This document shows, one piece after another, positions 1 through 32,000 of a stretch of 32,000 bases of DNA. The DNA comes from Thermus filiformis. Lineage in GTDB: Bacteria > Deinococcota > Deinococci > Deinococcales > Thermaceae. Location: assembly GCF_000771745.2 (NCBI RefSeq), contig NZ_JPSL02000038.1, forward strand, positions 100,024-132,023, read 5' to 3'. How positions within the stretch are numbered: the stretch's first letter is position 1; each line of letters starts with the position of its first letter. The position numbers and the translations under genes are program-made. Under the pieces are notes generated by a model that worked only from the letters and a program-made list of their open reading frames with translations, ran no database searches and was not told the DNA's origin.

Positions 1-815
1 CGATAGGGCCCGGGGTGTACGACATGAAGGGGAGCTTCGTCCAGCTCCTCTACGCCCTGCGCTTTCTGGAGGAGGCGGGCCTCTCCCACCCGGACCTCAC
101 CGCCCTTTTCACCCCGGACGAGGAGATCGGCTCCCCAGAAAGCCGGCCCTTCATAGAGGAGGAGGCAAGGAGGGCGGACTGGGTCCTGGTCCTGGAGCCC
201 CCCACGCCGGAGGGGGACCTGAAGGTGGCCCGCAAGGGGGTGGGGCTTTACCGGCTCCGGGCCCTGGGCCGGGCGGCCCACCAGGGGGTGGAGCCGGAGA
301 AGGGGGTGAACGCCATCCTCGAGCTCGCCCACCAGACCCTCCGGGTGGCGGCCCTGGAGGACCGGGGGCGGGGGACCACCCTGGGCCCGAACCGCGTCCA
401 GGGGGGGACGGCCACCAACGTGGTGGCCGAGGAGGCGGTCTTGGAGATAGACCTGAGGGCCTGGACACTGGAGGAGGTCCAAAGGGTAGAGGCGGGCCTA
501 AAGGCCCTGAGCCCCGTCCTGGAAGGGGCGAGGCTGGAGCTTACGGGCGGCCTCAACCGCCCCCCCATGGAGCCCACCCCGGCGAGCCTGGCCCTTTTTG
601 AGAAGGCGCGGGACCTGGGAAGGCGGCTGGGGCTGGACCTGAAGCCGGGCCGGGTGGGCGGGGGCTCGGACGGAAACTTCACCACCCCCTTCGCCCCCAC
701 CTTGGACGGCCTGGGCCTCTTCGGCCGGGATGCCCACCAGAAAAGGGAGGCGGTCCACCTGGGCGAGGTCCCCCGCCGGGTGGCCCTGCTCGCCCTCCTC
801 CTTTCCGAGCTATGA
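1..815 (+). CDS. M20 family metallopeptidase (carboxypeptidase G2/ArgE-like), 5' end outside window
   Basis: The frame is open from nt 3. Translation shows GPGVYDMKG, PDEEIGS and GGGSDGN motifs typical of M20 dimetal peptidases. The TGA stop at 813-815 overlaps the next ATG (ATGA). Confidence 0.8.
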   Translation, partial: IGPGVYDMKGSFVQLLYALRFLEEAGLSHPDLTALFTPDEEIGSPESRPFIEEEARRADWVLVLEPPTPEGDLKVARKGVGLYRLRALGRAAHQGVEPEKGVNAILELAHQTLRVAALEDRGRGTTLGPNRVQGGTATNVVAEEAVLEIDLRAWTLEEVQRVEAGLKALSPVLEGARLELTGGLNRPPMEPTPASLALFEKARDLGRRLGLDLKPGRVGGGSDGNFTTPFAPTLDGLGLFGRDAHQKREAVHLGEVPRRVALLALLLSEL

Positions 816-1300
816 GCCCTTCCGCGAGGAAGGTCCAGTCCATCCTGAGGGAGCGGGGTTTTGGACACCTCGAGGTCCTGGAGCTTCCCCGCTCCACCCG
901 CACCGCCCAGGAGGCGGCCCAGGCGGTGGGGGTGGAGGTGGGGCAGATCGTCAAGAGCCTGGTCTTCCAGGGGGAGCGGGGGGCCTACCTCCTCCTGGTG
1001 AGCGGGAAGAACCGGGTGGACCTGGGCAAGGTGGGCCGCCTTTTGGGGCAGAAGGTGGCCCCGGCCCGGGCGGAGGCGGTGCGGTCCCTCACGGGCTTTG
1101 CCGTGGGCGGGGTTCCGCCCGTGGTGGGCTTGCCCGCCCTCATGGACCGGGACCTTCTGGCCTACCCCCAGGTCTGGGCCGCGGGGGGCACCCCGAACGC
1201 CCTCTTCGCCCTCACCCCCGGCGAGCTTCTGGCCCTGACGGGGGCCCAGGTGGTGGACCTGAAGGAGGAAGAATGTTCTGGAGACGGGACCCCTACTTGA
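812..1300 (+). CDS. ybaK: YbaK/EbsC-type aminoacyl-tRNA deacylase domain protein
   Basis: 162-aa ORF. It has the TAQEAAQAVGV..QIVKSLVF..LVSG motif and a GFAVGGVPP motif characteristic of the YbaK/ProRS-associated editing domain. The ATG overlaps the upstream stop. Confidence 0.8.
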   Translation: MSPSARKVQSILRERGFGHLEVLELPRSTRTAQEAAQAVGVEVGQIVKSLVFQGERGAYLLLVSGKNRVDLGKVGRLLGQKVAPARAEAVRSLTGFAVGGVPPVVGLPALMDRDLLAYPQVWAAGGTPNALFALTPGELLALTGAQVVDLKEEECSGDGTPT

Positions 1301-1530
1301 AGCCCGACGGCCCCCAGGCCTTCCGGGTGCGGGTGCGAACCGGGAGCGAGGTGGTGGAGCTCCGCATCTCCCGCACCAGCGAGCTCAGCCCCACGGAAGA
1401 GGGGTACTACGTGCGGAAGGTCATCGTGGCCCCCAGGAGCCTCGAGCGGGCGGTCTTGGAGCTCTGGCTGGACCGACGGGGGAGGTTCCGGAGGGCGGAG
1501 GTGGAGGGCGGGGAGCTCCTTCCGTGGTAG
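1273..1530 (+). CDS. hypothetical protein (85 aa)
   Basis: ATG at 1273 is preceded by AGGAGG (about 1263-1268). This is the C-terminal, non-low-complexity part of ORF 730..1530. I recognise no family. Confidence 0.5.
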   Translation: MFWRRDPYLKPDGPQAFRVRVRTGSEVVELRISRTSELSPTEEGYYVRKVIVAPRSLERAVLELWLDRRGRFRRAEVEGGELLPW

Positions 1531-1542
1531 AATAAGGCCAAT

Positions 1543-1830
1543 ATGGACAAGCTGCTCATCCTCCTGGGGCTTCTCCTGATGGCCTACAACCTGGCCCTCG
1601 GCTTCCGGCTCCGCCGGGCCGCCCCTGGGGGGGTCATCGGGGAGCGGAGCGGGCAGATGCTCTTCCTTGTCGGTTTCTTCGCTCTGGCCTACCTGGCCGT
1701 CCTCCTCCTCACCTGGGGCCAGTCCCCGGGGCTTTCGCAGTACCTCCTGGCGGCGGTCCTCTTCCTGGGGGCGGTCTTCGTCCTCCTGGTCCTGAGGCTT
1801 CTGGAAGCCGTTCTCGCCTCCTTGGAGTAG
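1543..1830 (+). CDS. small integral membrane protein (95 aa, about 3 predicted TM helices)
   Basis: The ORF has strongly hydrophobic Leu/Ala/Val-rich segments and sits tightly between its neighbours. Confidence 0.55.
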   Translation: MDKLLILLGLLLMAYNLALGFRLRRAAPGGVIGERSGQMLFLVGFFALAYLAVLLLTWGQSPGLSQYLLAAVLFLGAVFVLLVLRLLEAVLASLE

Positions 1831-1831
1831 C

Positions 1832-2230
1832 ATGGTCCTGCGCCGCAACCCCAACCCCCCGGTCCAGGGTTGGACCCCCACGGAGGCGGAGTGGCGGGTC
1901 TACACCCTTTGCGACGGCCGCCGCACCGAGGAGGAGGTGGCGCGGGAAAGCGGCCTGGGGGAGGAGGCGTACCTGATCCTGGCCCGCCTCCTGCGCCAGG
2001 GCCTGGTCCAGCCCGTGGAGGGGGCAAGGGAGCTTTGCGAGCGGATTGTGCGCCTTCTGGAGGCCCACCTGGGCGGGCGGGCTAAGCCCTTCGCCGAGCG
2101 GCTCAGGGCCTGCGACTCGAGGGAGCGCCTGGAGGAGGAGGCCCTGAAGGTGGCGCTCAAGGTCAAGCTCACCCTGGACAAAAAGGCGGGGGAGGCCCTG
2201 GAGAAGGCGATTCGGGAGATCTTCCGCTAA
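1832..2230 (+). CDS. hypothetical protein (132 aa)
   Basis: The ATG lies one nt after the upstream TAG. Amino-acid composition is balanced, unlike the overlapping Pro/Gly/Arg-rich frames. No family recognised. Confidence 0.55.
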   Translation: MVLRRNPNPPVQGWTPTEAEWRVYTLCDGRRTEEEVARESGLGEEAYLILARLLRQGLVQPVEGARELCERIVRLLEAHLGGRAKPFAERLRACDSRERLEEEALKVALKVKLTLDKKAGEALEKAIREIFR

Positions 2231-2250
2231 GGGGTGCGTAGACTGGAAGG

Positions 2251-3450
2251 ATGAAGCCGCTTTCCGGCGTGCGGGTGCTGGACCTCTCCCGGGTCCTGGC
2301 GGGGCCGCTTTGCACCATGGTCCTGGCCGACCTGGGGGCGGAGGTCCTCAAGGTGGAGCCCCCCTGGGGGGACGAGACCCGGGCCTGGGGCCCGCCCTTC
2401 GTGGAGGGGGAGAGCGCCTACTTCCTCTCCGTGAACCGGGGGAAGAAGAGCCTGGCCTTGGACCTGAAGTCAAAGGAGGGGCAGGCCATCCTCCGGGCCC
2501 TGGCGCGGGAGGCGGACGTCCTCGTGGAGAACTACAAGGTGGGGGACCTGGCCCGCTACGGCCTGGACTACGCCTCCTTGCGGGAGGAGAACCCCCGCCT
2601 GGTCTACCTCTCCCTCACCGGCTTCGGCCAGACCGGCCCCCGGGCCCAGGAGCCGGGGTACGACGCGGCCCTGCAGGGGTACATCGGCATCATGTCCGTC
2701 ACCGGGGAGCCGGACGGCCCGCCCATGAAGGTGGGGGTGGCCTGGGTGGACGTGATGACGGGGATGATGGGGGTGGCGGCGGTGCTGGCCGCCCTGCTGG
2801 AGCGGGAGAGGAGCGGCCTCGGCCAGCACATAGACCTTTCCCTCTTTGACGTGGGCCTGTTCGCCATGGCCAACCTGGCCCAGAGCTACCTCCTCACCCA
2901 GACCCCCCCGGGGCGGCTCGGCAACGCCCACGCCCAGATCGTCCCCTACGGGGCCTTCCCCGCCCAGGACGGCCACCTCGTCCTGGCGGTGGGCAACGAC
3001 GAGCAGTTCCGGAGGCTCTGCCAGGTCCTGGACCTTCCCGCCCTGGCCGAGGACCCCCGCTTCGCCACCAACCGGGCCCGGGTGGAGCACCGCGAGGCCC
3101 TGGTCCCCCTCCTTTCCGAAAGGCTCCGGAGGCGGCCCCGCGCCTACTGGCTCGCCCGGCTCCGGGAGGTGGGGGTCCCCGCCGCCCCGGTGAACGACCT
3201 CGCGGAGGCCTTCCGGGACCCCCAGGCCGAGGCCCGGGGGGCGGTCTGGTGGCTCCACCACCCCCGGGTGGGCCCCCTGCCCACCTTGGCCGACCCCTTG
3301 CGCTTCTTCTCCCGCACCCCCCTGGGCCCGACCACCCCGCCCCCCCTTCTGGGGGAGCACACCCGGGAGGTCCTCCAGGGGCTGGGGTACGCCGAGGAGG
3401 AGATCGCCCGCCTGGCTCGAGCCGGCGTGGTCAAGGGGCCAGAACTTTAG
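2251..3450 (+). CDS. CoA-transferase family III (CaiB/BaiF) protein
   Basis: 399 aa. The N-terminus reads [33 protein letters not shown], followed by [14 protein letters not shown] and the rest of the typical class III CoA-transferase layout. Confidence 0.9.
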
Positions 3451-3640
3451 GACCACCCCAGTTTGGCGCAAGCCAGGGGGGATGATACCCTTTTCTGCAG
3501 CTTCCTTCGCATACGCGGTCCCGTCAGAAGGCTCGGGAAAAGCTTTACCGGGGCCCCCGTCCCAGCGCAAGCTGGGACGGGGTGGTTCACCGGGGCCCCC
3601 ATCCTGGCGCAAGCCAGGATGGGGTGGTATGAAAAAGCCC
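3451..3640. repeat. Three tandem-ish copies of a roughly 45-50 nt GC-rich hairpin element with GCAA loop
   Basis: Hairpins are CCCCGTCCCAGC-GCAA-GCTGGGACGGGG (3555-3582) and CCCCATCCTGGC-GCAA-GCCAGGATGGGG (3597-3624), plus a degenerate copy at 3456-3481. Shared flanks are ACCGGGGCCCCC and GGGGTGGT. Confidence 0.8.
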
Positions 3641-3756
3641 CCGGCTTCCCAGCGGCACCCGCCCGTGAGCGCTTAGGGCTGCTTCCTTCCGGACCTGACC
3701 CGGTTCACGCCCCGGGCGCCGCGCTGGACCGGGGGCATCCGGTAGTATAGCACCAA

Positions 3757-4644
3757 ATGGGCGAGGAGGCGCTTTCCATCCAAAGGCTGAGCAAGCGCTA
3801 TGGGAGGAGGCCGGTCCTCGAGGGGGTCAGCCTGAGCGTCCGCCTGGGGGAGGTCTACGCCCTGGCGGGCCCCAACGGCTCGGGCAAGACCACCCTGATC
3901 CGGCTGGCCACCGGCCTGGCCTTCCCCACCCAGGGGGAGGTCTTTCTCCTGGGGGAGGACGTGCACAAGACCCCCGCCGCCCGCAGGCACCTGGGGGCGG
4001 TGGTGGAAGCCCCCGCCGCCTTCTACCCCCATCTGACGGGGAGGGCGAACCTGGAGCGGCACGCCTACCTCCTGGGCCTCTCCCGGGCCGAGGAGCGCAT
4101 CCGGGAGGTCCTGGCCCGGCTTCGGCTTTTGGCGGTGGCCGACCAGAAGGTGGGGGGGTACTCCCTGGGCCAAAGGCAGCGGCTGGGCCTGGCCGCGGCC
4201 CTCCTCTCCGACCCTAAGGTCCTGGTCCTGGACGAGCCCACCTCCGGCCTGGACCCCGAGGGGGTGGAGCTGGTCCACACCCTCTTGGCGGAGGCCTCGA
4301 GGGAGGGGCGGGCGGTCCTCCTCTCCACCCACCACCTGCGGGAGGTTTCGGCCTACGCCCACCGGGTGGGCATCCTGGGGGGCGGGCGGCTTCTGGAGGA
4401 GGTGGTTCTGGACGGGGTCCGGCGCTACGCCCTCGAGGTCTCGGAGCCGGAGCGGGCCCGGGCCTTCCTCCTCACCCAGCCCGGGGTCCTGCGGGCCAGC
4501 CTGATGCGGGGCCGGATCCTCCTGGAGGGGGACCCGGAGGCGGCGCTTTCCGCTCTGGTGCGGGAGGGGTTCAGGGTGCGGGCCTTCTACCCCCACACCT
4601 TTGACCTTCTGGACTACTACCAGGAGAAGGTGGCCCATGCTTAG
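3757..4644 (+). CDS. ABC transporter ATP-binding protein (ABC-2/daunorubicin-type exporter ATPase)
   Basis: Walker A GPNGSGKTT, signature YSLGQRQR and Walker B VLVLDEP. Confidence 0.9.
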   Translation: MGEEALSIQRLSKRYGRRPVLEGVSLSVRLGEVYALAGPNGSGKTTLIRLATGLAFPTQGEVFLLGEDVHKTPAARRHLGAVVEAPAAFYPHLTGRANLERHAYLLGLSRAEERIREVLARLRLLAVADQKVGGYSLGQRQRLGLAAALLSDPKVLVLDEPTSGLDPEGVELVHTLLAEASREGRAVLLSTHHLREVSAYAHRVGILGGGRLLEEVVLDGVRRYALEVSEPERARAFLLTQPGVLRASLMRGRILLEGDPEAALSALVREGFRVRAFYPHTFDLLDYYQEKVAHA

Positions 4645-5407
4645 GGTGATCCTCTGGGAGGTGGGCAAGCTCTTCCTCCTCCGCTCGGTGCGGCTGGGCC
4701 TCTTCTTTGCCTTCGTCCTCCCCTTCGTCTGGTCCTTGGCCCCGGGGCTCAAGGAGGTCTACGGCCTGGTCCTGGTCTCGGGGTGGCAGGTGGTGGCCCT
4801 GGGCCTCCTGGCGGGGATGGAGTTCCTCTTCCCCTTCCTGGTGGTTATGGCGGCTGCGGAGCTATTGGGCTTTGAGGTGGCCCAGGGCACCCTCAAGACC
4901 CTCCTCCTCAGGCCCCTCTCCCGCACCCGGCTCTACCTGGCCAAGCTCCTGGCCGCCCTCCTTTACCCTTTCGCCCTCCTTTTGGCAAGCTTCCTGGGCG
5001 GGGTTCTCGCGGGCCTTCCCCACGGCCTATCCGGCTTCTACGGAGGGACGGGGGTAGGGGAGGGGGGGTTCGCCGGGGTGGGGTACCTGGGGGCCGGGGA
5101 GGCCCTGGGCGAGCTGGTGCGGGCCCACCTCCTGGCCGGCCTGGTCCTCTGGCCCCTGGCCGCCTTGGCCCTCCTCTTCGCTGTGGTCTTCCTCTCCACC
5201 ACCGCCGCCGCCTTGGCCAGCGTGGCCAGCCTCCTCCTGATGCGGCTCTTCGTGGCCTTCCCCGCGCTGAAGCCCTTCCTCCTCACCACCTATCTGGACC
5301 TCTACCTCCGCCCGGACGCCCTGGGCCTGGGCCTGCCCCTCCTCTTCATTTACACCCTGGGCTTCTCGGCCCTGGCCGCCCTCCTCTTTGAGCGGAAGGA
5401 CCTTTAG
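4637..5407 (+). CDS. ABC-2 family transporter permease
   Basis: ATG at 4637 overlaps the ATPase stop (ATGCTTAG). Multi-pass hydrophobic protein immediately downstream of the ATPase. Confidence 0.75.
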   Translation: MLRVILWEVGKLFLLRSVRLGLFFAFVLPFVWSLAPGLKEVYGLVLVSGWQVVALGLLAGMEFLFPFLVVMAAAELLGFEVAQGTLKTLLLRPLSRTRLYLAKLLAALLYPFALLLASFLGGVLAGLPHGLSGFYGGTGVGEGGFAGVGYLGAGEALGELVRAHLLAGLVLWPLAALALLFAVVFLSTTAAALASVASLLLMRLFVAFPALKPFLLTTYLDLYLRPDALGLGLPLLFIYTLGFSALAALLFERKDL

Positions 5408-5451
5408 GGGCATTCGTACCTTCCGTCACAAGGCCTCCGGGTTCACACTAG

Positions 5452-5477
5452 GGATAGGGGTACGGCCTATCCGTACC
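5452..5477 (+). promoter_or_regulatory. Two mutually exclusive short hairpins just upstream of the SQR-like gene RBS
   Basis: GGATAGG (5452-5458) pairs with CCTATCC (5466-5472). Alternatively GGTACGG (5459-5465) pairs with CCGTACC (5471-5477). A further TCGTACC lies near 5414-5420. The RBS GAGGAGG follows at 5478-5484. Confidence 0.3.
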
Positions 5478-5490
5478 GAGGAGGTGGACG

Positions 5491-6627
5491 ATGGCGACTA
5501 AGGTTCTGGTGCTGGGCGGCGGTTCGGGCGGGCTGGTGGCGGCGAACAAGGTGAAGAAGCTCCTGGGCGACCGGGTGGAGGTGGTCCTGGTGGACCGGAA
5601 CACCCACCACGAGTTCATGCCCGCCTACCCCTGGGTGGCGTTCGGCATGCGGGAGCCCGAGCAGATCCGGCGCCCCCTGGCCAACCTGGAGAAGCGGGGG
5701 ATCCAGTACCTCCAGGCCACGGTGGAGGCCCTGAACCCGGCGCAAAACACGGTGAAGACCAGCGCGGGCGAGCTTTCCTACGACTACCTGGTGGTCTCCC
5801 TGGGGGCTGAGGCCATGCCCTCCCCCGCGCCCGACAGTCACGCCCCCTGGAGCATGGCGGGGGCCTTGAAACTCCGGGAGGCCCTAAAGGGCTTCAAGGG
5901 GGGCCGGGTGGTGGTGGGGGTCTCCAGCCCCTACTACCCCTGCCCGCCCGCGCCCTACGAGGTGGCGGGGCAGGTGGAGTTCGCCCTAAAGGTCAAGGGG
6001 GTGCGGCAGGCGAGCAGCGTGGACGTGTTCCACATCAACCCCGCCCCTCTGGCGGGGATGGGCCCCATCATCTCGGGCAAGGTCCTGGAGATCCTGAAGT
6101 CCAAGGGCGTCCGCTTCCACGGGGAGTTTGAGCCGGCCTCCTTTGAGGGTGGGAAGGTGAAGGCCAAGGACGGCCGGGAGCTCCCCTACGACCTCTTGAT
6201 CCTGGTGCCGCCCTTCGCCCCCAACAAGGTGGTCCGGGAGTCCCCCCTGGCGGGGCCCCAGGGCTTCCCCGAGGTGGACCCCTCCACCTTCCGCTCCAAG
6301 AAGTTCGGCAACGTCTTCGTCATCGGCGACACGGTGAACCCCGCCCTGATGCTCCCGCCCGCCGGGGTGGTGGCCCACTTCCAGGGGGAGTTCGTGGCCG
6401 GGGTGATCGCCTCCGACCTCAAGGGGGCCTACATCGGCGAGCCCTTCAACCCGGTGGCCATGTGCATCATGGACTTCGGGGACAACGCCCTCCTGCCCCA
6501 GTGCTCCTTTGACCGGGTCCTGGCCGGGACGGGCATGCCCTCCTGCGGGGTGATGGCGGTGGGCAAGTGGGTGCGGGTGACCAAGATCCTCTTTGAGGGC
6601 TTCTGGTTCGCCACGCTGATTGAGTAG
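5491..6627 (+). CDS. FAD-dependent pyridine nucleotide-disulfide oxidoreductase, sulfide:quinone oxidoreductase-like
   Basis: N-terminal dinucleotide-binding motif VLVLGGGSGG. Cys-containing motifs YYPCPPAPYE and AMCIMDFGD resemble the SQR redox cysteines. Confidence 0.8.
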   Translation: MATKVLVLGGGSGGLVAANKVKKLLGDRVEVVLVDRNTHHEFMPAYPWVAFGMREPEQIRRPLANLEKRGIQYLQATVEALNPAQNTVKTSAGELSYDYLVVSLGAEAMPSPAPDSHAPWSMAGALKLREALKGFKGGRVVVGVSSPYYPCPPAPYEVAGQVEFALKVKGVRQASSVDVFHINPAPLAGMGPIISGKVLEILKSKGVRFHGEFEPASFEGGKVKAKDGRELPYDLLILVPPFAPNKVVRESPLAGPQGFPEVDPSTFRSKKFGNVFVIGDTVNPALMLPPAGVVAHFQGEFVAGVIASDLKGAYIGEPFNPVAMCIMDFGDNALLPQCSFDRVLAGTGMPSCGVMAVGKWVRVTKILFEGFWFATLIE

Positions 6628-6637
6628 GGGGGACGCC

Positions 6638-7237
6638 ATGACGGTAGAGGAACGGCTCAGCCGGATTGAGGAAATCCTGGAGAAGAGCGGGGTGGGGCTC
6701 CTGGCCCAGGTGGGGGTGGGGGAGGCGCTCTCGGAGAACCTGGGCCTCATCATGGAGCCCAAGAACCTTCAGCTCCTCTCCCTCCTCGCCCGCTTCACCG
6801 AGCAGGCGGAGGCGCTGGAGAAGCTGGCGGAGACGCTGGAGAAGCTGGACCGCTCGGGGGCGCTGGCCTTTTTGGGCCACCTTTCCGAGAACTTCGGGGA
6901 GGGGCTGGGGATGCTGATGGAGCCCCAGCTTCTGCGCCTCGTTTCCCACGGGGCGAACGTCTTGGACCTCCTCTCCCGGATCGAGCCCGCGGCCATCGGG
7001 ATGATGGTGGGGGCGGCCCAGAAGGCCATGGGCGAGACCTTCAGCCCCGAGGTGGTGAAGAATCCGCCCAAGGTGGGGCTTGCGGGGCTTCTGCGGCAGC
7101 TTTCCGACCCCGAGGTCCAGGAGGCGTTGGGGATTCTCTTCCTCCTCCTGAAGGCCCTGGCCCGCACGGTGCGGAACATGGGCGAGGAGATGAAGGGCCT
7201 CGAGGCCATGATGGCCAAGATGATGCCCAAGAAGTAG
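6638..7237 (+). CDS. DUF1641 domain protein (usual partner of SQR/NDH-2-like flavoproteins)
   Basis: ATG at 6638 follows a GGGGGGA RBS. The C-terminal GLAGLLRQLSDPEVQEALGILFLLLKAL matches my recollection of the DUF1641 signature. Confidence 0.7.
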   Translation: MTVEERLSRIEEILEKSGVGLLAQVGVGEALSENLGLIMEPKNLQLLSLLARFTEQAEALEKLAETLEKLDRSGALAFLGHLSENFGEGLGMLMEPQLLRLVSHGANVLDLLSRIEPAAIGMMVGAAQKAMGETFSPEVVKNPPKVGLAGLLRQLSDPEVQEALGILFLLLKALARTVRNMGEEMKGLEAMMAKMMPKK

Positions 7238-7238
7238 G

Positions 7239-8111
7239 CTACGGGGCGAAGTACCTTCGGACGAGCTCCCGCACCTCGGGCGGGGGCTCGGCCTTTTCCA
7301 GGTAGACCTCGGCGCTCCTCCGGACCTCAGGGGGCGGTCCCTCGGGCCAGGGGGAGGGAAGGGGGGAGGCGGCCTCCCCCTGGCCCGAGCCCAGGGGAAG
7401 GGGGGCCTGGGGGCCCGCCGGGGCCTCGAGGGGGGGCGGGGGAAGGGAGGGGCCCATCCCCTGGCCCGGCGCCCCTCCCAGAGGGCCGGGGGCCGGGCTG
7501 GACCCTTCCCGGCCGGGGGCCGGGGCTTCCCTTAGGGGGGCCTGGCCTGGTCCCTCCTGGGGCCTTGCGGCGCCCGCCCCCCCTTCCTTGGGGGTCTGGG
7601 GCGCTTGGGGGCCCGGACCGGAAGGGGCCCCATCCTCTCCGGCGGGCGCACCCCTTTCTTTTCCGGCGGAGGGGGGCGCCTCGCCGGGCGAACGCGCGCC
7701 CCCTCCTTGGGGGGATGAGGGCGCCTCCTGGGCCTGGCCGGGGGCCTGGGGGGCCAGCTGGGCGGGGGCCTCCGGCGGGAAGAGGAGGGGGGCGCGGGGG
7801 GAGGGGAGGAGGGTCCAGAGGAGGAGGGCCAGGTAGAGGAGGAAAAGGCCCCACGGAAAGGGGGGAAGGCGGGCCTCCACCCGGCGCGCCGCCTCCCAGA
7901 GGGGGGGCTCCGGGTACTCGAGGGCGGTCAGGTAGGCCAGGCCGTAGCGGCGGGCGATCTCCTTAAGGGCCCGGCCCTCAAAGAGCCGGGCGGGGAGGAG
8001 AAGGCCCAGGAGGGAGGGAAGGGGCCCCAGGAGGAGGAGAAGGAGGGCCAGAAGGAGCCGGGCCTTCCAGGCGAGCCGGCTCGCGTAGGCCCGGTGGAAG
8101 CCGGGGTACAC
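7239..8111 (-). CDS. membrane-anchored protein with about 170-aa Pro/Gly/Ala/Gln-rich low-complexity domain
   Basis: The GTG start lies 6 nt after the upstream stop. There are two hydrophobic helices near the N-terminus. Three frames are open here, so frame choice rests on those TM segments and on operon coupling. Confidence 0.5.
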   Translation of the reverse strand: MYPGFHRAYASRLAWKARLLLALLLLLLGPLPSLLGLLLPARLFEGRALKEIARRYGLAYLTALEYPEPPLWEAARRVEARLPPFPWGLFLLYLALLLWTLLPSPRAPLLFPPEAPAQLAPQAPGQAQEAPSSPQGGGARSPGEAPPSAGKERGAPAGEDGAPSGPGPQAPQTPKEGGAGAARPQEGPGQAPLREAPAPGREGSSPAPGPLGGAPGQGMGPSLPPPPLEAPAGPQAPLPLGSGQGEAASPLPSPWPEGPPPEVRRSAEVYLEKAEPPPEVRELVRRYFAP

Positions 8112-8117
8112 CCCCCA

Positions 8118-9560
8118 TTATGGCGCAAAAAGGGCCAGGGCGCTCACCACCGGCCGCAAAGGCTGGGGGCCCTGGCGGAGCTCCCCTTTGACCCAGAGCT
8201 GGACCGAGCCCCCGCCGTCCATCCGCAGGGCCTGCCACGCCCCCAGGCCCTCCAGGGCCCGGGCCAGGGTGGAAGGGGTGGTGGGCCCGGTGGCGAAGAG
8301 CCAGAGCCGCCCGTCCCGGAAGAGGGCCACCCCGGCCTGGGGGGCCAGGGCCTGGAGGGGGCGGGGGTCCTTGAAGTTCTCCTGCTCGGGGGCGAAGGCG
8401 TACCGGCCCTCCCGCACCAGGAGGGGGCCCCCTTCCAGGGCGAAGCGGAAGGGGGGCTCGAGGCGGCCGTAGAGGGAGAGGGGCTGTCCGGGGGCCAGGG
8501 GGAAGGGGGGGCTCCCCTGGGGGTAGGCCAGGCCCCAGTACCCCTCGGGAAGGGGGCAGGGGGCCTGGCAGAAGCCCTCCACCCGGTCCCCCCGGACCAG
8601 GGCCACCTCCTCCCCCGGCCGGCCCACGCTTCCCGGGACGGTGTAGGCGGTGTACCGGGCGGGGAGGAGGTTGAGCCCCACCCGGAGCGTCCTCTCCCCG
8701 CTTCTCACCACCGCCTCGTACCGGGGCAGGCCCAGGGTGAAGTCCCAGTCGTTCCAGAAGAGGGCGGTGCGGCCGTAGGGGTAGGAGACCGTGACCCCGT
8801 CCTGGACCCAGAGTCCGATGGGGGTGGCGGTCTTGGGGTCAAAGTAGCCGCCGTTCAGGACCGCCAGCGCCCCCGGGGCCAGGTCCTTGCCCAGGGCCCT
8901 TCTCCCCGGGGTCCCCACGGGGCGGAGAGCCCCCCGGCGGGCCTCCACCAGGTGGAGGCGGACGGGCTCAGGGCCGAAGCCCCAGACCTCCCGGTAGCGC
9001 ACCCCCTCGGCCAGGGGCTCGCTCCTTTCGGGGGGGAGGTAGTAGAGGTCCAGGACCAGCCGGTCGGGGTCCTTCAGGGGGAAGAGGCGGAAGCGGTAGA
9101 ACCGGCCCGGCGGGGGCTCGAGGCTAAGCTCCGTCTTTTCGGGCAGAAGCCGCACCCGAAAGGGAAAGGGCAGGCGGGCCTCTAGAAGCTCCGGCAGGAA
9201 GTAGGGAAGGCTCAGAAGGAGCCGCCCGGGGTAGCTCCCCTCCTCCGGGGGGCCAGGGTAGGGGGCGGGCAGGTCCAGGACCAGGCGCAGATACCCCTCC
9301 TCCGCCCGGAGGCGCACCCTGGCCTCGGGGGCCTTGAAGTAGCCAAGAGCCTGCAAAAGCTCCAGGGAAAGCCCCCCCTCGGGCGGGGGGAGGTCCTGTG
9401 GGGGCTCGGCCCAGCCGACCCCGGGGACGTAGACCAGGCGGAACCCCTCCCCCTCGTAGACCCAGGCCCCGCCCTCCTCGCGGAAGGAGAGGCCGAAGGT
9501 CTCGGGGGGGTAGGTCTGGGCTAGGGCGAGGCCGAGGAGGACGAGGAGGAGCCAGGGCAT
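8118..9560 (-). CDS. secreted phosphodiester glycosidase family protein (DUF2233)
   Basis: ATG at 9560 follows a GGGGG RBS and gives the signal peptide MPWLLLVLLGLALAQ. Motifs LAVLNGGYFD and LRMDGGGSVQLW are present. Confidence 0.8.
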   Translation of the reverse strand: MPWLLLVLLGLALAQTYPPETFGLSFREEGGAWVYEGEGFRLVYVPGVGWAEPPQDLPPPEGGLSLELLQALGYFKAPEARVRLRAEEGYLRLVLDLPAPYPGPPEEGSYPGRLLLSLPYFLPELLEARLPFPFRVRLLPEKTELSLEPPPGRFYRFRLFPLKDPDRLVLDLYYLPPERSEPLAEGVRYREVWGFGPEPVRLHLVEARRGALRPVGTPGRRALGKDLAPGALAVLNGGYFDPKTATPIGLWVQDGVTVSYPYGRTALFWNDWDFTLGLPRYEAVVRSGERTLRVGLNLLPARYTAYTVPGSVGRPGEEVALVRGDRVEGFCQAPCPLPEGYWGLAYPQGSPPFPLAPGQPLSLYGRLEPPFRFALEGGPLLVREGRYAFAPEQENFKDPRPLQALAPQAGVALFRDGRLWLFATGPTTPSTLARALEGLGAWQALRMDGGGSVQLWVKGELRQGPQPLRPVVSALALFAP

Positions 9561-9627
9561 ACCCCCATTACAAAGGAGAGGGGGATGAAGGGCATGAGAC
9601 AACCCCAAAGGCCGAAAGGGCCTGGGA

Positions 9628-12261
9628 CTACCCCTTGACCACGATGAGGGGCCTCAGCCGGGCCACGACCCGGCCGATCCCCGCCCCCTCCACCGCCCGC
9701 ACCACCTCGCTCACGTCCTTGTAGGCCTCGGGCATCTCCTCGTCCACCGTGGCCCGGGTGGCCGCCCGCACCAGGATGCCCTTCTCCTCGAGCTCCCGCA
9801 CCAGGTTCCGCGTGCGGGCCACCTTCTTGGCCTGGTGCCGGCTCATCTTGCGCCCCGCCCCGTGGCAGCTGGAGCCGAAGGAGACCTCCATGGCCTTCTG
9901 TGTTCCCACCAGGATGTAGGAGTAGCGGCCCATGTCCCCGGGCACCAGGACGGGCTGGCCCACCTTCCGGTACTCCGGGGGGATCTCGGGGTGGTGGGGG
10001 CCGAAGGCCCGGGTCGCCCCCTTGCGGTGGACCAGGACCCTCCGCCCCTTGTGCTCCTCAAACTTGGCGTTGTTGTGGGCCAGGTCGTAGAGGACCCGGA
10101 GGCCGTGCGCCCTGGGGGGAAAGCCCGCCTTCTCAAAGGCCTCCCGCACGAAGTGGGCGATGAGCTGGCGGTTGGCGAAGGCGAAGTTGGCGGCGGCGGC
10201 CATGGCCTGGAGGTAGTCCTGCCCCTCGGGGCTTTTGATGGGGGCGGCGGCGAGCTGCTTGTCCACAAGCTCTATCCCGTACCTCGAGGCGACCTTCAGG
10301 AAGCGCTCCACGTAGTCCTGGCAGACCTGGTGGCCCAGCCCCCGGCTTCCCGTGTGGATGAGGACGGTGACCTGGTCCCGGAAGAGACCCAAAGCCTCCG
10401 CCGCCTCCTCGTCGTAGACCTCGTCCACGTACTGGACCTCGAGGAAGTGGTTCCCGCTCCCCAGGGTGCCGAGCTGGGGCGCCCCCCGCTCAAAGGCCCG
10501 CTCCGAGACCTTGTCCGGGTTGGCCCAGGGGAGGCGGCCCTCCGACTCGATGAAGCGCAGGTCCTCGGCCTCGCCGAAGCCCCGCTTCACCAGCCAGCCT
10601 GCCCCCTCCTTCAGGATCTCCTTGAGCTCCCGCCGGCTGAAGCGCACGTCCCGCCGCTCGCTCCCCACCCCGGAGGGCACCTCCCGGTAGAGGAGGTCGG
10701 CGAGGCGGGCTTGGTGGGGCTTCAGCTCCTCCCGGGTCAGGTGGGAGACCAGGAGCCGGACCCCGCAGTTGGAGACCACGAAGTTCTCGGCCACGAAGTT
10801 GTGGTCGGGGTGGGCCATGGAGAGGTCGTAGACCCGGCCCCCGTGGGGGACCCGCTCCACCGCTGCCACCCGGTCCAGGGGCATGGGGCCCGCCTCCTTT
10901 AGGAACTCGTAGAAGCTGGGGAAGCCCTGCCCCGCCCCCGGGCGCCGGGGAAAGCCCGGGGCCACCAGCGCCTCCCGCCCGACCAAGGCCTTTTTCCGGA
11001 GATAGAGGGCGGCCAGAAGGGCGAGCCGGGCCTTGGTGGGGGCGTAGGCGTAGCCCACCCGCTCGTAGAGGAGGAGGAGGTTCTTGGGGTCGGCGCTCAG
11101 GTGGAGGGTGAAGCCCTCGGCCTCCTCCCGCAGCTTTTGGACCTCGAGCCCCACCCCCTCCACCAAATGGACCAGGTCTTCCAGGAGGGCCCGGCTTCCT
11201 TGGAGAAAGAGGAGGGGGGCCAAAAGCCCTTGGCCGTCCGCCCTGGGGGCAGAGAGGCCGGCCCCGAAGAGCCCGGCCAGGAAGTTGGCCTTAAGCCAGG
11301 CGGGAAGGACGAGGAGCGCGCCACGAAGCCGCCCTTCCCCCTCGGCCAGGCCCAGGGCCCGGAGGAGGAAGAGGGCCCGGGAAGACGCCCTGAGCCCGGA
11401 CGCACCCAATAGACCCCGGAAGCCCAGGCGGAGGAGGTCGGCCTGGGCCTCCTTAAGCCCCGCCTCCTCCCCGTGAAGGACCAGGCGCTCCCGCCAAAGG
11501 CCCCCGCTTCCCAGGGCGTAGCCCAAAAGCCGGAGGAGGGCCGGGAGGTCGGGGTGGTCTGCCCGCAAGGGGAGGAGGCCCCGGGCCTTAAAGTAGGCGG
11601 CCGCCCGAAGGCCCAGCCGCTTTTGGGCCTCCTCCTCGCCCAGGAGGAGAAGGTCCGGGGGGGGCTCGTGGGGGAAGCCCTGGAAGGGGTGGACCGCCAC
11701 CCGGTCCCCCGGCCGCAGCTCTCCCAAAGGCCGCATCCCCTCCGGGGTGTAGACAGGGTGGTCGGGGGTAGCCTCCAGGACGAACCCCCCCTCGGTGGAA
11801 AGCCGGACCAGCTCCTCCCCTTCCCGCGAGAGGAGCAGGAGGGCCCTCGCCCCCTCGGGCCCCACCCCGAGCCGCCAGGCCACGAGCCGGGGGTCCTTCT
11901 CCTCCGCCAGGGCCTCTATGGGCTTGGTGTACCGGTCCTGGAAGAGGACCCGGGTGCCCGCGGGCAGGCAGTTGATGTCAAACCCGATCCCGCCCGGGCT
12001 CACCACCCCGCCCTCCTCCGGGTCAAAGGCCGCCACCCCGCCCACGGGGAAGCCGTAGCCCCAGTGGATGTCGGGCATGGCCAGGGCGGGCTCCACGATC
12101 CCGGGGAGGGTGGCCACGTTCATGAGCTGCTGCAAGGAGGCGTACCCCTCGGCCTCGAGGTCCTTCAGGATCTCCTCCGAGGCGAAGAAGACCGCGTCCA
12201 CCCGCATCTTCCCCTGCCGGGGGATGCGGTAGGTGTAGGGACCGACCCGTTCAAACCGCAC
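9628..12261 (-). CDS. rtcB: RNA-splicing ligase RtcB precursor containing one intein
   Basis: GTG start with a GGGGGTG RBS. The exteins (97 + 379 aa) carry the RtcB motifs DIHWGYGFP, GFDIN/CGVR, GSGNHF, HTGSRGLG and SSCHGAGR. Confidence 0.92.
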   Translation of the reverse strand: MRFERVGPYTYRIPRQGKMRVDAVFFASEEILKDLEAEGYASLQQLMNVATLPGIVEPALAMPDIHWGYGFPVGGVAAFDPEEGGVVSPGGIGFDINCLPAGTRVLFQDRYTKPIEALAEEKDPRLVAWRLGVGPEGARALLLLSREGEELVRLSTEGGFVLEATPDHPVYTPEGMRPLGELRPGDRVAVHPFQGFPHEPPPDLLLLGEEEAQKRLGLRAAAYFKARGLLPLRADHPDLPALLRLLGYALGSGGLWRERLVLHGEEAGLKEAQADLLRLGFRGLLGASGLRASSRALFLLRALGLAEGEGRLRGALLVLPAWLKANFLAGLFGAGLSAPRADGQGLLAPLLFLQGSRALLEDLVHLVEGVGLEVQKLREEAEGFTLHLSADPKNLLLLYERVGYAYAPTKARLALLAALYLRKKALVGREALVAPGFPRRPGAGQGFPSFYEFLKEAGPMPLDRVAAVERVPHGGRVYDLSMAHPDHNFVAENFVVSNCGVRLLVSHLTREELKPHQARLADLLYREVPSGVGSERRDVRFSRRELKEILKEGAGWLVKRGFGEAEDLRFIESEGRLPWANPDKVSERAFERGAPQLGTLGSGNHFLEVQYVDEVYDEEAAEALGLFRDQVTVLIHTGSRGLGHQVCQDYVERFLKVASRYGIELVDKQLAAAPIKSPEGQDYLQAMAAAANFAFANRQLIAHFVREAFEKAGFPPRAHGLRVLYDLAHNNAKFEEHKGRRVLVHRKGATRAFGPHHPEIPPEYRKVGQPVLVPGDMGRYSYILVGTQKAMEVSFGSSCHGAGRKMSRHQAKKVARTRNLVRELEEKGILVRAATRATVDEEMPEAYKDVSEVVRAVEGAGIGRVVARLRPLIVVKG
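10768..11970 (-). mobile_element. 401-aa intein in RtcB (Hint domain plus degenerate LAGLIDADG-like insert)
   Basis: It starts with Cys (CLPAGTRV), has block B TPDHPV, and ends in ..NFVVSN followed by the +1 Cys (CGVRLL). The central motifs LLGYALGSGGL and FLAGLFGAGLS resemble LAGLIDADG but lack the acidic residues. Confidence 0.88.
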
Positions 12262-12273
12262 GGCCCACCCCCG

Positions 12274-12303
12274 AAAAAAAACCGCCGGGCTTCTCGCCCG
12301 GGC
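12274..12303 (-). terminator. Intrinsic-terminator-like hairpin plus T8 tract in the rtcB leader
   Basis: On the minus strand the sequence reads CCGGGC-GAGAA-GCCCGG, then CGG and TTTTTTTT. It ends about 12 nt before the rtcB GTG. Confidence 0.55.
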
Positions 12304-12311
12304 TTATCTTT

Positions 12312-12340
12312 AACATACCACGGTATGCGCTATGCGTCAA
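12312..12340 (-). promoter_or_regulatory. Sigma-A-like promoter upstream of rtcB
   Basis: On the minus strand TTGACG (12340-12335), a 17-nt spacer and TATGTT (12317-12312). It is overlapped by three CGCATA(C/G) repeats and an ATACC-ac-GGTAT palindrome. Confidence 0.5.
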
Positions 12341-12375
12341 GGGTATGCGGCGAAACCCCCTCCTAGACGCCACTC

Positions 12376-12630
12376 TCAGGCCCTCAGGGCGGGGGGTGGG
12401 GCCTCCCCCCAGGCCAGTTCCACCAGGGCGATGAGCTCGTCCACCGGGACCCCGTAGTCCCGGGAGAGCCGGGCCACCTCCTGGCCCAGCCGCTTGAGGT
12501 GGGGCAGGTGGGCCTCGTCCGTCTCCTCGGCCAGGCCCAGGAGCCAGGAGAGGAGCTCCCGGGCCTCCTCGTCGGTCAGGCCCTCGGTCAGGGCCTCGTC
12601 GCTTAGGAAGAGTTCAGCGTAGTTTTCCAT
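12376..12630 (-). CDS. small acidic hypothetical protein (84 aa)
   Basis: ATG-initiated ORF with non-repetitive Glu/Asp/Leu-rich composition. No family recognised. Confidence 0.5.
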   Translation of the reverse strand: MENYAELFLSDEALTEGLTDEEARELLSWLLGLAEETDEAHLPHLKRLGQEVARLSRDYGVPVDELIALVELAWGEAPPPALRA

Positions 12631-12683
12631 GGGGCGGACACCCTTTTGGCCTTCCTACTCCAAGAAGCCCTTTGGCGAGCGCT

Positions 12684-12735
12684 TCACCGCTCCCCCCTTC
12701 CTGGCGCAAGCCGGGACGGGTTGGCATAAAGCGTT
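12684..12735. repeat. Fourth copy of the GCAA hairpin repeat family
   Basis: CACCGCTCCCCCCTTCCTGGCGCAAGCCGGGACGGGTTGGCATAAAGC aligns with the unit at 3588-3637. It overlaps the 3' end of the FtsB-like ORF. Confidence 0.7.
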
Positions 12736-13016
12736 TCCTCCTTGCCCACAAAGCCCAGCCTGCGGACCAGGGCCTCGAGGTAGAGGGGGTCCTGGGCGGC
12801 CTCCGCCTCGGCCCTAAGCCGCTCCACCCGGGTGCGGGCGGCCTGGAGGGCGGCCTCGAGGCGGGCCTTCTCCAGGGCGAGCGCCCGGGCCCGGAAAAGC
12901 TCCTGGCCGAACAGGAAGGCCAGGTGGGCCAGGCCCAGGGCGAAGAGGTAGACCAGCAGGCGGTGGCTAGGGCGCTCCAAGGCTCCCCTATTATACGCCC
13001 GCCTCCTTCCAGGCAC
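12684..13016 (-). CDS. septum formation initiator family protein (FtsB/DivIC-like)
   Basis: One TM helix (LLVYLFALGLAHLAFLF), then a coiled coil and the DPLYLEALVRRLGFV motif. The start codon is uncertain: GTG at 13016, while a TATAAT lies inside the ORF at 12990-12995. Confidence 0.65.
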   Translation of the reverse strand: MPGRRRAYNRGALERPSHRLLVYLFALGLAHLAFLFGQELFRARALALEKARLEAALQAARTRVERLRAEAEAAQDPLYLEALVRRLGFVGKEETLYANPSRLAPGRGER

Positions 13017-13081
13017 CCTCCCCGCCCAAACCGGACCGGGTTAAAACCTACAATTCTACCCCCAAAATCACCCAGGGCATA

Positions 13082-13109
13082 TTGCATTTGCACCAAAAGG
13101 GTGTATATT
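13082..13109 (+). promoter_or_regulatory. Promoter of the Fur-family gene
   Basis: TTGCAT (13082-13087), a 16-nt spacer and TGT-TATATT (extended -10, 13104-13109). The RBS AAAGGAGG lies at 13117-13124. Confidence 0.55.
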
Positions 13110-13129
13110 GGAAAAGAAAGGAGGTTGGG

Positions 13130-13567
13130 ATGGCAAGGACCAAGGAAAAGGAAAGCTATCGGAGCCGGCTTAGGGGCGTGGGCCTGCGGCACACCATGCC
13201 GCGGGAGCGGATTCTCGCCTACCTGGACCGGAAGAACGTCCACCCCACCGCGGAGGAGCTCTACCAGGGGCTGAAGCGCAGGGGGTTCTCCATCGGCCTC
13301 TCCACCATTTACCTCAACCTGCACGTCCTGCGGGAGCACGGCCTCATCTACGAGTTCAAGGACCCCAAGGGCGAGACCCGGTTTGACGGCTGGACGGAGC
13401 CCCACGCCCACCTGGCCGACCTGGAGACGGGCAAGGTGGTGGACGTGCCCCTCAAGGACCTGGGCCTGGACCGGGAGGCCTTCTTGCAGGAGATGGCCGC
13501 CAAGACCGGCTGGGACCTGAAGGACTTCCGCCTCGAGCTCCGGGGCACCCCGCCCGCCAAGGAGTAA
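13130..13567 (+). CDS. Fur family transcriptional regulator
   Basis: The winged-helix region is GLRHTMPRERILAYL..HPTAEELY..GLSTIYLNLHVLREHGLI, followed by a HAH motif. The ATG has a strong SD. Confidence 0.8.
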   Translation: MARTKEKESYRSRLRGVGLRHTMPRERILAYLDRKNVHPTAEELYQGLKRRGFSIGLSTIYLNLHVLREHGLIYEFKDPKGETRFDGWTEPHAHLADLETGKVVDVPLKDLGLDREAFLQEMAAKTGWDLKDFRLELRGTPPAKE

Positions 13568-13581
13568 ACGCCTTCTTAGGC

Positions 13582-13612
13582 CCCCACCCTGGCCTTCGCC
13601 AGGGTGGGGTTT
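13582..13612. terminator. Bidirectional terminator hairpin between convergent fur-like and pepA genes
   Basis: CCCCACCCTGGC-CTTC-GCCAGGGTGGGG followed by TTT. The stem sequence is related to the GCAA-loop repeat family. Confidence 0.7.
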
Positions 13613-15038
13613 ACTGCAGGAAGCGGAGTAGGGTCCGCACCCCGAACCCTGTCCCCCCCACGGGGCCCAGGGGGTGGGGCTTAGAGGCGTAGGCGGGGCC
13701 CGCGATGTCCAGGTGGGCGAAGGGCACCTTGACGAACTCGGCCAGGAACAAGGCGGCGGTGATCGCCCCGCCGCCGCGGTCCCCCACGTTCTTCAGGTCG
13801 GCGAACTCGCTTTTGAGCTTCTCCCGGTAGGCCTCCTCCAGGGGCATGGGCCAGACCTTCTCCCCCGCCTCCTTGGCCGCCTGTAGGAGGCGGCGCTCCA
13901 GGCGGGGGTCGGTGGAGAAGAGGGCCGCCACCTTCTCCCCCAGGGCCACCACCGCCGCCCCAGTGAGAGTGGAGAGCTCCACAATGGCCTCCGCCCCTTC
14001 CTTTTCCGCGTAGGCCAGGGCGTCCGCCAGGGTGAGCCGCCCCTCCGCGTCGGTGTTCAGCACCTCTATGGTCTTGCCGCTATAGCTTTTCAGGATGTCC
14101 TGCACCCGGTAGGCGGAGCCGGAGATCATGTTCTCCGCCGCGGCGATGTAGGCCCGGACCTCGAGGGAGGGCCTAAGCTGGGCGACCGCCCGCATCGCGC
14201 CCAGGACGGCCGCCGCCCCCGCCATGTCCCCCTTCATGGTGGACATGCTCTCCGTGGGCTTGAGGGAGTAGCCGCCGGTGTCAAAGGTGAGCCCCTTGCC
14301 CACCAGGGCCAGGCGGCCCGAGGGCTGGCTGGGCCGGTAGACCAGCTTGATGAACCGGGGCGGGTTGGCCGACCCCTTGGCCACCGCTAGGAAGGCCCCC
14401 ATCCCCTCCGCCTGGATCCTTTCCTCGTCCCAGACCTCCGCCTCGAGGCCCACCTCCTCCGCCAGGGCCAGGGCGCGCCGGGCCAGCTCCGCCGGGGTGA
14501 GGACGTTGGGGGGCTCGTTCACCAGGTCCCGGGCGTAGTTCACCGCCTCCGCCACCACCCGGGCCCGCTCCACCTCGGCCCCCGGGGCCTGGGCCAGGAG
14601 GACGCGGAGCCGCTTCCCTTCCTCCTTCTTGTACTTGAGGAAGCGGTAGCTCCCCAGGTAAAGCCCCTCGGCCAGGGCGTAGGCCGCCTCCTTCCGCCCC
14701 AGCTCCTCGGCGAAGAAGACCTCCACCGCCGCCTCCCGGAAGGAGAGCCGGTCCAGGGCCTGGGCCAGCCGGCCCCCGTGCTCCCGGAGCCGGTCCAGGT
14801 CCTGGCCCCGCTTCTTCCCCAGCCCGAAGAGGAGGAAGGCCCCCTCCGGCCTGGCCACAAGGAGGGTTTCCCCGGCCTCCCCCTTGAACCCCGTCTCCTT
14901 CAGGACCTGGCCCAGCCCTCCGCCCAGGGCCCGGTCCAGGGCCTGGCCCTGGGGGAGGAGGCCGCTAGGGGTCACCCCCACCACCTTGAGGGGGGCCGGA
15001 AGCTCAAAAAGGGCGCGACGCGCGGCTTTGATTTCCAC
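13611..15038 (-). CDS. pepA: leucyl aminopeptidase (M17)
   Basis: 475 aa with VGKGLTFDTGGYSLKP and NTDAEGRLTLADAL motifs. GTG start. Confidence 0.92.
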   Translation of the reverse strand: MEIKAARRALFELPAPLKVVGVTPSGLLPQGQALDRALGGGLGQVLKETGFKGEAGETLLVARPEGAFLLFGLGKKRGQDLDRLREHGGRLAQALDRLSFREAAVEVFFAEELGRKEAAYALAEGLYLGSYRFLKYKKEEGKRLRVLLAQAPGAEVERARVVAEAVNYARDLVNEPPNVLTPAELARRALALAEEVGLEAEVWDEERIQAEGMGAFLAVAKGSANPPRFIKLVYRPSQPSGRLALVGKGLTFDTGGYSLKPTESMSTMKGDMAGAAAVLGAMRAVAQLRPSLEVRAYIAAAENMISGSAYRVQDILKSYSGKTIEVLNTDAEGRLTLADALAYAEKEGAEAIVELSTLTGAAVVALGEKVAALFSTDPRLERRLLQAAKEAGEKVWPMPLEEAYREKLKSEFADLKNVGDRGGGAITAALFLAEFVKVPFAHLDIAGPAYASKPHPLGPVGGTGFGVRTLLRFLQ

Positions 15039-15054
15039 GCTGGAGAATATACCA
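15039..15054 (-). promoter_or_regulatory. Extended -10 element positioned for a leaderless pepA transcript
   Basis: On the minus strand TGg-TATATT (15054-15046), then 7 nt and the GTG start at 15038. There is no SD. Confidence 0.4.
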
Positions 15055-15068
15055 CGCCCTGTGGCAGA

Positions 15069-16031
15069 CTAACCGGCCAAGTTGTCAAGCCCCCCCACCT
15101 CAGCCCGCACGCAGACGGACCACGCGGCACGAGCTAGGCGGTTAGCAAGGGCGACGAGGGCAAGGCGCTTAGGCTTACCGCGAGCAAGTAGGGCCTCAAC
15201 GAAGGCCCGCCGGTCAGGGTGAAAGCGGTAGGCGGAGAGGGCGGCCATGTAGAAGGCCCCACGAAGGGCCGGAGGACCCACCCGAGAGATACGGCCCCGC
15301 TCGGGGGATTGCCCGGACTGATGAAGGCGAGGGGTGAGGCCGGTAAACGCGGCGTAGGCCCGGGCAGAGGAGAAGCGGCGCATATCCCCGGAGTAGGCGA
15401 GGACGCGGAGGGCGATAGCCTCACCCACGCCGGGGAGGGAGAGGAGGGCGGAGAACCAGCCGGAAAGAAGGGGGTCAGAGCGCACGACCTCTAGGGCACG
15501 GGAGCGGACTTCCCGAGCTATGCCCTGAATGCGGTCAGGTATGCCCTCCAGGTCAGAGAGGGAGGGGAGGACATAGGCCCAAGCATGTAGGCGGTTGAGG
15601 AGGGCCACGCGGTCAGAGGCCAAGCCCGCCTCCAAACGGACCAGGACGGACAAGAGGGTAAGGGAGTCAGGAGAAGGCTCATAGGCGGGTAGCTCATGGA
15701 CCCGCTCAGAGAGGAAGCGAGCGATTAGGCGGGCATCCGCCCGGTCAGTCTTGGCCCGCCGGAGGAGAGAGCGAGCGTAGGAGGCCACCGAGAGGGGTTG
15801 CAGGACATAGACCGGAAAGCCCGCCCGGTGGAGGGCGTAGGCGAGGGGGCGGTGATAGGAGCCGGTAGCCTCCACCCCCACCACGGAGCCCGGAGGGAGG
15901 AGGCGGAGGAGGTCAGGGATACCGGAGGGGTTAGGAAAGCGGTGCAAAGGCCCATCAGGACCTAGGGCCACATCAAGCCACCGAGAGGCGACATCCACAC
16001 CGACGAAAAGAGAAGGGCGGGCACCCTGCAT
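15069..16031 (-). CDS. IS110 family transposase/recombinase (DEDD N-domain plus Transposase_20 C-domain)
   Basis: Motifs are LFVGVDVAS, VGVEATGSYHRPLA, AKTDRADARLIA and PGVGEAIALRVLAY..F. I prefer the ATG at 16031, which sits 6 nt after a TATAAG box, over the upstream ORF start at 16130. Confidence 0.88.
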   Translation of the reverse strand: MQGARPSLFVGVDVASRWLDVALGPDGPLHRFPNPSGIPDLLRLLPPGSVVGVEATGSYHRPLAYALHRAGFPVYVLQPLSVASYARSLLRRAKTDRADARLIARFLSERVHELPAYEPSPDSLTLLSVLVRLEAGLASDRVALLNRLHAWAYVLPSLSDLEGIPDRIQGIAREVRSRALEVVRSDPLLSGWFSALLSLPGVGEAIALRVLAYSGDMRRFSSARAYAAFTGLTPRLHQSGQSPERGRISRVGPPALRGAFYMAALSAYRFHPDRRAFVEALLARGKPKRLALVALANRLARAAWSVCVRAEVGGLDNLAG

Positions 16032-16250
16032 AGCACTCTTATACCCGACCGCAGAGGGCCAGACTAACCGCCGCCGCAGGGTAGGCCAGTCTACCACACG
16101 ACCACAAGGGCCAGAATGGTTGACGGCCACGGCCCGCCCGAGGAGATTCTACCGCCCACCACTCACCGCCGGAGGCGGTAGACCCCACGCCGGGGGTCAT
16201 AGGGGCACCGGCCCCAGGCAACATGCGGGCAATGGCGCTTAGATTCGGCC
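16032..16250 (-). ncRNA. Candidate IS110 bridge-RNA (non-coding left end)
   Basis: Position is upstream of the recombinase, as in IS110/IS621. A 9-bp stem forms between TCTACCGCC (16148-16156) and GGCGGTAGA (16174-16182). GGCCAG(A/T)(C/A)T.. motifs recur. An exact 11-mer CAGACTAACCG at 16060-16070 matches the element's right end at 15065-15075. Confidence 0.3.
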
Positions 16251-16411
16251 ACCTGTTGAGCCAGAGGCCCAGGCATACCGCAGACCGGGCAACGCTTAGG
16301 AGCGCCAGAGGAAGCGGGACCAGTCCCAGCCCTCTTCAGGGGAAGCCTCTCCCTCACCTTCCAGAGGAGGAGGGCCAGGAGGAGGAGGAGAAGGAGGAGA
16401 GTCCAGCCCAT
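16163..16411 (-). CDS. small ORF with Leu-rich TM helix and Cys-rich tail; possibly the displaced C-terminus of Zot
   Basis: Sequence is MGWTLLLLLLLLALLLWKV.. then CPVCG..HCPH..CPY. It overlaps the zot 3' end by 116 nt in another frame and may run into the IS110 left end. Confidence 0.3.
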   Translation of the reverse strand: MGWTLLLLLLLLALLLWKVRERLPLKRAGTGPASSGAPKRCPVCGMPGPLAQQVAESKRHCPHVAWGRCPYDPRRGVYRLRR

Positions 16412-17279
16412 GCCCAGAGTCTACCGCCTCTTGCACCGAAGCAAACTTAGCCCGCAGGAGTTCATGAGGGGGAATCCCTTCCCGGTAGGCACGGGCAAGC
16501 TCAGGGAGGGTGAGGTAAGGAAGGCCGTCCAGAGGACCGGGAGCGTCCCGCCGAGCGGTGAGGCGGGAGGAGTCCCAGCGAAGACCCATGCGCTCAAAGA
16601 CCGCCCGGCGTTTAGGGTCCAGTTCTCTCTGGAGGCGGACTATAGGCGGTTCAAAAATGGCGTGCGTATCGTAGCAGGAAGCCGCCAGGGGGTCCAGGAT
16701 AACGACGGAGTTACGGGCCACGCCCTCAAAGATTGAGGAAGTTCTTTTCACCATCATTCCAAGACTTTCGTCCATTATGGAAGTGTAGCGGAGAACCTTC
16801 CGACCCCGAGCCCAGGGGAGGAGGAAGAGGACGAGCCAGGAAGGGGCAGGACGCGCCCAGTAGACGAAGGCCACCAGCTCACGCACGATAGCATCAACCG
16901 AGCCGTACCTTTGCGTAGCTAGGTAGACATCAACCCCGACCTTTCTATGTTGCGACCAGAAGGCGATAACCTCAACCGGGATAAGGTCAAACTGACGGGA
17001 GGGGAGCCACATATGGGCTTCATCAAAAAGCAGAACGCCGTCATGAACATTGAGGAGTTCGGAATAATCGTGGATTTCGTGAATCATATCGGTACGGAGG
17101 ACCGCCTCACGATGAGGAAGGCGCTTACGAGAACGCAAGTAGCGGTAGACATTCTCCCGGATGAAGCCGAAGTTTGCGTAGACCGGACGGGGACGGGGAA
17201 GGGCCAGAGCCTCAAGGCCCTTGAGGACCAGGGCGTAACTCTTACCCGACCCAGGAATGCCCACAAAAGCCTCAATCAC
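16296..17279 (-). CDS. zot: Zot/pI-like phage assembly P-loop ATPase
   Basis: The GTG at 17279 overlaps the upstream TGA (GTGA) and gives MIEAFVGIPGSGKSY (Walker A). Walker B is VLLFDEAHMW, followed by HRKVGVDVYLATQ. The C-terminal tail is poly-Pro. Confidence 0.8.
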   Translation of the reverse strand: MIEAFVGIPGSGKSYALVLKGLEALALPRPRPVYANFGFIRENVYRYLRSRKRLPHREAVLRTDMIHEIHDYSELLNVHDGVLLFDEAHMWLPSRQFDLIPVEVIAFWSQHRKVGVDVYLATQRYGSVDAIVRELVAFVYWARPAPSWLVLFLLPWARGRKVLRYTSIMDESLGMMVKRTSSIFEGVARNSVVILDPLAASCYDTHAIFEPPIVRLQRELDPKRRAVFERMGLRWDSSRLTARRDAPGPLDGLPYLTLPELARAYREGIPPHELLRAKFASVQEAVDSGHGLDSPPSPPPPGPPPLEGEGEASPEEGWDWSRFLWRS

Positions 17280-17710
17280 CGGCCACCCCGCAGGAAAGTG
17301 ATAAGCCGCCAAACGGCCATGAGGCCGTAGAAGCCGAGCCAGAGTTGAAAGGCCAAGAGCGCCTCGGAAATGGGCAGTATCTGATTCGCAAGGGAAAGGG
17401 CGGGGATAATCACGGAACCGCTCACAAGGTTAGTCCAGGAGGCGGGCATATCAGGGAGGAGGGAAACCAGGACGGAAAGGACAATGAAGGGGAGTTCTAC
17501 GATATGGCCCAGGAGCCAGAAGATAGCGACAAAGGCCCAGTTGAGGACATCAACAAGGCGATTCCACAGCCAAACCAGGGGGAGTTCAACGAGCCGAAGA
17601 ACCCACTCAGCAATGGCGCGGATAGTGGCAACGAGCCACGCGGCGAGATTCGCAAAGGTAGAGGCCAGCCATTGAAGGATATTGAGGAGCCCGCTTATTA
17701 TCGCACCCAT
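17276..17710 (-). CDS. phage multi-pass membrane protein, pVI-like by position (144 aa)
   Basis: About four hydrophobic helices. It lies directly upstream of zot and is translationally coupled to it. Confidence 0.6.
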   Translation of the reverse strand: MGAIISGLLNILQWLASTFANLAAWLVATIRAIAEWVLRLVELPLVWLWNRLVDVLNWAFVAIFWLLGHIVELPFIVLSVLVSLLPDMPASWTNLVSGSVIIPALSLANQILPISEALLAFQLWLGFYGLMAVWRLITFLRGGR

Positions 17711-17756
17711 AGCACCACCCCCTTAGTCTTCCCGCGCCCACCCCGCAACCTAGGGT

Positions 17757-17909
17757 AGGGGGGGCGGCACCCCGTCAAGGGCCGGAGGCCCCTCCGCCGC
17801 CCCCACACGCTGAAACCATCCGCAGTCCTCGCAGGGCTCCGGTTAGCGGACGGCAGGGATGGGGGCGGCTCCGGGGTTAGCACCCTTGACGGGGACCCCG
17901 CCGCCCCCC
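17757..17909. repeat. Pair of inverted GC-rich stem-loops in the phage intergenic region
   Basis: In arm 1, GGGGCGGC (17761-17768) pairs with GCCGCCCC (17796-17803). In arm 2, GGGGGCGGC (17861-17869) pairs with GCCGCCCCC (17900-17908). The arms are inverted copies of each other: CCCCGTCAAGGG near 17770 and CCCTTGACGGGG near 17883. Confidence 0.7.
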
Positions 17910-17959
17910 CTGGAGGAAGAGGCGAGGGTGGGCGCGGGGAAAATGGCGCGGGAAAGGAT

Positions 17960-19015
17960 TCACGAAACGACATCTAAGGCCCTCCTAATGGCGGTTATGC
18001 CGAAGACCACCCAGAAAAGGGCGGCGAGAATGGGGCGGAAGGTAGTACCGAGTTGCCAGAAGGGGGTATCGCAAATGTTGACCTGCCCCTGGACCGGGCC
18101 GACCGGGAAGGTGAAGGAGCATTGAGCAGAGTCCCCGGTAAACTGGACCCCGGTCATTATCGTAACGATAGCAAAGGGGAACTTGCGCGAAATGGTATCC
18201 CGAAGGTTGCGAATGCGCTGTTGAACCCGCTCTACGACTTGAGTTTGGAAGGTATTCCAAAGGCCCTCTTTCTCCTCAACTTTGGGCAACTCCTTAGCCT
18301 CGGGCACCTGGACCTCGGGCAACTGCACCGGGTCAAGTTTGCCGGGAGGAGGACCACCGGGCCATTGGGGTTCGTCCTTCTGTTCTTCCTGTTGAGGGGG
18401 TTCACCCTCGGGGTGAGAGTTAGGGTCTTTGGGGTCAGTACCCGCTGAAATCTCGGTGGAGTCAGGCCAGCCGTCCCCGTCCGAGTCGGGAGAAGAAGGA
18501 GAAGGCGGACGGACCGGATGAGATTTAGAGTCGTAGGGGTCAGTACCAGCCGTCAACTCCTCAAGGTTCGTGAAGCCGTCCCCGTCAGGGTCAGCGTAAG
18601 GGTCAGGGTGATTAGCCGGAACATTGATAAGGTCCACCCAGTCACGCCCAGAATAGTTTGCCTCTTTCCATTCTATAGAATCAGGCCAGCCGTCCCCGTC
18701 AGTATCCACATCAGGGCGAGTAAAGGGGTTGTCGGTCCATTGATTAGGGTTAGGGGTAGGTATCAACTCCACACCGGGCCAGGGAGAACGAGGAGAAGCA
18801 GGGGGGTGATTCTTCACATACTCCTCTGCCGCAGTACGGACGGGGGAAATAGCATCAGGGTGAGCCTCCAGCCAGTCTTTCAACTCGGGACGCTGAACAA
18901 TAGGAGCCCGAGCGTAGCAAGAGCGGTCAACAGGGCATTGAGGATAAGGAACCTGCCCCCAAGGATAAGAGCGATATTCGGGGTCAACATACCGCATGTA
19001 ATCCAGAACATACAT
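17960..19015 (-). CDS. pIII-like minor coat/adsorption protein candidate with thrombospondin-type-3-like Ca-binding repeats and C-terminal anchor
   Basis: Motifs DTDGDGWPD, DPDGDGFTNLEELTAGTDPYDSKSHP and DSDGDGWPDSTEISAGTDPKDPNSHP. There is a Pro/Glu linker and a C-terminal TM segment FRPILAALFWVVFGITAI. No signal peptide is present. Confidence 0.55.
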   Translation of the reverse strand: MYVLDYMRYVDPEYRSYPWGQVPYPQCPVDRSCYARAPIVQRPELKDWLEAHPDAISPVRTAAEEYVKNHPPASPRSPWPGVELIPTPNPNQWTDNPFTRPDVDTDGDGWPDSIEWKEANYSGRDWVDLINVPANHPDPYADPDGDGFTNLEELTAGTDPYDSKSHPVRPPSPSSPDSDGDGWPDSTEISAGTDPKDPNSHPEGEPPQQEEQKDEPQWPGGPPPGKLDPVQLPEVQVPEAKELPKVEEKEGLWNTFQTQVVERVQQRIRNLRDTISRKFPFAIVTIMTGVQFTGDSAQCSFTFPVGPVQGQVNICDTPFWQLGTTFRPILAALFWVVFGITAIRRALDVVS

Positions 19016-19035
19016 CGCCCTGTTCCACTCAGACG

Positions 19036-19554
19036 CTAAGTGCTCTCCCCCAAGATTTTCAACTCCACACCCCCTAGGGCCCTGAGGGCCTGGACCACCG
19101 CCTCCTTGAGCTCCTCAAGGCTCTCGTAGTGCCGCCGGGGCATCAGAAACCCCTTCACCCGCCGCCAGACGTTCTCCATGGGGTTCCGATGGGGGCTGTA
19201 CCGGGGCAGGTACCCCACCGCAAGCCCCCTCTCCCGCCACGCCCCCTTCCTGGCCTCCACCTCCTTGGACCGGTGGAACGGTGCGTTGTCCATGAATACC
19301 TTCAGAGGCTTGGTCAGAGCCTCAGAGACCCTGTCCAAATAGGCCCGCACCCCCTCCGACCGCACCGGCCCCTCCAAAACGGCAAAGTACAGCCGCTCCC
19401 CCTCCTTCCCCCGCACCAGATGCCCCACCACGTTCACCCGACCCAAAGAACCCCAGGCCCGGGGCACCGCCTTTGCCTCCCCTCTCCGACACCAGGCATA
19501 GGTGGGGGGAAGGGCCAGGGAAAACCCGCTCTCATCCAAGTACCCCACCTCCAT
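19036..19554 (-). CDS. IS630 family transposase, DDE catalytic part (orfB)
   Basis: Sequence includes MEVGYLDESGFSL..., VFMDNAPFHRS and YSPHRNPMENVW. The ATG overlaps the orfA stop (TGATG). The frame stays open upstream past an A4G5 slippery run. Confidence 0.8.
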   Translation of the reverse strand: MEVGYLDESGFSLALPPTYAWCRRGEAKAVPRAWGSLGRVNVVGHLVRGKEGERLYFAVLEGPVRSEGVRAYLDRVSEALTKPLKVFMDNAPFHRSKEVEARKGAWRERGLAVGYLPRYSPHRNPMENVWRRVKGFLMPRRHYESLEELKEAVVQALRALGGVELKILGEST

Positions 19555-20096
19555 CACCCCTTCCCGCGCCCCCTTTTGGCTTCCTCTTCCTCCTCTATAA
19601 AGGCCTGAACCTCCTCCGCGCTGGGCTTCCCTACGGGCACGTACCGCGTCCGCTTCCAGACGTACCCCATGGCCCTGAGGTGCCGGGAGATGACCTTGGG
19701 GGCCAGGCAGCCCCCAAACCGCTCCGCTATGGCCTGCGCCAGCTGAGGGGCGGTCCAGACCCGGTCCTCGGCCAGCCTCTCCCGCACAAAGGCCGCTATC
19801 TCCGGGGTGAATTTCCTGGGTGCTCCCGGGGGTTTCCGGTAGACGAGGCCCTTTGGGCCGGACCTTAGGAAGCGCTTTAGAACGTGATAGACGGTGGTGC
19901 GGTCCTTGTGGAAGTGCCGGGCGATCTGGGGGGCGGCCCAGCCTTCGCCCGCCAGGCGGACCATCATGGCCCAAAGGCGGGTCTTCTTGTGGACATGCGG
20001 GTTCAGGGAGAGCTCCAGCAGAAGCCGGTCCTCCTCCGGGGTCAGCTGAATCCGAAGAGGGGCTGCCATGTTGAGATGATAAAGGGTTGGCACTTA
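19037..20096 (-). mobile_element. IS630-family insertion sequence flanked by TA
   Basis: TA at 19037-19038 and 20095-20096. The imperfect terminal inverted repeats are AGTGCTCTCCCCC (left) and AGTGCCAACCC (reverse complement of the right end). It encodes HTH and DDE ORFs. Confidence 0.8.
19554..20069 (-). CDS. IS630 family transposase, N-terminal HTH part (orfA)
   Basis: Helix-turn-helix regions WAAPQIARHFHKDRTTVYHVLKRF and WTAPQLAQAIAERFG. Typical IS630 N-terminus. Confidence 0.8.
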   Translation of the reverse strand: MAAPLRIQLTPEEDRLLLELSLNPHVHKKTRLWAMMVRLAGEGWAAPQIARHFHKDRTTVYHVLKRFLRSGPKGLVYRKPPGAPRKFTPEIAAFVRERLAEDRVWTAPQLAQAIAERFGGCLAPKVISRHLRAMGYVWKRTRYVPVGKPSAEEVQAFIEEEEEAKRGRGKG

Positions 20097-20102
20097 GACG
20101 AC

Positions 20103-21137
20103 GTGCTCAGGCCCATCCACGGGGGGCCGGACGGGGGCCCGGAGCCCCTTTGGGACTTTTCCACCAACGCCAACGCCCTGGGGCCGAACCCCGTCCTCCT
20201 GGAACACCTCCGGCGGGTGGACCCCTCCCGCTACCCGGACCCCCTCTACCGGAGGCTGCGGGAGGCCCTGGCCGAGGCCCACGGGGTGCGGCCGGAGCAG
20301 GTGGCGGTGGGCACGGGGACGAGCGAGCTCATCCACCGGCTGGCCCGCTGGAGCTACCTGCGGGGGCCCTGGCTCCTCCTCCCCCCCACCTTCTCCGAGT
20401 ACGCCCGGGCGGCCCGGGCCCTGGACCTCCCCCTCTGGGAGGCGCGAAGCCCCGGGGAGTTTTTGGACCTCCTCCCCAGAAGCGCGGTGGCCTTCCTGTG
20501 CGTGCCCAACAACCCCACGGGGGAGGTCTACCCCTTCCTGGAGAAGGCGGTGAGGCGGGCGGGGGGAGTCTTGGTGCTGGACCTGGCCTACCACGACCTC
20601 CTGGAGTCCCCCGTCCCTCTTCCTGAGGGGGCCTTCCGGCTCTACAGCCCCAACAAGGCCCACGGCCTCACCGGGGTGCGCGCGGGGTACCTGGTGGCCC
20701 CGCTGGACCTCACCTACTTCCAGAACCTGGCCCCCTCCTGGCCGGTTTCCGCCTACGGGGAGGCCCTCCTCCTGGGCCAGCTGGACCCGGAGGCCCGCTC
20801 TTGGCTCGAGGCCAGCCGGCGCGAGCTCATCCGCCTGAGGGGGCTTTTGGCCGAGGGGCTAAGGGGGCTCGGCCTGGAGGTGCGGGAAAGCCCCGCCAAC
20901 TTCCTCCTGGTGCGGGTGGGGCGGGCCTCGGAGGTGGCCCGGGCCCTGCGGGCGCGGGGCATCCGGGTGCGGGACGCCACCAGCTTTGGCCTTCCCGAGT
21001 GGCTCCGCCTTTCCGCCCAGAAGGAGGAGGCCATAAGGGCCCTCCTCGCCGCCCTCGAGGAGGTCCTTGTAGACTTGGAGCGTGGAGCTCATGGCCTACC
21101 TGGAGGAGGCGGCGCGGCGGCTACGGGAGGCCTTTGA
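20103..21137 (+). CDS. cobD: threonine-phosphate decarboxylase / class I-II aminotransferase fold (CobD-like)
   Basis: Sequence includes (M)LRPIHGGPD.., NPNNPTG-like VPNNPTGEV and the PLP lysine motif YSPNKAHGLTG. It lies next to cobQ/cobU. A GTG at 20103 is my assumed start. The annotated longer ORF upstream is antisense IS630 sequence. Confidence 0.7.
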   Translation: MLRPIHGGPDGGPEPLWDFSTNANALGPNPVLLEHLRRVDPSRYPDPLYRRLREALAEAHGVRPEQVAVGTGTSELIHRLARWSYLRGPWLLLPPTFSEYARAARALDLPLWEARSPGEFLDLLPRSAVAFLCVPNNPTGEVYPFLEKAVRRAGGVLVLDLAYHDLLESPVPLPEGAFRLYSPNKAHGLTGVRAGYLVAPLDLTYFQNLAPSWPVSAYGEALLLGQLDPEARSWLEASRRELIRLRGLLAEGLRGLGLEVRESPANFLLVRVGRASEVARALRARGIRVRDATSFGLPEWLRLSAQKEEAIRALLAALEEVLVDLERGAHGLPGGGGAAATGGL

Positions 21138-21405
21138 CCTCGAGGCCCTCTACCTCTTCGGCTCCCACGCCCGGGGCACGGCCGGCCCCCGCTCGGACCT
21201 GGACCTCCTGGTGGTGGCGAGGACCTCCTTGCCCCCCCTGGAGCGCATCGGCCGGGTCCTGGAGCTTTTGGCCGACGCCCCCCTCCCCGTGGAGGCCATC
21301 GTCCTCACCCCCGAGGAGCTTAGGGAGCGCCGGGACCTCCCCTTCCTCCAGGGGGTTCTCCGGGAGGCGAAGCCCATCTATGAGCGTGGAGAAACGCCGG
21401 CTTGA
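21082..21405 (+). CDS. MNT-type nucleotidyltransferase (antitoxin of HEPN/MNT pair)
   Basis: GSHARGTAGPRSDLDLLVV matches the GSxxRGx(n)SDxDL motif. The start is either GTG at 21082 or ATG at 21091. It overlaps the cobD 3' end. Confidence 0.8.
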   Translation: MELMAYLEEAARRLREAFDLEALYLFGSHARGTAGPRSDLDLLVVARTSLPPLERIGRVLELLADAPLPVEAIVLTPEELRERRDLPFLQGVLREAKPIYERGETPA

Positions 21406-21793
21406 GGCCCTGCGCTGGCTCGCCCAAGCCCAGGACGACTGGGAGGCGGGCCAGGCCCTGCTGGAAGCGGGCAAGTACGCCCAGGCAGCCTTTCTCGCCC
21501 AGCAGGCGGGGGAAAAGGCGCTAAAAGGCCTCTGGATCGCCCTGGGCCTAGACCCATGGGGGCACAGCCTGGCCCGCCTCCTCCGGGACCTCCCCCCGGA
21601 GGAGGCCCCCTTTTTCCATCCCCTTTTGCCCCAGGCCCTGGCCTTGGACAAGCTCTATATCCCCACCCGCTACCCCGATGCCCTCCCTGGGCTCACTCCC
21701 AAGGAGGCCTACACGGAGGCGGAGGGCAGGAAGGCCTTGGAGGATGCCCGGGCCATCCTGGAAGCCGTGGAGGTGCGCCTTGCCCAGGGCTAA
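21380..21793 (+). CDS. HEPN domain protein (toxin of HEPN/MNT pair)
   Basis: 137 aa with A..L..A..D and YIPTRYPDA motifs. It overlaps the MNT gene by 26 nt. Confidence 0.8.
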   Translation: MSVEKRRLEALRWLAQAQDDWEAGQALLEAGKYAQAAFLAQQAGEKALKGLWIALGLDPWGHSLARLLRDLPPEEAPFFHPLLPQALALDKLYIPTRYPDALPGLTPKEAYTEAEGRKALEDARAILEAVEVRLAQG

Positions 21794-23699
21794 GGCCCTC
21801 ATCGTCTGGGGCACGGGAAGCGGGGTGGGGAAAAGCCTCCTCGTGGCGGGGCTTCTTCGCCACTTCCGCAGGCTCGGCCTGAGGGCCGCCCCCTTCAAGG
21901 CCCAGAACATGTCCAACCACGCCCGGGTGGTCCCGGGGGGGGAGATCGCCTCCGCCCAGTGGCTCCAGGCCCTGGCCGCCGGGGTGGAGCCCGAGGTGCG
22001 GATGAACCCCGTCCTGGTGAAGCCCTTCGGGGAAAGGGGCGCCCAGGTGGTGGTGTGGGGGAAGGTGGACCCCGCCCTCTCCCGGCTTCCCTGGAAGGAG
22101 CGCAAGCCCCACCTCGAGGCCCCCATCCGGGAGGCCCTGGAAGGTCTTTTGGCCGAGTACGAGCTTTTGGTCCTCGAGGGGGCGGGAAGCCCGGTGGAGC
22201 GGAACCTCTGGCCCGACCTCCCGAACCTGAAGGTGGCGGAGTGGGCCGATGCTAAGGCCCTCCTGGTGGCGGACGTGGACCAGGGGGGGGCTTTGGGGGC
22301 GCTCTACGGCACCTGGGCCCTTTTGGGGGAGCACCGGGGAAGGCTTATCGGCTTCGCCTTCAACAAGTTCCGGGGGGACCTGGAGCTTTTGAAGCCCGCC
22401 TACCGCCTCCTGGAAGACTGGACGGGCATCCCGGTCCTCGGAACCCTCCCCCTTCTTCCCCTGGAGCTCCCCGAGGAGGACGGGTTCCGCCACCGCCCCC
22501 GGGCGGCGGAAGGCCCCAAGGTGGCCCTCCTCCGCTACCCCCACGCCTCCAACCTGGACGAGTTCTGGCCCCTCTCCGAGCTCGCCCGCCCCGTGTACGC
22601 CACCACCCCCGAGGAGGCGGAAGGGGCGGAGCTCCTCGTCCTCCCGGGAAGCCGCTTCCCGGCCCGTGACCTCCCCTGGCTCAAGGCTTTCCTCCCCCTG
22701 ATCCAAAGGCACCTGGAGGCGGAAAAGCCCGTCCTCGCCGTCTGCGGCGGGGCGGAGATGCTCGCGGAGGCCATTTGGGACGAGGAGGGAGTGGAGGAAA
22801 AGGGGGTCTTCCCCGGCCTCGGCCTCCTTCCCTACCGGGTGCGCCTGGAGCGGGAGAAGCGGGTGGCGAAAACGGGGGCGCGCCTGGAAGGGCTTTCGGG
22901 GTACTGGGCGCGGCTAAATGGCCTCGAGGTCCAGGGGTACGAGATCCACCACGGCCGGGGCCTCCCCCTCTTCCACCAGGAAGGAAGCCTCCTCGCCACC
23001 TGGATGCACGGCCTCCTGGAAAACCCCCATGTGCAGCGGGCCCTCTTCGGCAAAGAGGCGCGGGGCCTGGAGGAGGCCCTGGAGGCCCTCGCGGACGCCC
23101 TCGAGGCCCACCTGGACCTGGGGGCGGTCCACCGGGCTTTGGGGCTTAAGGCCGCCCCCAAGGGCGGGGCCTCGGGGAGCGCGAGGGGGCTCGAGGCCCC
23201 TCCCCCCGGCCTCGTCCTCCTCCTGGGGGGAGCCAAAAGCGGCAAGAGCCGCCACGCCCAGCGCCTGGCCGGGCCCTTCGCCACCCTCATCGCCACCGCT
23301 GAGGCCCGGGACGAGGAGATGGCGGAGAGGATCCGCCGCCACAAGGAGGAGCGCCCCCCCACCTGGGAGACCCTGGAGGAGCCCCTGGACCTGGCGCGGG
23401 CCCTGGAGGAGGCCCGCCACCCCACGGTGGTGGTGGACTGCCTCACCCTCTGGGTGGCCAACCTGCTGGAGCGGGGGCTGGACCCTTTGGAGGAGACGGA
23501 GCGCTTCTTGGAGGCGGTGAAAAGGAGCGGCAAGCGGGTCATCGCCGTCTCCAACGAGGTGGGGATGGGGATCGTCCCCCCAAACCCCCTGGCCCGGCGC
23601 TACCGGGACCTCCTGGGCCAGGTGAACGCCCGCCTGGCCGAGGCGGCCCGGGAGGCTTACCTTTTGGTGGCGGGGCGGGCCCTTCCCCTAAAGGGCTAG
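21780..23699 (+). CDS. cobQ: cobyric acid synthase CobQ fused to adenosylcobinamide kinase/guanylyltransferase CobU
   Basis: CobQ part: GTGSGVGKS, the GATase motif VLAVCGG..ML, and YEIHHG. CobU part starts near 23209 with LLLGGAKSGKS and DCLTLWV. There is no stop between them. The start is uncertain (TTG 21780 or ATG 21744). Confidence 0.75.
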   Translation: MPRAKALIVWGTGSGVGKSLLVAGLLRHFRRLGLRAAPFKAQNMSNHARVVPGGEIASAQWLQALAAGVEPEVRMNPVLVKPFGERGAQVVVWGKVDPALSRLPWKERKPHLEAPIREALEGLLAEYELLVLEGAGSPVERNLWPDLPNLKVAEWADAKALLVADVDQGGALGALYGTWALLGEHRGRLIGFAFNKFRGDLELLKPAYRLLEDWTGIPVLGTLPLLPLELPEEDGFRHRPRAAEGPKVALLRYPHASNLDEFWPLSELARPVYATTPEEAEGAELLVLPGSRFPARDLPWLKAFLPLIQRHLEAEKPVLAVCGGAEMLAEAIWDEEGVEEKGVFPGLGLLPYRVRLEREKRVAKTGARLEGLSGYWARLNGLEVQGYEIHHGRGLPLFHQEGSLLATWMHGLLENPHVQRALFGKEARGLEEALEALADALEAHLDLGAVHRALGLKAAPKGGASGSARGLEAPPPGLVLLLGGAKSGKSRHAQRLAGPFATLIATAEARDEEMAERIRRHKEERPPTWETLEEPLDLARALEEARHPTVVVDCLTLWVANLLERGLDPLEETERFLEAVKRSGKRVIAVSNEVGMGIVPPNPLARRYRDLLGQVNARLAEAAREAYLLVAGRALPLKG

Positions 23700-23705
23700 A
23701 GGGTG

Positions 23706-23812
23706 AAGTTTGTTATATCGCCCTCGAGGCCCCCTCGCCATCTTTGCCTATCCTAAGGGAAAAGGGCACTTGTTATCCAGGGGCCGGGGGTGGGGCGAAA
23801 ATAACAAAGTTT
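23706..23812. repeat. Imperfect inverted repeat in low-GC spacer between cob operon and helicase gene
   Basis: AAGTTTGTTATATCGCCC (23706-23723) faces GGGCGAAAATAACAAAGTTT (23793-23812). A third TTGTTAT lies at about 23770. Confidence 0.4.
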
Positions 23813-23908
23813 GAGTGGAGGCTCTCCAGAATGCCTGGAACCCTGGCCACGCGAACGCCCGCCGGGAAGGGCTTACGGCCACCACGGGAGGGTTTGTAAT
23901 GCCCTCCT

Positions 23909-26900
23909 TCACCCCCCGCAGGCGAAGAGGTCCCGGTGGGCCTCCAAAAGGCCGGGCCAGGCCGCCTCGTCCCAGGGGACGACCACCACCCGGTAGCCCA
24001 GGTCCAGAAGCTCCTCCCGCTGGAGCTCGTCTATCTTCCGCTGCCGCTTTTCCTCGTGGTGGGGGCCGTCCACGTAGACCGCCACGTTGGGGCGGTAGAA
24101 GAAGTCGGCGATGGTGTGGGCCTGGGGGATGCGGTACTGGGCCTCGTCGGGCAGGCGGCAGCCCCGCTCGTGGAGGAAGAGGAGGAAGCGGCGCTCCAGG
24201 CCGGAGGCGCAGGCGGAAAGGAGCTCCTCCAGGCGCTCCTTCCCTCCGGGTTCTTCCGAAGCGGCCTCGAGGCGTGCCCCAAGCAGGGCCTCCAGGTAGG
24301 GCCGGGCCCGGTGGCGGTCCAGGTAGACGGCCTCCAGCTGGTTGCTGTAGGAGAGGAGGCACTCGTAGCAGGCCCGCTCGCACTCGGGCTTCAGGTCCTC
24401 GCCTCCCTCGCCGAAGTGGAGGACCCTCAGGGCTGAGGCCGCCACCTCCTTGAGGAGGTCCGGGTCCTCCAGAAGCCGCCTCAGGACCCCGAGCCCCCCC
24501 TCGGCGGCCTCGAGGTAGACGAAGGCCAGGTGCTCCCCCCGGCCCAAAAAGGCCAGGTCCAGCTCCGACTCCTCCACCTGGAAGAAGGCCTCCATCCCCC
24601 GCTTCAGAGCGTAGGCCAAGGAGTAGACCGCCTCCTCCCCCGCCTCCACCACCCGGGGGCCCGGGTAGAGGAAGAGGGCGTTCTGGGTGAGGTGGACGTA
24701 GAGGCGGTAGCGGCCCACCTTGGCCCCCGAAAGGGGGTCTTTGGCCTCCCGGTCCTCGCCCCACTCCCGCAGGAACTCCCCCGTGGCCAGGTCCACCATG
24801 AACCCCGGGGCCTTTCCCCGGCGCAGGCCGTGGTTGATCAGGTAGAAGCGGGCGGAGGGCAGGTACTCCATCCGGAACCCCCCCAGGCCCTCCGCCTCCC
24901 CCACGGCCTGGAGGCGGCGCTCCTCTGGGACGCCCTCGAGGTCGTAGCCCAGCTCCAAAAGGTACCCGCCCCGGAGGCGCTCCTCCTCGTTGGCGGTGAT
25001 GCGGTCGCGGCGGCGCAGGGCCACGTTGCCGAACTCCAGGAGGAGGAGGCGTTCGGCGTTTGCCCCCTCAAACAGGGCCCCGCACCCCGGGCAGCGGGAG
25101 GCCTCCTCCGGGGCCACGCGGCCGCAGGCCCGGCAGAGCCACCGGGAGGCCACCCGGGCCTCCAGCCCCCCCGGGACCTGCAGGAAGCGGGCGGGGGCCC
25201 ACTTCGCCCCCTCGTGGTAGAGGAGGCTTCCGGGGGCCATCTCCCGCAGGGCCAGGGGGCGGGGGCGCTGGATGTACTCCCCGTCCCCCCGGGGCACCCA
25301 GGCGGTGATGGGGAGGGTGGGGAAGCCGTAGCCGGGGAGGAAGCCCTCGGTGGCCAGGTACCGGTAGGGGTAGAAGTCCCCCTCCTCCTTGGCCACCCCG
25401 GTCTGCCGCAGGAGGTCCAGCTGGCGCTCCGCCTCCTTCCGCCGCCGCTCTATCTCCTGGCGCTCCTGGGCGTTCGCCACTTTGACCCGGGCCCGGGAGG
25501 CCCGCTCGTACTCCTCCCAGGCCGCCCGGAAGAGCTCCCGCCAGCGGTCAAAGGCCCGGTCAAAGGCCTGGGGGGCCTCCTCCACCACCTCCCTTAGCCA
25601 CGCCTCGCCGAAGCCCTGCCCCTCCAGCTCCTCCCAGTCGGGGGCCAGGGCCCGGCGCACCCGCTCCAGGAGGGCCCGCTTGGCCTCCTCGGAAAGGTGG
25701 AGGCTTCGGCGCACCTCCTCGTAGAGGGGAAGCTCCGGGTAGCGGTCCTCGTCCAGGACGCTGGTGACGCTCTGGTGGAGGGAAAGCCCCGTGGCGGAGA
25801 GCCACTCCGCCTGGACGTGGGCCCGCAAAAGGGCCTCGTTGGTCAGGTCCAGGCTGGGGGCCCGCACCGCCCCGGCCACCATCTCCTGGCGGTTATGGAA
25901 GAAGTAGCGGTCGTGGTGGTTGAAGGCCCCGGCGAAGCTCACCACCAGCCCCGCCTGGCCCTGCCGCCCCGCCCGGCCCGAGCGCTGGGCGTAGTTGGCC
26001 GGGGTGGGGGGGATGTTGCGCAGGTGGACCATGTCCAAATCGGCGATGTCCACCCCCAGCTCGAGGGTGGGCGAGGCCACCAGGAAGGGGAGCCGCCGCT
26101 CGTCCTTCAGCTGGGACCGGTCCTCCTCCGAGAAGCGGAAGCGCCGCTCCCGCCGCTCCCGCTCCCCGGGGGCCACCACCTGGGCGGTGTGCTCCCGGGC
26201 CTCGAGGCCCAGAAGCTCCCCGGGCGGCGTCCCGTAGAGCTGGACGAAGAAGGGGTTGGCGTTTTCCGCCGCCTCCCCCAGGGTCCAGAGGAGGGCGGAC
26301 TCGGGGATGCGGTACCCCTCCCCCTGCCGCAGGAGGAGGCCGAAGCCCTGGAGGACCTCCAGGAAGACGGGGTAGTCCTCCGGGGTGAGGCCGAGCTCCT
26401 TGAGGAGGCGGCCCAGGGCGCTCCTGGGGGTGAGGGGGAGGAGGTTCTCCTCCCGGGCCTGCGCCTCCGGCAGGACCAAGAGGGCGGGGCGGAGGGGGGC
26501 GTCCTCCTCCCCCAGGGCCCAGAACTCGCTCAGGTGCTCCTGGCTCCGCTTCTTGAGCTTTTTGAAGGCCTCCTCCTGCAGGATGGGGGCGGCCACCACC
26601 AACCGCTTGCGGAGCCGGTCCAAAAAAGCCCTCACCCCCTCGCGAAGCCGCTCGTCCGAAAGGCCCTTTAGGGCGGGAAGGGCCCGGCGCAGGTCCTCCA
26701 GGAGGCGGGGGTTTTCCAGGTCCCGGTAGGCCAGGCGGAGGAGGCCCAGGTCCTCCAGGTTGGGCTGGGTGAAGCGCCACTCGTGCCTAAGGTCCTCGTA
26801 GAGGCGGAAGAGAAGGAGCTCCTGCATGGCCTCCCGGGCCTCTTGGGCCGCCCGGGTCCCCGGCTTGAGCAGGGGGTTTCGGGCGTAGTGGGAAGGGTCC

Positions 26901-28861
26901 AGGCCCGAGGCCTCCAGGACCGCCCCCGCCAGGTCCAAGGCCGAAAGCACCCGGTGCGCCCTCAGGGCCTGGTAAAGGGCCGAGCGCACCAAGGCGGTCT
27001 GGACGAAGTCGTTGAAGTGGCCCGCCTGCAAGGAGGCGTCCTGCCGGTTGTCGGTGAAGGAGAGGAGCTTGTCCCTCCCCTCGCCCAGGCGCTCCCGGGC
27101 CTCCTTGAGGAGGTTGAGGGCCAAGGCGGTGGTGGCCGAGGTGCGGCCCTCGCTGCCCAGGTAGGTGAGCTTGCGGAACTCCCCCACCCGCCGGTCGTAG
27201 TGCTCCCCGCAGCGGACGCAGAGGGCAAAGGGGGCCTCCTGAAGGTAGAAGGGGGCCGCCCCGGGGGCGGGCCCGGCCTCGAGGCGGCCCTGGGGGTCGG
27301 CGTAGACCAGGCGGGGGGCCCGGTCCCTCCAGGTTTTGCGGAGGTTCCCCCCCTCGTCGTACCAGGCCTCGGGGAGGTCCAGGTCCCCCTCGGCGTGGGC
27401 CAGGTAGACCTCCCTCCCCGCGCCCGCCTCGAGCCCCTCCGGGTAGGGCAGGAGGGTGCCCTCTTCGGTGAGGAGGGCGTGGTAGTAGTCCTGGCCGCAG
27501 TTTCGGCAGAAGCGCAAGGGGAAGAAGGGCCGCTTCTGCCTCAGGACGTTCTCCGAGGAGAAGTCCCGCACCGCTGGGTCTTCCAGGGTGGCGTAGACGG
27601 GCCGGGTCTGGGAGACGAACTGGTGAAGCTTGAAGGCGAAGACGGGCCTGCCCCCCTCGCCCTCGAGGCGGGAGAGGCGGTCTATGGCCTCCTCGAGCCG
27701 CTTCCGGGCCTCTTGGGGAAGGAGGCCTGTGCGCTCGGCCAAAAGGCGGGCGGCCTCCTCCAAGGTCCTCGGGGTGCGGCGGCGGTAGGCCCCGGGGGCC
27801 TCCTCCTCCAGGCCCAGCTCCCACTCCAAAAAGCGGGCCAAGGGGTGGCGCCGCCACTCGGAAAGGCTTTCCGGAAAAGGCGCCCATAGGGCGCGGCGAA
27901 GCTCCTCCTCGTCCGGGGGGCCCCCTTCCGTGACCGGGGAGAGGACCTCCTCCACCACGTCCTCCTCGGAGATGGGGTGGCCGAAGAAGCGGCTCGCGAA
28001 CCGGGCCACCGCCTGCCGCCTCTCCTCCCGGGTCGCCCGCTTGCCCGCCACCAGGGTGGCGCTCGTCCCCACGTGGACCACGGGCCGCCCCTCGGGGAGG
28101 CGGGCGCGGAAGCGGCGCACCAGGAGGGCCACGTCCGCCCCTTGGCGGCCCCGGTAGGTGTGGAGCTCGTCAAAGACCAGGAAGAAGGGCTCCGTGCTGT
28201 TGGGCGGGGAGACCAGGTCCCGGTCCTCCGGGCGGACCATCAGGTACTCCAGCATCACGTAGTTGGTGAGGAGGAGGTGGGGCGGGTCCTTTTGGATTTC
28301 GCGGCGGTCGTCCTCGCCCGTCTCCCCGGTGTAGCGGGCGAAGCGGAGGGGGAAGGGCCGCTTTTCCCGGCTCTCGTAGGCCGCCTTCAGCTCCTCCAGG
28401 GCCTTGAGCTGGGAGTTCACCAGGGCGTTCATGGGGTAGACCACCACGGCCAAAGGCCCCCTCAGGTCGGGGCGGCGGGCGGCCAGGTCCAGGATGGGGA
28501 TGAAGTAGGCGAAGCTCTTCCCCGAGCCGGTGCCCGAGGTGAGGACGAAGCTCCTCCCCTCCCGGGCCCTGCGGATGGCCTCCACCTGGTGGCGGAAAAG
28601 GCGGTAGGGCGCCCCGTCCCGGCGGCGGAAGACCCGGGCGGTGGTGGGGTGGAGGAGGCCCTCTTGGGCCAGGGCGTCCACGTCCGGCCCCAGGGCGTAG
28701 CCTGGGGAGAGCTGAAGGAAGGGCTCGGGCCAGAGCTCCTTGTCCTCCCGCAGGTACTTCCGCACGAAGCCCTCGAGCCGGGGGTCGGCCACCCGGACGA
28801 AGGACTCTATGAAGTCCCGGTAGCGCTCCAGGGCCTTTTGGTGAACCTCAAAGATGGACAT
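23909..28861 (-). CDS. 1650-aa SF2 DExH helicase with DUF1998/MrfA-type Zn modules and C-terminal Vsr/DUF559-like endonuclease
   Basis: Helicase motifs: TSGTGSGKS (28514-28540), DELH (28160-28171), SFTDNRQDAS and QRSGRAGRQG. Also GFLPGYGFP, the Cys clusters CRNCG/CVRCG and CRACG..CPGCG, and ECERACYECLLSYSNQ. The C-terminus reads ADFFY..VAVYVDGPHH..R..ELLDLGYRVVVV. An AGGAGG RBS precedes the ATG. Confidence 0.9.
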   Translation of the reverse strand: MSIFEVHQKALERYRDFIESFVRVADPRLEGFVRKYLREDKELWPEPFLQLSPGYALGPDVDALAQEGLLHPTTARVFRRRDGAPYRLFRHQVEAIRRAREGRSFVLTSGTGSGKSFAYFIPILDLAARRPDLRGPLAVVVYPMNALVNSQLKALEELKAAYESREKRPFPLRFARYTGETGEDDRREIQKDPPHLLLTNYVMLEYLMVRPEDRDLVSPPNSTEPFFLVFDELHTYRGRQGADVALLVRRFRARLPEGRPVVHVGTSATLVAGKRATREERRQAVARFASRFFGHPISEEDVVEEVLSPVTEGGPPDEEELRRALWAPFPESLSEWRRHPLARFLEWELGLEEEAPGAYRRRTPRTLEEAARLLAERTGLLPQEARKRLEEAIDRLSRLEGEGGRPVFAFKLHQFVSQTRPVYATLEDPAVRDFSSENVLRQKRPFFPLRFCRNCGQDYYHALLTEEGTLLPYPEGLEAGAGREVYLAHAEGDLDLPEAWYDEGGNLRKTWRDRAPRLVYADPQGRLEAGPAPGAAPFYLQEAPFALCVRCGEHYDRRVGEFRKLTYLGSEGRTSATTALALNLLKEARERLGEGRDKLLSFTDNRQDASLQAGHFNDFVQTALVRSALYQALRAHRVLSALDLAGAVLEASGLDPSHYARNPLLKPGTRAAQEAREAMQELLLFRLYEDLRHEWRFTQPNLEDLGLLRLAYRDLENPRLLEDLRRALPALKGLSDERLREGVRAFLDRLRKRLVVAAPILQEEAFKKLKKRSQEHLSEFWALGEEDAPLRPALLVLPEAQAREENLLPLTPRSALGRLLKELGLTPEDYPVFLEVLQGFGLLLRQGEGYRIPESALLWTLGEAAENANPFFVQLYGTPPGELLGLEAREHTAQVVAPGERERRERRFRFSEEDRSQLKDERRLPFLVASPTLELGVDIADLDMVHLRNIPPTPANYAQRSGRAGRQGQAGLVVSFAGAFNHHDRYFFHNRQEMVAGAVRAPSLDLTNEALLRAHVQAEWLSATGLSLHQSVTSVLDEDRYPELPLYEEVRRSLHLSEEAKRALLERVRRALAPDWEELEGQGFGEAWLREVVEEAPQAFDRAFDRWRELFRAAWEEYERASRARVKVANAQERQEIERRRKEAERQLDLLRQTGVAKEEGDFYPYRYLATEGFLPGYGFPTLPITAWVPRGDGEYIQRPRPLALREMAPGSLLYHEGAKWAPARFLQVPGGLEARVASRWLCRACGRVAPEEASRCPGCGALFEGANAERLLLLEFGNVALRRRDRITANEEERLRGGYLLELGYDLEGVPEERRLQAVGEAEGLGGFRMEYLPSARFYLINHGLRRGKAPGFMVDLATGEFLREWGEDREAKDPLSGAKVGRYRLYVHLTQNALFLYPGPRVVEAGEEAVYSLAYALKRGMEAFFQVEESELDLAFLGRGEHLAFVYLEAAEGGLGVLRRLLEDPDLLKEVAASALRVLHFGEGGEDLKPECERACYECLLSYSNQLEAVYLDRHRARPYLEALLGARLEAASEEPGGKERLEELLSACASGLERRFLLFLHERGCRLPDEAQYRIPQAHTIADFFYRPNVAVYVDGPHHEEKRQRKIDELQREELLDLGYRVVVVPWDEAAWPGLLEAHRDLFACGG

Positions 28862-28875
28862 ACGCCTCCTTTAGC

Positions 28876-31800
28876 TTAGCCTTCGCCAAACCCGGCCTCC
28901 AAAAGCCGCTCCCACGCCTCCAGCACCCATCTTTTGGTCCGGTACTCCCCGTGGCGCTCCTCCTCCTTGCGGCGGGTGATGGGGAACTGGTCCAGGACGT
29001 AGTCTATGGCCTCTTTGGGGGTGGGGAAGAGCTTCCTTAGCTCTGGTGGGGCCTCCCGCGCCCACGCCTCGGGGGTGCCCAGGTAGAGGAGGAAGTAAAG
29101 GGCGTCCAGCTCGGCCCGCAGGCGGGCACGCCGCCCGGGGTCGTAGCGGAAGGGGGGGAAGGGGTAGGGGGCCTTGAGCCAGGGCGGGGGCTCGTCCCGG
29201 TGGCCGCCGTTTCCCGAAAGCTGGGCCAGAATGGCCTCCCGCAAAGGTCCCTCTGCCTCGTTCCAAACGTCCTGGGCGAAGGGAGCCAGGTCCCAGGCGG
29301 TGTAGACCAGCTCGAGCACCCGGGGCACCACGAAACGCAGGTGCTCCGGGCCGTAGGCCGAGGGGGGGAGGACGGGAAGCTGTTTGGTCACGTGGTACTT
29401 GAGGTGGGTCCCGCCGATTTTCTGACGGACCGTGTAGTCAAAGGGCAGGGCGTTGAGGTTGGCGAGAAGGACCGAGACGAGGGGGGTCGGAGCGCTGGGA
29501 AACATCTGGAGGAAGGTGTCCCCGGCTCCCACCCTGGGGTAGACGGAAGCAATGAAGGTGCGCTCATCGGTAGACCGAGCGATGTCCCGCCAACCCATGT
29601 TCCACCCCCGGTCCCAGCGCCAGACCACCTTTACCGTGCGGTCCCGCCGTTCCAGCCGCCCCTCCACCTCCTTTTCGGCCACCCAGTACCGGGGCAGGAC
29701 CAGGAAGCGGGGGTCGGCCTTCTCGGCCTCGGTCACGTCCCGGGTGTCGCTCCCCGCGTAGGTGGCCCAGCGGTGGTCAAACTGGTGGATGAGCTTGGCC
29801 TCGTAAAGGGGCAGGTACCGCTCGTCCTTCCCCACGAAGGCGTTCCCCTCCAGGCGGAGGCCCTGGGCCTCGAGGTCCTGGAGGGTGTGGAAGAGGTGGG
29901 AGGCGCTGGTCATGTTGAAAAGCCCCTGCATGAACTCCACCCCCCACGGGTTCCCGGCTTCTCCCCTACCCTCATCCACCAGCACGGGCACCCGCCGGTA
30001 GACGTACTTGGTCAGCTCCGCGTCCCGCCGGGTGCGGAAGACGGGGGCGGTGCGGGTGTTGGGGTTGAGGAGGCGGAAGTCCTCCGGGGTGAGGGAGAAG
30101 AGGCGCTCGGGGTCGGACAGGTCGTCCACGCTGTGGCAGAAGAAGGCGAACCGGGCGGGCTCGCTCGCGGAGCCCTCGGGCTTGCGCAGGGCGAGGACGC
30201 AGAACTTCATGCGGCTGTCCACCGCCGGGAAGAGCTTCTGCCGGTTCTCAAAGTCGTACAAGGCCGCAAGCTCCCCCCGCCCCGCCACCTCGGCGAAGAA
30301 GAACTTGTTGGTGTCGTCGGTGGCAATGCCCGTGGGCACCACCACCCCCGCCCGGCCCCCTTGACGGGTGAGGGTGCGGGCCAGCTCGGAGAAGAGCGGG
30401 TACAGGTTGATTTTCCCCCTCGCGCTCAGAGGGAAGCGGCCCGACTCCCGAACGAAGGCGTTGAAGCCCCTCAAGTCCCGAACGTACTCCAACCACTCCT
30501 CGTAAAGCCGAGGGTTGCGCTGGGGTAGCTCCTGGATGAGCCTCTTCCGCCGGGCACCGCTAGCCTGGGCGATCTCGGGGTCTTTCTGGGCGAAGAACTC
30601 CTCCTCCCCTGCCTGGACCACCTCCCAAGGCGGGTTGCCCAGGACCACGTCAAACCACCCCTGGGCGAAGACCTCGGGGAACTCCAGCCACCAATGGAAG
30701 AAGCCCACCTTTTGGGCAAGGTCGGTGGCCAGGGCCTCGAGCCTCGGGTCCACCCGGCCCTCGAGGGCGTCCCAGACCGCCCCGGTGGTGATGAAGGGGC
30801 CCTCGCCCCGCAGGGGCTGGAAGAAGGCCGCCGTCCAGAGGTCCGCCGCCAGGCGCATTTTCTGCCACATGTCGCTCTTCTTCAGGGCCTCGTAGCGCCG
30901 GGCCTTTTCCGCCACCCCCTCCGGGGTGTCCTCGCTCAGGCGGGCGATCTCCTCCATCTCGCGCCGGAAGGCCTCGAGGGCCTTTCGGAAGTCCTCCTCC
31001 CCGAAGCCCCCGAAGAGGTACCGGTCGCCCCCCCGCTCCCTCTGGTTCTGCTTCTTGACGGCCCTCGCCACCCCCTTGTCGTCCCCCTCCTTGGGCTCAA
31101 AAGCCTCGTCCGGTATGCCCCGGAGGAGGTCCTCATAGGAGAAGGTCCCCACCAGGCTGTCCCCGTGGCGCACCCGGTGGTCCAGGAAGCCCAGGGGCTT
31201 GCCCTGGAGCTGGCTTTCCATCCACAGGCCCACCCGGCAAAGCTCCGCCGCCAGGGGGTTCTTGTCCACCGCGTAGAGGCAGTGGGCCACCACCTCCCGC
31301 ACCGCCTTTCGCAGGGCCTGGGGGTCGGGCTCCTCCTCCCCCGTGCGCACCTGGGCCAGGCGCTTCCCGAGCCGCCGGGCCGCCCCCAGGAGGAAGTGCC
31401 CCGAGCCCGCCGCCGGGTCCACCACCTTTAGGGAAAGGAGGGCCCGCTCCCGCTCCTCCTGGGAGGCCGCCCCCCTTAGGCGCTCCTCCACCACCGGGTC
31501 CAGGGCCTCCTTCAGGACCAGCTCCACCAGCTCATGGGGGGTGTAGTAGCTCCCGGTCTGCTTCCGCTCCGTCCCCCCGGCGAAGGCGAACTCCGGCCCC
31601 TCCGCCCCCGGCAGGACCACGGGGCGGTGGTCCAGAAGGCTCTCGTAGACCGAGCCCAGCTCCTCCACGTCCAAGGCGGCGTAGTTCACCCGCTGGAGCC
31701 CCCCCGCCTCCCGGTCGTGGTAGTAGACCAGGTGGCGAAAGCCCAAGAGGAGGTGGCGGTTGTCCACGGCGTAGGGCTCCTCCTCCAGGGCCAGGGGCTC

Positions 31801-32000
31801 AAAGAGGCGGCCGTTGAGCACGTGGAGGCCCAGGGCGCTCGCCAGGGGCCGGTCCCCCAGCTCGGGCACGGGGTGGGCGTCCCGCAGGAGGTGGAAGAGG
31901 GCCTTCAGGCCCAGCCAGAGGTCCCGGTCCTCCGTGTACGCTTCGGGGTCGTCCACCAGGCGGGCCAGGCGCTCGAGGCCGTACCCCTCCCGGTAGACCT
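28876..32000 (-). CDS. large gamma-class N6-adenine DNA methyltransferase (Eco57I/PglX/type IIG-like), 5' end outside window
   Basis: GSYYTP, motif [13 protein letters not shown] (31390-31425) and motif IV NPPW (30625-30636). The frame remains open upstream of the GTG at 31956 to the window edge. A C-terminal region of about 580 aa could be a target-recognition domain. Confidence 0.88.

What the first reader, a model, noticed from the sequence alone, without database searches (positions are those of the whole stretch)
16163..19036. Truncated inovirus-like prophage fragment sandwiched between two IS elements
On the minus strand the order is: TSP3-repeat protein with a C-terminal anchor (gIII-like), a 4-TM protein (gVI-like), then a Zot/pI ATPase. 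This is the canonical filamentous-phage morphogenesis order.

The DNA is visibly less GC-rich than the flanks.

Genes for replication initiation, ssDNA-binding protein, major coat protein and a secretin are missing. The fragment abuts IS630 22 bp upstream of the gIII-like ATG, and IS110 lies downstream of zot.

Filamentous phages of Thermus (PH75, phiOH3) are known, so this is probably a decayed relative.
Basis: partly seen in the sequence, partly recalled or inferred. Interest (0 to 1): 0.65.

Follow-up and report, generated by a model that had tools for sequence, protein, structure and literature searches.

The report
Split Thermus filamentous prophage, RNA-guided integrase
This is the right-hand half of a filamentous prophage of Thermus filiformis, related to phages phiOH16 and Zuza8; an IS630 element cuts it on one side, and on the other it ends at its own intact IS110-type integrase and guide ("bridge") RNA, whose loops spell out the insertion site.

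Summary
On the minus strand lie a truncated gIII, then gVI, then a Zot/pI ATPase, at 59% GC against 71% in the flanks. The proteins are 49-78% identical to those of Thermus inoviruses OH3, phiOH16, Zuza8 and Zuza27.

The interpretation needs three corrections.

1. The "IS110" is not a flanking IS. It is the phage's own integration gene: 57-61% identical over its full length to the transposases of phiOH16, Zuza8 and Zuza27, and in the same place and orientation. A conserved structured RNA of about 135 nt precedes it, and its loops match the phage end and the host target. A strain 97% identical to the window but lacking the prophage has the predicted empty site, CAACCATT-CT-GCCACA.

2. The "missing" genes are not lost. 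gII, gV, gVII, gIX and gVIII sit on another contig from the same sequencing runs, still joined to the original left flank.

3. No phage of this group encodes a secretin.

Only the IS630 (ISTth6 family) is a true interrupting IS.

Proviruses of this kind are published. The bridge RNA in them was not found in the searched literature. Verdict: new member of a known kind, moderate interest.

The parts
17960..19036 (-). gIII' : the C-terminal two thirds of the adsorption protein pIII. It is cut at about residue 155 of OH3 pIII by the IS630. The frame is open right up to the IS junction, with a fortuitous ATG at 19015.
   Evidence: tblastn matches pIII residues ~158/180-504 of Zuza8, OH3 and OH16 at 49-58% identity. 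PHROG 36046 E=3e-109 covers profile positions 176-504 only. Two TSP3_bac repeats. Protein alignment.
17276..17710 (-). gVI, minor coat protein, intact (144 aa).
   Evidence: 58% identical to pVI of OH3, OH16 and Zuza27 over residues 1-137 of 142. PHROG 37052 E=4e-45.
16296..17279 (-). gI, the Zot/pI-type assembly ATPase (labelled 'IV' in the OH3 record). It is intact. The likely start is GTG at 17279, 3 nt after the gVI stop; the longest ORF starts at TTG 17312.
   Evidence: Pfam Zot E=4e-14. PHROG 20922 E=6e-139. 73-78% identical over the full length to the phage proteins.
16163..16411 (-). Small overlapping ORF (82 aa): an N-terminal hydrophobic helix followed by a zinc ribbon (CPxCGMP..CPxVA..CPYDPRRG). 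It overlaps the 3' end of gI in another frame.
   Evidence: The same ORF, with a conserved start, is present in Zuza8, Zuza27 and all tnp-bearing metagenome relatives. It is absent from OH16 and OH3 and is not annotated in the phage records. Only weak Pfam zinc-ribbon hits.
16009..16145 (-). Predicted bridge RNA. Closing helix: 5' strand 16139-16132, 3' strand 16022-16015. Target loop: LTG CAACCATT-CT at 16122-16113; RTG TGTGGT-AG at 16098-16091; handshake ACT at 16090-16088. Donor loop: LDG GGTTAGT-CT at 16069-16061; RDG GGTATA-AG at 16045-16038. A -10-like TAGAAT lies at 16151-16146.
   Evidence: Covariance model R1 scores 102 bits, E=6e-20. In the realigned set 98.1% of cells pair, and 13 of 28 pairs show compensatory change against 3.4 in shuffles, 0/500. 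The guides match the junctions. No Rfam family matches.
15069..16031 (-). IS110-family (DEDD / bridge-type) recombinase, 320 aa, intact. This is the phage's integration enzyme.
   Evidence: Pfam DEDD_Tnp_IS110 and Transposase_20. 57-61% identical over the full length to the Zuza8, Zuza27 and OH16 transposases and 67-73% to L008, L017 and L010. The motifs GVDV, EATG, KTDRxDA and QSG are invariant.
15066..15088 (-). Right end of the prophage (attR). It holds a conserved outward -35 TTGACA (15088-15083), the left donor arm GGTTAGT (15074-15068) and the core CT (15067-15066). Host DNA (right target arm GCCACA) starts at 15065.
   Evidence: Homology to the prophage-free strain L097 (97.4% over 7.8 kb) stops at 15068. 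TTGACA is conserved in all relatives. LDG matches LD 8/9.
19037..20096 (-). IS630-family element of the ISTth6 family, 1,056 bp (19039-20094), with flanking TA dinucleotides and two overlapping transposase ORFs. This is the only true interrupting IS.
   Evidence: Pfam DDE_3 plus HTH domains. End-to-end match (1-1056) at 85% to annotated ISTth6 copies on 34 Thermus plasmids. Ends read. pTT27-like cob DNA resumes at 20097.

Best explanation
A complete Thomixvirus-like filamentous phage, with the circular gene order gII-gV-gVII-gIX-gVIII-gIII-gVI-gI-bridge RNA-recombinase, integrated into the Thermus filiformis chromosome. It inserted in the 40-nt spacer between the divergent DUF1385 and pepA genes.

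Integration was carried out by the phage's own IS110-family recombinase, guided by a bridge RNA of about 135 nt encoded just upstream of it. One internal loop of the RNA reads the host target, CAACCATT-CT-GCCACA. The other reads the phage donor site, GGTTAGT-CT-TATACA.

The donor site lies in the spacer of the gII promoter, between a -35 TTGACA just after the recombinase gene and the -10. Insertion therefore separates gII from its -35.

Later the prophage was broken. An ISTth6-type IS630 sits in gIII at about codon 155, and the DNA on its far side is now a pTT27-like cobalamin cluster. The window therefore keeps only the right half: gIII', gVI, gI, the zinc-ribbon ORF, the bridge RNA, the recombinase and attR. 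The left half (attL, gII, gV, gVII, gIX, gVIII) survives elsewhere in the same genome.

Shown: homology; both junctions; the empty site; guide-junction complementarity; RNA covariation.

Inferred: that the RNA is made and guides recombination; promoter splitting as a lysogeny switch; IS630-mediated recombination as the cause of the split.
For: Phage homology and colinearity:
-. The I-to-tnp spacer is 282 nt here, against 275 nt in Zuza8 and Zuza27.
- The recombinase is 57-73% identical to phage-borne copies and 37-38% to stand-alone Thermus IS110/IS1000A.

Junctions and empty site:
- The right junction reads GGTTAGT-CT|GCCACAGG.
- Strain L097 is 97.4% identical over window 7263-15068 and has no prophage. 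It reads CCCAACCATT-CT-GCCACAG, and its homology to the window stops at 15068. L096 gives the same site.
- The left-target guide was read from the window RNA before the empty site was seen, and it matched 8/8 plus the core.
- The left junction on L098 and L099 reads CCCAACCATT-CT-TATACA, followed by gII, gV, gVII, gIX and gVIII. The right-donor guide had predicted TATACC.
- L098 and L099 come from the same runs as L014 and L015, which are 100% identical to the window.

The same logic holds in relatives:
- There are 7 distinct target-guide sets, and 6 of them match their host flank 8/8. Donor guides match 8-9/9. Cognate pairs score higher than non-cognate pairs.

RNA structure:
- 13 compensatory pairs, 0/500 shuffles, and the slid controls collapse.

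Promoter:
- In OH16, TTGACA-18-TACAAT (11/12) spans the donor core. No such site exists at the window end.
- The reconstituted window junction reads TTGACA-17 nt-TATACA, then 6 nt, then the gII ATG.

IS630:
- Boundaries and family are given.

Published context:
- The bridge-RNA model comes from PMC11208160 and PMC11208158.
Against: - There is no direct evidence that the RNA is transcribed. The one RNA-seq run is held only as contigs with flat depth. No convincing -35 precedes the TAGAAT.
- The covariation was counted on an alignment fitted to the model. RNAalifold on the plain MAFFT alignment gave a different, weakly supported fold.
- The right-target guides pair only 4-5 of 6, and the donor-loop handshake positions do not fit well.
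- In Zuza8-type relatives the donor site lies on the opposite strand to that in the window and OH16. This is unusual for IS110 elements.
- The join gIII'-IS630-cobD crosses a multi-copy repeat, and short-read assemblies of the same strain break at both IS ends. The window alone cannot exclude a misjoin.
- About 400 nt of gIII (residues ~1-155) were not found. L098 ends in sequence that is neither a pIII signal peptide nor IS630. The rearrangement history is therefore incomplete.
Confidence: 0.85

Rival explanations
1. One reading: an independent IS110 insertion sequence landed next to a dead prophage fragment, so the fragment is bracketed by two unrelated IS elements.
For: The gene carries the Pfam IS110 domains. 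Thermus genomes do hold stand-alone IS110/IS1000A elements.
Against: The gene, strand, spacing and upstream non-coding RNA are the same as in three free phage genomes. Identity is 57-73% to phage-borne copies against 37-38% to Thermus IS copies. The unit that entered the empty site has gII at one end and this gene at the other, with the same CT core at both junctions.
Confidence: 0.03
2. The adjacency gIII'-IS630-cobD is an assembly misjoin across a multi-copy IS. In the real genome the IS630 is a simple insertion in gIII, and the prophage is otherwise contiguous between DUF1385 and pepA.
For: The IS630 is a 1,056-bp repeat with TA at both ends whatever its history. Logan assemblies of the same strain stop at both IS ends, and a second, different flank abuts the same IS end. 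In T. thermophilus the cob cluster is on the megaplasmid.
Against: The contig with the left half (L098, and L099 in a second run) does not run through gIII to an IS630 end. It stops 119 nt after gVIII in unrelated sequence, so at least one further break exists. The window comes from a 317-kb contig.
Confidence: 0.15
3. The remnant is retained because it is useful. Its still-intact genes (gVI, gI, the zinc-ribbon protein, the recombinase and its RNA) may serve the host, for example in superinfection exclusion or RNA-guided genome rearrangement.
For: All ORFs other than gIII are full length and the catalytic motifs are intact. The other half also keeps a full-length gII.
Against: Intact ORFs are equally expected after a recent break. 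A 97%-identical strain lacks the element, so it is not conserved in the species. No defence or other host-benefit domain was found.
Confidence: 0.05

Closest known systems
Thermus phages phiOH16, Zuza8 and Zuza27 (and the deletion derivative phiOH3); Tubulavirales, Paulinoviridae, Thomixvirus; and their proviruses described by Kolesnik et al. 2024 (PMC11437467)
   Same: The same genes in the same order. pI is 73-78% identical, pVI 58%, pIII 49-58% and the recombinase 57-61%. The spacer RNA and the -35 after the recombinase gene are conserved. [quoted passage not shown]
   Different: The host is T. filiformis rather than T. thermophilus, and DNA identity is only about 69%. The element is split and gIII is broken. 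The target (the DUF1385/pepA spacer) and guide sequences are its own. The donor site has the orientation seen in OH16, not that of Zuza8 and Zuza27.
IS621/IS110 bridge-RNA recombination system (Durrant et al. 2024, PMC11208160; Hiraizumi et al. 2024, PMC11208158)
   Same: A DEDD plus serine recombinase. An upstream RNA with two internal loops, in which the 5' side repeats the left arm plus a CT core and the 3' side is complementary to the core plus the right arm. A handshake triplet complementary to the donor's left arm. A CT core at both junctions. A promoter split across the donor site.
   Different: About 5.5 kb of phage genes lie between the donor core and the RNA, so the order is RNA-recombinase-donor rather than donor-RNA-recombinase. 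Both arms are enclosed by a closing helix instead of following a 5' stem-loop. The split promoter faces gII rather than the RNA. The donor occurs in either orientation among relatives. No Rfam family matched at E<=1.
Neisseria filamentous prophages (Nf) with an IS110-family (Piv/Irg-type) transposase
   Same: An inovirus that uses an IS110-family enzyme placed at one end of the provirus for site-specific integration. This comparison is made in PMC11437467.
   Different: Not compared here at sequence level. The host, target repeats and phage family are all different.
ISTth6 (IS630 family) of Thermus thermophilus
   Same: A full-length 1,056-bp match at 85% identity, TA flanks and a two-ORF transposase.
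   Different: This is a T. filiformis copy, inserted in a phage gene and directly upstream of cobD.

Membership tests
Thomixvirus-like inovirus (Tubulavirales, Paulinoviridae) | Zot/pI-type assembly ATPase | tested here: met
   Pfam Zot E=4e-14; PHROG 20922 E=6e-139; 73-78% identical to the phage proteins.
Thomixvirus-like inovirus (Tubulavirales, Paulinoviridae) | Morphogenesis gene order gIII-gVI-gI on one strand | tested here: met
   Colinear with OH3, OH16, Zuza8 and Zuza27.
Thomixvirus-like inovirus (Tubulavirales, Paulinoviridae) | Rolling-circle endonuclease gII, ssDNA-binding gV, and coat genes gVII, gIX and gVIII | tested here: met
   Absent from the window. Present on L098 and L099 from the same runs, joined to the original left flank.
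Thomixvirus-like inovirus (Tubulavirales, Paulinoviridae) | Complete adsorption protein pIII | tested here: not met
   Only residues ~155-506 remain. The N-terminal part was not found. The element is therefore a defective member.
Thomixvirus-like inovirus (Tubulavirales, Paulinoviridae) | Filamentous virion with circular ssDNA | not testable with these tools
   Needs induction and electron microscopy or DNA analysis.
IS110-family bridge recombinase system | DEDD RuvC-like domain plus a Tnp domain with a catalytic serine | tested here: met
   Pfam PF01548 and PF02371. D13, E54, D96, D99 and S239 are invariant in the alignment. They correspond to the IS621 residues D11, E60, D102, D105 and S241 listed in PMC11208158.
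IS110-family bridge recombinase system | Structured non-coding RNA with two internal loops next to the recombinase gene | tested here: met
   Model R1 and the covariation counts. Caveat: the alignment was fitted to the model.
IS110-family bridge recombinase system | Loop sequences complementary to the target and donor arms, with a shared core dinucleotide | tested here: met
   Window: LTG/LT 8/8, RTG/RT 5 plus 1 wobble of 6, LDG/LD 8/9, RDG/RD 5/6, and CT at both junctions. Relatives behave the same way.
IS110-family bridge recombinase system | The RNA is expressed, binds the recombinase and is required for recombination | not testable with these tools
   The only RNA run is held as contigs with flat depth.
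IS110-family bridge recombinase system | Compact element (~1.2-1.5 kb) with the donor core immediately upstream of the RNA | tested here: not met
   The whole phage genome lies between the core and the RNA. The order is RNA-recombinase-core.
IS630 family (ISTth6) | DDE_3 transposase with N-terminal HTH domains, terminal inverted repeats, TA target duplication | tested here: met
   Pfam. The ends are AGTGC... and ...GCACT, each flanked by TA. End-to-end match to annotated ISTth6.

The most novel reading that the evidence does not exclude
This group of Thermus inoviruses uses a bridge RNA-guided IS110 recombinase as its lysogeny module. The entire phage genome is carried as cargo between the donor core and the RNA. 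The donor site is built into the gII promoter, so that integration switches replication off and excision or circularisation switches it on. Relatives have naturally retargeted themselves to different host sites by changing 8-nt guide sequences (GGGGTAAG, CCGGTAAG, TGGGTAAG, TAAGTATA, CAACCATT). If so, this would be a natural, thermostable, phage-borne bridge system with an atypical RNA topology.
Probability: 0.7. Interest if true: 0.7.

Novelty: new member of a known kind. Interest (0 to 1): 0.5.

Why it matters
For genome annotation, the "IS110 transposase" next to zot should be read as part of the prophage. The prophage should be recorded as split rather than as having lost its replication module.

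More broadly, the data give a set of natural guide/target/donor triples, with both junctions and an empty site, for a phage-borne IS110 system from organisms that grow at about 65-75 C. This shows how a filamentous phage can choose and change its chromosomal attachment site through a short RNA. It also suggests a simple lysogeny switch, a promoter split by integration. And it points to heat-stable bridge recombinases that could be tested as tools.

Each of these points can be tested directly with the cultured phages phiOH16, Zuza8 and Zuza27 on T. thermophilus HB8 and HB27.

Tried and rejected
- An Rfam scan of 14500-20500 at E<=1 found nothing.
- RNAalifold on the plain MAFFT alignment gave a fold dominated by the repeated GGCC motifs, with no covariation term. 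I replaced it with a hand-derived structure, realigned with a covariance model.
- Laying the one RNA-seq run on the region gave flat contig depth and no information on RNA ends.
- Exact-protein look-ups of P0231 and of the window's nucleotidyltransferase found nothing. What lies upstream of cobD in the prophage-free strain is therefore unknown.
- The single genome-contig scan returned three distant MAG prophages but not the source genome.
- The viral-contig scan with the recombinase returned only one locus.
- I considered that the repeated CGGTTAGTCTG (16070-16060 and 15075-15065) marked terminal repeats of an IS. I rejected this in favour of guide/donor identity, because the same relation holds with different sequences in every relative.
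- I considered that the missing genes had been deleted. I rejected this after finding L098 and L099.

Full report
**1. What is in the sequence**

The minus strand of 16163-19036 carries four ORFs:
- a 351-aa ORF with two bacterial TSP3 repeats and a C-terminal hydrophobic anchor (19015-17960);
- a 144-aa multi-helix membrane protein (17710-17276);
- a Zot-family ATPase (17312 or 17279 to 16296);
- an 82-aa ORF (16411-16163).

Pfam and PHROG scans gave Zot at E=4e-14, and three phage families at E=3e-109, 4e-45 and 6e-139.

GC content is 0.59 over gIII-gI and 0.61 over the whole element, against 0.706 on both sides. The four related phages have 0.58-0.60.

**2. Which phage**

blastn and tblastn against the phage collection hit only five records, which represent four Thermus filamentous phages: OH3 (two records), phiOH16, Zuza8 and Zuza27. 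These are Tubulavirales, Paulinoviridae, Thomixvirus.

Their annotated order is (transposase)-II-V-VII-IX-VIII-III-VI-'IV', where 'IV' is the Zot-like protein. None has a secretin.

The window proteins compare as follows:
- pIII: 49-58% identical, but only to residues ~158/180-504 of ~506;
- pVI: 58%;
- pI: 73-78%.

Nothing in the 32 kb resembles gII, gV, gVII, gIX or gVIII.

**3. The "IS110" belongs to the phage**

The gene at 16031-15069 is 57-61% identical, end to end, to the transposase carried by Zuza8, Zuza27 and phiOH16. It is 67-73% identical to copies in related viral and metagenome contigs. It is only 37-38% identical to the stand-alone IS110/IS1000A elements of Thermus megaplasmids.

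It follows gI on the same strand after 282 nt, against 275 nt in Zuza8 and Zuza27, and that spacer is itself conserved.

OH3 retains the first half of the spacer and the last ~60 nt of the transposase gene. This agrees with the published view that OH3 is a deletion derivative (PMC11437467). [quoted passage not shown]

**4. A bridge RNA in the spacer**

I read the spacer against the model of Durrant et al. and Hiraizumi et al. (PMC11208160 and PMC11208158). It has two arms of identical design: 5' guide, GGCC, loop, GGUC, 3' guide. A helix encloses both arms, and its sequence changes in a compensatory way between phages:
- GGGCGGG/CCCGCCC;
- GGGGCAGG/CCTGCCCC;
- GGGGATAG/CTATCCCC.

A covariance model built on this structure finds the element in the window at 16145-16009 (102 bits) and in every relative.

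On the realigned set, 98.1% of cells pair, and 13 of 28 pairs show changes on both sides. Shuffles gave 3.4 such pairs on average (0/500 reached the observed value), and the slid controls fell to 37-57% paired. The alignment was fitted to the model, which favours it. RNAalifold on the raw alignment did not recover the fold.

**5. The guides fit the junctions**

In the window the first arm reads CAACCATT-CT on its 5' side and TGTGGT-AG-ACT on its 3' side. The second arm reads GGTTAGT-CT and GGTATA-AG.

The DNA just past the recombinase stop reads TTGACAACTTGGCCGGTTAGT-CT-GCCACAGG, followed by the pepA start. The phage arm GGTTAGT plus CT repeats the donor guide. The host arm GCCACA is complementary to TGTGGT, with one G:U pair.

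This model made two predictions for sequences that are not in the window:
- the lost host arm should be CAACCATT;
- the lost phage left end should start TATACC.

Both were tested.

- Host arm. Contig L097 is 97.4% identical to window 7263-15068. It has pepA directly beside a divergent DUF1385 gene, and reads CCCAACCATT-CT-GCCACAG. Its homology to the window ends at 15068. A more distant relative, L096, has the same site.
- Phage left end. Contigs L098 and L099 come from the same two runs as L014 and L015, which are 100% identical to the window. They read DUF1385 - CCCAACCATT-CT-TATACA. This is followed by a 457-aa gII, a 100-aa gV, gVII, gIX, a small CxxC ORF and a 39-aa gVIII.

So the whole phage entered one site at a CT core, and both junctions still exist in this genome.

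**6. The same rule in relatives**

Hot-spring metagenome contigs L017-L027 include integrated copies with one or both junctions. There are seven distinct target-guide sets. In six of them the 8-nt left-target guide equals the host flank 8/8 (GGGGTAAG, CCGGTAAG, TGGGTAAG, TAAGTATA, CAACCATT and others). Donor guides match 8-9 of 9. Right-arm guides match 4-5 of 6. Cognate pairs always score above non-cognate pairs.

In Zuza8-type genomes the donor site lies on the other strand than in the window, OH16, L008 and L017. It is still in the same place, between the conserved TTGACA and the -10 of gII.

**7. Promoter logic (inference)**

In OH16 the scan finds TTGACA-18-TACAAT (11/12) spanning the donor core. 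Joining the window's right end to the L098 left end gives TTGACA, then 17 nt, then TATACA, then 6 nt, then the gII ATG. This looks like a near-leaderless promoter that exists only in the circular form.

At the window's end the -10 is replaced by host DNA, and no promoter-like site is found there. Integration would thus silence gII.

**8. How the prophage was broken**

The element at 19039-20094 matches annotated ISTth6 (IS630 family) copies end to end at 85%, with TA on both sides.

The gIII frame runs open into it, at a position equivalent to about residue 155 of OH3 pIII.

Beyond the IS the DNA is 85% identical to the cob cluster of T. thermophilus megaplasmids, beginning 6 nt before the cobD start. 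In pTT27 that gene is preceded by HEPN/NTase, cbiB and bluB genes, which are absent here.

The DUF1385, mnmA and ABC transporter genes that flank the site in relatives are nowhere in the window.

The simplest reading is an IS630 insertion in gIII followed by recombination with another copy.

I could not verify this reading, for three reasons:
- Short-read assemblies break at both IS ends, so a misjoin in the source assembly remains possible.
- L098 ends only 119 nt after gVIII, in sequence that is neither a pIII signal peptide nor IS630. This points to a further break.
- About 400 nt of gIII are unaccounted for.

**9. Host and context**

Cluster members of the DUF1385 protein are named Thermus filiformis.

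**10. Comparison with what is known, and novelty**

The prophage type and its IS110 gene are published (PMC11437467). Bridge RNAs are established for IS110 elements.

Full-text searches that combined 'bridge RNA' with inovirus, filamentous phage or prophage returned no paper describing one in these phages. The library is incomplete, so this is weak evidence of novelty.

I file the finding as a new, defective and split member of a known kind. The added, testable observation is that its integration module has all the sequence hallmarks of a bridge RNA system with an unusual layout.

Noticed in passing
window 16163-16411 (-); also L002, L003, L008 and L017-L027 just after gI: A conserved, unannotated 74-82-aa ORF overlaps the end of gI in another frame. 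It has an N-terminal hydrophobic helix and a zinc ribbon (CPxCGMP..CPxVA..CPYDPRRG). It is absent from phiOH16 and OH3. Function unknown.
   Followed up: partly
L005 11126-11267 and L006 1768-1911: More distant MAG Thermaceae prophages (pI 62-65% identical) have a bridge-RNA-like element on the plus strand after gI (~55 bits). Their IS110 gene is on the opposite strand, convergent with and overlapping the 3' end of that element.
   Followed up: no
L024 about 1829-1890: The 28-nt right end (GGGGGGCTTGACAAGTGnGAGTTGTGAG) is present twice in tandem before the host flank. This may be a leftover from an earlier integration or excision.
   Followed up: no
L022 both junctions; L023 right junction: L022 sits in the host site that fits the guides of the L019-type phages (CCGGTAAG / TGGGAA), although its own target loop is of the L018 type. 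L023 lacks the A of the AG core at its right junction.
   Followed up: no
L098 240-400 (-), between gIX and gVIII: A small ORF with two CxxC pairs (MVVCKACMGSGSNPYDFGRCWTCEGMG...) fills the gIX-gVIII gap, which is left unannotated in OH3 and Zuza8.
   Followed up: no
window 16014-16027 (-); L004 144-162: A terminator-like hairpin with a T run lies at the 3' end of the predicted bridge RNA. It uses the 3' strand of the closing helix. In the window it overlaps the recombinase start codon, so an alternative fold might gate recombinase expression.
   Followed up: no
window 9628-12261 (-): The RtcB RNA ligase gene contains an intein (877 aa, against 458 aa in the relative L095).
   Followed up: no
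window 1-15065 versus 20097-32000: The two flanks differ in their affinities. The cob side is 85% identical in DNA to T. thermophilus megaplasmids. The pepA protein on the other side is only ~65% identical to pepA of named Thermus species.
   Followed up: partly
window 20066-20110: The end of the IS630 supplies an in-frame ATG (MIKGWH...) upstream of the native GTG start of cobD. The IS sits 6 nt before that start, so it replaces the gene's upstream region.
   Followed up: no

Follow-up and report, generated by a model that had tools for sequence, protein, structure and literature searches.

ARMADA was named by Bell et al. in 2025 (PMC12458937; bioRxiv 10.1101/2025.09.15.676423) as a "missing link" between the DISARM and Druantia systems. 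It combines an SNF2 helicase of the BrxHII/RapA kind with a PglX-like methyltransferase and a YprA-family helicase to which a Vsr nuclease is fused (PMC12458937). The same authors assigned the helicase clade to the YprA family's defence branch, and a BrxA-like helical domain followed by a beta-barrel ZBM after RecA1 is a hallmark of the ARMADA/Druantia lineage (PMC12458937). One zinc-module insertion in the OB-fold region is the type I pattern, while two are found in type II and Druantia; type II is defined by an ArmD gene after the YprA helicase, and type I usually has the helicase gene first, with many archaea and cyanobacteria having this order reversed (PMC12458937). In E. coli, type II ARMADA gives non-abortive protection against many phages, for which every gene, the Walker motifs and NPPW are required (PMC12458937, PMC13463889). 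ARMADA systems are already detected by DefenseFinder (PMC13463889). In the literature searched, activity has been shown only for type II, and no experimental work on any type I ARMADA was found.

The window analysed here is a stretch of 32,000 nucleotides of the Thermus filiformis genome. Its last part, from position 23,909 onwards, is read, with a probability of about 85%, as belonging to an ARMADA type I anti-phage operon of three genes in the 'reversed' order, and covers the distal two-thirds of it. The locus is a new T. filiformis member of a known system and opens no new category; as ARMADA type I, it is an intact, predicted phage-defence system.

Organisation of the operon

Two genes and the junction between them make up the part of the operon contained in the window:

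23909..28861 (stop codon included), minus strand: ArmC-like YprA-family DExH helicase fused to a Vsr-type nuclease, 1650 aa, ATG start (open reading frame, identity, PADLOC)
28862..28875, 14 nt, minus strand: intergenic junction with an AGGAGG ribosome-binding site (direct sequence reading)
28876..32000, minus strand: ArmB-like (PglX/DrmMI-like) gamma-class N6-adenine DNA methyltransferase, C-terminal 1040 of 1330-1346 residues (open frame, identity, Pfam, PADLOC)

The close spacing of the two minus-strand genes, which had been described from the letters alone, was confirmed by direct reading, with the TAA stop of the methyltransferase gene at 28878-28876, AGGAGG at 28870-28865 and the ATG of the helicase gene at 28861-28859. 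Each gene has thousands of full-length homologues, and therefore both are real genes rather than chance open reading frames of a 70% GC genome. The methyltransferase frame runs for 1040 codons without a stop from 28876 to the window edge; since it stays open there, the gene is 5'-truncated by the window, although the list of open reading frames had implied that it is complete. Both proteins match T. filiformis entries at 100% identity, this fragment corresponding to residues 291-1330 of KGQ22835.2 and the helicase to KGQ22834.1.

Following the helicase stop (23909), the next gene is the convergent cobyric acid synthase/CobU gene (21678-23699, plus strand). Downstream of the helicase gene, the neighbouring open reading frames include no ArmD, the GajB-like helicase that carries a RelE-like domain, and no promoter or terminator signal above background came out of a scan of 23500-24100, the convergent junction. 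The neighbourhood within the window contains an MNT/HEPN pair, an IS110 and an IS630-type transposase and an inovirus-like remnant, corresponding to the TA pair, two IS elements and prophage debris that the sequence-only reading had reported.

That reading had also regarded the two genes as a compact module, while allowing for a partner gene beyond nt 32000. It is the latter expectation that held, the operon comprising three genes with an SNF2 helicase just outside the window. A 924-aa SNF2 protein (KIX84611.1) is encoded by T. filiformis on a contig equal in length (317,672 nt) to that of the other two proteins; it matches the PADLOC profiles DpdE (5e-156), DrmD (3.7e-92) and BrxHII (2.4e-69). 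A metagenome contig, L023, overlaps positions 30248-32000 of the window at 92.8% nucleotide identity, and carries a 99.4%-identical SNF2 gene whose end lies 2 nt upstream of the methyltransferase start; an exact 34-mer from the window end had no match in the metagenome contigs. On the basis of the gene adjacency in L023 (92.8%) and the occurrence of the protein in this species, the third operon gene is placed just beyond nt 32000. The BrxHII/RapA-like SNF2 component of ARMADA type I is in this indirect way present. The proposed operon order would accordingly be an ArmA-like SNF2/RapA-like ATPase gene, an ArmB-like PglX/DrmMI-type N6-adenine methyltransferase gene and the gene for an ArmC-like YprA-family helicase with a fused Vsr-type nuclease.

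Methyltransferase

Two conserved motifs of the methyltransferase were located by reading the translation:

31393..31419, minus strand: motif I (SAM binding), DPAAGSGHF
30625..30636, minus strand: motif IV (catalytic), NPPW

Motif I lies N-terminal to NPPW, which defines the order of the gamma class, and Pfam matches to Eco57I (6.6e-15) and N6_Mtase (3.2e-6) support the earlier identification of a gamma-class N6-adenine methyltransferase. The PADLOC matches are DrmMI (5.3e-65), type IIG (2.2e-56) and PglX (1.1e-11). In the full-length T. filiformis protein Pfam recognised Eco57I, N6_Mtase and MmeI_Mtase, all of them methyltransferase-core families, and a search of this protein against PDB sequences gave no match. 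Identity to E. coli ArmB is 25% over 599 residues. The locus therefore has the PglX-like methyltransferase of ARMADA type I, encoded on the same strand as the helicase and 14 nt upstream of it, with motif I and NPPW intact. The equivalent of the NPPW asparagine is essential in E. coli, where the N971A mutation abolishes ARMADA II defence (PMC12458937).

Helicase core and zinc modules

The following domains were recognised in the helicase protein:

28052..28594, minus strand: RecA1 lobe, residues 90-270 (Pfam DEAD, 1.7e-20)
27197..27910, minus strand: post-RecA1 insertion, a helical domain (residues 318-417) and then a beta-rich zinc module (447-555) (AlphaFold, Cys invariance)
25958..26161, minus strand: RecA2 lobe core, residues 901-968 (Pfam Helicase_C, 2.5e-9; conservation)
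25082..25135, minus strand: four-Cys stretch CRAC...CPGC, residues 1243-1260 (conservation; placed in the OB-fold by position)
24356..24619, minus strand: MZB/DUF1998 zinc-binding domain, residues 1415-1502, including CERACYEC (Pfam MZB, 28.9 bits against a cut-off of 24.2)
23912..24244, minus strand: C-terminal Vsr/DUF559-like PD-(D/E)xK nuclease domain (AlphaFold, Foldseek, conservation)

DEAD, Helicase_C and MZB matches within a single open reading frame of 1650 aa identify a YprA-family DExH helicase with a fused OB-CON-DUF1998 (MZB) region; together with the invariant cysteines, they bear out the SF2 DExH helicase and DUF1998 zinc modules previously read from the sequence. Walker A (GTGSGKS, residues 110-116, 28514-28534) and DELH (residues 231-234, 28160-28171) in RecA1 are 97-100% conserved among 121 homologues, and motif VI in RecA2 is QRSGRAGR (residues 959-966, 25964-25987).

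In the AlphaFold model of residues 285-600 (pLDDT 81) a helical domain is followed by a beta domain that holds both CxxC pairs, 452/455 and 548/551, of the zinc module, which are invariant in the 121 homologues. This domain order agrees with the BrxA-like domain and beta-barrel ZBM described for the ARMADA/Druantia lineage. A Foldseek search of the PDB with residues 285-600 returned neither BrxA nor any other significant match, the noise in this search being likely due to the pTM of only 0.57 of the two-domain model.

Cysteines 1243/1246 and 1257/1260 are likewise invariant (121 of 121 homologues) and form the only Cys-bearing stretch between GFLPGYGFP and MZB, as there is otherwise no cysteine from residue 551 to 1494. 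From its position, this stretch would belong to the OB-fold region, so that at the sequence level the protein appears to have the single OB-region zinc module of ARMADA type I. Within MZB, C1498 and C1501 are invariant in the 121 homologues and C1494 is present in 101 of them.

Nuclease domain

The Vsr/DUF559-type nuclease proposed earlier gave only a sub-threshold match to Pfam DUF559 (E = 0.022); the proposal was upheld by the predicted structure, Foldseek and residue conservation. The AlphaFold model of the domain has a pLDDT of 89.7, and its best Foldseek match in the PDB is the catalytic domain of the Vsr-like I-Bth0305I (3r3p; E 0.012, probability 1.00, TM 0.65 as normalised to the target), followed by a much weaker match to a putative endonuclease-like protein (3hrl; E 0.43, probability 0.54), with no PDB match at E <= 0.001. 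D1586 (24104-24106) and D1598, G1599 and H1602 of the DGPHH motif (residues 1598-1602, 24056-24070), as well as D1611, are kept in at least 117 of the 121 homologues, and R1615 is also near-invariant. At these modest scores, the protein is predicted to carry a single, active Vsr-type nuclease at its C-terminus, in line with ARMADA type I.

Related loci

A scan of genome contigs gave 13 related loci. Of 14 distinct related loci examined, 13 (L001, L002, L006, L007, L009, L010, L013, L015, L017, L018, L024, L025 and L026) have a methyltransferase together with the helicase, so that the helicase homologues do not usually occur in MrfA-like repair contexts free of a methyltransferase, as the sequence-only reading had allowed they might. 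An SNF2 gene is also present in 10 of these 13 loci; in L018, L024 and L026 the DNA ends inside the methyltransferase gene, leaving the SNF2 position outside coverage. The methyltransferase gene is syntenic with the helicase and SNF2 genes across phyla, and the neighbourhoods are defence islands, with CRISPR-Cas, TA pairs, OLD nuclease and GmrSD.

Both gene orders were found among the 13 loci. Thermus has the reversed order, as do several other bacterial phyla, which extends it within type I to Deinococcota and these further phyla. In T. thermophilus pAA1-1b and in a Bacteroidia genome, a disrupted methyltransferase gene lies beside an intact nuclease-helicase gene.

Assignment to ARMADA type I

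In order to place the helicase, it was compared with described proteins of the ARMADA/Druantia lineage. Identity to SFM99360.1, which appears among the Table S1 entries of Bell et al. as "ARMADA Type I helicase" alongside several Thermus entries (PMC12458937), is 51% in a colinear, full-length alignment (residues 1-1649), as against 22-27% to type II ArmC of E. coli and 23-34%, in patches only, to DruE III. Among the Table S1 entries covered, none is from T. filiformis. Judged by these alignments, the helicase appears to belong with type I, not with type II or Druantia. Since no ArmD follows the helicase gene, the locus corresponds to type I in its reversed order. Assignment to type II ARMADA was considered and rejected, given the lack of ArmD downstream and the identity of only 22-27% to E. 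coli ArmC.

The sequence-only reading had called the module unclassified, with parts between those of DISARM and Druantia. Its view of the parts was right, as PADLOC has DruE as the top match of the helicase (6.8e-84) and DrmMI as that of the methyltransferase (5.3e-65); this intermediate nature has already been published as ARMADA, and hence the parts were read correctly while the system was already classified. The architecture is that of ARMADA type I (PMC12458937), as the full-length identity to SFM99360.1 likewise indicates, and the possibility raised earlier that the pair belongs to an already named system has turned out to be the case, ARMADA being called by DefenseFinder (PMC13463889).

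Among other explanations, a DISARM class 1 variant, in which DrmD (SNF2) and DrmMI would act with a fused DrmA-DrmB helicase and Vsr would replace the PLD nuclease DrmC, is very unlikely. The parts list equals that of DISARM class 1, DrmMI is the top match of the methyltransferase, and the SNF2 partner matches DrmD (3.7e-92). However, the PADLOC match of the helicase to DrmA (1.7e-18) covers RecA2 alone, compared with 6.8e-84 for DruE, and its NCBIfam DrmA score is 16.4 bits against a cut-off of 950; these profile scores already indicate a place with Druantia/ARMADA rather than with DrmA. DUF1998 is fused to the helicase and there is no separate DrmB gene, nor any PLD domain in the helicase or the neighbouring open reading frames, and exactly such an architecture was split off as ARMADA by Bell et al. 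(PMC12458937).

A Druantia variant, in which the helicase would be a DruE that acts with a methyltransferase as in type II Druantia, has a still slighter chance of being correct. The top PADLOC matches of the helicase are indeed the DruE1-4 models (6.8e-84 to 1.6e-53), and one relative, L004, is close to a DruA gene. The top matches among PDB sequences are 9tu7 (2e-38) and 9wae (2.9e-26), helicases of about 2000 aa which, from their size, we take to be of DruE type, the entries being titled only 'DEAD/DEAH box helicase' and 'Helicase'. However, only part of the DruE profile is matched, in three stretches with the best one running from position 10 to 676 of 2055, and the alignment to E. coli DruE III shows identity only in patches. 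No DruH, DruA-D or DruM/F/G was found in or beside the operon, in the window or upstream in L023, and the conserved partners are instead an SNF2 helicase and a PglX-like methyltransferase. The Vsr domain is predicted to be active here, whereas Druantia III has PLD domains and Druantia I/II an inactivated Vsr (PMC12458937).

To each of the two weakest explanations we give a negligible weight. In the first, the methyltransferase would be a type IIG/IIL-like restriction-modification enzyme with its own nuclease, and the helicase unrelated or accessory; PADLOC type IIG models do match it (up to 2.2e-56) and relatives are annotated as 'Type IIS restriction enzyme Eco57I', but these profile matches are confined to the methyltransferase core, in the full-length T. 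filiformis protein Pfam detects neither a nuclease nor an MmeI N-terminal domain, and the gene lies 14 nt from that of the helicase and keeps its synteny with the helicase and SNF2 genes across phyla. In the second, the protein would be an MrfA/YprA-type DNA-repair helicase beside a methyltransferase by coincidence, in keeping with its MZB domain and YprA-family core, a PDB sequence match to MrfA/YprA (6znp, 4.4e-18) and weak NCBIfam matches to repair helicases, but every repair-family NCBIfam score is far under its cut-off, there is no MrfB exonuclease partner, linkage to methyltransferase and SNF2 genes is conserved (13 of 14 loci, the SNF2 position being covered in only 10 of the 13), the neighbourhoods are defence islands, and within the YprA family the clade falls in the defence branch (PMC12458937).

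Proposed function

By homology with described systems, the ARMADA type I operon of T. filiformis may work as follows. The methyltransferase would use its variable C-terminal half to recognise a particular DNA motif and would place m6A on host DNA, and may also be required for defence proper, as in BREX, rather than serving solely as an antidote to the nuclease. The SNF2 ATPase would translocate on, or remodel, duplex DNA. The YprA-type helicase would load on invading or replicating phage DNA where this is single-stranded or forms junctions, and translocate 3'-to-5', like MrfA and DruE, and its C-terminal Vsr-like domain would nick or degrade the DNA. The expected outcome is direct clearance of the infection with survival of the host.

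It is conceivable, although we hold it as a tentative idea with the odds somewhat against it, that type I ARMADA does not obey restriction-modification logic and that, as in BREX, the helicase-nuclease depends on the methyltransferase as an obligate subunit for targeting or licensing, not as a protective antidote. Such a role is consistent with the disrupted methyltransferase genes beside intact nuclease-helicase genes in relatives. It is also consistent with findings in E. coli, in which armB deletion mutants and an NPPW point mutant could be obtained and defence was lost in both (PMC12458937, PMC13463889). If the methyltransferase is a licensing subunit, the T. filiformis operon, being intact, tightly coupled and thermostable, would lend itself well to reconstitution of the complex, and could give type I its first experimental test. 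In any case, the locus adds an intact thermophile copy to the named ARMADA type I family; Thermus proteins are often suited to structural and biochemical work, and could therefore help to clarify the joint action of PglX-like methyltransferase, SNF2 motor and YprA helicase-nuclease.

Comparison with known systems

The T. filiformis operon shares with BREX a methyltransferase of the PglX kind and an SNF2 helicase of the BrxHII kind, but it has no BrxA, BrxB, BrxC, PglZ or BrxL and contains a helicase-nuclease effector instead. ARMADA II and BREX are alike in that the catalytic motif of the methyltransferase is needed for defence and deletion of the methyltransferase is not lethal. Like DISARM class 1 (DrmD, DrmMI, DrmA, DrmB, DrmC), the operon combines an SNF2 helicase, a large N6A methyltransferase and a YprA-family helicase with DUF1998 and a nuclease; DISARM, however, splits DrmA and DrmB and has a separate PLD protein, whereas here helicase, DUF1998 and Vsr are fused, and the helicase core is nearer to DruE than to DrmA. 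With DruE of Druantia types I-III the protein shares the helicase lineage, large post-RecA1 insertions with conserved CxxC modules, and a fused MZB.

ARMADA type II (armABCD of E. coli NCTC 12900 / EDL933), the only ARMADA with demonstrated non-abortive anti-phage activity, has ArmA, ArmB and ArmC in the same order, and all three are homologous, with colinear alignments, to the proteins considered here (ArmA 30% identical to the SNF2 partner of T. caliditerrae, ArmB 25% and ArmC 22-27% identical to the window proteins). It differs in possessing ArmD, the GajB-like UvrD helicase with a RelE-like domain that is absent here, in the size of its helicase (2113 aa, against 1650 aa here without the extra EEP and second Vsr domains), and in that of its methyltransferase (1644 aa, against 1330-1346 aa).

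Compared with other ARMADA type I loci, the order here is SNF2, methyltransferase, helicase, whereas the helicase usually comes first, and the methyltransferase and helicase genes are separated by 14 nt, whereas many relatives carry 1.5-7 kb of cargo. It shares with them the three components without a fourth gene, a fused DUF1998, one four-Cys module between GFLPGYGFP and MZB, and one C-terminal Vsr domain that is predicted to be active.

Gene organisation of the operon

The operon at the end of the window is, as judged from its sequence, an intact copy of the predicted ARMADA type I defence system with reversed gene order. ARMADA, presented by Bell et al. 2025 in an analysis of the YprA helicase family, consists of a YprA-like helicase (ArmC), a BrxHII/RapA-like helicase (ArmA, an SNF2 protein) and a PglX-like methyltransferase (ArmB) (PMC12458937). 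Two of these genes are present in the window, which has a GC content of about 70%:

23909-28861, minus strand: helicase ORF, 1650 aa
28876 to the window edge, minus strand: methyltransferase frame, 1040 codons, no stop

The helicase ORF encodes a protein with 100% identity to Thermus filiformis KGQ22834.1/WP_038061151.1. Because the methyltransferase frame stays open up to the window edge, this gene is cut short there; the fragment represents residues 291-1330 of KGQ22835.2 (100% identity; the RefSeq model has 1346 aa), so that about 290-306 residues lie beyond nt 32000. Inspection of the sequence confirmed the close junction described in the sequence-only reading, with the TAA stop at 28878-28876, AGGAGG at 28870-28865, ATG at 28861-28859 and a gap of 14 nt. 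The gamma arrangement assigned to the methyltransferase also holds, since motif I DPAAGSGHF (31393-31419) is N-terminal to NPPW (30625-30636). The fragment matches the Eco57I and N6_Mtase families of Pfam, and the orthologue from Thermodesulforhabdus norvegica aligns only over its N-terminal 483 residues.

A partner gene beyond the window had also been predicted, in a module that was nonetheless described as compact. T. filiformis encodes an SNF2 protein of 924 aa (P0415; KIX84611.1/WP_045246145.1) with PADLOC matches to DpdE, DrmD and BrxHII; its contig equals in length that of the helicase and methyltransferase proteins. A metagenome contig, L023, overlaps window positions 30248-32000 at 92.8% nucleotide identity, and its SNF2 gene, 99.4% identical to P0415, stops 2 nt short of the methyltransferase start. 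The occurrence of P0415 in T. filiformis and the gene order on this contig, from which the position is read, thus make it very probable that the operon begins with the SNF2 gene, immediately beyond nt 32000. This supports the predicted partner, and with a third gene very probably in the operon the description as compact fails.

Upstream of its SNF2 gene, L023 carries a divergent gene for an OLD-family nuclease (7972-9645, minus strand; AAA_15 and OLD-like TOPRIM domains, 557 aa); judging from this near-identical contig, a further defence gene probably lies just past the window in T. filiformis too. The ARMADA SNF2 helicases match the PADLOC DpdE model PDLC02853 end to end (5e-156 for P0415; 3.5e-148 for the gene at 1575-4355 of the T. 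caliditerrae locus L001), far better than DrmD or BrxHII. ARMADA-type sequences may have served to build this 2023 model, or the DpdE and ARMADA SNF2 families may be very close. ARMADA loci could accordingly be mislabelled as Dpd or DISARM fragments in older PADLOC runs.

Domain structure of the helicase-nuclease

Pfam DEAD, Helicase_C and MZB/DUF1998 domains were found in the helicase, all above threshold, together with a Walker A motif (residues 110-116), DELH (231-234) and motif VI (959-966). Four CxxC pairs are invariant among 121 homologues, as are C1498 and C1501 of the MZB cysteine cluster. In the window copy of the operon the catalytic motifs are all intact. Full-length homologues with about 50% identity number in the thousands and occur in many phyla. 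An NCBIfam search gave no match near any cut-off.

The proposed C-terminal Vsr-type nuclease matches Pfam Vsr/DUF559 below threshold (E = 0.022), and the prediction is backed by structural modelling and residue conservation. The last 126 residues were modelled confidently by AlphaFold, with a pLDDT of 89.7, and in PDB this model matched best the fold of 3r3p, the Vsr-like catalytic domain of I-Bth0305I, with a Foldseek E of 0.012 and a probability of 1.00. The next match, 3hrl, a putative endonuclease-like protein, was much weaker (E 0.43, probability 0.54), and no PDB match was obtained at E <= 0.001. Residues D1586, D1598, G1599, H1602 and D1611 are each kept in at least 117 of the 121 homologues.

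Genomic context

The gene downstream of the helicase is convergent and belongs to a cobalamin operon, whose tail reads as follows:

19884-23699, plus strand: aminotransferase, MNT/HEPN toxin-antitoxin pair, CobQ and CobU

The cob genes and the MNT/HEPN pair share 85% nucleotide identity with pTT27-type megaplasmids of T. thermophilus. The same cob operon end is followed in those plasmids by alkaline phosphatase, nagA and Argonaute, and in T. filiformis by ARMADA; this is therefore a variable defence locus.

A stretch of lower GC content (57-62%) at 16163-19015 on the minus strand contains an inovirus-like morphogenesis module:

16296-17312, minus strand: Zot/pI-like ATPase (phrog_20922, 5.6e-139)
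17276-17710, minus strand: small protein annotated as 'head protein' (phrog_37052, 4.2e-45)
17960-19015, minus strand: TSP3-repeat protein (phrog_36046, 3.4e-109)

The module is flanked by IS110-family and IS630/DDE_3 transposases (15069-16130 and 19036-19974, both minus strand) and seems to be the remains of a filamentous phage of Thermus. No tRNA was found within the window. The RtcB RNA ligase gene (9628-12261, minus strand; Pfam RtcB 2.7e-171) is split by an intein-like insertion, in which Intein_splicing scored 8.7e-7 and 29.3 bits, below the Pfam cut-off of 35.8.

Conservation in related loci

Neighbourhoods were examined in T. caliditerrae (L001), T. norvegica (L002), the T. thermophilus plasmid pAA1-1b (L006) and Thermomicrobium, Bacteroidia and Pirellulaceae genomes (L024-L026), along with thirteen loci fetched via the methyltransferase. 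The co-occurrence of the two genes was borne out, an Eco57I/PglX-type methyltransferase lying near the helicase in 13 of 14 distinct loci. An SNF2 helicase of about 920-960 aa was also seen in 10 of the 13; in L018, L024 and L026 the DNA retrieved stops inside the methyltransferase gene, short of the SNF2 position. The order is helicase-SNF2-methyltransferase in L007, L009 and L013, and SNF2-methyltransferase-helicase in L001, L002, L006, L010, L015, L017 and L025. MrfA-type repair is rejected on account of the conserved defence synteny.

The sole exception (L004/L005, Thermanaerothrix daxensis) has a contig end 2.2 kb upstream. In this region (L004 2268-15607) the ARMADA-I-like helicase is 48% identical, with no visible methyltransferase or SNF2 gene up to the contig end, and is convergent to a DruA (PF14236) and DUF87 gene set; this could be a hybrid, or a Druantia-type system could lie next to it.

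In many ARMADA I loci of reversed order, methyltransferase and helicase are separated by 1.5-7 kb of small ORFs that vary and include toxin-antitoxin-like genes:

L001: 8519-9745
L010: 13999-16990
L018: 2299-3855
L024: 2130-9001
L025: 6327-9001
L026: 3292-9001

In T. filiformis, unlike these cargo-carrying relatives, the gap is only the 14 nt of the junction.

Possible mode of action

The E. coli type II system protects against many phages with no membrane permeabilisation or metabolic shutdown, and its defence depends on every gene, on the Walker motifs in both ArmA and ArmC, and on NPPW in ArmB (PMC12458937). Mutants with armB deleted were obtained, and defence was lost (PMC13463889). DruE is a 3'-to-5' DNA helicase acting at ssDNA/duplex junctions; DrmAB of DISARM is reported to recognise dsDNA with a 5' overhang. 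In the literature searched, no experimental work on any ARMADA type I was found. By analogy, the methyltransferase, whose variable C-terminal half would determine the motif, would mark host DNA and would also license defence, the SNF2 ATPase would track along duplex DNA, and the YprA helicase would thread ssDNA to be cut by its Vsr domain.

The methyltransferase gene is frameshifted beside an intact helicase-nuclease gene in pAA1-1b (L006 10947-14962), and fragmented and C-terminally truncated beside an intact one in Bacteroidia (L025 3686-6327); in a Planctomycetota MAG (L017 6148-23111) all three genes are broken. These disruptions may be assembly errors. A disrupted methyltransferase next to an intact helicase-nuclease argues against simple restriction-modification logic, and from these sequences methyltransferase loss seems to be tolerated in ARMADA relatives, unlike in classical restriction-modification.

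Relationship to known defence systems

Searches against PADLOC-DB v2 (2023) gave DruE as the best match of the helicase (6.8e-84, partial) and DrmA at just 1.7e-18; the methyltransferase matched DrmMI (5.3e-65) as well as type IIG models. Druantia is rejected because no Dru partner gene lies in or next to the operon, and E. coli EDL933 DruE III gives only a patchy alignment with the helicase. DISARM is rejected because DUF1998 is fused, no PLD nuclease is present and DrmA scores poorly. A type IIG enzyme is rejected because Pfam finds no nuclease domain in the full-length methyltransferase.

ARMADA helicases contain an insertion resembling BrxA, a beta-barrel zinc module that has two or more CxxC motifs, a fused OB-CON-DUF1998 module, which in type I has one zinc insertion, and a C-terminal Vsr nuclease predicted to be active (PMC12458937). 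Table S1 of that study gives the label 'ARMADA Type I helicase' to a number of Thermus proteins and to SFM99360.1 of T. norvegica (PMC12458937), which is 51% identical to the window helicase across residues 1-1649. Type I loci usually have the helicase gene first, the reversed order being described for many archaea and cyanobacteria (PMC12458937). In type II the order SNF2-methyltransferase-helicase is followed by a fourth gene, ArmD, encoding a GajB-like helicase that carries a RelE-like domain (PMC12458937). ArmD is absent downstream of the window helicase, where the next gene encodes cobyric acid synthase, and the locus is therefore assigned to type I in reversed order. It is valuable chiefly for offering a thermostable example of this type.

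The E. coli EDL933 ArmC (type II) is only 22-27% identical to the window helicase. The sequence-only reading had termed the module unclassified, yet the architecture already bears the name ARMADA (PMC12458937) and is already reported by DefenseFinder (PMC13463889). Its anatomy and its comparison with DISARM and Druantia were correct, ARMADA having been presented as the 'missing link' between these two systems (PMC12458937).
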